From the NCBI RefSeq assembly GCF_039654945.1, contig NW_027361688.1, forward strand, positions 2,480,001-2,544,000: a DNA stretch of 64,000 nt, written 5' to 3'. The position numbers were made by a program, and so were the translations under genes. The notes below the pieces were generated by a model, which was not told where the DNA came from, searched no databases, and saw only the letters and a list, made by a program, of their open reading frames with translations. This document shows, piece after piece, positions 1 through 64,000 of the stretch (the first letter of the stretch is position 1; each line of letters opens with the position of its first letter). Source of the DNA: Dendrobates tinctorius. Lineage: Eukaryota.

Positions 1-1538
1 GCTGCCCGGCCTCATAATCCAGACATATCCTGAACCTACCATTGGAGATCTGGTGAGGAAACGGGGTCATTTTATTTCCATGTATGACTGAATACTGATT
101 ATTATTCCCCTGCCATTTATATAAACCCCAGGACTTGTTATTATTTCCGATGTATGACTGGCGCCCCCTCCTGTCTATACTGGGATAACACATCCCCACC
201 ATCCAGATATCTGACCCACTGATCTCCACATCCCAGTAATGTCGTCCTGATGTAAATCTCCTCCTGCTCATCACCTGAGGACAATCCCGGAATCTCTCTG
301 CTGTTTCTGGACGATTCTCTGTTATTTCTGTCCAGGTCGCAGTTTTCAGGTCATCCTATATAAGGAGATTATTACCAGCCGTATTTACATCCAGTAATAT
401 GTCTGCAGGATCCTGAACATAGAAGGTCACATTTATATCTCTTATCATAGCAGACAATGTGTGTGATATTTGTGAGATCAGCTCCGCACCCCGATCACCT
501 CCCTCATGTCCACCTGTGTCCTCATCACCTCCATCATGTCCTCCTGTGTCCTCATCACCTCCCTCATGTCCTCCTGTGTCCTCATCACCTCCATTATGTC
601 CACCTGTGTCATCACCTCCCTTTTCCTCAGGATCACACAAGTCACTGGTGTCTGGATCCTGTAAGACAGTGAGTGGATCCGTCATGTTACACAGCTCCTC
701 ATTGTGCCTCATCTTTCTGGACAGCTCGTCCTTTATTTCCAGCTTCTGGATCACATCAGACAGTGAGAGTGACACCTGCTCTTCCTGCCTGGAGATCTCA
801 CTCAGGATCCTTCTCTCCAGGTCGTCCACCCATCGCCTGATGTCTATAAACAGGGCAGTGACTCTCTCGGCTTTTCCAGTTGAGTTTTCTTGAGCTTTTC
901 TCCTGCGGTCCTCCAGACTCCGGACTCTTTCCTCGGTCTTCTTTCTCTTTGTGGTCAGTTTCTTCAGAACATTTCTCAGTTTCTTCTTCTTCTTCTCCGA
1001 GGCCTCATCCAGCATCTCCACCCGGTGTTCCCGATGTTCTCTGGCCAAACTGCAGGACACACAGATACAAACAGCATCCTCAGTGCAGTAATATTCCAGG
1101 ATCTTCTTATGGACAGAACATTTCTTGTTCTCCAGAGAAGTGGTGGGATCAGTGAGGACGTGTTCTGGTCCTTTACTGTGAACTCTCAGATGATTATCAC
1201 ACAGAGAAGCCTCGCAGTGTAGACAGGATCTAACAGCAGGTACAGGAGAGTGAATGCAGTAAGTGCAGCGGATCCCGGTGATCTCCTCCTGATGTAGCTG
1301 AGTAGACAGGAAATTCTCCACCACATTACAGAGCTATGTTCTTCTGTAGTGGAGGCCACTTCTGAAATGTTGCTCTACATTCAGGGCAGGAATAAACTCC
1401 AGACCCGTCCTGTGTATCCAGCACACGATCAATACAGACCCGGCAGAAGTTGTGTCCACATCTCAAGGTTACAGGATCTGTATAAATGTTCATGCAGATG
1501 GAGCAGAGCATCTCGTGTCTCAGATCAGCAGACGCCAT
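1..1538 (-). pseudogene. TRIM gene copy A (RING-Bbox-CC-B30.2, TRIM39/TRIM25-like), disrupted; the 3' end runs off the window
   Basis: ATG at 1538 (MASADLRHEMLCSIC...CGHNFCRVC...CPEC RING). An apparent 2-bp deletion at ~1326 gives NIAL*. B-boxes, coiled coil and acidic repeat lie in ORF 356-1324, then an in-frame TAG at 356-358 (NNLLI*DDLKT). PRY-SPRY stays open from 355 to 1 (GRHYWDVEI...VGMCYPS...RICLDYEAGQ). Confidence 0.9.
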
Positions 1539-4379
1539 GGCTTCCGAATTTATAAGAAAAGAAACGGGAAGTGTATGTTTTAAGGCGTGTTTCAGAACAT
1601 TATGACATTGCACAACCCGCAGCTGAGAGCTTCTAGTAGAGATGAGCAAATCTTTTGATACTCAAAATTCTTGCCTTCTCCAGTTTTTGACAGGAGGTTA
1701 GATTCATTGCTGCCTTATGATCCGATGGAGAGCCACAGTTCATAGTTCATTTGCACCAGGAAGGTCTCAGCCTATTTTCCTCATGCAGAGCCTACACTCT
1801 GCAAAAGATTTGTTGGTTGGCAATATGAAAAATAGTTCCCCCGCCCCCCAAAAAAAACGCATATAAGATTCATCACTACCACATTTACGACCTCGGCTAG
1901 AACATTAAGATTTTATTGAGTATGCTCCGTGAAGAGCAAAGGAGAAATGTGCAAAACACCTATTCAACCAGAAAGTGTCACTGTTAGAGGCTATAGTGTA
2001 CCACCAATGGCTGCAGGCTACACGACTGCTATGGAACCTGTGAGCAATGGGGGGGCCTGGTGTCAGCTCCCACAATGGGCTCCCCTCCGCCCGTCAGCGC
2101 CCACAAAGGGCCCCCTCTCAACATCCTCACTCCGCCCATCAGTGCAAGCACCGGACCCATCTGTCCGTCAGTGCGAGCAATGATCATGGAAGAGGGAGCA
2201 CCAGCTGTCACTTCCACCCCCATCATTCTGCCTCAGCGTCTGACGTTTCAGAGGATTGGGTGTGATGACATAATTGCAGTATGCCCGCTGTTCTGAGATG
2301 TGTGGCGCTTCACTCCACAGGTTCAGGAGACCATAAAATCAGGTAGAACGAGGCGAGAGGGTGCTATGTGCACGTGGAAAATATGCAAGGTTTTACAGTA
2401 CCAGCAAAGTGAATGAGATCCCTGAGGTCTCACGCACACACTGCTTAATTTTTCCTTGCAGACTAAATTCTTGCAGCCTAACGATTGTGGAAATATATGC
2501 AGCAAAAGTATTAAAAAAAATGGCAAAAATTTATTTTTTCGAAGCATTCTTCCTGCCAACACATTAGCATATGCAGCAGAATTTTCTCCTGCTAATCCTG
2601 AATGGGTGGACATAGCCTTAGTCCTTGTCCTGTGTGCCCATCATTCATTATAAGTCCTTGATAGCATCATAATGAATTTGGGGGTGGGTAAGATGTTATC
2701 AGGTACTGAGCATCCTCCACCATTCCCAATTCATTACAAGTCCCTGACAGCATCTTCTCCCACCTTACAATTCATTATAATGTGTCCTATGCACATTAAA
2801 ACTTTCTCTCCACATCCCATCATTGTCCTCTTCAACACATCTGTAGCGCTGATGTCCCTGCAAGCTGCCCCTCTCCCCCGGCAGAGACGCTGACTCACTG
2901 ACCACTCTGGCTCCTGTCCTGCGCTCCCACCTCCTTCCTCGTCAGCTGCTGCCCAGGATACACACACTGTGCGCATGTCCCTGTGCACTGTGCTTATGGT
3001 GCCCGCGCTCACTCCTTAAAATGGGAGCACGCCATCCTAATATATCCCCGCCAACGGCTGGGAGACACTTATTATTTAAGGCACCTCCACCTTTATGGAG
3101 GTGCCTGTGCAACATTGTTAGTCTGTTCACAAACACGCTTGCTAGTTTTCAGGACTTTGTCCACTGGATCTGCTAATGTCTGTCCATACCTAATTTCCTT
3201 GCAAGTACTTGCCTGGTCAGTCTGTATTTTCAACCGGACCCACAAGCACTTGCCATGCCAATCTGTATATCACCTGGACCTGTCTGCACCTGCTGTGCCA
3301 ATCTATATATCAATAGAGATATTGTAGAGGGGGCCGTGTGCAGGCTCATACAGTATATAAGGGGATTTCAGCATGCTTAATTCTGCTCAATATTAAGTGA
3401 TAATAATATACTGTATAATAATAATTATAATTGGAAGTATTATGTTTACTGGGGTATATGTGGGATTGCTTTGCATCTATCAGTGTTAGAATCGGGAGAA
3501 AATTCTCCAGAATTACATTTTTTTTTTCACTTTTCTATTGCTGCATTTCAAGAGCTGTAACTTTTTTATTTTTTCGCTGACAGTCATACGTGGGCTTGCT
3601 TTTTTAGAAATGAGTTGTATTTGTCAGTGGCATCATTTGGGGGAGATGTCAGTTATTAACAAACTCATTAACTCTTTATGGGAAAGAATATAAAGAAAAC
3701 AACAATTTTACCATAGTTTTTAAATTTTACACTATTCACCGTGTTCACTTCGTTTTGTGTCTCAGTACGATTAAGGTGACACCAAATGTCTAGTTTTATT
3801 TTATATTTTGCACCATAAATTCTGTTTGTGTCGCCATATTCTGAGAGACAAAAGTTCTGCCGTTTTCTGTCAGCGGAGCTGTATGACGTATGAAACAAGT
3901 TTTTTTTGCACAGAAAAATGTAGTTTTTATTGGTACAATTTTCTAGTAAATGCAGCTTTTGATCACATTTTATTATACTCTTTGGGAGGCAAAATATTAG
4001 GATATAATATCAATATTTTACCAATATTCCACCATATTAGTAGGATTTATATTGTTTGATTTCTAGTATATTGGGCAATGTACTTCCATGGAAGCCGGAA
4101 GTAACAGACGCTACTTGTGATCTAATGTAATGTTGGGGTTGTTGGTTCCGACAACATTAGGTGCAACTTGTGATGCTACAAAATGTTGGTAGTTTTGGCT
4201 CCACCTCCATTAGATGCTACTAGCTATGTTACAGATAGGGATGGGCAAACCCGAACAGTAAACTTCGAGGCTAATGACCCTCGGCTCCTGCTTTGCTGCG
4301 ATCGGGAGCCGAGTGTCATGCAGCTGTGCACCGAACTTCTCGCACAGAGAATAGGAGCACAGCTGCGGAGGAGACAGAG

Positions 4380-7320
4380 CAGTGGCGTAGCAACTGTTTG
4401 TGGCGCCCGGGGCGGTCGAAAAATTTGCCGCCCCTTTGGTCGTTGATAATTCGGAAGCATCCGAAGAGCCCACACTACACTCAAAGATCTAATTTTTAGT
4501 CTGCTACTAACTCTGCTATTATTTCTAAATTTCTAGACTTTCAACTTCTTGCAGTTCTCTATATATATGTATGTATTAGCTTGATGATGCTGGATGAAGA
4601 CCTAATGGCTTTTTTTAATAATAATTTTTAATAATGTGACAGAAAAAAAAACAGAAAGTACAAATTATTTTGGCGGACAGGGGGCGGACACTGACAGCTT
4701 GGGGGGCCCCTGTGCAAGAAATGTGTCCGGGCCCCCCTCCTTTTATGGCGTCAAAGCTACGTGTGTGTATATATATATATATATATATAGATAGATAGAT
4801 TATTGATATTATATAGCCACACACACACATACAGGTATATATTACATAGTCTCCTTTATTATGTATATTGCTGTCCCTTACACAGTGCCTTCTCTTGTTA
4901 TGTACAGTTCCGTCCCTTACATATTGGATTATATAGAGCCCTGTTTTTTATTACATACCGTCCTGTCTTGTTAGCTGTATAATGCAATGATGGCTGATGG
5001 AGCATGGGAAAGCTTCCTTTCTAATGGAGGAGCTGATGGACTGGTCGTCTGGTCACCGGCTCCTCGATCAGCAGTCATTTTATATCTAACAAGAGAGGGG
5101 ACCATGTAATAAAAGAGGGCGCTGTGAATAACAAAAATAACAAGAATACACTGTGTAAGAGACAGCACTATACATAACAGCAGAGGAAGCTATATAATAA
5201 GGGACGGCACCATATATAACTAGAGAGGATGGTAGGTAATAAGGGGCGGTGTTATACATAATAAAAGAGGAAACTATGTAACTAAGGATGGTGTTATACA
5301 GAATTAGTGAGTACACTATATACTAAGGGACTGTGTTAGACATAATAAACGATAATGTCTTCCTCCACCTCCCCCTGTTCCTAAGGCCATTATAAGTCCC
5401 CCTTCCTCCCATCCCAATCCCCCACACCCCTCATTGTCCTCCTCCCCTCGCATCCCATTATTGTCCTCTCCCCCACCTCCATAATTTTCTTCTCCACCAC
5501 TATCTTTGCTTTCTCCCCCACCACTCCCATCATTGCCCATTCCACCACCTCCATTATTTCCTCCTCCTCCACCACCCCCATTTATTGCCCTTTCCACCAC
5601 CACCATAATTGCATTCTCACCCACCACCCCATCATTGCCCTCTCGACCATCACCCCATCATTGTCTTCTCCCCATCACTGCCTTCTCCACCACCCCATCA
5701 CTGTGCCTTCTCCCCATCACTCCCATCATTGCCTGCTCCATCACCCCCATCATTGTCTGCTCCATCACCCCATCATTGCCTGCTCCATCACCCCATCATT
5801 GCCTGCTCCATCACCCCCATCATTGCCTGCTCCATCACCCCATCACTGCCTGCTCCATCACCCCATCACTGCCTGCTCCATCACCCCATCATTGCCTGCT
5901 CCATCACCCCCATCATTGCCTGCTCCATCACCCCCATCACTCCCCTCATTGCCTGCTCCATCACCCCATCATTGCCTGCTCCAATACCCCCATCATTGCC
6001 TGCTCCATCACCCCATCATTGTCTGCTCCATCACCCCCATCATTGCCTGCTCCATCACCCCATCACTGCCTTCTCCATCACCCCATCACTGCCTGCTCCA
6101 TCACCCCCATCATTGCCTGCTCCATCACCCCATCACTCCCATCATTGTCTGCTCCATCACCCCATCACTGCCTGCTCCATCACTCCCATAATTGTCTGCT
6201 CCATCACCCCCATCATTGCCTGCTCCATCACCCCCATCACTCCCCTCATTGCCTGCTCCATCACCCCCATCATTGCCTGCTCCATCACCCTATCACTGCC
6301 TTCTCCATCACCCCATCACTGCCTGCTCCATCACCCCCATCACTCCCCTCATTGCCTGCTCCATCACCCCATCACTGCCTTCTCCATCACCCCCATCATT
6401 GTCTGCTCCATCACCCCATAATTGCCTGCTCCATCACCCCATCATTGTCTGCTCCATCACTCCCCTCATTGCCTGCTCCATCACCCCATCATTGCCTGCT
6501 CCATCACCCCATCATTGCCTGCTCCATCACCCCATCACTGCCTGCTCCATCACCCCACCATTGCCTGCTCCATCACCCCCATCATTGCCTGCTCCATCAC
6601 CCCCATCATTGCCTGCTCCATCACCCCATCACTGCCTGCTCCATCACCCCATCACTGCCTGCTCCATCACCCCATCATTGCCTGCTCCATCACCCCATCA
6701 TTGTCTGCTCCATCACCCCATCATTGCCTGCTCCATCACCCCATCATTGCCTGCTCCATCACCCCCATCATTGCCTGCTCCATCACCCTATCATTGCCTG
6801 CTCCATCACCCCATCATTGTCTGCTCCATCACCCCCATCATTGTCTGCTCCATCACCCCATCACTCCCCTCATTGCCTGCTCCATCACCCCATCACTCCC
6901 ATCGTCTGCTCCATCACCCCATCACTGCCTGCTCCATCACCCCCATCATTGCCTGCTCCATCACCCCATCATTGCCTGCTCCATCATACACACAGACATA
7001 CACACAAGACACCACCTCTCTCCTCTCACCTGTCCGCAGCATCGCCCGCGCTTCCTCCCTCACACAGCAGCGGCCGCTGAATGATGACGTCATTCAGCGG
7101 CGCTCCTCTGTGTGAAACAGGAAGCGCGGCCTCCGGGCAGGAAGCAGGACGGACCCTTGCCGCTCCGCTCCTGCTATTCACTCTTGCAGGCAGCGGAGCT
7201 GCCGTGATCGCATCGCTCCCTGCCCGCCGCTGCACTGCACTGCAGGGTGGAATTGCTGCTTCCGCGCCGCCCCCACACACATGCCGCCTGGGGCGGACCG
7301 CCCCCCCCGCTACGCCAGTG
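4380..7320. mobile_element. Non-autonomous hAT-like element (inner) carrying a minisatellite
   Basis: TIRs cagtggcgtagc / gctacgccagtg; perfect 8-bp TSD agacagag (4372-4379, 7321-7328). Confidence 0.85.
5620..6985. repeat. C-rich minisatellite, 22-23 bp unit (catcattgcctgctccatcaccc)
   Basis: Directly visible tandem array; it explains the low-complexity P/H/S ORFs. Confidence 0.97.
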
Positions 7321-10127
7321 AGACAGAGAAACTAATTTCTCTTATCTCCTCCTTTGCCGGAGTTGGCGTCTATCGCACAGCGCTCGGATGATATCATAAG
7401 TTGAGGATCCAAGAAAAGCACTTCTGAGCATCCGCACTGCTTTAGTGATAAGCATTCTTCAGAAACCCATATAAATCTTTCAATTTCATTTTCAGACAAG
7501 TGAGGAAAATGGTGTTTTATTATTTTTTGTCTTTTACAGGGCATATAGGCATCGGTGGATTATCTTCTTGTCGGACAAGTGAGTATAACTTTGCTTTTTT
7601 ACTTTATTTAATTTTTTTTTAAATGGGGAAAAGAGGGTGGGGAGTTTAATTTCAAATAAATGACTTTATTCTATTCTTGCTGTTTTTTTCATTGCAACTT
7701 GACTGTGGGGTTAGTAATGGAGACATCTTTTAGACTCCTTTCCAATACTAACCTGTGGGCTTGATATCAGCAGCCAAAAAACAGCTAACATCAACCCCAC
7801 AACTATTACCCCACTTGACACAGCATCAGAGCAAGTGGGAAGAGCCAGGCAAAGAGTCAAAATTGGCGCATTAAATAGATGCACCTTTTCTGGGGTGGCT
7901 GCGGGCTGCTATTTTTATTCTGAGCACTGCCAATATCCATTACGCCTTTCCAGTCTCCAGCTATCTGCTACTTTAGCTTGGCTGGTTGTCAAAAATGGGG
8001 GGGTACCCGGAACCATTTTTTTCAATAATTTATATAAATAATTAAAAATACAGCTTGGGAACCTCTCTATTTTTGATATCCAGCCAACATAAAGCTGACA
8101 GCTGGGGTGCTGCAGCCTGCAGCTGTCAGCTTTACCAGCTCTGGTTATCAAAAATAGAGAACCCACGTCATTTTTTAAATGTATTTATATATTACACAGG
8201 CACTGGCTGGTTAATGCTCGCATCAGCCTTGCCTGCTCTCGCTGCTATCAGCGAGAGTAGGTGTAGGATGATGAAAGTAGTACTCTCATTAGCCGCTGCC
8301 TGTTACGCGGTAACCGAAGCCCTCTGACTGGTGGTAACAATCTTACTGCCAATCAGAGCTGGTGTTTCCCACGCTATTATGCAGATGACAGCATGGGAAA
8401 CAATGGATTTTTGGGCCCCCACTCATCTAAATAGGGTCTTGGTTAGGGTACTATTCTGGTACCTGAACCAAACTTTTTTAAAATGTTCAGTCGAACACTC
8501 CGAACCCAAACTTCCATGGGTTCACCCATCTCTAGTCACGGAATGCTAGGTTTTATTGGAAATACAAAGTGTGTGTTGAGGAGGAGAACATCGAGGAGGA
8601 GATCGTGCAGAATGAAAATAACATAGAGGTAGAGAAGGAGGTGGAAAAGGAAAAGGAAGATAACAGCGTGGAGGAAGGAGATTAGATTGAGAAGGATTTC
8701 TTCAAGGAAGAGAAGGAGGTGGTGGAGAATGAGGAAGATAAAATCGAGGAGGTGGTGGAGTCGAATGAGGCAGATAACTTCGAGGCTGTAGTGTATGAAT
8801 AATCTGTCAGGAATAAAGACCTTGAAAGTTTCAGTAACTTTTCTGTGAATCTGCTCTGCACCCACTAGGTGGCAGTATTTGCGCTCTTCCTTTGCGCCTG
8901 TGTGTCTAGAGGAGATTCGCTTTATCGCTAATAATAATGTAGATAACTGCCAACAGTCTGGTCATTAAATCCGGGCGTCACAGAAAGGCTGAGATAAAGC
9001 CACCTGTGCCAACACTGCAACTTGGAGGCCATTGAGAATAAGACCCATTTCCCGCAACACTGCACCAAATAGTCAACAGTGAGGAACGCTATGGTGATTC
9101 TCAGATCATTTCTCTTCTCCATGCATCATGAAAACAAAATCATCATTCTGCTATGGGACGATGAGACATTCCAGTACAATATGTGAGCATGGAGGTCTAT
9201 GGCCTCCATCTTGGATGTCCCGTCTCTCATTCCCAGAATCGCCAACCCTCCGTTCCATATTTCCCCCATTTTTCGGTGTTAACAATGTGTATTTGGTCCT
9301 AGCAATAACTTTCCTTTCAATTTGAATTTGATATAAAACATAAATCAAAGACATGAACAGTAACCAAGGACTCTCCATTAGTCATCGGAACGGATCTGAC
9401 AACACTTATATACAAAATACTAGCAACGTGATGAAATAGATGGTCAAAACCTGGACGATACCTGATGAGATCAGTGATTTGTTTCTCCATGACTAAGATG
9501 GCCGAAAAAGTGAAACATTTGAATCACCCCTGTACTCAGCATCGTCATCAATACCACTGGTCCTTCCCATAAAATTGAGAAGCAGGAGATGTGGTTCAGA
9601 CTCTCCATCGTGTTCCTCATGCGTTTGCAACATCCATTTTGGTCATTTAGGAATGGAGCATCAATCTCGTAGACTAAAAGAGTCATTGTATTTTGCCATA
9701 AATCTCGGCGATACTCATCATTTTTGGGTGGATCAACCGATCATATGATGTTATTGGGGCTTCCCGACGTTCCCCTGACAGCAGGCGATGCTCCTTGGGT
9801 TTTTCTTCTGTCATGTAGCTTTTAGCACAAAAAAAATATAATATAGCTTCTCCCTTCCTTGGTGTCTGGTATTCAGGAGAAAAGAGCTGAGCTACAGTAC
9901 CAGACTAAACCACGGAGCCATGATTCCCACCAGGGGACCTGAACATGCGATCACTTGATCACTTCTGTATCGCAGCGTAATACTGTATGCCTCAGCCATA
10001 ATGAAATAGACACGGACCCTCTCCCTCTGTCTAACCGCTTTGATGCTACAGTTGCTATTAATAAACATATTAAACCCCCAAAGTCTCTCATGTATAGAGA
10101 AGGTATCACTTCGCAATAATCAGAACT

Positions 10128-10935
10128 ATAATGACCCCTCTGACAAGGAGTCTGCTGAAAATCAAGAAGTGTTTGTGCAACTACATGATGTAAAAACTGA
10201 TTTATTTATTAGAATAAAAAAAAATATAAAAATTACAAAAACGTGCCTCAAACCAAAAGGGTACAGGCTCAAAGATCCTAATCATATACCAATGTTCACC
10301 TCGGGGAGACGGAACATGGCTCAGATCTTTTTTCAGCTTTGGCCAGTATACTTACCACTGAGATAATCTATCTGTATTATGTTGTGGTTTTTGGCTTATC
10401 CCATATATATTCAATGAGTATCATGATAGTTTGATGCACTATTGACACCTTTTATCCTGATATGTCAGCAATAGCTATTGTGGAATGATTGATTTAGGGA
10501 TAATTTATACCATAAATGATTTATTATTACCGTGGATTATTTAATACTCTTTTACTACGACTTCTGCTGATAAGTGGATATTCAATTCTTACCTTATGAC
10601 CCGTAAATCGTGTGATTTGGTATATTCATGAAATACATTTTTGTGTATACTAATGAGCAATAAGTGATTTGACTCCGTATACTATATTGATTAAGAGCAC
10701 TATTGAATAACAATATCTTTTCCCTATATTGATACGGCTTATATGAATGTTCTCTGATACACTGGGATATGATTAGGGTCTTTGAGACGTTACTGTTTTG
10801 GTTTGACGCAACGTCCTATAATTTTTAGATGTGTGTTCTATTATTCTAATTAATAAAGAATTCCGTTTTTACATCATATAGCTGTACAAACACTTCTTGA
10901 TCCTCAAAAGACTCACTGTCATAGGGGTTGTTATC
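10128..10935. mobile_element. Old element with ~170-bp diverged inverted repeats (foldback or inverted Penelope-like terminal repeats)
   Basis: 10128-10295 (atcaagaagtgtttgtgcaactacatgatgtaaaaac...tcaaagatcctaatcatat) matches the reverse complement of 10760-10935. Confidence 0.65.
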
Positions 10936-10952
10936 AACGGCAACATCTAAGG

Positions 10953-11137
10953 TAGTGTTTCCCAAACTCCAGTCCCCATCACCCCCAAAAGGTCATATTT
11001 TCAGGATTTCCATAGTCTTGCACAGGGAAGAGAATTAGAAATGCTTGGATGAGATTTCCACCGCCTGTGCAATGCTAAGGAAATCCTGAGAACATGACAT
11101 GTTGGGGCCCCTGAGGACTGAAGTTTGCGAAACACTG
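10953..11137. mobile_element. hAT-type MITE
   Basis: TIRs tagtgtttcccaaactccagtcc / ggactgaagtttgcgaaacactg; perfect 8-bp TSD atctaagg. Confidence 0.85.
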
Positions 11138-11913
11138 ATCTAAGGGTTCTAAATTCCAGGATTGGAGTTTCCTCTAGTTCTGATAGTATCACTACAATAC
11201 TGACTCTACTAATTCCAAGATCCTTCCTCTTTACAAAAAAGTGATGCCCTGAGGTCACATAACCTTGGTAGCCAGGTCGTGAGATGTCACATTATTGTAT
11301 ACAAATTGTGAGCAGAAAGGTTGGGATAGACGGGGAACAACAAGAAGGTGCAAAATCAATAATTTATTTTTTTAAATTGTGAAATGTTGGTTCAGGACTC
11401 GAAAACCGTTCATTTAAAAATGATGATAGAAGATGAGGTGCAATACCAGATACAGCCCCTGGATAGGGGTGGCGCTATGTCTGGAAGAAAACATTATAAC
11501 TAGAGATGAGCTGGTCTTTTGAAATTAGAGATTTGCCAACTCTGCCAAAAGTTGATTTAGCCAACACCATTAATTAAGTATAAATGTATAACTTTGCCCA
11601 CACCAGATTGTCGATAACCCATCCACACAAAACCACTGATTCTGAATATCCCTGCCCACACAACTGATTGGCGGCTTTCTTTGTACTCTACGCATAGGCA
11701 GAAAGCTGCCAGTCAGTGGTAGGGGCGGGGTTATACAGAGCTCATGCATATGGAGCTCTACAGCTAAGCAGGTTTACTAGTCCTCTAGATATAATTTCCT
11801 GCTGATGGCTGCGTCTAAACAAGAGCAAGTAGCCTAGTAAGTGACACATCGCTGGAATCAGGGTCTCATATATTTGCTCCCAGTGATGTCACCAGTTTCT
11901 GGGTAGATTTCCA

Positions 11914-13965
11914 CTACGGTTTTGGTTCCTCACTGATCCCCCCTGAAAAAATATGTATAGAACCATCACATACATATATTGCAGCATGTAGAGGCTCGGA
12001 GAAGGCGGCAGTGAAGGTGTGTAAGTGTCTGATGGGGTCACAGAGCTCATAAAAGGACAACTGCCCGGCCTCATAATCCAGACATATCCTGAACCTATTA
12101 CTGGAGAACTGGTGACATAACGGGATCTCATTACTGTCATGTCTCGATGAGTACGGATTATTATACAGCAGCCCGGTCCCATAATCCAGACATATCCTGA
12201 CTCTATCACTGGAAGTTTGGTCAGGAATCTTGATCACTTTATTGCTATGTCTGACTGAATACTTATTATTATACCCCCGCCCTCCATATAAACACCAGGA
12301 CTTGTTATTATCTCCAATGTTTGACTGACATCTCCGGTCTACACTGGGGTAACACATCCCCACTCGCCACTCCCATGATCTACTGATCTTCACATCCCAG
12401 CAATGTCGTCCTGAGGTAAATCTCCTCCTGCTCATCACCTGATTGTACTGGAATCTCTCTGCTGTTTCTGGACAATTCTGTGTTATTTCTGTCCAGGTCG
12501 CAGTTTTCAGGTCACCGGATATAAGGAGATTATTACCAGCCGTGTTTACATCCAGTAATATGTCTGCAGGACCCTCCCCATAGATCTCTACTTTTCCAGT
12601 AGCCTTTACCTTCCCTCCAGCACCCACAGTCCTGACTATACCATCATCACCCCCATGTTTAATACCTGAGAATGACAAATCTTGCATGTGATGGAGCAGA
12701 GATTTGACCTTTGGGGGTTGTGGCCTCGTTTCTTTTGGTTTTGCAGGGGAGACAGTTTGTAGATAAGTCAGTATATCAGAGAAACCTGCATGTAATATCC
12801 CGGCAATCACATCCACATCTACACCATGAGTCTTATGTCCCCCTGTGTCCTCATCACCTCCATCATGTCCTCCTGTGTCCTCATCACCTCCATCATGTCC
12901 TCCTGTGTCCTCATCACCTCCATCATGTCCTCCTGTGTCCTCATCACCTCCATCTTGTCCCCCTGTGTCCTCATCACCTCCATCATGTCCTCCTGTGTCC
13001 TCATCACCTCCATCTTGTCCCCCTGTGTCCTCATCACCTTCCTCCTCCTCAGGATCACACAAGTCACCGGTGTCTGGTTCCTGTAGGACAGTCAGTGGAT
13101 CCGTCATGTTACACAGCTCCTCAATGTGTCTCATCTTCCTGGACAGCTCGTCCTTCTTTATTTCCAGCTGATGGATCAGAGCAGACAGTGACAGTGACAC
13201 TTGGTCTTCCCACCTGGAGATCTCACTCAGGACCTTCTTCTCCAGGTCGTCCACCCATCTCCTGATATCTATAAACAGGGCAGTGACGCTCTTGGCTTTT
13301 CCAGATGATTTTTCTTGAGCTTTTCTCCTGTGCTCCTCCAGACTCTGGACTCTTCTTTCAGTCTTTCCTCGGTTTTTGACCAGTTTCTGCAGAACATTTC
13401 TCAGTTTCTTCTTCTTCTTCTCAGACGCCTCATCCAGCATCTCCACCCGGTGTCCCCGATGTTTTCCAACCAAACTGCAGGAAGCACAGATACAAGCAGC
13501 GTCCTCAGTGCAGTAATATTCCAGGATCTTCTTATGGACAGAACATTTCCTGGTCTCCAGAGAAGTGCTGGGTTCTGTTAGGACGTGTTCTGGTCCTTTG
13601 CTGTGAACTCTCAAGTGTTTTTCACACAGAGAAGCCTCACACAGTAGACAGGATCTAACAGCAGGTACAGGAGAGTCCACACAGTAAGTGCAGCAGATCC
13701 CGGTGATCTCCTCCTGATGTGGCTGAGTAGACAGAAAACGTTCTGCGACGTTATTTAGAGCTATGTTCCTCTTCAGTGCAGGACGCTTCTTAAACTCCTC
13801 TCTACATTCAGGGCAGGAATAAAGTCTAGACCCTTCCTGAATATTCAGGACCTGATCAATACAGAACCGGCAGAAGTTGTGTCCACATTTCAGAGTCACA
13901 GGATCGGTATAAATGTTCAGACAGATGGAGCAGTCCAGTTCGTCACTCAGATCCATAGACGCCAT
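11914..13965 (-). CDS. TRIM E3 ubiquitin ligase copy B, intact, ~683 aa (RING, B-box1, B-box2, coiled coil, 7 acidic repeats, long linker, B30.2 with internal duplication)
   Basis: Uninterrupted ORF with C3HC4 RING CSIC..CGHNFC..C..CPEC, B-boxes, LLDVNTA PRY start and LDYEAGQLSFY SPRY motif. Start placed at GCCATGG (13965) by alignment with the paralogs. Confidence 0.93.
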   Translation of the reverse strand: MASMDLSDELDCSICLNIYTDPVTLKCGHNFCRFCIDQVLNIQEGSRLYSCPECREEFKKRPALKRNIALNNVAERFLSTQPHQEEITGICCTYCVDSPVPAVRSCLLCEASLCEKHLRVHSKGPEHVLTEPSTSLETRKCSVHKKILEYYCTEDAACICASCSLVGKHRGHRVEMLDEASEKKKKKLRNVLQKLVKNRGKTERRVQSLEEHRRKAQEKSSGKAKSVTALFIDIRRWVDDLEKKVLSEISRWEDQVSLSLSALIHQLEIKKDELSRKMRHIEELCNMTDPLTVLQEPDTGDLCDPEEEEGDEDTGGQDGGDEDTGGHDGGDEDTGGQDGGDEDTGGHDGGDEDTGGHDGGDEDTGGHDGGDEDTGGHKTHGVDVDVIAGILHAGFSDILTYLQTVSPAKPKETRPQPPKVKSLLHHMQDLSFSGIKHGGDDGIVRTVGAGGKVKATGKVEIYGEGPADILLDVNTAGNNLLISGDLKTATWTEITQNCPETAERFQYNQVMSRRRFTSGRHCWDVKISRSWEWRVGMCYPSVDRRCQSNIGDNNKSWCLYGGRGYNNKYSVRHSNKVIKIPDQTSSDRVRICLDYGTGLLYNNPYSSRHDSNEIPLCHQFSSNRFRICLDYEAGQLSFYELCDPIRHLHTFTAAFSEPLHAAIYVCDGSIHIFSGGISEEPKP
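12836..13040 (-). repeat. Coding 30-bp minisatellite (GGDEDTGGHD)x7 in TRIM copy B
   Basis: Tandem cctgtgtcctcatcacctccatcatgtcct units, in frame. Confidence 0.95.
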
Positions 13966-15197
13966 GGCTGAGAAAAGAAATGTGACCAATGTTACTGGCA
14001 GCAGGGTGTGCACCAGCATATTCGTTATCATTATAGACTTTGCTCTTTGGTTTCCTTCTGAGGGTAAACATGGCATCATGTTTTCCTTGTGGGCAGAGTT
14101 ATCACTTCCGTTTTATATCCTTAGATTCCAGATTGTGTAGTACTATTAGTGGTAGCATAACTACCGGGGGCCAGAGTCTGTGGTCACCCCAGGCCCCACT
14201 CAGAGGGGACCACCCCTAGCTACTACCACTCTTACCTGTATTGGCGTGCTCAATCCCTGCACTACCGCTCTGTTTTGTAGACTGCAGGATGGTTTAAGAC
14301 TGTGGTGTACAGAATGGCAGGGTGATGCACTGGGGAATGGCCATCATATGGTGTGGGGACTACTGTGGGGGCCATTATACACTGTGTGAGCTAATGCGGG
14401 GCCATTCACAAGTGTCGAGTACTGACTATAATGCTCATCAGAGCATTGACATCACTACCCAATGCCTGTAAATAGCTTTACTGCTATACACAGATGCCAT
14501 AGACAGAATCGGGGAATGTGGACTACTATATCGGACCTGCGTGGGGACATTTTGGATAACAATTGGGTGAACGAGGGACTGTCTATTGTCTTTATTTCTG
14601 TCTTTTCTATGTTTTTCAGTTATTCTTTTCAGAACTACATCGGTGGATTATTGTGGACCTGCATGGGATGTTTTTTGTTTTTCAATAAATTGATGAACGA
14701 TTGATAGTATGGGGGGAACCTTTATTCAAATAAAGTGTTTTTTTCTTTGTAAGTGTTTTATTTTTTATTACCGGGTTAGTAATGAGGGTTTAATAGACAC
14801 CCAGGGGTTGATGACAGCTGTGTTTTTTGACAAATCACACCTGTCATCAAACCACCATTACCATTAACTACCATTAATCTGATTGCCACCGCACCAGGGC
14901 AATTGGGAAGAGCCAGGCAAAGCGCTACAATTAATGCATCTAATGTTATGTGTCAATTGTGGGGTGGGCTGCAGGCTTGTATTTTTAGGCTGGGAAAGGC
15001 CCAATAACCAAAGACCTTCCAAGCCTGATAATATAAGCCCACCACTGTCTGTTTTACCTTGGCTGGTTATCAAAAATAAGTGGGACCCAACGTCTTTTCT
15101 TTCATTTATTAGGTTAATCCATGTTCAGTAAACTACACATGCACAGCACTAATTATCTCATGGATAGCTAGCTATCTACTCCATATTTATATATCTA

Positions 15198-16396
15198 CTA
15201 GCTGAAGAGCCCAGCGCTGCCTGGGCATAGTAACTAACTGTGGTTAGTTATAACAAATTATAATTATCCTCCATCCCATAGTCCCGTGCCCATATACCCA
15301 TCATGCATATCCTCCATCCCATAGTCGAATGCCCATATACCCATCACACATCCTCCATCCCATAGTCCCATGCCCATATACCCATCATACATATTCGCCA
15401 TCCCATAGTCTAATGCCCATATACCCATCACACATCCTTCATCTCATAGCCGCATGCCCATATACCCATCATACATATCCTCCATCCCATAGTCCCGTGC
15501 CCATAAACCCATCATACATATCCGCCATCCCATAGTCCCGTGCCCATAAACCCATCATACATATCCGCCATCCCATAGTCCCGTGCCCATAAACCCATCA
15601 TACACATCCTCCATCCCATAGTCCCATGCCCATATACCCATAACACATCCTCCATCCCATGGTCCCATGCCCATATACCCATCATACATATTTGCCATCC
15701 CATAGTCGAGTGCCCATATACCCATCACACATCCTTCATCTCATAGTCCCATCATACATATCCTCCATCCCATAGTCCCGTGCCCATATACCCATCATAC
15801 ATATCCGCCAACCCATAGTCCCGTGCCCATATACCCGTCATACATATCCTCCATCCCATAGTCCAGTGCCCATATACCCATCATACATATCCGCCATCCC
15901 ATAGTCCCGAGCCCATATACCCGTCATACATATCCTCCATCCCATAGTCCCGTGCCCCTATACCCATCATACATATCCGCCATCCCATAGTCCCGTGCCC
16001 ATATACCCGTCATACATATCCTCCATCCCATAGTCCAGTGCCCATATACCCATCACACATCCTCCATCCCATAGTCAACCATTATGTCATCATAATGAGC
16101 GGCGGGGCTTGCAGCCTATGATGACATCAGCGTCGCCATGGCAACCATTATGACATCATAATGAAGGGCGGGGCTTGATACACACACACTTTTTCCCCAT
16201 TATGTAGATAGGGGCAAAATTGTATGAATTGGAATGCGCGGGGTTAAAATTTTGCCTCACAACATAGCTTAGGACGCTCTCAGGGTCCAGACGTGTGACT
16301 GTGCCAAATTTTGTGGCTGTAGCTGCGACGGTGCGGATGCCAATCCCGGACATAAACACATACATACATACACACACATGAGCTTTATATATTAGA
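15198..16396 (-). mobile_element. Non-autonomous Helitron carrying a ~39-bp minisatellite (15265-16077)
   Basis: On the minus strand it starts A|TCTAATATATAAAGC and ends CTAG|T with a subterminal GC hairpin (cccagcgctgcctggg); no TSD. Confidence 0.75.
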
Positions 16397-16516
16397 TATC
16401 TTTGCACATACAATAACATACCAAAGAGAGACATAAACGCATGCTTCAAAAATGCATACAAAAATGAAAGGGGCAACACAAGTGAACTAAGGTGCGGAAT
16501 TCATGTGGAAATTGAG

Positions 16517-17321
16517 TGTCATGGCTCCAGTCTCTGCTTACCTCGCTGCGTGCTCCTCCCGGCGCGCTCCTTCTTTTCGGCGCGTCCCCGCGCCTGGCCT
16601 CCGGCTCCCTCGGCGTTGGGCACCTGCACACTGCTTGACACCCAGCGCACAGCCTCCTGGGTAGTGTGGCGCGCTGGCCCCGCCCCCAACATGGCGGCGC
16701 CCACTGCTACGTATGCTCAGCGTCTGGACAGGTAAGACGCCTGGTTATCAAATGCGGTGACGCTGTCTCGTGCGGCATTCACTGTGTTCTCAGGCCCCTT
16801 CTCCTTTGCCTCTGTCTGCGCTGTGCTTTTTGCCTCCGTGTTCCTCATCCTTGTCCTCTGCCTGTGCTGTCTCTGTCATTGCCCTCTGTGCTCTGTGTTC
16901 CGTGCCTCCCTGGTTCCTTCATCTTCCCTGTCCTGTTCCTGCCGCCTTCTAATCTCTCACCGTTACCTTCCTGTTGTTTGCCTTCCCTCTTGCCTTGTAC
17001 ATCATCGTGCTTCTTCTCTATTGCAGCCTCCAGTCCTTGTCTCCTCTGGCTCTCCGGTCCGGTGCCTTGCTACGTCTCTGTGTGTCCCGGTGTCCTACTA
17101 TTCGGATACGTCTGTGCCTCCTTACCCGTCTATTGCCCCAGTCACCCCTTTGGTTCCGGCTGTCGCGGTTCTATCCCCTGGGGGTCTGTCCCTAACGCTC
17201 CCTGTATAGGGGGTGGTCCTCACCTGGGCGCTCGCCCTTGGGGGCTATGGAGCCGTGACCCAGAGGGTCCACTTTCGGGTAAACCTTTACTTTCCTCTTT
17301 TGTACCAGTAACACCGTAACA
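16517..17321. mobile_element. Probable solo LTR
   Basis: TG...CA termini with short inverted ends tgtcatgg / ccgtaaca; 5-bp flanks ttgag / ctgag. Confidence 0.6.
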
Positions 17322-17786
17322 CTGAGCTGCGTGAAATCGCAAATGAGTGGTATATAAAACTTAACCTTTAATTAAAAGTAATTGCTGGAAAATCTGGTTT
17401 TGTTGAAAACTTTTGTGTCTCATTGAGGTTCAATAATGTCTATTTCTCCTCCACAAGAAGGAGTCTCAAGAAATGAATGGAGCTATCTGTTGTCTCCTTT
17501 TCCCATCTACTCAACAAACCAGGACTCTTGTAGCAGAATGGCGGTGATAGGGCGATCCATAGATTGCGAGGAACTATCCCTGCATTAATATAATTTTCCA
17601 GATTTTGAACCTCCCACCAGGACATGGTTTGGACCTTAAATGTTTTTGTTAATTCTTTAATAGCTGCTGTATAAGATGGTGTGTACCTCTTTTGTGCAAA
17701 CGTGCGGTCAAAAAAACCTCCTTAGCCTGTTATCCAATGATATGTATCGATACCAGTAGTCAAGAAACATGCCAACTCACAATTAT

Positions 17787-18760
17787 GACTATAAGATGCA
17801 CCTTTTTTTTCCCCAAAAGTTGGGAGGAAAATGCCGGTGAGTATTATAGTCCGAATGTAGCGTACAGGTGAAGGTAATGGAGCGGGGTCGCCCCTACAGG
17901 AAAATGGCAGTGGAAGTAATGGGGAGATGCGGGCTCTGGTTTGGTGGGCGGAGGGGGTGTCCTGGCGGTGTGAGGCAGGAGCCATTGCTCTTCCAGTGGT
18001 GGGCTTGAGGAAAATGTCAGCGATGCGAGGCAGGAGTGTAGTCCCCACTATGCACATTGATGTTCCGGCGGTGAGCTACCAGAAAATGGCACCTATGTGC
18101 ATATTTAGATCTCGGCTTAATGAGGCCACCCCTTCCAGGTAAGCTAAATTCGGATTATAAGATGGAACCCCATTTTCACATAGAAAGTTTTTTTCCTATT
18201 TTCCTCCTCAACATTTAGGGTGCATCTTATAGTCTGATGCGTCTTAGGCCTCTTTCACACTTCCGTTTTTTGTGATCACTTGAAATCCGCCAACGATGAA
18301 AAAAACGGATACGTTTCCTTTTTGGAACAAACGGATGCCAGCGGACTGTTTTTTGTACGGATCCGCCGAAGTTGCAAAGTGCAGGAAATTTAAAGGCACC
18401 GCCGTTTGGAAAAGGAGAAAGACATTTTACGCCGCTGCCAGAACGATATTCAGGGTTAAAATGCTCCTCTGAGCAAATCTTCCGGGCATGCGCACTTGCA
18501 AAAAGCGGACCATCGCTACAAAAAAACGTTTCAGAGTCCGTCTGCTCTGCCCGGGATCCGCAACAATTCAAACGGATTTACGGATCCGTCCAAAAACGGA
18601 TGCAACGGACGACCGTCAGTCAAAATCCGCCGCTAATGCAAGTCTATGGGGGAAAAAAACGGATCCGCCAAGGGGCGGATCCGTTTTTTTCTAAAACTGG
18701 CGGATTTTGACTGACGTCAAAAAACGGAAGAGTGAAACAGGCCTTATAGTCCTAAAATAC
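17787..18760. mobile_element. pogo/Tigger-like MITE remnant interrupted by a younger MITE
   Basis: Repeated gactataagatgcac / gtgcatcttatagtc motifs; the terminal gcgtcttatagtcc is split at TTA by the 18247-18743 insertion. Confidence 0.5.
18247..18743. mobile_element. Palindromic MITE with TWA TSD (PIF/Harbinger-like)
   Basis: TIRs ggcctctttcacacttccgttttt / aaaaacggaagagtgaaacaggcc; TTA on both sides. Confidence 0.85.
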
Positions 18761-20552
18761 ATTACTTTTCAGTGGTATCATTTTCTGCTTCACACGGCTA
18801 ATTACTTTTTTTCACACTTTTTTGAACGTGGAATGTACAAAATAACAATTCTGGATTTTTATCTTTTAAAGACTTTTCACAGTTTAATTTAACTGACATA
18901 TTAACATTATTTTGTGGGTCGATAACGTAATAATTCCTAATTTATATATATTTTTTTTGTTTTACTGCTCTCACACAAAAAAAATCCAAGATCCATGACT
19001 TTTTTTAAAATTTTTCCATAGAGTTGTATCAAGGTTTATTTTTTTTGCGTGACAAGCTAAAGTTTTCACTGCTGCCATTTTTGGGTACTTATAATTTATT
19101 TTTCATTCCAATAACATTTTAGTTTAAGGTTTTACATTTTCTTAAATGTTAAGGGGATGAATAATAATAGAATTAGAAGAAATGGGAGTGAATTATAGGT
19201 AGAATAGGGGAGGCGAGAATGGAGCAAGAGCAATATTAACCCCTTCCTGCCATCCGACGTACTATCCCGTCCACGGTACCCGGGCCCGTATGACCGGGGA
19301 CGGGATAGTACGTCGGTGCGATCATCGGCGCCCACGTGGTGAGCGCCGCTGATCGCGGCCGGGTGTCAGCTGATTATCACAGCTGACACCCGGCACAATG
19401 TGTCAGGGGCGGTCACGGACCGCCCCCGACATGTTAACCCCTTGCACACCGCGATCAAACACGATCGCGGTGTACCGGGGGTTAAAGGGAAGCATCGGCA
19501 GGGAGGGGGCTCCCTCTGTGCTTCCCTGAGCCCCCCACGGCAGCGCAATGTGCAGCGCTGCTGCAGGGGACTCCCTTCCTCCAGGCCCCCGAATCCAAGA
19601 TGGCGACGGGGGCCTTCGGGGGCCTGCGGAAGCTGGCTTCCTCAGTGCCTGCAAAGCGCAGGCATGAGGAAGCCTTCTGCAGTGCCTGTGTCAGATCGCT
19701 GATCTGTCACAGTGATCTGTGATGTGACAGATCAGCGATCTGTCAGAGGACAGTGATGTCCCACCTGGGACTAATTAATAAAGTAAAAAAAATAAATAAA
19801 AAAAAAGTGTAAAAATAATTAAAAAAAAAATCGCCAAATTAGAAAAAAAAAAAAAATAACGACCCGCCCTATAAAACTGTCCCATTAGTTAACCCCTTTA
19901 GCGAACCCCTTAAAAAATAAAAATAAAAAACGAAGCAAAAAATAATGATTTATTATCATACCGCCAAACAAAAAGTGTAATAACGCGCGATCAAAAAGAC
20001 GCATATAAATAGCCATGGTACCGCTGAAAACGTCATCTTGTCCCGCAAAAAACAAGCTGCCACACAGCATAATCAGCGAAAAAATAAAAAAGTTATAGCT
20101 CGCTGAATAAAGCGATGCAAAAATAATTATTTTTTATATAAAGTAGTTTTCATTGCATAAAACCGACAAAAACGTAAAAAACGACCTAAATGAGGTATCG
20201 CTGTAACCGTACTGACCCGAAGAATAAAACTACTTTATCAATTTTACCGCACGCGGAACGGTGTAAACGCACCCCCCAAAAGAAATTCATGAAACGCTGG
20301 TTTTTGTTCATTCTGCGTCCCAAAAATCGGAATAAAAAGCGATCAAGAAATTTCACGTGCCCGAAAATGGTACCAATAAAAACGTCAACTTGTCCCGCAA
20401 AAAATAAGACCTCACATGACTCGGTGGGTCAAAATACGGAAAAATTATAGCTCTCAATATGTGGTGATGCAAAAACTATTTTTACAATAAAAAGCGTCTT
20501 TTAGCGTGCGACAGCCGCCAAACATAAAAACCGCCATAAATAGTAAATCAAA

Positions 20553-21662
20553 CCCCGTTTCACATTTGCGTTTTTTAGCGCTGGAAAAACGCATACGTGC
20601 GCATGCGTTTTTCCCCTATATTTAACATGGGTGCGCATACCTGCGCGCTGGTAAGCGCATGTATGCGATTTTCATGCGCTGCGTTTTTTTGGGGTGTGCG
20701 TTTGTATTTTCCAGACGCAGCATGTTGCATTTTTTGGCCCTGCAAAAAAGCGCATGCGCACATATGCGCACGTTTTGCGCTAAAAATGGCCATTATAGCC
20801 TATGGATGCGCATACATGCGCACTGGCATGCTCATGTATGCGTTTTTTTGCACATGCGTTTTTTTTTGTTAACCATGGAATTTAGGGGTTTGGGTTAGAG
20901 TTAGTTAAGGGGGTTTAGGGTTAGGGTTAGGGTCAGGGTTAGGGTTGGGGTTAGGGTCAGGGTTAAGTATGGTTTGGTTAAGGGTCAGGGATAGGGTTGG
21001 GGTTAGGGTTAAGTATGGTTTGGTTAAGGGTTAGGGTCAGGGTTAGGGTTAAGTATGGTTTGGTTAAGGGTCAGGGTCAGGGTTAGGGTTGGGGTTAGGG
21101 TCAGGGTTAAGTATGGTTTGGTTAAGGGTTAGGGTCAGGGTTAGGGTTAAGTATGGTTTGGTTAAGGGTCAGGGTTAGGGTTAGGGTTAAGTATGGTTTG
21201 GTTAAGGGTTAGGGTTAAGTATGGTTTGGTTAAGGGTCAGGGTTAGGGTTGGGGTTAGGGTCAGGGTTAGGGTTAAGTATGGTTTGGTTAAGGGTCAGGG
21301 TCAGGGTTAGTTAGGGTTTGGGTTAAGTATGGTTTGGTTAAGGGTTAGGGTCAGGGTTAGGGTCAGGGTTAGTTAGGGTTTAGGGTTTGGGTTAGGGTTA
21401 AGTATGGTTTGGTTAAGGGTTAGGGTCAGGGTTAGGGTTAGGGTTAGTGTGAGGGGCCACCTAATGTTGGAAAAAAACGCAAACGCGGTAAAAACGCACT
21501 AAAAACGCATACAAATGCATAAAAACGCTGCGTTTTTTTCATGCATGCTCATAAAAATGCTTGAAAAAAAACGCAGCAGTTGTATGCTTTTGTATGCGTT
21601 TTTTCAATGCGTTTTTTTGCGGGAAAAACGCGCTGCAAAAAAAAGCAAGTGTGAAACTAGCC
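20553..21662. mobile_element. Nested MITE (ggc..tttcacac terminal family) containing a telomere-like array
   Basis: Left end ccccgtttcacatttgcgtttttt; right end aaaaagcaagtgtgaaactagcc|tta. Confidence 0.6.
20882..21447 (+). repeat. Interstitial telomere-like array (TTAGGG/TCAGGG/TTGGGG) punctuated by ttaagtatggtttggttaaggg; second short tract at 21716-21820
   Basis: Directly visible. Confidence 0.92.
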
Positions 21663-21819
21663 TTAGTTAGGGAAAAATAATAAAATTAAAAAAATGTATT
21701 TATTTCCATTTTTCCATTAGGGTTAGGGCTAGGGGTGTGTTGGGGTAGGGTTAGGGTAGGGTTAGGGCTAGGGTTAGGGCTAGGGTTAGGGGCGTGTTGG
21801 GGTTCGGGTTGGAGTTAGA

Positions 21820-23990
21820 ATTGGGGGTTTCCACTGTTTGGGCACATCAGGGGCTCTCCAAATGCAACATGGCGTCTGATCTCAATTCCAGCCAATTCTG
21901 AGTTGAAAAAGTCAAATGGTGCTCCTTCCCTTCCAAGCTCTGCTATGCGCCCAAACAGTGTTTTACCCCCACATGTAGGGTATCAGCCTACTCAGGACAA
22001 ATTGCAAAACAATTTTTGGGGTCCAATTTCTCCTGTTACCCTTAGGAAAATAAAAAATTGGGGGCAAAAATATCATTTTTGTGGAAAAAAATGATTTTTT
22101 TATTTTCACGTCTGAGTGTTATAAACTTCTGTGAAGCACTTGGGGGTTCAAAGTGCTCACCACACATCTAGATAAGTTCCGTGGGGGGTCTAGTGTCCAA
22201 AATGGGGTCACTTGTGGGGAGTTTCAATAGTTTAGGTACATCAGGGCCTCTCCAAACGCACATGACACCCGCAGACCATTCCATCAAAGTCTGCATTCCA
22301 AAACGTCACTGCTTCCCTTCCGAGACCCGACGTGTGTCCATACAGTAGTTTTCTCCCACATACTGGGTGTCAGCGTACTCAGGACAAATTGGACAACAAC
22401 TTTTGGGGTCCAATTTCTCCTGTTACCCTTGGGAAAATGAAAAAATTGGGGACTAATTGATCATGTTTGTGGAAAAAATACGATTTTTTTATTTTCATGC
22501 CCTGGCATTATAAACTTCTGTGAAGCCCTTGGGGGTTCAAAGTGCTCACCTCACATCTAGATACGTTCCTTAGTGGGTCTAGTTTTCAAAATGGGGTCAT
22601 TTGTGGGGGGTTTCCACTGTTTAGGTACATTAGGGGCTCTCCAAAGGCAACATGACACCCGCAGACCATTCCATCAAAGTCTGCATTCCAAAACGTCACT
22701 ACTTCCCTTCCGAGCCCCGACGTGTGCCCATACAGTAGTTTTCTCCCACATATGGGGTATCAGCATACTCAGGACAAATTGGACAACAACTTTTGGGGTC
22801 CAATTTCTCCTGGTACCCTTGGGAAAATAAAAAAATGGTGATTAAAAGATCATGTTTGTGGAAAAAATACAAATTTTTTATTTTCACGCCCGGGTGTTAT
22901 AAACTTCTGTGAAGCACTGGGGGGGTCAAAGTGCTCACCACACATCTAGATAAGTTCCTTAGGGGGTCTAGTTTCCAAAATGGTGTCATTTGTGGGGGGG
23001 TTCCACTGTTTTGGTACATCAGGAGTTTTCCAAACGCGACATGGTGTCCGATCTCAATTCCAGCCCAAAACGTCAAATGGCGCTGCTTCCCTTCCGAGCT
23101 CTGCCATGCGCCCAAATAGTGGTTTACCCCCACATGTGGGGTATCAGCGTACTCAGGACAAATTGCACAATAACTTTTAGGGTCCTGCTACCCTTGGAAA
23201 AATAAGAATTGAGGGTGAAAAGATCATTTTTGTGGAAAAAATATGATTTTTTAATTGTATGGCTTTATGTTATAAACTTCTGTGAAGCCCATGGGGGTTC
23301 AAAGTTCTCACCACACATCTAGATAAGTTCCTTAGGGGGTCTAGTTTCCAAAATGGTGTCATTTGTGGGGGGTTTCCACTGTTTTGGTACATCAGGGGTT
23401 TTCCAAACGCGACATCGTGTCCGATCTCAATTCCAGCCAAAAACGTCAAATGGCGCTGCTTCCCTTCCGAGCTCTGCCATGCGCCCAAATAGTGGTTTAC
23501 CCCCACATGTGGGGTATCAGCGTACTCAGGACAAATTGCACAATAACTTTTAGGGTCCTGTTACCCTTGGGAAAATAAAAATTGGGGTGAAAAGATCATT
23601 TTTGTGAAAAAAATATGATTTTTTAATTGTACCGCTGTACGTTATAAACTTCTGTAAAGCCCTTGTGGGTTCAAAGTTCTCACCACATATCTAGATAAGT
23701 TCCTTGGGGGGTCTAGTTTCCAAAATGGGGTCACTTGTAGGGGGTTTCCACTGTTTAGGTACATCAGGGACTCTCCAAATGTGACATGGCGTCCAATCTG
23801 AATTCCAGCCAATTTTGCATTGAAAAAGTCAAACGGCGCTCCTTCCATTCTGAGCTCTGCCATGCGCCGAAACAGTCGTTCCCCCCCACATATCAGGTAT
23901 CTGCGTACTCAGGACAAATTGCACAATAACTTTTGCTGTTCAATTTCTCCTGTTACCCTTGGTAAAATAAAAAAAATTGAACCTGAAGTA
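21820..23990. repeat. Tandem array of 372-390 bp units (about 5.7 copies) inside the piggyBac-like element
   Basis: Anchor ttataaacttctgt at ~22119, 22508, 22897, 23270 and 23642. Confidence 0.9.
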
Positions 23991-25431
23991 TTTTTTTATG
24001 AAAAAAAGTTAGATGTTCATTTTTTTTTAAATATTCAAAAAAATTCCTGTGACGCACCTAAAGGGTTAATAAACTTCTTGAATGTGGTTTTGAGCACCTT
24101 AAGGGGTGCAATTTTTAGAATGGTGTCACTTTTGGGTATTTTCTATCATATAGACCCCTCAAAGTGGCTTCAAATGTGATGTGGTCCTAAAAATAAAATG
24201 GTGTTGTAAAAATGAGAAATCGCTGGTCAACTTTTAACCCTTATAACTTCCTAACAAAAAAAAAATTTGGTTCCAAAATTGTGCTGATGTAAAGTAAACA
24301 TGTGGGAAATGTTAGTTATCAAGTTTTTTGTGTGCCGTATCTCTGTGATTTAAGGGCATAAAAATTCAAAGTTGGAAAATCGCGAAATTTTCAAAATTTT
24401 CGCCAAATTTCCGTTTTTCTCACAAATAAACGCAAGTTATTTGAATGAAATGTTACCACTAACATGAAGTACAATATGTCACGAGAAAACAATGTCAGAA
24501 TCACCGGGATCCATGGAAGCGTTCCAGAGTTATGACCTCATAAAGGTACAGTGGTCAGAATTGTAAAAATTGGCCCGGTCATGAACGTGCAAACCACCCT
24601 TGGGGGTGAAGGGGTTAAGCAGCAAAAAAATGGACAATAAGAATCAAAAAGAAATAATCATCAATTAAGTGCCGTTCAAGCAAAGTCCTATGAATTACAA
24701 AGCAGTTTCAAATCACCAACCCAATAAAAATAATTTAAAGAAATTAATCAGAAATCAGAATAAATCAGAAATTAAGTTGTACATAAAACAAGCAAAAATA
24801 ACGCGTAACAGAAAGATAGAAACTCCAAATTGGTGTCTGCTACAAGTAAAATGAATAGATGAAGGACAAAAAGGAATAAAACTTGGAAAAGAAAAACTAC
24901 TTTGCCAGATATAAGAAAATGAACTGAACTTATGTATAGAAACAAAGACTAAAGTCTAAAGTAAGACCACAAAATACATTTCTGGATAGACATTTGGTCG
25001 GTTTATGGACAGTCCTGACGACCATGACTCGGTAGGGGGAAATTAATTTAATTATATAGAGCTGAGAAAACCAAACATAATGACCTCATAAATTATTAAT
25101 TATAAATTCATATGAAAATCTTTTATTGAAATTGATTTTTATCAAGTTTAATAATAGGAAAATGATATATCAACAACATCAATAACAATTAACTTTTAAC
25201 TGGGAAAAGGAAAGCGGGAAGGAAAAAAAAAGGAAAAATTAGGAGAATTTTAATAGCATACACTAATATTATTCATATAATAGGGATAAAGGAAAAGGAG
25301 AAGGAAGGGAAAAGGGAGAGGAGAGATTTGGGAAAGAAGTGTAAGGAATCATACAAAACAAGAAACAAAGAACACCGAAATAGAAACTTGTTGTGTCTGT
25401 AAGTTTATCCTACCAGGCTATAATCTAATCT

Positions 25432-25643
25432 TTATTTTTTTTTTTTATATAGCGCTAACATATTCCGCAGCACTTTACAGTTTGCACACATTATCATCAC
25501 TGTCCCCGATGGGGCTCACAATCTAAATTCCCTATCAGTATGTCTTTAGAATGTGGGAGGAAACCCACGCAAACACAGGGAGAACATACAAACTCCTTGC
25601 AGATGTTGTCCTTGGTGGGATTCGAACCCAGGACTCCACTGCT
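25432..25643 (-). mobile_element. tRNA-derived SINE (V-SINE-like)
   Basis: Minus strand has a B-box GGGTTCGAATCCC, a V-domain-like GGAGTTTGTATGTTCTCCC..GTTTGCGTGGGTTTCCTCC and an A-rich tail. Confidence 0.75.
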
Positions 25644-26549
25644 ATCCATCATATTATCATAGGTAGACTTATAATATTCTTAAGACATGGAAGAACAGAA
25701 TTTCTTCTTCCAAAACATGAAAATCTTTTATATGGAAGGATGAAAAGGAGGGGGTGTGAATGAGTGATTTTTTTTTTAGAATATACTTATTAATATACTT
25801 ATTAATATACATTATTATCAAGTATTGTAAAATATGTATGGAGTAAAGTTACCTATTGTGGACTATGAATATGCAATAATTAATATGGGAAGGGAAGAGA
25901 AACAATTGTATTCAGGACTGGGGTCCCCACTAACAGGGTCGGACTGAGCCACTGACACCTGCTGGGATACAGGGCCAGCAGCTGCCTAGGGCCCCGCCTG
26001 CTCCAGGGACCCCAGACAGTGGTGTGTCACTAATAGCGGCACACCAAGCGGCTGCTATGGGGGCCCCCGATGCCAGCAGAGCAGCAGCGGAGGCAGGAGC
26101 CGGCTGCTGCTGCCAAAGCCTGTCCCCGCTGCTAAAGAGAAATTAATATTCACCCTTCAATACTCCCCCATGGGCGTGGAGAGGGGTGAATATTCATTTC
26201 AGTTTAATAGCGGGCAGTGTTAGCAGGCTACGGCTAACAGTTACTGCAGACCAGGGCCCCTGCTCCCCCAGCCCACATGGTCGCTATGGGGCTGTAAGTC
26301 AGGGGTACATGGCGTCAGTGCTGCCCCACAGTGTGCGCCACATTTAACTGTATCGGTATCAGATGATGCTCCCTCTTCCATCATTCCCCTCTGCCTCTAA
26401 CACAGCTGGTGCGCGATGACGTCACTTCATCACGCACCATGCTGTGTGCCGGGCAGACGGTAGTGAGTGCAGCTGCTGATCCGGAATTAGAGTGGGAACG
26501 AGGAGAGGCAAGTATTATGGTTCTTTTTTGATTAATATCAGTGAGTCCT

Positions 26550-27325
26550 GTGAGGGGGCAGCATTATTCCCTATGGGGGAAGCTGCATTATACCCTTTGA
26601 GGGGGCGGCATAATACCCTATTGGGGAGCTGCATTTTACCCTATGACAGGGGCAGCATTATACCCTATGGGGAGCTGCATTATACCCTATGAGGGGGCAG
26701 CATGATACCCTATGAGGGGGCAGCATGATACCCTATGAGGGGGGCATCATGATACCCTATGAGGGAGCTGCATTATACCCTGAATGGGGAATGCATTATA
26801 TTCTGTGAGGGGCTGCATTATATTCTATGAAGGGGCTGCATTATACCTTAAGAGGGGGCTGCATTATACTCTGAGGAGGCTACATTATATTCTGTAGGGG
26901 GCCTGTATTATATTATATGAAGGGGGCTGCATTATACCCTATGAGGGGGCTACATTATTTTCTATGGGGGACTGCATTATACCCTATGAGGGGGCTACAT
27001 TATTTTCTATGGGGGACTACATTATACTCTATGGGGGGCTGCATTATACTCTATGAGGCTGGCTGCAATATATTCTATGGGGGGCTACATTATTTTCTAT
27101 GAGGGGTCTACATTATATTCTATGGGGGGGCTATATTATTTTCTATGAGAGGTCTACATTATACTCTATGAGGGTGCTGCATTACATTCTATGAGGGGGT
27201 TGCATTATACTATATGAGGGCTGCATTATATTCCATGAAGGGGCTACATTATACTATATGAGGGGGCTACATTATATACTATGAGGGGACTGCATTATAC
27301 CCTTTGAGAGGGCTACTTCATATTC
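26550..27325. repeat. Minisatellite, ~22-24 bp unit (ggggctgcattataccctatga); resumes at 28951-29010
   Basis: Directly visible; split by the Tc1 insertion. Confidence 0.9.
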
Positions 27326-27327
27326 TA

Positions 27328-28950
<1,623 letters not shown>

Positions 28951-29203
28951 TATGAGTTGGCTAGTTTATATTCTATGAGGGGGCTACTTTATATTCTTTG
29001 AGGGGGGCTACCCCAACCCCTGCTACATAACTAAGATATGTACTACCTGATATTATACCCTGATATTGACAGTTGGTGGTCTTGTATTTATTTCTAGGTA
29101 GCTACATAGTGGGCTCCAAGAATAATTTTCACTGGTGGGCCCAAGGTTCTCCAGTCCGACGCTGCCCACTAATTATTGTTGCCCAGTCAAATATGTAAAT
29201 ATA

Positions 29204-30806
29204 CAGTGGGTATAGAAAGTATTCAGACCCTTTTACATTTTTCACTCTTTGTTTCATTTCAACCATTTGGTAAATTCAAAAAAGTTCATTTTTTCTCATT
29301 AATGTACACTCTGCACCACATCTTGACTGATGAAAAACAGAAATGTAGACAATTTTGCAAATTTATCAAAAAAGAAATATCACATGGTCATAAGTATTCA
29401 GCCCTTTTGCTCAGTGTTGAGTAGAAGCGCCTTTTGAGCTAGTACAGCCATGAGTCTTCTTGGGAATGATGCAACAATTTTTTCACCCCTGGATTTGGGG
29501 ATCCTCTGCCATTCTTCCTTGCAGATCCTCTGAAAGTTCCGCCAGGTTGGATGGTGAACATTGGTGGACAGCCATTTTCAGGTCTCTCCAGAGATGCTCA
29601 ATTGAGTTTAGGTCAGGGCTCTGGCTGGGTCAGTCAAGAATGGTCACAGAGTTGTTCTGAAGCCACTCCTTTGTTATTTTAGCTGTGTGCTTAGGGTCAT
29701 TGTCTTGTTGGAAGGTGAACTTTCGGCCAAGTCTGAGGTCCAGAGCACTCTGGAAGAGGTTTTCATCCAGGATATCTCTGTACTTGGCTGCATTCATGTT
29801 TCCTTCAATGACAACCAGTTGTCCTGTCCCTGCAGCTGAAAAACACCCCCATAACATGATGATGCCACCACCATAATTCATTGTTGGGATTGCATTGGGC
29901 AGGTGATGAGCAGTGCCTTGTTTTCTCCACACATACCGCTTAGAATTATCACCTAAAAGTTCTATCTTCGTCTCATCAGATCATTTCTCATAATCTGGGA
30001 GTCCTTCATGTGTTTTTTTTTTTGCAAACTCCATGCGGACTTTCATATGTCTTGCACTGGCTTCTGTAGGGCCACTCTGCCTTAAAGACCCGAATGGTGG
30101 AGGGCTGCAGTGATAGGTGACTTTGTTGAACTTTCTCCCATTTCCCTACTGCATCTCTGGAGCTCAGTGATCTTGGGGTTCTTCTTTACTTCTCTCACCA
30201 AGGCTCTTCTCCCACGATTGCTCAGTTTAGCTGGAAAGCCAGATTTAGGAAGACTTCTGGTGGTTCCAAACTTCTTCCATGTAAGGATTATGGAGGCCAG
30301 TGTGCTTTTAGGAACGTTGAGTACTACAAAAATTCTTTTGTAACCTTGGCCAGATCTGTGCCTTGCCACAATTCTGTCTCTGAGCTCCTTGGCCAGTTCC
30401 TTTGACCTCATGATTCTCATTTGGTCTGACATGCACTGTGAGCTGTGAGGTCTTATATAGACAGGTGTGCCCCTGTACAAATCAAGTCCTATCAGTTTAA
30501 CTAAGCACAGCTGGACTTCAATGAAGGAGTAGAACCATCTCAAGGAGGATCACAAGGAAATGGCAGCATGTGACTTAAATATGAGTGTGTGAGCAAAGGG
30601 TCTGAATACTTGTGACCATGTGATATTTCAATTTTTCTTTTTTTATAAATCTGCAACAATTTCTACATTTGTTTTTTTCAGTCAAGATGGGGGTGCAGAG
30701 TGTAAATTAATGAGAAAAAATGAACTCTTTTTGAATTTACCAAATGGCTGCAATAAAACAAAGAGTGAAAAATTTAAAGGGGTCTGAATACTTTCCGTAC
30801 CCACTG
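29204..30806 (-). mobile_element. Full-length but decayed Tc1 element #2
   Basis: ~200-bp TIRs cagtgggtatagaaagtattcagaccc / gggtctgaatactttccgtacccactg; transposase fragments MRSKELAKELRDRIV.. and FQQDNDPKH in separate frames. Confidence 0.92.
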
Positions 30807-30992
30807 TGAAGCCATTATTGTCAAACTACTGTGTTTTCTCTTTTTAAATCATACTGACAACCCAAAACATGGCTTCATCCAACCATTAACCATGAGTGGA
30901 GAAAAAGATATGGTGCTATCATTCATATTCTCTGAGAAAAGGCCAAGAAAGCAAATATTATGCCGGGGTATGTAAACTTTTGAGCACAACTG
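30807..30992. mobile_element. Terminal fragment of another Tc1-like element
   Basis: Ends ggggtatgtaaacttttgagcacaactg|TA, a Tc1-type TIR end. Confidence 0.55.
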
Positions 30993-31485
30993 TATACCTA
31001 CAGTCACGTTCCGAATAACTTCTGATCCTAATTTTCTCAATATTCAGTGAAAAACTACAGTCTGTGCTCATTGACAGAGACAGGAAGAGAATCTAGTTGG
31101 ATCATAAGTAAAAGTATGAAAATCGTATGAATGGTGATGTGATGATCACTGGAACTGGCAAGCAGAACCAAATCCTGACAGTGAGTATATTGCACACTGT
31201 TAGGACTCAGAGCATTAATAATAAAATGAAGCCTTGTAGCATGCCAAATCCTAACATAAATAAGTACAAGAATACATAATAGCAATAACCATCAGTACAA
31301 GAGTAAAGCATCATCATCATCCGTACAGAAATACAATTCCAGAACCATTGACCGTACATAAAAACATCCCCAGAACCACCATCAGTAAAGGAATACATCA
31401 CCCGAACAACCATCGGTACATAAAACATCTCAAGAATGACCAAAAGTACAAGAATACAGCTTCACACACCATTAGTACATAAATA

Positions 31486-33091
31486 CAGTGGGGAAAAAAA
31501 GTATTTAGTCAGTCAGCAATAGTGCAAGTTCCACCACTTAAAAAGATGAGAGGCGTCTGTAATTTACATCATAGGTAGACCTCAACTATGGAAGACAAAC
31601 TGAGAAAAAAAATCCAGAAAATCACATTGTCTGTTTTTTTTTTCATTTTATTTGCATATTATGGTGGAAAATAAGTATTTGGTCAGAAACAAAATTTCAT
31701 CTCAATACTTTGTGATATATCCTTTGTTGGCAATGACAGAGATCAAACGTTTTCTGTAAGTCTTCACAAGGTTGCCACACACTGTTGTTGGTATGTTGGC
31801 CCATTCCTCCATGCAGATCTCCTCTAGAGCAGTGATGTTTTTGGCTTTTCGCTTGGCAACACGGACTTTCAACTCCCTCCAAAGGTTTTCTATAGGGTTG
31901 AGATCTGGAGACTGGCTAGGCCACTCCAGGACCTTGAAATGCTTCTTACGAAGCCACTCCTTCGTTGCCCTGGCGGTGTGCTTTGGATCATTGTCATGTT
32001 GAAAGACCCAGCCACGTTTCATCTTCAATGCCCTTGCTGATGGAAGGAGGTTTGCACTCAAAATCTCACGATACATGGCCCTATTCATTCTTTCATGTAC
32101 CCGGATCAGTCGTCCTGGCCCCTTTGCAGAGAAACAGCCCCAAAGCATGATGTTTCCACCACCATGCTTTACAGTAGGTATGGTGTTTGATGGATGCAAC
32201 TCAGTATTCTTTTTCCTCCAAACACGACAAGTTGTGTTTCTACCAAACAGTTCCAGTTTGGTTTCATCAGACCATAGGACATTCTCCCAAAACTCCTCTG
32301 GATCATCCAAATGCTCTCTAGCAAACTTCAGACGGGCCCGGACATGTACAGGCTTAAGCAGTGGGACACGTCTGGCACTGCAGGATCTGAGTCCATGGTG
32401 GCGTAGTGTGTTACTTATGGTAGGCCTTGTTACATTGGTCCCAGCTCTCTGCAGTTCATTCACTAGGTCCCCCCGCGTGGTTCTGGGATTTTTGCTCACC
32501 GTTCTTGTGATCATTCTGACCCCACGTGGTGGGATTTTGCGTGGAGCACCAGATCGAGGGAGATTATCAGTGGTCTTGTATGTCTTCCATTTTCTAATTA
32601 TTGCTCCCACAGTTGATTTCTTCACTCCAAGCTGGTTGGCTATTGCAGATTCAGTCTTCCCAGCCTGGTGCAGGGCTACAATTTTGTTTCTGGTGTCCTT
32701 TGACAGCTCTTTGGTCTTCACCATAGTGGAGTTTGGAGTCAGACTGTTTGAGGGTGTGTACAGGTGTCTTTTTATACTGATAACAAGTTTAAACAGGTGC
32801 CATTACTACAGGTAATGAGTGGAGGAAAGAGGAGACTCTTAAAGAAGAAGTTACAGGTCTGTGAGAGCCAGAAATCTTGATTGCTTGTTTCTGACCAAAT
32901 ACTTATTTTCCACCATAATATGCAAATAAAATGAAAAAAAAAAAGACAATGTGATTTTCTGGATTTTTTTTTCTCAGTTTGTCTCCCATAGTTGAGGTCT
33001 ACCTATGATGTAAATTACAGACGCCTCTCATCTTTTTAAGTGGTGGAACTTGCACTATTGCTGACTGACTAAATACTTTTTTTCCCCACTG
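31486..33091 (-). mobile_element. Full-length young Tc1 element #3 (DD34E, IR/DR-type ends)
   Basis: TA|cagtggggaaaaaaagtatttagtcagtc ... gactgactaaatactttttttccccactg|TA; ~205-bp near-identical TIRs. Confidence 0.97.
31702..32724 (-). CDS. Tc1-family transposase, intact, 340 aa
   Basis: [10 protein letters not shown].., [28 protein letters not shown] (D-34-E); ends GYITKY. Confidence 0.95.
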
Positions 33092-33175
33092 TACATCCCT
33101 AGAAACACCAACAGTACAAGAATACATCATCACAATAATCAATGCTGAAATACATGACTAGTACCTACATCAGTA

Positions 33176-34711
33176 CAGTCAAAGTTTTGAGAATGACACA
33201 AATATTAATTTTTACAAAGTCTACTGCTTCATTTTTTCTAAAAACAATTTGCATATACTCCAGAATGTTATAAAGAGTGATCAGCTTAACAGCAATTACT
33301 TGCAAAGTCAATATTTGCCTAGAAAATGAACTTTATCCCCCAAAACACATTTCAACATCATTGCAGCCCTGCCTTAAAAGGACCAGCTAACATCGTTTCA
33401 GTGATTGCTCCATTAACACAGGTGTGGGTGTTGATGAGGACAGGGCTGTCATGATTAAGTAAGAATGATACCACTGGACACTTTAAAAGGAGTCTGGTGC
33501 TTGGCATCATTGTTTCTCTTCTGTTAACCATGGTTATCTCTAAAGAAACACGTGCAGTCATCATTGCACTGCACAAAAATGGCCTAACAGGGAAGAGTAT
33601 CGCAGCTAGAAAGATTGCACCTCAGTCAACAATCTATCGCATCATCAAGAACTTCAAGGAGAGAGGTTCCCTTGTTGCCAAAAAGGCTCCAGGGCGCCCA
33701 AGACCAGCAAGCGCCAGGACCGTCTCTTAAAAGTGTTTCAGCTGCGGGATGGGGCTACCAGCAGTGCATAGCTTGCTCAGGAATGGCAGCAGGCAGGTGC
33801 GAGTGCATCTGCACGCACTGTGAGACTCTTGGAGCAAGGCCTGGTCTCAAGGAGGGCAGCAAAGAAGCCACTTCTCTCCAGAAAAAACATCATGGACAGA
33901 CTGATATTCTGCAAGAGGTACAGGGAGTGGACTGCTGAGGACTGGGGTAAAGTCATTTTCTCTGATGAATCCGCTTTTCGATTGTTTGGGACATCTGGAA
34001 AACGGCTTGTTCGGAGAAGACCAGGTGAGCGCTACCACCAGTCTTGTCTCATGCCAACTGTCAAGCATCCTGAAACCATTCATGTGTGGGGTGGCTTCTC
34101 AGCCAAGGGAATGGGCTCTCTCTCAGTCTTGCCAAAAAACACAGCCATGAATAAAGAATGGTACCAGAATGTCCTCCAAGAGCAACTTCTCCCAACCGTC
34201 CAAGAGCAGTTTGGCGATCAGCAATGCCTTTTTAACATGATGGAGCACCTTGCCTAAAGCAAAGGTGATAACTAAATGGCTCAGGGAACAAAACATAGAG
34301 ATTTTGGGACCATGGCCTGGAAACTCCCCAGATCTTAATCCCATTGAGAACTTGTGGTCAATCATCAAGAGACGGGTGGACAAACAAAAACCTTCAAATT
34401 CAGACAAAATAAAAGCATTGATTTTGCAAGAATGGACAGCTATCAGTCAGGATTTGATCCAGAAGTTGATTGAGAGCATGCCAGGGAGAATTGCTGCGGT
34501 CCTGAAGAAGAAGGGTCAACACTGCAAATATTGACTTGCTGCATTAACTCATTCTAACTGTCAATATAACCTTTTGTTACTCATAATATGATTGCAATTA
34601 TATTTCTGTATGTGATAAAAACATCTGACAAACACACATAAAAACTAGAGGGCAGCAGATCATGTGAAATTATAATATTTGTGTCATTCTCAAAACTTTT
34701 GGCCATGACTG
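33176..34711 (+). mobile_element. Decayed Tc1-like element #4, reconstructing as DD35E (Traveler-type)
   Basis: TA flanks; short TIRs, the left lacking ~7 bp (cagtc[atggcca]aaagttttgagaatgacacaaat). Frameshifted transposase with IFSDES, HDGAPC and [14 protein letters not shown]. Confidence 0.88.
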
Positions 34712-34908
34712 TACAAAAATACATCCCCAGAACCATCAACAGTACGTGAAAACATCCCCAGAACCAATATCATTACAGGAATACATCACCAGAACTTCTA
34801 TCAGTACATGAATTCAGCTTCCCAATTACCAAAAGTACATGTATACATCACCATAATCATCAGTAAAGAAATACATCACCATAACCAACAACATTACAGA
34901 AATATAGC

Positions 34909-34980
<72 letters not shown>

Positions 34981-35639
34981 ATTATTACATGATTACATTC
35001 TAGAATCACCAAAAGTACAGAAATACAGCTTCGCAGCCATCATTAGTACGTGAATAGATCCCCAAAACCACTAACAGTACAGGAATACATCACTAGAATC
35101 ACCCTCATTACATGAACACTGGACTACCAACAGTATAGAAATATACTGAAATGCAAAAGGGTAAGAATGTTTTGAACTTTTGACTTTCATGCTCCATACA
35201 TGACCATCCACTACTACTTTGAACGTGAGACCAACATTTTATAGACAATCATCTTGGCTATCTCATACATAAATATGACTTGCAACTATGTTGAATATGA
35301 TTAGTTATGCAGATTCTTGTCATGTCACTGCATTGCTACTGTTTTGCTCCTGGTGGTGTAAAAATCTTTTTCTTCCTGTATACTACAAAATACAACCTGT
35401 TCTCACATTCCCTAATAGCTCAGTGTTATTAAAATGATGAAAGACAATATAAAAATGTTTATTTTATTAAAGTGCTGGATCAACTCCTGTTTGTGGACTT
35501 CTTATTTGGAATTGGGATCCTATGCACTCATTGAGAGGTGAAAAGATCACATTTTCTATTTTTCAAGACTCCCAGTATATCCTTAACAATGGTAAAGAGA
35601 TACTGGTAGATGTTGCTACCAGCCGTTATCAGACTATGG

Positions 35640-36130
35640 ACTATACCCCTATACTTTAACCTTATACTGTTACACCCCATACTATCTCCTCACACTTTCT
35701 TCCAATATTATCACCTCACACTAATCCTCCCATACTGTCTCTTCACACATCCCTGGTGTCCTAATACATCATCCCCCATACTGTCACTTTACATTATTCC
35801 TCCCATATTGTCCCTTCACACTTTCTCCACATACTGTGCCTTCACACAATTCTTTTGATACTGTCTCCTCACACTCCCCTCATATTGTCTCCTCACACTT
35901 TTCTCCTTGTACTGTCCCATCACTTTTCACCCTCATGCTGTCCCATTAAAAATTCCCCCATAGTGTTCTTCACACTTCTCCCCATAGTGTTGTCTCACAC
36001 TTTTCCCCCATACTGTCTCCTCACTCTCCACTATACTGTCCCCTTCATTATCTCATCCCATATTGTCCCCTAACACTAATGCGCCCATCATGTCTCCTTA
36101 CACCATTCCTCTATACTGTCACCTCACAGC
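35640..36130. repeat. Degenerate minisatellite (ccccatactgtctcctcacac)
   Basis: Directly visible diverged units. Confidence 0.7.
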
Positions 36131-36849
36131 TAAATAGAAACACTGACACCAGTTGTAGTAAAATAATTATATAATATATAAATATATATAATTATGAAAA
36201 TACCACTGAAAATCCTGTCTGCTGAAAGTAGTGGAACCACTAAAGTTAAAAACAACAGCCAAAACAACCGAAGGATCCAATGACCAGGAAAAACCAAGCA
36301 GGATGTACTTAATAAATTGCCTTAATTAATCAGTTGGCAATATTATATAAAAACAAATTAAGAACAATGTACACAATGGGACAACTTACTAAATTTAAAA
36401 AAAAAAATAGATCCAATTATATTATTTCTCATACATATACCTTAAGTCAGCAGTAAAAATTGAAAAAGTGTACATAAAATATAAAAATGTGCAAAGCAAT
36501 AATTTGTGACCAAAAGTGCTAGTGCTATAGTAATAAGAAAATTTCACAACATAGTGTCTCAGATATTAAACATCAAAATTGACACTGAATTCATAATATG
36601 CTACAATTTAAAGTGCATGGTGCATGTGCAAAAAGCAGCATGAGGAATGGTGACACACAATAAGATCTAATAAGGTAATACATAAACAGATACTGCTACC
36701 CAGAGTGCAAATATGCAATATAAGAATAAAATTAATGGGTCATATACCTTTAAATATTGCGTCTCTTTTAATGCACACCCCGACGCGCGTTTTGGAGCAC
36801 TTCCTTCATGATGATTCAGGTGAGATGTTCTGTATATATGTCATTAAAG

Positions 36850-37853
36850 TATGTCAGAGAAACCTGCATGTAATATCCTTGTAAATACATCCACATCTAC
36901 ATCATGTGTTATATTATGCACTCCCCCTGTGTCCTCCTCATCTCCCTCCTCCTCATGATCACACAAGTCAACTTTATTTCTCTAGGAAAGTCAGTGGATC
37001 CGTCATGTTACACAGCTCCTCAATGTGTCTCATCTCTCATCTTCTTGAACAGCTCGTCCTTCTTTATTTTCCAGCTTCTGGATCCCATCAGACAGTGACC
37101 GCGACACTTTCTCATCCTGCCTGGAGATCTCACTCTGGAACTTCATCTCCAGTTCATCCAGTCATCTCCTAATATCTATAAACTGGGCAGTGACTCTCGG
37201 CTTCTTCGGATGCTTTTTCTTGAGCTTTTCTCCTGTTCTCTTTCAGACTCTGGACTCTTTCCTCAGTTTTCCTTCTCCTTGAAGTCAGTTTTTGCAAAAA
37301 ATTTCTCAGATTCTTTTCTTTCTCTCTGAGGCCTCATCCAACATCTCCTCCTGGTGTCCCCGATGATGTGCGGCCAAACTGCAGAACACAGATACAAGCA
37401 GCGTCTTCAGTACAATAGTACTTTAAAAGTTCTCTCTGGATAGCGCATTTCCTTTTTCCCAGAGAAGTGCTGGGATCAGCGAGGACGTGTTCTGCTCCTT
37501 TGCTGTGAATTCCTAGGTGATTATCACACAGAGAAGCCTCACACAGCAGACAGGATCTAACAGCAGGTACAGGAGAGTGAATGCAATAAGTGCAGCGGAT
37601 CCTGGTGATCTCCGAAGTAGTTGGGATGTTCCTCCAAGTTACACAGAGTTGTGTTACTCGTCGGTACCGGCTGCTTTTGAAGCTGCGCTCTGCATTCAGG
37701 ACAGGAATAAACTCCAGACCCGTCCTGTGTATCCAGCACACAATCAATACAGTCCCGGCAGAAGTTGTGTCCACATCTCAGCATTACAGGATCTGTATAA
37801 AAGTACTTACAGATAGAGCAGTCCAGATCATATCTCAGATCAGCAGACACCAT
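36850..37853 (-). pseudogene. TRIM gene copy C, frameshifted and 3'-truncated (no B30.2)
   Basis: MVSADLRYDLDCSIC RING, then a frameshift after NTTLCNL. B-box and coiled-coil pieces lie in other frames, with the long-linker motif (HDVDVD..ILHAGFSD) at ~36855-36905. No PRY-SPRY sequence follows. Confidence 0.88.
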
Positions 37854-38325
37854 GGCTTCAGGATTTACAGGGAAAGGAAATGAAGGCGTATTTATAAGGC
37901 GTGTTCCCAAAAAAGTGACATTGCACATCCTAAGGCAGAGAGCTCTGTATTAACCCTATGATCTGCTAGATGAGAGCAAATGTCACGTCTATGATTTATA
38001 CTTATGGCTAAGAAGTTGAATTTTCGATTTTACATTCTGTCTACCTTTCCCCATTAGATTGCAAGATCCTGTGATCAGGATTGTTACTAGTTCTCTTCCT
38101 GATATTTATCTGTATTGCTGACAATTTTTATTTCTCTGCTATCCTCAATATACAATACTGTAATATACTCTATAGAAAAAAAAAGAATTGACCCACTACA
38201 TTGAATTCAGGTTTCTCAATCAAACTCATTATCTCTGACGTATAACATCCAGTCCCGTTGCCTCCAGTGTATAACATCCAGTCCCGTTGCTTCCGGTGTC
38301 TAACATCCAGTCCTATTCCCCCCCC

Positions 38326-38356
<31 letters not shown>

Positions 38357-38712
38357 GCTGACCATAAAGAGCTCACTGATACCAGGGCGGTCCTGTAATA
38401 AGAGCCATCAGTAATAAGTCCGTTCATGACATTTCTTTCCCACTATGCATGTAGATGATAAGCAAGCAAAACAAAGGAAATAAACCTTCATCTTCCTGAT
38501 GCAGGGACACACAGGTCGATGTTATGCTGTGAACCCTCCACCCAACGAGGGCCTCTCTTAGAGCTGCATCCTTCTACTGTGTCCAGCTGGGCAAGACCCT
38601 GCTCTACAGGGCCTCCCATGTCTGGCGAACACTGGACTCACTTCTTCCTTTCAGTCTCCCACAAATAGGTGTGGCCCACTTGGTTGCTGAACTGGATCTC
38701 AGAAGCCTCTAA

Positions 38713-39010
38713 GGCTGTGTGCACACGGTGCGGATTCTGCTGCGGATCCACAGCGTTTCTGGCCCTGTGGGTCCGCAGCAGTTTCTGCTGCGTTGTACAG
38801 TACCATTGTTTCCAATGGTAAAACCAAAAACGCTGTGCACAACCCGCGGGTTACAATCCGCAGCATGTCAAATTGTTTGTGCGGAATCCGCTGCAGTTTC
38901 ACATCTCCTCCATCGTAGAGTTGTGAAACCGCAGGTCTTTTTGACCTGCGGTTTTTCCAAAATCCGCGCGGAAAAATCCGCACCACCGAAAACTACGTGT
39001 GCACATAGCC
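38713..39010. mobile_element. MITE with TAA TSD
   Basis: TAA|ggctgtgtgcacacg ... cgtgtgcacatagcc|TAA. Confidence 0.85.
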
Positions 39011-40038
39011 TAAAGTTCCTTAATAGTTCTTGCTCCACACAAGGTCGGTCCCTCTCCAGACCTCTTCCCACTCTCCTACCAATAATCCTCCCCACGAATC
39101 TGGACCAATATATATGACCATTGTACATATTGTATCCATTAAGTGTAAAAGTGTGAAGGAATTACTCACATTTCTCTTTTTTTGGAATCTTTGGAATCAT
39201 TTTTGAAAATACGCAAGCTAACAATAAAAATAATCCGAGAGCCAATCACTGCTTTTCAACAGTGCTACTAACCTATTCAGCATGTGACCGCTGAGGCCGG
39301 TGATTGGTTGCAGTGGCCACATTATGCACGTGTGATCATTTCAGTAACTTCCGATTTGGACAACCCCCCAATCCAACCTTCTCATCCATTAGCCAACATG
39401 GACCAGTATGAAATTAACCTGTGTTTTTACCAAGATGTCTAGAGAGCTTGCTCTTTTTATTGAAAAAAAAAATATATTCATTACTAGATGACAATATGCT
39501 CTAACTCACAATGAACTAAAATGAGTAAAGGGTTATCCCCATAATGTCACTATTTGTCACAAAGCATAGTATAAGCATCACTATTATTGATATTTATTTC
39601 AAGCCCAACATTAGGTTTCTTACTTGTACCTAGTTGTATATTTCTTCTCCTTCTTCAAAGAACTGAATGGCGGTCCTATTCTTATCTGCTAAAACTACAT
39701 GCGCAGCAGCACCCTGCTTCTTCTCAGTGCTGCAGCCCCCTACCTCTGCTCTCCTGTGTATTTTTTGCTGTGTCGCACTGATAATTGGTGTGTGCCCTGT
39801 AATATTCGACTTTCATTATACATATAATTGATCACATATTTCAATTATCGATAGATTAATGCAATAGCAAAGGGTTTAATTCTTCATTTCTTCATAAATA
39901 ACAGACTTTTTAGTATTCATAAAAGTCATATAATCATATATTTTTATATAATAGACACTTTAGTACACATTTAATTTATATATTTCATATAAAAATATAT
40001 AGATATTATAGAAATTCACACTCAGCAGTAGGTACTCA

Positions 40039-40257
40039 GGCTAGTTTCACACTAGTGTATGGAGGAGCTGCGGAAGGATGCGGACTTCCTCCGTGAAGCT
40101 CCGCCCACTTTCAAGCCTCCTCCGTTCAGCTCCGCCTACGTCAGCATGCGCCTGCGTACCCTATCTTTAGCATTGGGCCATGCCGATGTATGCGGAGCTT
40201 CACGGAGGAAGTCCGCATCCCTCCGCAGCTCCTCCATACACTAGTGTGACACTAGCC
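40039..40257. mobile_element. Palindromic MITE
   Basis: ggctagtttcacactagtgtatggaggagctgcgga... / ...tccgcagctcctccatacactagtgtgacactagcc; flanks TCA / TTA. Confidence 0.85.
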
Positions 40258-40959
40258 TTAGCATAAGCACAGGTCTTGATGCAAAAACAAGGTGATTGGC
40301 ACAAGAAAATAAAAAAAATGCTTTTTTTCAGACTAAAACATATAATAAACCAAACAGTCATTTTGTCAGGGTACACATGGTGCATTAACACGGTTGTACT
40401 CACACCACAACACAGGCATTAGTTGCCTTCAGACAGTCAGTAAATCAACCCTGGCTTCTCTCCAGGTCCACTACCACAGAAGTGTTCACCTCTCAGACAG
40501 TTCACTTTTACTGGTCACTCACCAGCTCCAACACACAGACTGCTCAGCTTCCCTAGCTGACCTGTGAAGTCTCCTCTCAGAGAGACCCTGGTGTGTCTTG
40601 CCTCTCTCCCAGTTGACCCACTAATGTGAACACATGGTCTGGTTTTAGTCATACATAACCAGGTGTACATTATTAGACCCTCTATTGCTAGGTTTTAAGC
40701 CTGTTCTACGTAGCTTTTTTGCTATTACTACAAAATCTCTCCCTCTGCCCAAAATCGGGGGATGGGCACCATCTGCCAATAAACAGAGCTAATATGGCTT
40801 TAAATTGACCAGAGCGGGAGGCTCGTGCTTGATGACAAGAGGGTGATCGAGGAAGCAATGCTGGTTTCTGACTGGGCCAATTATGGAAAATGGTTCTCGA
40901 CTCTTGGCTCCTGGTGATCATAAATATAAATATATGTGTGTGTCTGTGTGTGAAGACAT

Positions 40960-41382
40960 AAAAAATGAGAACACTACAAGTTTGGGAAAAAAAATTTTCT
41001 TACAAATCTCCGAATTTTTTTCACTGCGTGAATATGAAAAAAAATATACATATTTGGTATCTTTGTACTCCTACTGACCTAAAAAATCATATTTACTGGT
41101 CTCCTTTACTGTATAGTGAACATGGTTAAGAAGATGCCCAAAAAACAATTGTGGAATTGCACTTCTTTTGCAATTTCATGGCACTTGGAATTTGTTCCCC
41201 TTTTCCAGTACACTATATGGTAAAATCAATGGTGTCATTCAAAAGTACAACTCGTCCCACAAAAAAAACAAGCCCTCATGCAACTATATTGACAGAAAAA
41301 TAAAAAAGTTATGGCTCTTGGAAGAAAGAGAGGAGAAAACGAAAACTCAAAAACGAAAACTCACAAGGTCATAAAGAGGTGA
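40960..41382. mobile_element. Fragment of a piggyBac-like non-autonomous family (related pieces at ~3500-4000, 18760-19100 and 63505-64000)
   Basis: Shares motifs with 20190-20460 (catatttggtatc, caactcgtcccacaaaaaaaacaagccctca, aaaataaaaaagttatggctct). Confidence 0.55.
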
Positions 41383-42078
41383 ATATTCACTACACCACTC
41401 ACCTCTCTGGCTGCCCAGTCCTCTTCATTTTGCCAAATCAAGCTTCTTCACTATAGACTAGGACTTCAGGCCATGTCCAGGCCTCACAGGTCACTGTGTG
41501 TTTTCAGGTTACAAAGCTGTGATGTCAACGTGTGCACCGTGACCTTATAAAGTGCAATGATGTCTGGGGCCTAAACATGGACGGACATCCTGGAATATGG
41601 TGATGAGCAGTGGAGTGGCCGGAGAGATGAGTGGTGAAGTATTAGTTTTTCTTTTCTATGAATGACTCTATGTCTCTTGTTCATAACCCAGGGACTGCCT
41701 GTAATGGGAACCCATAAATCCATATATTGAAAATCTATGTCATGATGGCTCCATAATTCATTATTGAAAAATTGTGTGCTAATAAGTCCAATGAGCAAAC
41801 CACAATCTCCACCTGATTGACAGCTCTCAGGCTCTCAATGTCCCCGCTTCCTGCAGGAGATGAAATCTCACACTGCTTAGTACTAGCTGCAGCTGTTGAT
41901 CAGGTTCTCGAATCACTCGGGCTCACGATATGTTTTACTCTTCTCGATTTCAAACTTTTAAAAACCATCATTCAGTCATTGTAACATGAATTTAGTAAAA
42001 ATACCGGCATTATCAGGCCTAACAGACAATCAATATATGCAGTGTGTATGGAGACTTCTGGCGACAAATCCACTTTAA

Positions 42079-43053
42079 GGCTGGGTTCACACGTAGCGGA
42101 ACTCTCGCGGAAATTACCGCGAGAATTTCGGAATTCCATTCCGCGGGAAAATCGCATTTTAAATTCCCGCGATTTTCCCGCGGAAAAACTAGCATTTTGC
42201 AAGCGTAATTAGCTTGCAGAATTGCTAGTGTTTTCCAAGCGATCTGTAGCATCGCTTGGAGAACTGATTGACAGGTTGGTCACACTCATCAAACATAGTG
42301 TTTGACGAGTGTGACCAACTTTTTACTATTGAGGCCGCCTATGCGGCCTTAATAGTAAAAGATAGAATGCAAATAATAATAATAATAAAAAAAAAAAAAA
42401 AAAAAAAAATATTGTTATTCTCACCTTCCGACGTCCCGCGCAGCCTTCCCGCCTCTCTCCACGCTCCCGGTCCCAGTAATCCTTTGCGACAATTACTGTG
42501 ATGACGTCAGTTCTCGCGGGATCACGACGTCTCACGGTCATTCGCGATGATGTCGCGCGAATGACCGCGAAACTTTGCGATCCCGCGAGAACGGACGTCA
42601 TCGCTTGCAAAGGCTTACTGGGACCGGGAGCGTGGAGAGAGGCGGGAAGGCTGCGCGGGACGTCGGAAAGTAAGAATAACAATATTTTTTTATTTTAAAT
42701 TCTATTTTTTACAGGGATATGGTACCCAAAGCCCGGAAGACAGTCTCCTCTCCTCCGGACCGTGGGTACCATCCGCAAATGTTCTGCTTACTTCTCGCAT
42801 GGTGTGCACAGCCACATGTGGAAAGTAAGCAGAACAATGCATTCCTATGGGTGCGGGATCACCGCGATTTCGCTAAATTAATGAGCATGCTGCGTTTTTT
42901 ACAGCGAAGCGATTCCGCCGCGGTAAAAACCGCAGCATTAGCACAGCATTGCGGAATCCCATAGGAATGCATGGGATGCTTACTTTCGCAGCAAAATCGC
43001 GCCGTTAAAACCGCCGCAGAAACACGAAAAAAACGCCACGCGTGAACTCAGCC
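42079..43053. mobile_element. MITE with TAA TSD and an internal ~270-bp palindrome
   Basis: TAA|ggctgggttcacacgt ... acgcgtgaactcagcc|TAA; internal inverted arms at 42410-42530 / 42570-42685. Confidence 0.85.
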
Positions 43054-43530
43054 TAAAAAGTAAAAAACAAAATGACATAATTATCCCAATGATTGAGCTC
43101 CATTTCTAATCCAAAGTTCTCCATTTTACAAATTGTATGTGATGTCATGATATGACGCTATTGTGACATCACATGATTACTGACAATTAGGGCATAAGAT
43201 GTCACATTATGTACAGTCTATAAACTGAAATGTTGAGGGATCAGGAATGTAAATAGTATACAGAATGAATACTTTGCTTTTGACAAAGGACTATCCTAGT
43301 TTAGGAAACCATGGCTGCTTTCTTTCAGTGCCACGTCTGTCCACAGGTAGTACGTGGTATTATAGCAGCTCAGATTCATTCACCTCAGTGAAGCAGGCCA
43401 GTAATGGCCAATGTCACTAGGAGACATCATCATGATCTTTTTAGCGAAAACTCCAAGAATTGTCTAAGAGGAAGAGGAGCAAGAACACTAAAGAAACCCA
43501 CCCTCCTGCTGTAACCTATAGTCGAAATTC

Positions 43531-45132
43531 TCACTTTGACATCTTTATAGAACTTTCCCATACAAATAATAGAGCATGAAGGGGCTCGGTGAAGACGGCA
43601 GTGAAGGTGTGTAATTGTCTGATGGGGTCACACAGCTCATAAAACGACAGCTGCCCGGCCTCATAATCCAGACATATCCTGAACCGATCACTGGAGATCT
43701 GGTGAGGTATCAGGATCAGTTTACGATCATGTATCACTGAATACTGATTATTATTCCCCGGCCCTTTATATAAACACCAGGACTTGTTATTTTCTCCAAT
43801 GAGTGACTGACGCATCCTCCTGTCTATACTGGGGTAACACATCCCCACATTCCACAGTCCTGATTTTCTGATCTCCACATCCCAGTAATGTCGTCCTGAG
43901 ATAAAACCCATCCTGCTCATCACCTGATAATAAAGGAATCTCTCTGCTGTTTCGGGACGATTCTGTCTTATTTCTGTCCAGGTCGCAGTTTTCAGGTCGT
44001 CTGATACAAGGACATTATTAGCAACCGTGTTTACGTCCAGTAATATGTCTGCAGGATCCTGTACATAGAAGGTCACATTTATATCTCTTATCATAGCAGA
44101 TAATGTGTGTGATATGTGTGAGATCAGATCCGCACCACGATCACCTCCATCATGTCCCCCTGTGTCCTCATCACCTCCATCATGTCCCCCTGTGTCCTCA
44201 TCATCTTCCTCCTCCTTAGGATCACACAAGTCACCGGTGTCTGGTTCCTGTAAGACAGTCAGTGGATCCGTCATGTTACACAGCTCCTCAATGTGCCTCA
44301 TCTTCCTGGACAGCTCGTCCTTCTTTATTTCCAGCTGACAGATCACATTGGACAGTGACAGTGACACCTGCTCTTCCTGCCTGGAGATCTCACTCAGGAC
44401 CTTCTTCTCCAGGTCCTCCAGACGTTTTCTGATGTATGTACACAGGGCAGTGACTCTCGCAGCTCCTCCAGATGCCTTTTCTAGAGCTTTTATCCTGTTC
44501 TCTTTCAGACACTTAACTCTTTCTTTGGTTTTCTTTCTCTTTGTGATCAGTTTCTGCAGAACATTTCTCAGATTTTTTTTCTTCTTCTCAGAGGCCTCCT
44601 CCAGCATCTCCACTCGATGTCCCCGATGTTCTCCGGCCAAACTGCAGGACACACAGATACAAGCAGCGTCCTCAGTACAATAGTACTTTAAAAGTTCTCT
44701 ATGGATGGAGCATTTCTTGTTTTCCAGAGAAGTGCTGGGATCAGTGAGGATGTGTTCTGGTCCTTTACTGTGAATTCTCAGGTGATTAACACACAGAGAA
44801 GCCTCGCAGTGTAGACAGGATCTAACAGCAGGTACCGGAGAGTGAATACAATAAGTGCAGCAGATCCCGGTGATCTCCTCCTGACGTGACTGAGTATTTA
44901 GGACATTTTCCACTAAATTACGCAGAGTTATGTTCCTCGTCAGTGCCGGACGCTTCTGAAACTCTTCTCTACATTCAGGACAGGAATAAACTCCAGACCC
45001 GTCCTGTGTATCCAGCACACGATCAATACAGACCCGGCAGAAGTTGTGTCCACATCTCAGCATTACAGGATCTGTATAAATGTTCTCACAGATGGAGCAG
45101 TCCAGCTTGTGTCTCAGATCAGAGGACGCCAT
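43531..45132 (-). CDS. TRIM E3 ubiquitin ligase copy D, intact, 533 aa (RING, B-box1, B-box2, coiled coil, 2 acidic repeats, short linker, B30.2)
   Basis: Uninterrupted ORF 43531-45135 with ATG at 45132. All RBCC and PRY-SPRY motifs are present (GRHYWDVEI, LDYEAGQLSFY, FTEPLH). Confidence 0.95.
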   Translation of the reverse strand: MASSDLRHKLDCSICENIYTDPVMLRCGHNFCRVCIDRVLDTQDGSGVYSCPECREEFQKRPALTRNITLRNLVENVLNTQSRQEEITGICCTYCIHSPVPAVRSCLHCEASLCVNHLRIHSKGPEHILTDPSTSLENKKCSIHRELLKYYCTEDAACICVSCSLAGEHRGHRVEMLEEASEKKKKNLRNVLQKLITKRKKTKERVKCLKENRIKALEKASGGAARVTALCTYIRKRLEDLEKKVLSEISRQEEQVSLSLSNVICQLEIKKDELSRKMRHIEELCNMTDPLTVLQEPDTGDLCDPKEEEDDEDTGGHDGGDEDTGGHDGGDRGADLISHISHTLSAMIRDINVTFYVQDPADILLDVNTVANNVLVSDDLKTATWTEIRQNRPETAERFLYYQVMSRMGFISGRHYWDVEIRKSGLWNVGMCYPSIDRRMRQSLIGENNKSWCLYKGPGNNNQYSVIHDRKLILIPHQISSDRFRICLDYEAGQLSFYELCDPIRQLHTFTAVFTEPLHALLFVWESSIKMSK

Positions 45133-45210
45133 CACTTCGGGTTTTACAGGAAAGGAAACATGAAGGCGTATTTATAAGGCGTGTTCCCAAAATAATGACA
45201 TTGCACAGCC
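45133..45210 (-). promoter_or_regulatory. Conserved proximal promoter block of the TRIM copies (TATA-like plus C/EBP-like motif); homologous blocks at 1539-1615, 37854-37930 and 56827-56905
   Basis: Minus strand TGTGCAATGTCA-N-GGGAACACGCCTTATAAATACGCCTTC lies ~40 nt upstream of the ATG and is conserved in copies C, D, E and partly A. Confidence 0.5.
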
Positions 45211-45921
45211 TAAGGCTATTAACCCTATGATCTGCTAAATGAGAACAAATGTCATGCCTATGATTTATATTTATGACGAAGAAGCTAAATTTTCCATTTT
45301 GCCTACTGTGACAGACAGAAGCTGCACTGTTGGTTTAGAATCATCCAGTAACTATAGGGGTTAAAATGGTTATAGCGGACACAGAGTAATTTGCTCAGCC
45401 ATCATTATTTTGTCCTGGACATCCAAGAGTAGGGTGCGTGCATGAGTGTGTCCTGTCAGACTCCAATCAGACAAGCTGTACAGACCAGTTCTTCTTGGGA
45501 AGCAATTGCTGTAATCATAGAAGCAGTCAGGACAGCCAGGAGCATCTTTATTACCTCAAGATAGAAGTGAGAGCTACAGCACCGGACTCATCCCCCTACC
45601 CCCAACCTCACTGCATGAGCAATGTACAGTTCTGCTTAGATCAAGACACTGTGCGTGAAGAGAAGTTATCTGTGAAGAGATTTTCATATATGTTGATGAA
45701 GCATTGCATGAAGAGAAGGTAGCAAACAAAGTTGCACTCTGTAGTGCTAAAGCATGTAAATATGAAATATATAAAATATGAATAGCAGTTCTGCTCTAGA
45801 TAATAAGAACAATTGGAGATACTTAGCACATAATTTGGCCAATTCATGAATGCCTAGCAGCCAACGACAAAGCGATCTCCGGTTTGCTGGGAACCTACAT
45901 ATCTAGTGTGAATATCTCTTA

Positions 45922-46315
45922 GTCTACTTTCAGATTTCCGTTTTGAAGCATCAGGCGCGATGCGGCGAAAAATGTAAAAACCGGATCCGGCGCCTGTTGC
46001 CACCGGATCTGGCTTTTTTCCCATAGACTTACATTATCGCCGCATTGCACCTGATGGCCATGCAGCGTGTCCGGCTTTTGCCGGAATCGGCAAAAAATGC
46101 CTGTCCGGCGTCTGCAAAAAAAGTTCCATGCAACGTTTTTTGACAGCGCCGGACCGCTTTTTTGCAGAGCGCATGCGCGAAGACTCTCTCTCCCTCTCCT
46201 GCACCGTATCTGGCAAAAACAGATGATCCGGCGGGCTGCGGCTTCTACCGGATCAGGTTTGACAACTTTTCGCCGCAGCCCACCGGATTTAAAAATCTGA
46301 AGTCTGAAAGTAGCC
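45922..46315. mobile_element. MITE with TTA TSD
   Basis: TTA|gtctactttcagattt ... aagtctgaaagtagcc|TTA. Confidence 0.8.
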
Positions 46316-46659
46316 TTAGGCTAAAGCCTGAATTTATGTGTAGGTAGGATCCTGCTACAATTAAAACCGCACTAGGCTGGAGAATGGAGTGCTCGGTCAG
46401 AGAGCTAATAAATAACAAAACAAGACTGTCACTTCCAAATCAGAAAACTGGTGTGTACAGGTGAGAACTAGGAGCAGCCGTCTCTATACATAACAAATAA
46501 ATTTGCACTCTGTAGTACTAAAAAGTAAATATAAATGCAACTTTGTTATATATAGAGATGGCTACACCTAGTTCGCACCTTTATACAGCAGATTTCTGAT
46601 TTTGAAGTGCCATTCAGTTTTTTGTTCTAGGAACAGGGTAAGACAGTGCGTTTATTGAC

Positions 46660-47610
46660 ATCATAGACTATTAGAGTTGTAAAGGACCTCAAGGGTCATC
46701 GTGTCTAACCAGCCACCCCCCACATGCAGTATTCAATAAACCATCTCAGATGTCTGTCCAGCCTCTGATTGATGTCTTCCTTTGAAGGAGAACTCACCAG
46801 TCACCACTTCTCGTGGCAACCTGTTCCACTCAATGATCACTTTCACTGTAAAAAAAAGTTTTCTCTAATATCTAATTTGTATCTTCTCCCTTTTGGGAGA
46901 AGATACAAGTTACAACTTAGCCTTCTATTTTACAAGCTAAACATTCCCAGATCCTCTAACTGTTCCTCGTAGGACATACTTTGCAGTCCGTTAACCTTCC
47001 TGGTCGCTCTTCTCTGAACTTGTTCCTATTTCTCAATGTCTTTTTTAAAATGTGTTGCCCAGAACTGGACACAGAATTCCAGATGTGGCCTAACCAAGTA
47101 GGAGTAGAGGAGGGTAATTACCTCATGTGATCTAGACTGTATGCTTCTCTTAATACATCATAGAACCGTTTGCCTTTTTTTGCTGCATCACGCTGTTGAC
47201 TCATGTGCAGTCTGTGATCTATTAGTATACCCAAGTCTTTTTCACACATACTGTTGCTTAGTTCTATTCCTCCCAATCTATAGATGTAATTTTTGTTTTT
47301 ATTGTCCAGATATAGAATCTTGCATTTCTCCCTGTAAAATATAATTATATTAGTTGCTGCCCATTGTTCAAGCTTATCTAGATTCTTCGGAATACTTTCT
47401 TTGTCTTCTCTAGTGTTAGCTATTTCTCCTAGCTTTGCATCGTCAGCAAATTTGATCAGTTTATCTTCAGTTCCTTTATCTAAATAATATATTATATACA
47501 TGTTGCACAACACTGGGGCCAGGACAGAGCCTTGTGGTACCCCACTTGAAATACTTTTCCAATAAAATGGGCAACCATGTATTACCAATCATAGAGTACG
47601 ATCACTGAGC
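46660..47610 (-). mobile_element. 5'-truncated CR1 LINE (reverse transcriptase C-terminal fragment)
   Basis: SGVPQGSVLAPVL...LIKFADDAKLG...EKDLGILID motifs; CR1-like 3' end (..tctatgat). Confidence 0.88.
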
Positions 47611-47639
47611 CATCAGCACAAACACTGCTTTCCCACCAG

Positions 47640-48030
47640 AAGCTTAATGACCACAAAGCAAAAGAAAATTACCTATCTGACTGCAGTGTGCCAGGTGTAA
47701 TATTTGGTGGAGGAGGAATATTGTTATGGGGCTGTGCTTAATGGTTTGGCAAGTCTCCTTACTGCTAGTGAAGGGAAGGAAGCCTTAACTCTACAGCATG
47801 CAAGCCACATTTGTAGCCTCTATTTTGGACATTTCCAACTTTGTGAGAACAGTTTTGGGTAAGGCCATCTTCTGTTTCAGCAAGACTGTGATCCAGTGCA
47901 CAAAATAAGGTGCATAGGGGCATGCTCCGGGGAGTTTCATGTTGAAGAACTTGAGTGTCAGTACAGATTTCGGACCTCAAGTCCATCCAAAACCTTTGGG
48001 ATGAACCTGAACTAAGATTGATAGCTAAGC
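47640..48030 (+). mobile_element. Old Tc1 transposase fragment
   Basis: Decayed FGGGGILLWGC, QQD.DPVHK and DLKSIQNLWDE motifs. Confidence 0.7.
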
Positions 48031-48378
48031 CATCTACACTATCATCATCTGACATCACAAAAGAAACCAATGGAGCACTAAACAGAGGAAGACATGATTT
48101 TGGGAAGGGTGGACCTTTAACTCCTGCAGCTTTGTTTGTATAGCGGTGTAGATCTTAAGCAAGAGTGATGTTGCTTGAAGAGGAAGGAGCACAGTATGTC
48201 TGTACCTGGTGTGTTACTGAGAGGACGGTAGGGCTTATATAGAGAAGGTAACTCTGTCTATCTCCCTCTTTGTCTCACCGGATGAACACTGAAGGAAACT
48301 TCTCTGCAGTGTCAAGGAGTACTGGGGTCATCACCTCACATTACAGATGATAGGAGCACATTCACCTCAGACATGGTG

Positions 48379-48722
48379 TACTAGTGTGGTATATCAACTC
48401 CTACAACATGCATGGAATCAATATTACCTCAAACATTCATGTAGCCGCCATGTTACCTCATGTGTTTGCTACAAGTTACCTTACACACTGCAGAGGCTGC
48501 TCCTGTGTGACCTCCCTGCAGACATGGCTGATATACTCCACATTCACCTTAGACATTATGTACTAGTGTAGTATCAGCTCCTGCATCATGCATGGAATCA
48601 ATATTTCCTCTGAAATTTATGGAGTCGCCATGTTTCCTCATGTGTCTGCTACAAGTTAGCTCACACACTGCAGAGGCCACTCCTGTGTGACCTCCCTGCA
48701 GACATGGCTTATTTAACACTCA
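48379..48722. repeat. Tandem duplication of a ~182-bp unit
   Basis: tactagtgt..catgcatggaatcaatatt..cctgtgtgacctccctgcagacatggct begins at 48379 and again at 48561. Confidence 0.85.
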
Positions 48723-49571
48723 TTACCGCTGTATTATAGAGTCTTCATGAGTTTTGGGTGCTGCTGACTGTATAATATGGGAAAAAGAGCTGTGAGCAGG
48801 TATCTGCAATGATACATACAGTGTGTGAGGGTGGAGCTGGGCAGCCACATATACTAGAAACATTGGTGAGAGGGGAGCAGTCTGGGGATGGTATATGTAT
48901 GATGATGAGAGGCTGCACTTCATGTCAGTGCTGTGTATACTGACCCTGCTGTGTGATGATTACCCTCCCTTTCCATTTATGGAGTCTGGTGACGTTTGTG
49001 TGACCCCATATCTGCTACATAGTGATAATGCTGTGTGTACAGATCCTGTGTATCCAGGCTACTCTATATATGTGGCATCTGGGTACAGGCTCCATCCATG
49101 TGCCGTATACTTAACCTGTACCACAGGATCTGTATACATGATATCACTCCTCACTATATATGTGGCATTTGTATGTGACCCTCATCTCTGCTATATACGG
49201 ATCATGCTGGGTGTAGAGATCCTGTGTCTCCAGGTTATTTCCCTGGCTGTACATATAATCTGCACATGACTTCCGTTCAGTGCTTTATTTCTGTAACTAT
49301 AGCAGCCTTTAGTCCTCTTATGTTACATGCTGTCCTGCCTGATATATCCATCCTTTTTCTGTATATTGTCTGCTTCGTATGTTTGCAGGATCGGTGTATA
49401 CCCACCAAGTGCTTATTTTATATTACCTAAGATGGTTGATAGCACAGGCCTGAGTAGATTACTGGAGCCTTATCGCATATGTTTTATCTTATATAAAATA
49501 AATATTTGGGGAGACCTTGCAGTTTTCTGCTCATCCACCTATGGCTGCAGGCAGCTTATACTAGACCTACA

Positions 49572-50594
49572 TGTAACACCTGCACAGGGAACTGTCAGAG
49601 CAGCTACCGGCATACTGGAGCTTAGAGACACTAAGAAGAGTTTTACAGCTGCTGTTAAACAGGGACCTACAGACATTAACCGTTTTTCCCCTGAGCGGCA
49701 GTGGACTACAATTCCCAGGGACCTTTGTTTCAGTCAGATGACACGGCCTGGAAGGATAGAAGGAGAGAGAGTGGATTGGAGGAGGGACTTGGGGAGGGAG
49801 GTGGGTAGGAAGTGAAAGTAAATGTTCAGAGGAAAAGGAGAGTGGCAACTTGCGGTGAGAGACGAAGCGGTGTGGATCTGCATTCCTCTACGCTGCAGAG
49901 TGTGGCGGCCTCCGCTGAGATACCCGCGCTGCTGGAGAGAGCGCGGTTCTGTCAACCTTTGAGGCAATTAACATCAAAGACCCGGAGAGTTCTGCCGGCA
50001 CTCCCACCGCATAAAGGCCTGAATCCTGCCGCCCCCAGCTGGTGTCCAAAGGACCCTCCGACAATTTGAGACACACAGTGAGTGCCCTTCTGAGACTTGT
50101 GGTTCTACCCGCGCTATTTACAGTGAGTACACTACAACCCAGACTATTGACAGTAATATTCATCTAAGTGCACCAACGGTTCTAATTTGCGCACCAACAT
50201 CCGCGGCAACTGGGCCCCAACGCTTGGACTGAGTTAATACAAAAGAGGGGGAACCTGCTCCGTTATATTTGCAGGGTCCGGAGTAGAAGTAGACTGTGAT
50301 GTGTATATGACTTTTATAGAGCACCATTACTTGTATTGTATGTTATTCCTTTAAACCCACCTCGATTCTACTGTATAGCAATAAACCTGTTAAACGGTTT
50401 TACTCCTGTTCCCTGAGTGTGTACCGAGCTGTGGCAGGGGTTTCCCGAATCAGCCCCTGGCAGAAGATAACTGTCCTTCTGCAGTCCCAGAGAGAGAGCT
50501 CCAATCAAGATTCGGGTGGAGGCACAGCGCCCTAGAGAGGCGAGACCCCCCCATAACACCCAGTGTAACGTGGTAGCCCTAAAGGGGTGTTACA
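49572..50594. mobile_element. Solo LTR (Gypsy-like), 1023 bp
   Basis: Termini tgtaacacc / ggtgttaca; perfect 4-bp TSD taca; AATAAA at ~50380. Confidence 0.8.
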
Positions 50595-51059
50595 TACATA
50601 TTATATTTCTTACTATTTACGTGCAGATGGTGATTAGAGAGCCGTGTCTGTCTGTAACTGCTGTACAGGAGCAGGCGGCTTCTTCTCATTTATTGTTACA
50701 GCATATAACACAGCATTGCCCATCACTGACTATATCTGACCTTATGATGGGATATATTCCAGTATCAACCTGTTGTATACCTTGGCTGCAAACTCTAACT
50801 TATATGTACATACATGGTGTTTCATCCTCACTTATACAACATCTTATACGTTTCAGGAACGGAGCTTAAAAAAATGGCTGTGGGGGTGAAGAATTCCCAG
50901 AATTAGTGTTTAGTGAAAGATACCTACTTTTTCAATTAAACTTCACAATAAGCTGTCATGTGGATACACTGTTACTGGTCATTATATGTATCTATTCAAT
51001 ACATAAAGCAGTTTTTTGTTTTCCCTTTTAAGTGGGTCCTTGAAGTTACTTATAATTTG

Positions 51060-53440
51060 GTCAGTAGGGGTAACCATCTCAGGTATGGACCACTGGTTTG
51101 GAGGTGTGTCCATCACAGTATGACCCACTGGTATGGAGGGGTAACCAGGTATGGCCCCCTGGGGTGGTGGGGTAACCATCTCGGGTATGGCCCCCTGGTA
51201 TGGAGGGGTAAGCATCTCGGGTATAGCCCCCTGGTTTGGAGGTGTCCATCACAGTATTACACCCTGGTATGGAGGGGTAACCATCTCGGGTATGGACCCC
51301 TGGTTTGGAGGGGTGTCCATCACAGTATTACACCCTGGTATGGAGGGGTAACCATCTCGGGTATGGACCCCTGGTTTGGAGGGGTGTCCATCACAGTATT
51401 ACACCCTGGTATGGAGGGGTAACCATCTCTGGTATGGCCCCCTGGTTTGGAGGGGTGTCCATCACAGTATTACACCCTGGTATGGAGGGGTAACCATCTC
51501 GGGTATGGCCCCCTGGTTTGGAGGGGTGTCCATCACAGTATTACACCCTGGTATGGAGGGGTAAGCATCTAGGGTATGGTCCCCTGGTGTGGAGGGGTAA
51601 CCATCTCGGGTATGGCCCCCTGGTGTGAGGGGTAACTATCTCAGTTATGGCCCAATGGTGTGGAGGGGTAACTATGTCAGGTATGGACCCCTGGTGTGTA
51701 GGGATAACCATCAAGTATGACCCCCCTGGTGTGGAGGGATAACCATGTCAGGTTTGGCCCCCTGGTGAGGAGGGGTAACCATCTCTTGCATGACCCCCTG
51801 GTTTGGAGGGGTGTCCATCACAGTATTACACCCTGGTATGGAGGGGTAACCATCTCGGGTATGGCCCCCTGGTTTGGAGGGGTGTCCATCACAGTATTAC
51901 ACCCTGGTATGGAGGGGTAACCATCTCGGGTATGGCCCCCTGGTTTGGAGGGGTGTCCATCACAGTATTACACCCTGGTATGGAGGGGTAACCATCTCGG
52001 GTATGGCCCCCTGGTTTGGAGGGGTGTCCATCACAGTATTACACCCTGGTATGGAGGGGTAACCATCTCGGGTATGGCCCCCTGGTTTGGAGGGGTGTCC
52101 ATCACAGTATTACACCCTGGTATGGAGGGGTAAGCATCTAGGGTATGGTCCCCTGGTGTGGAGGGGTAACCATCTCGGGTATGGCCCCCTGGTGTGGAGG
52201 GGTAACCATCTCAGTTATGGCCCAATGGTGTGGAGGGGTAACTATGTCAGGTATGGACCCCTGGTGTGTAGGGATAACCATCAAGTATGACCCCCCTGGT
52301 GTGGAGGGATAACCATGTCAGGTTTGGCCCCCTGGTGTGGAGGGGTAACCATCTCTTGCATGACCCCCTGGTTTGGAGGGGTGTCCATCACAGTATTACA
52401 CCCTGGTATGGCGGGGTAACCATCTCGGGTATGGCCCCCTGGTTTGGAGGGGTGTCCATCACAGTATTACACCCTGGTATGGAGGGGTAACCATCTCGGG
52501 TATGGCCCCCTGGTTTGGAGGGGTGTCCATCACAGTATTAAACCCTGGTATGGAGGGGTAACCATCTCGGGTATGGCCCCCTGGTTTGGAGGGGTGTCCA
52601 TCACAGTATTACACCCTGGTATGGAGGGGTAACCATCTCGGGTATGGCCCCCTGGTTTGGAGGGGTGTCCATCACAGTATTACACCCTGGTATGGAGGGG
52701 TAAGCATCTACGGTATGGTCCCCTGGTGTGGAGGGGTAACCATCTCGGGTATGGCCCCCTGGTGTGGAGGGGTAACCATCTCAGTTATGGCCCAATGGTG
52801 TGGAGGGGTAACTATGTCAGGTATGGACCCCTGGTGTGTAGGGATAACCATCAAGTATGACCTCCCTGGTGTGGAGGGATAACCATCTCAGGTATGGCAC
52901 CCTTGTGAGGAGGGGTAACCATCTCAGGTATGATCCCTGGTGTGAAGGGGTAACCATCTCGAGTAATGCCCCTGGTGTGAAGGGGTAACCATCTTGGCTA
53001 TGGCCCCCTGGTGTGGAGGGGTAACCATCTCAGGTATGGCCCAATGGTGTGGAGGGGTACCCATATTAGGTATGAACCCCTGGTGTGGAGGGATAACCAT
53101 CTCAAATATGGCCCCCAGTTGTGGAGGGAGAACCATCTCAGGTATGGCCCCTAGGTGTGTAGGGGTAACCATCTCTTGCATGACCTCCTGGTGTGGAGGG
53201 ATAACCATCTCGGGTATGGCCCCCTGGTGTGGAGGGGTAACCATCTCCTGCATGACCCCCTGGTGAGGAGGCGTAACCATCTCAGGTATGGCCCCTGGTG
53301 TGAAGGGGTAACCATCTCGAGTAATGCCCCTGGTGTGAATGGGCAACCATCTTAGGTATGGCCCCCTAGTGTGGAGAGGTAACCATCTCAGGTATGGCTG
53401 CCTGGTATGGAGGGGTGACCATCACGGTATGGCCCCCTGG
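51060..53440. repeat. G-rich minisatellite: 35/36-bp monomers, 71-bp dimer, 570-bp higher-order repeat
   Basis: Units ggaggggtaaccatctcgggtatggccccctggttt and ggaggggtgtccatcacagtattacaccctggtat; the variant aagcatct recurs at ~51563, 52132 and 52702. Confidence 0.97.
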
Positions 53441-54493
53441 TCTGCAGAAGCATTTATATCTTATAAGACCATTAGGGTAAAGTCCCTGGGGTCATGGCAA
53501 TATTTTGTATGCCTTCAGAATAAATTGACTCCTCCGAGCCAGGAACAGCAGCTGGAGGGGAGAAGAAAAAAAGGTAGGCATACTTTTCAATCTGTAGCTT
53601 CAAGGACCCTCTTTTTTCATGTGACTTGAGAATGCTGAGGGAACGGATTTTGACTGTTTATATTGACCAACTATTTCTTTCAAGGTTGTCGTCTGGACAA
53701 TGCAGTAATCTAGTGCATTAAACTGAAGAGCAAAGTATCTATTCCCGATGTGCTCGGAAGGAGCAGCTAAGGGTAAAGTAATGAAGTGCAGTAACACAAA
53801 GGACAATATGCCTATTTCAGGTACCCTTAAGCCAGTGGGAGTGGTTAACGGTAAATGTCATCAAGTGTCTGAAAAACAATTAACAATGGCATGGCAGGGT
53901 TATTAATAAAGAATTCGAAGACTTGGCAGCCCTGCCAGTGTGCACATGGGCAATGTTTGCTCCCAGGAAGGTGCGGAGGCGGGACAAAGCAGGAGGAATC
54001 TCAATTATTCTTACAGCATTTGTTATAAATTAGTGCTTAGTAATAGTGTAAGATTTGTCACCAGTTTTATTCAAAAGTAATTTGTGTCAGCAAAATGGCC
54101 CCAAATCCTATACCCTGGGTGCTGCTGATATATCCAGGTTGTCTGCCCCCTGTGCCATGCTCCTAAATGCGGAAACACTGCGTTTTTCCACAATTTGTCT
54201 TTAATATATATATTTTTTGTTGTTAACAATCTGCTCCCATTATTGGGTCTTTGCTGTATTTTTTAGGTTTCCCAGTGTATATATTTTTGGTGTAAATTTA
54301 ATGCTGGGATTCTTCACTCTAAGCACCACTTTGTGTTTTTTTCTTTGGGGGGATGCCCTGTAGTGGTGCTTCTAACCTAAGGTCCCTGCCCTGCTCCTAT
54401 ACTCCCTGCTGCCGTCTTCACCTTTTATCGGCACCATCTTGTGACTGCAACTTCTGTCTGTAGGAAGTCAGAAGTAACAGAAACACGCTATCA

Positions 54494-54648
54494 GGCTACG
54501 TTCACACGTTCAGTATTTTACATCAGTATTTGTAAGGCAAAACCAGGAGTGGAACAATCAGAGGAAAAGTATAATAGAAACACATCACCACTTCTGGATT
54601 TCTCACCCACTCCTGATTTGGACCAAATACTGAATGTGTGAATGTGAC
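54494..54648. mobile_element. Small MITE, abutted by the left end of another MITE at 54653
   Basis: ggctacgttcacacgttcagtattt / aaatactgaatgtgtgaatgtgac. Confidence 0.7.
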
Positions 54649-55067
54649 TTTAGGCTGGTTTCACGCATCCTGATATTTCCTGTACCGGAAAAAACGGTAC
54701 TGGAGATATCCATGTCCATGTGTGTAATGCGTGTGGCAATTGTGTGCCGTACCAGTACCACATGGACATGAAGCGCTACAGTAAGAACTGTTCCCTGGCC
54801 AGGGGCGCACATAAAATGAAGCAAGTTGATCACTTCACCTCAGGTGGCATTGAGTCCCTGAAGACAAGTGTAAAGATCGATGTTTCAAATAGATTCCTAT
54901 TTAAAAGTACATGTATTTTACATGTGCGTCAGGTTAGGCTAGTAAAGAGTAAACCAGATTTATTTGTACTGATTTTGCTATGGGGGGGGCGCCATTTTGC
55001 AGTTCGCAGCAGATGGCAGAGAGGCTAGGTCCACCCCTGCTCCTGCTCTATCCTATAGGCCAAATTC

Positions 55068-56826
55068 TCACTTTGACATCTTTACAGAACCTTCCCATAC
55101 CCATAACACAGCATGAAGGGGCTCGGAGAAGGTGGAGGTGAAGGTGTGTAAGTGTCTGATGGGGTCACACAACTCATAAAAGGACAACTGCCCGGCCTCA
55201 TAATCCAGACATATCCTGACTCCATCACTGGAGATTTGGTGAGGAAACGGGATCTCATTACTGTCATGTATCACTGAACACTGTATATTATTCACCAGCC
55301 CTTTACATAAATCCCAGGACTTGTTATTATTTCCAATGTATGACTGCCACCCCATCCAGTCTATACTGGGGTAACACATCCCCACCCTCCAATCTTCTGA
55401 CCCACTGATCTCCACATCCCAGTAATGTCGTCCTGAGGTAAATCTCACCTGATAATAACTCTGGAATCTCTGATGTTTCTGGACGATTCTGTGCTATTTT
55501 TGTCCAGGTCGCAGTTTTCAGGTCGTCTGATATAAGGAGATATTTATGAGCCGTATTTACATCCAGTAATATGTCTGCCAGATCCTTCACATGAATCCCT
55601 TCGGTTCCTGCAGCGATTACCCTTCTTTCACAAACCGCAGTCATGACTTCTACATCATCACGTTCTTGTTTTATACCTGATGTAAGTGAATATTTCACGT
55701 GACTGCAAAAAATTGGGGTACTAGAGGCACGTGTCATCACTTTTTTGCGTTTTTCGGGTACAAACGTCTGTAAATAAGTCATTACATTAGAGAAACCTGT
55801 ATGTAACATTCCTGTAATTATATTCACATCTACATCATGTGTCTTATGTCCTCCTGTGGTCTCATCACCGTCATCGTGTTCTACTGTTGCCTCATCACCT
55901 CCATTGTGTCCTCCTGTGGCCTCATCACCTCCATCACACAAGTCACCGGTGTCTGAATCCTGTAAGAAAGTCAGTGGATTCGTCATGTTACACAGCTCCT
56001 CAATGTGCCTCATCTTCTTGGACAGCTCGTCCTTCTTTACTTCCAGCTTCTTGATCATATCAGTCAATGAACATGACACCTGCTCTTCCTGCCTGGAGAT
56101 CTCACTCAGGACCTTCTTCTCCAGGTCGTCCACCCGTCTCCTGATGTCTATAAACAGGGCAGTGACTCGGCTTCTCCAGATGCTTTTTCTTGAGTTTTTC
56201 TCCTGTTCTCTTTCAGACTCTGGACTCTTTTCTTGGTTTTCTCTTTGTGATCAGTTTCTGCAGAACATTTCTCAGATTTTTTTTTCTTCATTTCAGAGGC
56301 CTCATCCAGCATCTCCACCCGGTGTCCCTGATGTTCTCCGGCCAAACTGCAGGACACACAGATGCAAGCAGAATCATCAGTGCAATAGTACTCTATGGAT
56401 GGAGCATTTCCTGTTTTCTAAGGAAATGCTAGGATCAGTGAGGACGTGTTCTGGTCCTTCGCTGTGAACTCTCAGGTGATTATCACACACAGAAGCCTCG
56501 CAGTATAGACAGGATCTAACAGCAGGTACAGGAGAGTGAATACAATAAGTGCAGCAGATCCCGGTGATCTCCTCCTCATGTGACCGAGTATTTAGGACAT
56601 TTTACACTAAATTACACAGAGCTATATTCCTCATCAGTGCCGGCCGCTTCTGAAACTCTTCTCTGCATTCAGGACAGGAATAAACTCCAGACCCGTCCGG
56701 TGTATCCAGCACACGATCAGTACAGACCCGGCAGAAGTTGTGTCCACATCTCAGGGTTACAGGATCTGTATAAGTGCTCAGGCAGATGGAGCAGTCCATC
56801 TCGTGTCTCAGATCAGCAGACGCCAT
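55068..56826 (-). pseudogene. TRIM gene copy E, full-length but disrupted (long-linker type)
   Basis: ATG at 56826 and intact RING, then TAA at 56602-56604 (GAA in copy D). Further small deletions and frameshifts near 56390, 56280, 56165 and 55445-55470. SPRY piece in ORF 55068-55448 ends VKMSK*. Confidence 0.9.
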
Positions 56827-57489
56827 TGCTTCAGGATTTACAGGAAAGCAAACTGAAGGCGTATTTATAAGGTGTGTTCCCCCCAAAAATGACATTGCAC
56901 ATCCTAAGGATGAAAATTAATAACCCTATGATCTGCCAGATGAGAGCAAGTGTCATGTCTATGATTTATATTTATGGTGAAGAAGCTGAAGTTTCCATTT
57001 TACATTCTGTCTACTGTAATAGACAGAAGCTGCACTGTTGGTTTAGAATCATCCAGCAACTATAGGGGTTAAAATGCTTATAGCAGACAGAGAGCGTTGT
57101 CTCAGCCTCAGGGGATACTGGTAAAATTATTATTTAGTCCTGGACATCCAAGATTAAGGTGCGTGCTGGAGATTCTTCTGTCAGACTGAGATCAGACAAG
57201 CTGTATAGACAAGTTCTTCCTGGGAAGCAAATGCTGTAATCATAAAAGCAGTCAGGACAGCCAGGAGCATCTTTATTACCTCAAGATAGAAGTGAGAGCT
57301 ATAGCACCGGACTCATCCCCCTACCCCCAACCTCACTGCATGAGCAATGTACAGTTCTGCTTAGGTCAAAACACTTATCTGTGAAGAGACTTTTATATAT
57401 GTTGATGAAGCATTGCATGAAGAGAAGTTAACAAAAAATGAAGCTGCACTCTGTAGTGCTAAAGCCTGTAAATACATTAGGTACAGAAA

Positions 57490-57775
57490 GTGTGAAAAAC
57501 TTCATTCCCAAGAAGACTCATGGCTGTACTAGCTCAAAAGGGTGCTTATACTCAATACAGAGCAAAGGGTCTGCATACTTATGACCATGTGATATTTCAG
57601 TTTTTCTTTTTTAATAAATTTGCAAAAAATCTACATTTCTGTTTTTTTTCGGTCAAGATGGGGTGCAGAGTGTACATTAATGAGAAAAAATGAACTTTTT
57701 TGAATTTGCCAAATGGCTGCGATGAAACAAAGAGTGAAAAATTTATAGGGCTCTGAATACTTTCCGTACCCACTA
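57490..57775 (+). mobile_element. 3' fragment of the Tc1 #2 family (transposase C-terminus plus TIR)
   Basis: Matches the reverse complement of 29204-29470 (aagactcatggctgtactagctcaaaagg..., tctgaatactttccgtacccact). Confidence 0.85.
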
Positions 57776-57887
57776 TGCACTGCTATATAAATTCGCTAGT
57801 TGATTTGCACTTTGCAGGGAAATTTAATTTATCATAAAGTTATTAGAAGCCAATTGAATGTTCCTTGATTTGCTCTGTGGGTCTGTT

Positions 57888-58140
57888 CAGGTTTGGACTG
57901 GCCATGGGAGAACAGGAGAATCCTCGGGTGAGCCACCACCCTCTTCTATGAGCAGCACTTTGTACTACATATTTGAATTACTATGTGTAGACAAAGGCGG
58001 CATCTTATTCATTTAAAAATTTACCCAGCTCATTGTTATATAAAATTGTGCTTGAGGATAATGTTGCATTTGCATGTATTTGAAAAGTGGGGCCTTAGGG
58101 TTGGCTACTGGTGGGTCCATGGCACCCCATTCCGACACTG
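57888..58140. mobile_element. Old hAT-type MITE
   Basis: Ends caggtttggactgg / ccattccgacactg resemble those of the 25934 element; degenerate 8-bp flanks ggtctgtt / gatccgtc. Confidence 0.45.
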
Positions 58141-58224
58141 GATCCGTCCATAACCCAGACCATAATAAAAATAAGGTGTAAAAATAAAATTGACACTCAC
58201 CTTGTGTAGAATCACGGGGGTTCA

Positions 58225-59474
58225 GCGGATGACACATTGATGGTGAAAAAGGACAAGCGGATGACACATTGATGGTAAACAAGGACATATGGATGGTAAA
58301 AAAGGACACACGGATGACACACTGATGGTAAAAATAAGACAATCAGATGACAACACTGGTGGTAAAAAAAGGACACACAGATGACACACACTGATGGTAA
58401 AAAAAGGACACACGGATGACACACTGATGGTAAAAATAAAACAAGCGGGTGACAACACTGGTGGTAAAAAAGGACACACGGATGACACACTGATAGTAAA
58501 AAAGGACACACGGATGACACACTGATGGTAAAAAAGGACACACGGAGGACACTCATGGTAAAAAAGGACACACGGAGGACACTCATGGTAAAAAAGGACA
58601 CGTGCATGACACGGATGGTAAAAAAGGACACGTGGATGACACGGATGGTAAAAAAGGACACGTGGATGACACGGATGGTAAAAAAGGACACGTGGATGAC
58701 ACTGATGGTAAAAAAGGACACACGGATGACACACTGATGGTAAAAAAGGACACGTGGATGACACTGATGGTAAAAAAGGACACATGGATGACACAGATGG
58801 TAAAAAAGGACACATGGATGACACTGATGGTAAAAAAAGGACACACGGATGACACACTCATGGTAAAAAAGAACAAGCGGATGACACACTGATGGTAAAG
58901 AAAGGACACGTGGATGACACTAATGGTAAAAATAAAACAAGCGGGTGACAACATTGGTGATAAAAAAAGACACACGGATGACACACTGATGGTAAAAAAG
59001 GACACACGGATGACACACTGATGGTAAAAAAGGACACACGGATGACACTCATGGTAAAAAAGGACACATGGATGACACACTCATGGTAAAAAAAGAACAA
59101 GCGGATGACACACTGATGGTAAAAAAGGACACGTGGATGACACTGATGGTAAAAAAGGATACGTGAATGACACACTGTTGGTAAAAAAAAGGACACGTGG
59201 ATGATACACTGATGGTAAAAAAGGATACAAGGATGACACACTGATGGTAAAAAAGACAAGCAGATGACACTGATGGTAAAAAAAAGACAGACGGATGACA
59301 TACTCATGGTAAAAAAGGACACGTGGATGACACACTGATGGTAAAAAAAGTCAAGCGGATGACACAGTGATGGTAAAAAAAGAACACATGGATGTCACAG
59401 TGATGGTAAAAACCACTGATGACATCAGTATTATTTTTTATGAACGTGTATAAATATGGAGTGTGAATGAGGCC
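58225..59474. repeat. ~30-33 bp minisatellite (gatgacacactgatggtaaaaaaggacacacg) inside a truncated MITE
   Basis: Tandem array 58225-59425 followed by a MITE-type end gtgtgaatgaggcc|tta. Confidence 0.9.
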
Positions 59475-60105
59475 TTAGCGCTTACAGAGGCTGTATTTTA
59501 TTGTTTCTATGTCACCTGGAGACAAAAACTTAAAAATGTACAGAGCACAGATGAGGAAGAGGCCCCTACTGATGAACAATACTTCAGCCGCTTTCCCCAT
59601 GACATTCTTGTAAGACACATCTTCGTTCTTAGTTCTTGATATTTCCCTCTTGGCGATGACTTTGTAGTTAGGTCACACAGGTGCTGAACATTCATGTGTG
59701 CCTCCTATTGTTGTTATTGGCAGGCTCTGATTTGTACTGTTATTGTCACCATGGGTGCTACTATTATTGAGATATTTGGGAATCCAAACAACCCTTAGGA
59801 TAATGGGGAAAAAAAGGGGAACAACGCCGTGCACGATCTAAGTGCAGTAGAAACTAGGTGTAAATTGCACACTTATAGAATTGCTCTCACCTAGTCAAAG
59901 GCGAAAATTTAGCATTGATAGGGGATCCAACAAGAATCCAAGGGGAACGGTCTGCAGCTCGGCTGACTGGGCACACGGAAAAGGCCCTCAGACATCCGTG
60001 GTAAAACAATAGCTAGGAAAATCCCAGTATGTAGCCGGCGCTCCCGTATAGAGATTCTCATAGATGTTATATATAAATATGTGCTTTATTTATTATTTTT
60101 TTAAT

Positions 60106-60149
60106 GACCTGAAGAAGACTCCAGGGTGTAGGAGTCGAAACGTGTTGTC
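60106..60149 (+). ncRNA. Minimal type I hammerhead ribozyme motif (Penelope-like element terminal repeat)
   Basis: gac-CTGAAGA-a-gactcc(agggtgta)ggagtc-GAAA-cgtgtt-gtc: core boxes, 6-bp stem II, near-palindromic stem III and gac/gtc stem I; AATAAA ~20 nt downstream. Confidence 0.7.
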
Positions 60150-60667
60150 CTGTAATTTTTTATTATCTCAATAAAGCAGGTATTTATATGCCGTATAACA
60201 TCTATGAGAATATAAGGCAGCGCTGGCTACATACTGATATTTTACTGAGATATTTGTGATATTTTGGCCATCGGGTAGATACTGTTGGTTGTAGTGGTAT
60301 GGGGCAAGGTGATCATGGTTCTTCCTGTTATCGGAGCTCTTACTGGTTGTGCTGTTGTGGCGCTGGATGGAAGCCATGAGTGAGGCACGTTACATGAAGG
60401 TGACTGGGTGTGTGGACCAGTGGTGTGAGGGGGCTATGCCAGTGCAAGCCACATGTAACCATTGTTGTTGGTCTGCCAGGACCAGATGTTTCACAGTTTA
60501 ATGAGGGAGACTACAAGTCAGAAATAGACTCTTTACTGAATGGTAACTTGATAAGGGTTATATACAGGGAATAGCGGGTGTGAAATCCTATGAACATTTT
60601 TGCTTCACAACTCAATGCGTTCTCCACACAGTATCCTTCCTTAGTAGTTTTCTCCAGGGATGTCTAA

Positions 60668-61165
60668 GGCTGGTTTCACATGCGCGCTTTTTAAGCGCAC
60701 GCACGGCCGGGGGTAGCTCCGCCCCCGAGCCGGCTCTCTGCCCGGCGTGCCCGCCCCTTCCTTGTAGCGCCGCCTCCTAGCGCACAGCGGCGCCTGCGAT
60801 CGGCGCACCCTATCTTTAGCATAGGGTGCGCAGATCGTGCGCAGGCCGTGCGCTAGTTGCGCTTTGACCTGCGCTGTGCACTTTTGACGGTGCGCCGTGC
60901 GCGCCAAAATCAAACTTTTCGGATTTTGGCGCGCACGGCGCACCGTCAAAAGTGCGCAGCGCAGGTCAAAGCGCAACTAGCGCACGGCCTGCGCACGATC
61001 TGCGCACCCTATGCTAAAGATAGGGTGCGCCGATCGCAGGCGCCGCTGTGCGCTAGGAGGCGGCGCTACAAGGAAGGGGCGGGCACGCCGGGCAGAGAGC
61101 CGGCTCGGGGGCGGAGCTACCCCCGGCCGTGCGTGCGCTTAAAAAGCGCGAATGTGAAACCAGCC
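60668..61165. mobile_element. Young near-perfect 498-bp palindromic MITE
   Basis: ~240-bp arms with only a few mismatches, CpG-rich; TAA / TAT flanks; ggctggtttcacat termini. Confidence 0.93.
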
Positions 61166-61443
61166 TATGTCCACTGTTTCTCCCTACTTCACAACAATTC
61201 AGCTTTAGAACAAGTGTCCTTTACTTGTTCTGTGGTTCCATGTCCTCTGCTTGACCCATAATAATAACCTTGGTCAGGTACCACCATATATATTCTTTAG
61301 ACATCTGCATTAATAGATAGGATAATGTATAAGTGGACACTTTCTTCAGGCACCAAGATCTCAGATCACCATTTACCCTCACAATTCTATTTATTTGGCC
61401 ACTAAATGAACAATGTGTGACATCATGTGACCTCTGTTTATAA

Positions 61444-61765
61444 CAGGGATGGGGAACCTCAGGCCCCAGGGCCATTTACGGCCCTCGATGACTTTTTATC
61501 AGGCCCCCGGGCAGATTCTCAGGGACCGTATTCTTGGGCAGGGAGCTGCATTTTGATTGCCACAAACTCATTAATTTCTTCTTGCTCTGTAAGCCACACA
61601 CACTCAGTGTTCAATACTGAACACTGAAGGGCATGCAATGAAAGATTACGTCCTGACACCAGTGCCAGAGTCAGGATGTAATTTGTGGGCGGAGTTTGTA
61701 TGGCCCCCGAAGGATGGTATAAATATCCAAATGGCCCTTGGCAGAAAAAAGATTCCACACCCCTG
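61444..61765. mobile_element. hAT-type MITE
   Basis: cagggatggggaac / gattccacacccctg termini; perfect 8-bp TSD gtttataa. Confidence 0.85.
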
Positions 61766-62103
61766 GTTTATAATAATACCTGACCATCCGCTTACTATTT
61801 ATCGTGAGCCATAAAAAGTAAGATTATGATGAGTGGACGCACATGCCTCTTTTTTAATCTACGAAAGAAATTTAGAAAACACAGAAAATAACAATACAAA
61901 TAATCACACTATTTTATCTCTTTTTCGCTTTCCATCACAAAGGAAAAAAACAAAACATTTTGGACAGGTGATTAGTGCACAGTTTCATTTTGATTAAATT
62001 ATTTCATTACTAGATGACAATTACTAAAGAAATCAAAATCACTATTATCAATACAATATTCATCATTATGAAGTAATTAACCTCACATTTATACCTTTAG
62101 AGC

Positions 62104-62625
62104 CTGGAGTAAATGGGTTAAATCTGTACTGGTGTCGAATGATGATGGAAAAGGAGTCAAAGATCCAGCAATGCGGTTTAATTGTCAATGCGTTTCGAAG
62201 TGTCACTGTCAGGATTCTTCCCATCTGAGTGTCAGGACACAGTTCTGCCATCCTAGTGTAGTATTCTGATCTTTGCTGGTTGACCTTGGATTTCACTTGA
62301 CCATCCATTTTCCCAGCCCTTTTTTTGTGATCCACTACTTTCTTGGAAAAATGATCTCAGACTATTTCCTAACCATGACTTTGTTTCACCCCTCTGTCTA
62401 TGACACACTTTATTGACTTTTGACCTTGAATCTCGACTACTCAGCCTCACGGAATATCCGTGAGCAGTGACCAGCGTCACAAACACAGTTTTTCATGAGG
62501 ACAGTGGTTTGTCCTGATGAAGAAGTGTGACAATTTGAAATGTGTGGACAAACTGCATTCCTGGATTTCCGACTTCTTTTCCATCATCATTCACCGGCAG
62601 CGCCAATTTAACCCTTTTACTCCAA
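62104..62625. mobile_element. Inverted pair of decayed Penelope-like terminal repeats with hammerhead remnants
   Basis: 62104-62245 is a diverged reverse complement of 62500-62625; gtttgtc-CTGATGA...GAAAtgtgt-g-gacaaac at 62507-62553. Confidence 0.6.
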
Positions 62626-64000
62626 TCTCTGATATTTTTCCAAGCTGTAGGTGAGCAGCAACCTTGAGGCCTTTCAGTGGTTTTCATCACACAACCCTAC
62701 CAAGTGAGCAACATTGCCTACAATCTCCCCATTTTACCTGGATAAGACCTTATTGCGCTTTTTGTCCTTCCAGCTTTCTACTTAACCCCACATTTATACC
62801 TTCACTCAACACCCAGCAAACATATTTTATACAAAATGAATCCACTGCCATTTTGCTTGTCACTTTTCTAGTAGATTCTTGAAGTGATAGAGGTGGAACC
62901 CGAAACACTGAAAATAATTTTGGCAACAATTCTAAGTATAAGAGACTGAATTTACAAACTAAGCAAATGAATTTATCATCTAATTTTCAAATATATGACT
63001 ATTTTAAACAATTTAAAATTATAAAGGTACAACAATCAGGGGCAAAAAAATTTGTGTTACAAATCATAAAACTAAAAATGACCAACAACTAGATGACATG
63101 AGCGCTTGTTAATTGGGCCTGGAGGGCAGAGATTGAGCGGACGTCATTTATACATTTGGACATTTGAGCTTTCTCATTCCCTCCTGAACTCAAACTTTCA
63201 AACTGAATTATTCAGTGATTCTGAAATGATTTTTCAATGTAATTTCACCAATTTCATCAAATCTAAGAGATCTAAACAATAAAGTACACACTATTGTAAA
63301 GTCCACGAGCAGATCCACTGTAATGGTAGGTGCACACTTTTTTTTCTGGCAGATTCCACCAGGATCCCACCTGAAGAAACGCTGCGAAACTGCAGCAAAA
63401 AATGAACAGAATACACAGCAATGTAAAAATAACATTACTGTGCACATATTCGGTCTTTTGTTACTTCTTTTAACCATTTAATGTTACTGGAACTGTGAAG
63501 TGGTTAAAACTTACTGCCAGCTGACGGAATAGTACCTCAGCTGGCAGTATCCCCCGCTTTGAGGTGGGCTCTGGCGGTGAGCCCACCTCAAAGCTGCGAC
63601 ATGTCAGCTGTTTTTAAAAATAAAAAATATAAAAAACAAAATGTTCAAATCACCGCCCTTTCGCCCCAATCAAAATAAAACAAGAAAAAAAAAATCAAAC
63701 CTACACATATTTGGTATCGCCGCATTCAGAATCGCCCGATCTATCAAAAAAAAAAAAAAGAATTTACCTGATCCCTAAACGGCGGTAGCGATTAAAAAAA
63801 AAAATCAAAAGGCCAGAATTACATTTTTTGGTCGCCACAACATTGCATTAAAATGCAATAACGGGCGATCAAAAGAACGTATCTTCACAAAAGAGGTATC
63901 ATTAAAAACGTCAGCTCGGCACGGAAATAAGCCGTCACCCGACCCCAGATCACGAAAAATGGAGACGCTACGGGTCTCGGAAAATTGCACAGTTTTTTTT

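What the first reader, a model, noticed from the sequence alone, without database searches (positions are those of the whole stretch)
12064..12275. In-frame 108-bp (36-aa) tandem duplication inside the SPRY domain of intact copy B
Seen: cataatccagacatatcctga occurs at 12072 and 12180. The protein reads YNNKYSVRHSNKVIKIPDQTSSDRVRICLDYGTGLL then YNNPYSSRHDSNEIPLCHQFSSNRFRICLDYEAGQL. Copies A, D and E have only one unit. The two units are well diverged yet stop-free, and the second resembles copy E (HDSNEIPFPHQISS), suggesting unequal crossover between paralogs. Established parallel: segmental duplications in the B30.2 variable regions of primate TRIM5alpha alter capsid specificity. Inference: an enlarged or novel ligand-binding surface.
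Basis: partly seen in the sequence, partly recalled or inferred. Interest (0 to 1): 0.72.

Follow-up and report, generated by a model that had tools for sequence, protein, structure and literature searches.

The report
Old in-frame duplication inside a frog TRIM
A poison-frog immune-type TRIM ubiquitin-ligase gene carries a real 36-amino-acid tandem duplication inside its target-binding SPRY domain; the same duplication is in two Ranitomeya species and the gene is still under selection, but what the extra piece does is unknown.

Summary
Window 12058-12273 (minus strand) is two head-to-tail 108-bp units, 73-75% identical and in frame. They lie inside the SPRY domain of an intact 721-aa RING/B-box/coiled-coil/PRY-SPRY ORF (copy B, 11914-14079). 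Paralogs D and E have one unit. Copy A is cut by the window edge exactly at the unit's end, so its count cannot be checked.

The window matches Dendrobates tinctorius. The same duplication sits at the same place in intact orthologous ORFs of Ranitomeya imitator and R. variabilis, and in none of the other 204 relatives retrieved. It therefore predates the Dendrobates/Ranitomeya split and is not an assembly artefact.

The gene is selectively maintained: whole-gene dN/dS is 0.40-0.54, and orthologue substitutions avoid family-conserved SPRY positions.

The E-likeness is a 2-nt, Dendrobates-only patch, and an AU test rejects unit 2 grouping with E. A plain intragenic duplication is not rejected.

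AlphaFold keeps a canonical PRY-SPRY sandwich with about 32 low-confidence extra residues, but the alignment gap sits at the same place, so this is not independent evidence. An enlarged binding surface remains plausible and untested.

This is a new variant of a known kind: the TRIM5alpha variable-loop duplications are the known parallel.

The parts
11914..13965 (-). Copy B coding sequence from the conserved Met (MASMDLS...) to the stop. The mechanical ORF extends 38 codons further, to 14079. Single uninterrupted exon.
   Evidence: ORF list. The orthologues start at MASMDLS. The exact 721-aa protein is present in NCBI/UniRef sources.
13804..13932 (-). RING finger (aa 50-92)
   Evidence: Pfam zf-C3HC4 and zf-RING_UBOX, E about 1e-10
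13438..13554 (-). B-box zinc finger (aa 176-214)
   Evidence: Pfam zf-B_box, 40.8 bits
13078..13365 (-). Coiled-coil region (aa 239-334)
   Evidence: Pfam TRIM_CC, 20.4 bits, below the curated cut-off of 30
12835..13039 (-). 30-bp tandem repeat, 6.8 copies, encoding the acidic decapeptide GDEDTGGHDG
   Evidence: TRF 96% matches. Copy number differs among paralogs and orthologues.
12574..12837 (-). Long linker (aa 415-502) between the repeat and PRY. An old linker type also found in single-unit TRIMs of other frogs.
   Evidence: blastp and linker-only homologue search
12418..12561 (-). PRY (aa 507-554)
   Evidence: Pfam PRY, 35.8 bits
12274..12408 (-). SPRY, part upstream of the duplication (aa 558-602)
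   Evidence: Pfam SPRY hit 558-638 = profile 1-80
12166..12273 (-). Unit 1 (aa 603-638), the diverged copy. Its first strand (YSVRH) is family-like; its LDYEAG motif reads LDYGTG here and xNYGSG in Ranitomeya.
12058..12165 (-). Unit 2 (aa 639-674), the consensus-like copy. It carries an intact RxRICLDYEAG strand that continues into SFYEL.
12142..12237 (-). The residues AlphaFold leaves at pLDDT below 50 or flanked by such residues (aa 615-646 = unit 1 residues 13-36 plus unit 2 residues 1-8): the predicted excursion from the sandwich
   Evidence: The MAFFT gap of single-unit homologues lies at aa 610-645, so this is not independent.
11944..12057 (-). SPRY, part downstream of the duplication (aa 675-712)
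   Evidence: Alignments; AlphaFold strands E174-212
12127..12132 (-). 'NE' codons (aa 650-651) shared with copy E only. Ranitomeya and the family consensus have KV.

Best explanation
Shown: copy B is an intact, single-exon class-IV TRIM gene (RING, B-box, coiled coil, PRY-SPRY) of Dendrobates tinctorius. Thirty-six codons of its SPRY domain were duplicated in tandem. In a single-unit paralog, one unit covers three consecutive beta-strands (YSVxH; KxIxL; RxRICLDY), the surface loop between the last two, and the EAGQL turn.

Shown: the duplication arose before Dendrobates and Ranitomeya diverged, became fixed, and has been carried since in an open reading frame under purifying selection.

Inferred: it arose as a simple intragenic tandem duplication by replication slippage or unequal exchange between alleles or sister chromatids. 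Unit 1 then diverged faster, while unit 2 stayed at, or was converted back to, the family consensus.

Inferred from conservation, from chain connectivity and, not independently, from AlphaFold: the canonical sandwich is completed by the first strand of unit 1 and the remaining strands of unit 2. About 36 residues (the rest of unit 1 plus the first strand of unit 2) are left as an excursion from the segment that by sequence position corresponds to variable region 3 of TRIM5alpha.

Inferred, least certain: this excursion changes or enlarges the recognition surface of an E3 ligase from a fast-evolving, probably innate-immune, frog TRIM cluster.
For: Reality and age:
- TRF and repeat calls confirm the two units.
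- The same two units sit at the same position in intact ORFs of R. imitator (696 aa, L001) and R. variabilis (701 aa, own stop codon, L002), from independent assemblies.
- Only these 3 of the 207 retrieved relatives have it.
- Unit 1 orthologues form a clade (support 100) and unit 2 orthologues form a clade (support 98).

Selection:
- Whole-gene dN/dS is 0.53, 0.40 and 0.54, with Fisher p of 5e-4, 2e-7 and 9e-3.
- On the D. tinctorius branch alone there are 20 non-synonymous and 13 synonymous changes, against a neutral ratio of about 3.5:1.
- In simulation, only 0.2% of neutral runs keep the ORF open after 155 substitutions.
- Within PRY-SPRY, the orthologues differ at 5 of 60 positions that are at least 90% conserved in the family, against 19 of 72 variable positions (p=0.012). 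The extra segment changes at 11 of 39 positions, mostly conservatively: V/L/I, D/N, T/S, Y/F.

Not spliced out: no GT...AG pair lies at 108-nt spacing. The NCBI protein models of the two Ranitomeya species shown here keep both units, and the exact two-unit 721-aa protein of the window is on record in NCBI/UniRef sources.

Fold:
- AlphaFold of B gives pLDDT 82.5, with all canonical strands and aa 615-646 below 50.
- Foldseek TM-scores (normalised to the target) are 0.82-0.88 to TRIM14, TRIM25 and TRIM7 PRYSPRY.
- The D baseline has pLDDT 92.2 and defines the three strands of a unit.

Origin: unit 1 + unit 2 as one clade is not rejected (p=0.31 and 0.15), and both flanks group with the orthologues.
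Against: - The extra unit alone has too few sites to show selection (dN/dS 0.47-0.66, not significant).
- PRY-SPRY taken alone has dN/dS of about 0.6-0.8, not significantly below 1.
- The AlphaFold topology follows the MAFFT gap placement. Low pLDDT there may only reflect an alignment depth of 2.
- If the excursion leaves from the tight turn after the first strand, it may point away from the classical binding face.
- The unit tree is a polytomy, and unit 1 is more diverged from every sequence, also at synonymous sites (pS 0.25-0.29 against 0.18 among paralogs). A paralog-derived unit is therefore not excluded.
- D. tinctorius B has Y560C in the nearly invariant GRHYW motif and a frameshifted C-terminal tail.
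- No expression data could be examined.
Confidence: 0.6

Rival explanations
1. Tolerated passenger. The duplication is real, old and in a working gene, but the extra 36 residues are a floppy loop with no role of their own. Selection keeps the frame and the scaffold only.
For: AlphaFold pLDDT is below 50 over aa 615-646. The extra segment changes as often as variable surface positions, 28% against 26%. Its dN/dS is not distinguishable from 1. The LDYEAG motif of unit 1 has decayed in Ranitomeya.
Against: No indel or stop has arisen in 108 nt in three species. Replacements keep the alternating hydrophobic strand pattern (RVRICLDY against RLRLCxNY). The first 11 residues of unit 2 are identical in D. 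tinctorius and R. imitator, and R. variabilis differs only at the first residue, Y to F. Low pLDDT is expected at an alignment depth of 2.
Confidence: 0.3
2. One reading: unequal crossover between two already diverged paralogs, one of them E-like, created a chimeric gene with one unit from each.
For: Unit 2 is closer to other paralogs (82-92%) than to unit 1 (73-77%). Synonymous divergence of unit 1 from everything is high. The free tree does not join unit 1 and unit 2. The NE codons are shared with E.
Against: Unit 2 + E as a clade is rejected (p=0.015). NE is absent from both Ranitomeya orthologues, so it is younger than the duplication. Both flanks of B group only with B orthologues (support 97 and 76). 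One clade of all six units is not rejected. No sampled paralog is a specific relative of unit 1.
Confidence: 0.15
3. Decaying gene. The duplication broke the SPRY domain, and copy B is a young pseudogene or an RBCC-only protein with a dead C-terminus.
For: The Pfam SPRY match is truncated at 80/121. PRY-SPRY-only dN/dS is 0.6-0.8. D. tinctorius has Y560C in GRHYW, R536C and a tail frameshift. Neighbours A, C and E are broken.
Against: There are three intact ORFs after dS of about 0.13-0.15, where the neutral expectation is 0.2%. Substitutions avoid conserved SPRY positions (p=0.012). The canonical fold is predicted with pLDDT above 90 outside the insert.
Confidence: 0.07
4. Assembly artefact: a mis-joined or falsely expanded repeat.
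For: None found.
Against: The units differ at 27% of positions, so they are not a collapsed or expanded identical repeat. The same structure occurs in assemblies of two other species.
Confidence: 0.01

Closest known systems
[quoted passage not shown]
   Same: An in-frame tandem duplication inside the B30.2/PRY-SPRY recognition domain of a RING/B-box/coiled-coil E3 ligase from a fast-evolving gene cluster, lineage-specific and fixed. In TRIM5alpha such variants change which capsids are recognised (PMC3264904; PMC11281341).
   Different: Here the unit is longer (36 aa) and is not confined to a loop. It copies three core beta-strands plus the loop and the LDYEAG turn. The host is an amphibian, the ligand is unknown, and no functional effect has been shown. 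The correspondence to V3 rests on my own alignment from memory plus the statement that VIIC 435-438 lies in V3 (PMC4945854).
Teleost finTRIM and bloodthirsty-like (btr) expansions
   Same: Large lineage-specific clusters of closely related TRIM genes with PRY-SPRY, diversified mainly in the B30.2 loops. TRIM16/25 and TRIM39 are their nearest mammalian relatives (PMC2657112).
   Different: finTRIMs are reported to be absent from tetrapods (same paper). The frog cluster is a separate expansion, and no internal strand duplication came up in the parts of that paper I searched.
TRIM14 and TRIM25 PRY-SPRY domains (PDB 6JBM, 6FLM, 9IUN, 4B8E)
   Same: Best solved relatives by sequence (TRIM14 E=2.9e-25) and by fold (TM 0.82-0.85, rmsd 1.5-2.0). 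NCBI names the orthologues 'TRIM25-like'.
   Different: About 24-28% identity. Orthology to TRIM25 or TRIM14 was not tested and is unlikely for a member of a multi-copy, frog-specific cluster. Among the homologues retrieved here, none carries a duplicated unit; the solved structures themselves were not screened for one.

Membership tests
Class-IV TRIM (RBCC + PRY-SPRY) E3 ligases | N-terminal RING finger | tested here: met
   Pfam zf-C3HC4 40.5 bits, zf-RING_UBOX 42 bits, aa 50-92
Class-IV TRIM (RBCC + PRY-SPRY) E3 ligases | B-box zinc finger | tested here: met
   Pfam zf-B_box 40.8 bits, aa 176-214
Class-IV TRIM (RBCC + PRY-SPRY) E3 ligases | Coiled coil after the B-box | tested here: inconclusive
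   TRIM_CC 20.4 bits, below the cut-off of 30. The region aligns well with annotated TRIM paralogs.
Class-IV TRIM (RBCC + PRY-SPRY) E3 ligases | C-terminal PRY + SPRY (B30.2) beta-sandwich | tested here: met
   PRY 35.8 bits and SPRY 53 bits, both above cut-off, with the SPRY match interrupted at profile position 80. The AlphaFold model matches TRIM14/25/7/21 PRYSPRY at TM 0.82-0.88.
Class-IV TRIM (RBCC + PRY-SPRY) E3 ligases | E3 ubiquitin-ligase activity | not testable with these tools
   Needs biochemistry
TRIM5alpha-type recognition-loop length variants | In-frame tandem duplication within B30.2 | tested here: met
TRIM5alpha-type recognition-loop length variants | The duplicated segment lies in a surface variable loop of the binding face | tested here: inconclusive
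   The unit includes the loop before the RxRICLDY strand, but also three strands. Where the surplus residues leave the sandwich depends on an alignment-driven model.
TRIM5alpha-type recognition-loop length variants | The variant changes ligand or virus specificity | not testable with these tools
   No ligand known; needs binding or restriction assays
True TRIM25 orthologue | One-to-one orthology and synteny with vertebrate TRIM25 | not tested
   'TRIM25-like' is an automatic NCBI name. The gene is one of at least five tandem paralogs in 64 kb and of thousands of frog relatives (2499 hits).

The most novel reading that the evidence does not exclude
The surplus three-strand segment is not a floppy loop but an ordered extra beta-hairpin or meander grafted onto the B30.2 sandwich. 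On this reading a fold-expanding internal strand duplication created a new recognition surface that has been kept by selection in Dendrobates and Ranitomeya since before the two genera split. It would be a natural example of a beta-sandwich recognition domain innovating by duplicating core strands rather than only lengthening loops.
Probability: 0.2. Interest if true: 0.6.

Novelty: new variant of a known kind. Interest (0 to 1): 0.42.

Why it matters
B30.2/PRY-SPRY domains are the target-recognition modules of many innate-immune TRIMs. In primate TRIM5alpha, small tandem duplications in their variable regions change which viruses are restricted. This frog gene shows a larger event of the same type: three strands and a loop were copied, and the result has been tolerated and kept in frame across a genus-level split.

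That makes it a natural test case for two questions: how much insertion a B30.2 sandwich can absorb, and whether such events create new specificities in amphibian immunity, where TRIM clusters are huge and almost unstudied.

If the extra unit proves to be a passive loop, the finding is a well-dated curiosity in a fast-evolving gene family.

Tried and rejected
- Domain-only homologue search for short fragments or transcript-derived pieces carrying the duplication: 65 hits, all single-unit, so no expression evidence was gained.
- Linker-only search for B-type orthologues in other frogs: long-linker relatives turned up in Phyllobates, Anomaloglossus, Rhinoderma, Hyla, Dendropsophus and Engystomops, all with one unit. 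The Phyllobates protein P0193 is only 67% identical to B, so it is probably not the orthologue. The lower age bound stays open.
- Unit trees with 15 and 17 sequences: a polytomy, so the origin is not resolved.
- Per-unit dN/dS: too few sites.
- AlphaFold as a test of which unit builds the core: not independent, because MAFFT placed the 36-column gap where the low-confidence stretch falls.
- Song et al. 2005 (PMC1091705) is not held. Two reviews were used instead.
- The 1.84-billion-protein HMMER search was not run, since the word search already gave orthologues. The bacterial/archaeal, viral and metagenome collections were not searched, as they are irrelevant to a frog gene.
- Nothing in the window looked human.
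Full report
**1. What is in the sequence**

The finding lies on the minus strand inside a 721-codon ORF, 14079..11914. Pfam finds RING, B-box, a weak TRIM coiled coil, PRY and SPRY, so this is a class-IV TRIM gene in one exon.

Five copies of this gene family lie in the window, all on the minus strand:
- A (about 1646..1) is cut by the window edge and has an in-frame stop.
- B is intact.
- C (about 37955..36847) is an N-terminal fragment.
- D (45135..43531) is intact, 534 aa.
- E (about 56829..55071) is frameshifted.

Evidence for the repeat:
- Tandem Repeats Finder reports 12063-12274, period 108, 2.0 copies, 75% matches.
- The repeat finder gives two 108-nt copies at 73% identity.
- The B/D/E/A alignment shows one clean 108-nt surplus in B.

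In protein register, unit 1 is 12273..12166 (aa 603-638) and unit 2 is 12165..12058 (aa 639-674). The Pfam SPRY match in B ends at profile position 80 of 121, at the last residue of unit 1. In D it runs 1-116.

Copy A ends at window base 1, exactly at the end of its unit, so its unit count is not verifiable.

**2. Where the window comes from, and the key comparison**

The exact 721-aa protein is in the public collection on a 57,530,419-bp contig. A Dendrobates tinctorius TRIM (P0110) sits on a contig of the same length, JAYMGB010000008.1 of GCA_039654945.1. The window is therefore D. tinctorius, not human.

- The best full-length relative is a Ranitomeya imitator protein, P0029 (XP_069619207.1, 696 aa). 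It has the same two units at the same place. Its gene is an uninterrupted ORF in L001.
- The cluster of P0029 also holds a R. variabilis model, P0186. The first 701 codons of this model are an uninterrupted ORF with its own stop (L002 3001-5106), and they again hold both units. The NCBI model merely fuses it to the next TRIM gene.
- Among all 207 relatives retrieved in three searches, only these three proteins have two LDYxxG-type motifs 36 residues apart.

The duplication is therefore real, older than the Dendrobates/Ranitomeya split, and restricted to this orthologue group as far as annotated proteins show. Long-linker relatives in Phyllobates, Anomaloglossus, Rhinoderma and hylids have one unit. 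The Phyllobates one is only 67% identical to B, so it gives no firm lower bound on the age.

**3. Is the gene alive?**

- Nei-Gojobori dN/dS over about 670 aligned codons is 0.53 (Dt-Ri), 0.40 (Dt-Rv) and 0.54 (Ri-Rv). Fisher p is 5e-4, 2e-7 and 9e-3.
- Polarising changes with six paralog outgroups gives 20 non-synonymous and 13 synonymous changes on the D. tinctorius branch, and 17 and 10 on the Ranitomeya stem. The site ratio is about 3.5:1, so both lineages are constrained.
- Random substitution of the R. imitator CDS at the observed divergence (155 changes) leaves it open in 0.2% of 20,000 trials.
- The signal comes mostly from RBCC and the linker. PRY-SPRY alone has dN/dS of about 0.6-0.8, and each unit alone has too few sites.
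- A separate test addresses the domain. Among the three orthologues, 5 of 60 positions that are at least 90% conserved across 106 frog PRY-SPRY domains differ, against 19 of 72 variable positions (Fisher p=0.012). This indicates that the scaffold is still selected.
- The 39 positions without homologues change at 28%, the same rate as variable surface positions, and mostly conservatively.
- No GT...AG pair lies at 108-nt spacing, so no canonical intron could remove exactly one unit.

Caveats for the D. tinctorius copy:
- It has Y560C in the nearly invariant GRHYW motif, and R536C.
- Its C-terminal tail is frameshifted relative to Ranitomeya, after the last strand, at a T6/G6 run. The Ranitomeya-like tail is readable in another frame.

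**4. Origin**

- Unit 1 orthologues are 86-95% identical to each other and unit 2 orthologues 92-97%. Unit 1 against unit 2 is 73% within D. tinctorius and R. imitator, and 69-77% between units of different species.
- Unit 2, especially in Ranitomeya, equals the family consensus and is up to 92% identical to neighbouring paralogs. Unit 1 sits on a long branch.
- The unit tree resolves only the two orthologue clades (support 100 and 98). Everything else is a polytomy.
- AU tests do not reject all six units as one clade (p=0.31 with 15 sequences, 0.15 with 17). They do reject D. tinctorius unit 2 + copy E (p=0.015).
- Trees of the upstream (297 nt) and downstream (about 100 nt) flanks both put B with its orthologues, apart from all sampled paralogs (support 97 and 76).
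- The E-like 'SNE' is two nucleotides, present only in D. tinctorius. Ranitomeya has the consensus SKV. The variant also recurs in unrelated frog paralogs. It is best read as a later short conversion tract or a parallel change.
- Synonymous divergence between the units (pS 0.29) exceeds both the orthologue dS (0.13-0.15) and the mean between paralogs (0.18). This fits either an old event with unit 1 escaping the homogenisation that keeps the other copies alike, or a unit from an unsampled paralog. Five to seven synonymous differences cannot decide between these.

**5. Structure**

- AlphaFold2 of D's PRY-SPRY (106-sequence alignment) gives pLDDT 92.2. It shows that one unit covers strands E115-119 (YSVIH), E122-125 and E134-140 (RFRICLD), the loop 126-133, and the turn before SFYEL.
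- The B domain (108-sequence alignment) gives pLDDT 82.5 and pTM 0.78, with every canonical strand present. The first strand comes from unit 1 (E109-113), and the second and third come from unit 2 (E150-154, E163-169). Domain residues 116-142 and 145-147 are below pLDDT 50.
- Foldseek places the model with TRIM14, TRIM25, TRIM7 and TRIM21 PRYSPRY and BTN3 B30.2 structures (TM to target 0.80-0.88). By sequence the nearest solved structure is TRIM14.
- MAFFT put the 36-column gap of all single-unit homologues between YSV of unit 1 and RH of unit 2. The model's topology and its low-confidence stretch therefore follow the alignment and are not an independent result.
- Conservation independently points the same way. 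Unit 1 keeps the family's YSVxH, while unit 2 has YSSRH. Unit 2 keeps KVIPLPHQISSDRFRICLDYEAG, while unit 1 has lost the EAG turn and, in Ranitomeya, the LD.
- Chain connectivity agrees. The strand before the units is contiguous with unit 1, and SFYEL is contiguous with unit 2.
- Whether the surplus is ordered, and on which side of the sandwich it emerges, could not be determined.

**6. Comparison with what is known**

- TRIM5alpha specificity resides in four variable loops of B30.2 (PMC5809731).
- A 20-aa duplication in V1 of African green monkey TRIM5alpha determines restriction of SIVmac239 (PMC3264904).
- The motif VIIC 435-438 lies in V3 (PMC4945854). From my memory of the TRIM5alpha sequence, this motif is just upstream of the RVGVFLDYEA strand. 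That would make the loop inside the frog unit the positional counterpart of V3. This mapping was not tested with a tool.
- Fish finTRIMs show the same pattern of cluster expansion with variation concentrated in B30.2 loops, and they are reported as absent from tetrapods (PMC2657112).
- I found no paper on this frog gene or on a strand-level duplication in a SPRY domain. The library is partial.

**7. Verdict**

It is a new variant of a known kind of B30.2 length variation, of moderate interest.

Noticed in passing
window 12835-13039 (minus strand, inside copy B): A 30-bp tandem repeat (6.8 copies, 96% matches) encodes the acidic decapeptide GDEDTGGHDG between the coiled coil and the linker. Copy number differs widely among paralogs and orthologues: about 2 in D, about 8 in R. 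imitator, about 17 in D. tinctorius P0110.
   Followed up: partly
window 11914-11975 (minus strand): The C-terminal tail of D. tinctorius B (ending ...SGGISEEPKP) is frameshifted relative to both Ranitomeya orthologues (ending ...WRNQNH..LPRNW). The Ranitomeya-like tail is readable in another frame after a T6/G6 homopolymer run. This could be a real 1-nt indel or a homopolymer assembly error. It lies after the last beta-strand.
   Followed up: partly
window 12400-12402 (aa 560) and 12472-12474 (aa 536): D. tinctorius-specific Y560C in the nearly invariant GRHYW motif of SPRY, and R536C in QNRPET. With P655C, these are three replacements to cysteine on the D. tinctorius branch.
   Followed up: partly
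window 1-1646, 36847-37955, 55071-56829 (all minus strand): The neighbouring paralogs are damaged. A has an in-frame stop in PRY and is cut by the window edge. C is an N-terminal fragment. E is frameshifted in PRY/SPRY and has the same long linker type as B. Only B and D are intact.
   Followed up: partly
window 27665-28741 (+), 31702-32724 (-), 30082-30543 (-): Tc1/mariner (Sleeping Beauty-type) transposase ORFs. Two are full length (358 and 340 aa, with HTH_SB, HTH_Tnp_Tc3_2 and DDE_3 domains) and one is an N-terminal fragment.
   Followed up: partly
window 47118-47588 (-): A 156-aa ORF with a reverse-transcriptase (RVT_1) fragment, probably a retroelement remnant, between copies D and E.
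   Followed up: partly
window 5506-7115 (+) and 58212-59322 (-): Long ORFs open in several overlapping frames with highly repetitive Pro/Ser/His/Cys-rich translations. They look like tandem or satellite repeats rather than genes.
   Followed up: no
L002 3001-35809 (R. variabilis): The NCBI model XP_077119120.1 (1262 aa) fuses the duplication-bearing orthologue to a TRIM gene about 30 kb downstream. The orthologue has its own stop at L002 5104-5106. Many of the frog 'uncharacterized proteins' of more than 1000 aa carry two or three PRY-SPRY domains and may be similar fusions of tandem genes.
   Followed up: partly
L007 1-1194 (Phyllobates terribilis): A neighbouring single-unit paralog has FSNPCSVRH at the start of its unit. 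This resembles the unusual (Y/F)NNPYSSRH start of unit 2, so the 'NP' feature is not unique to the duplicated gene.
   Followed up: no
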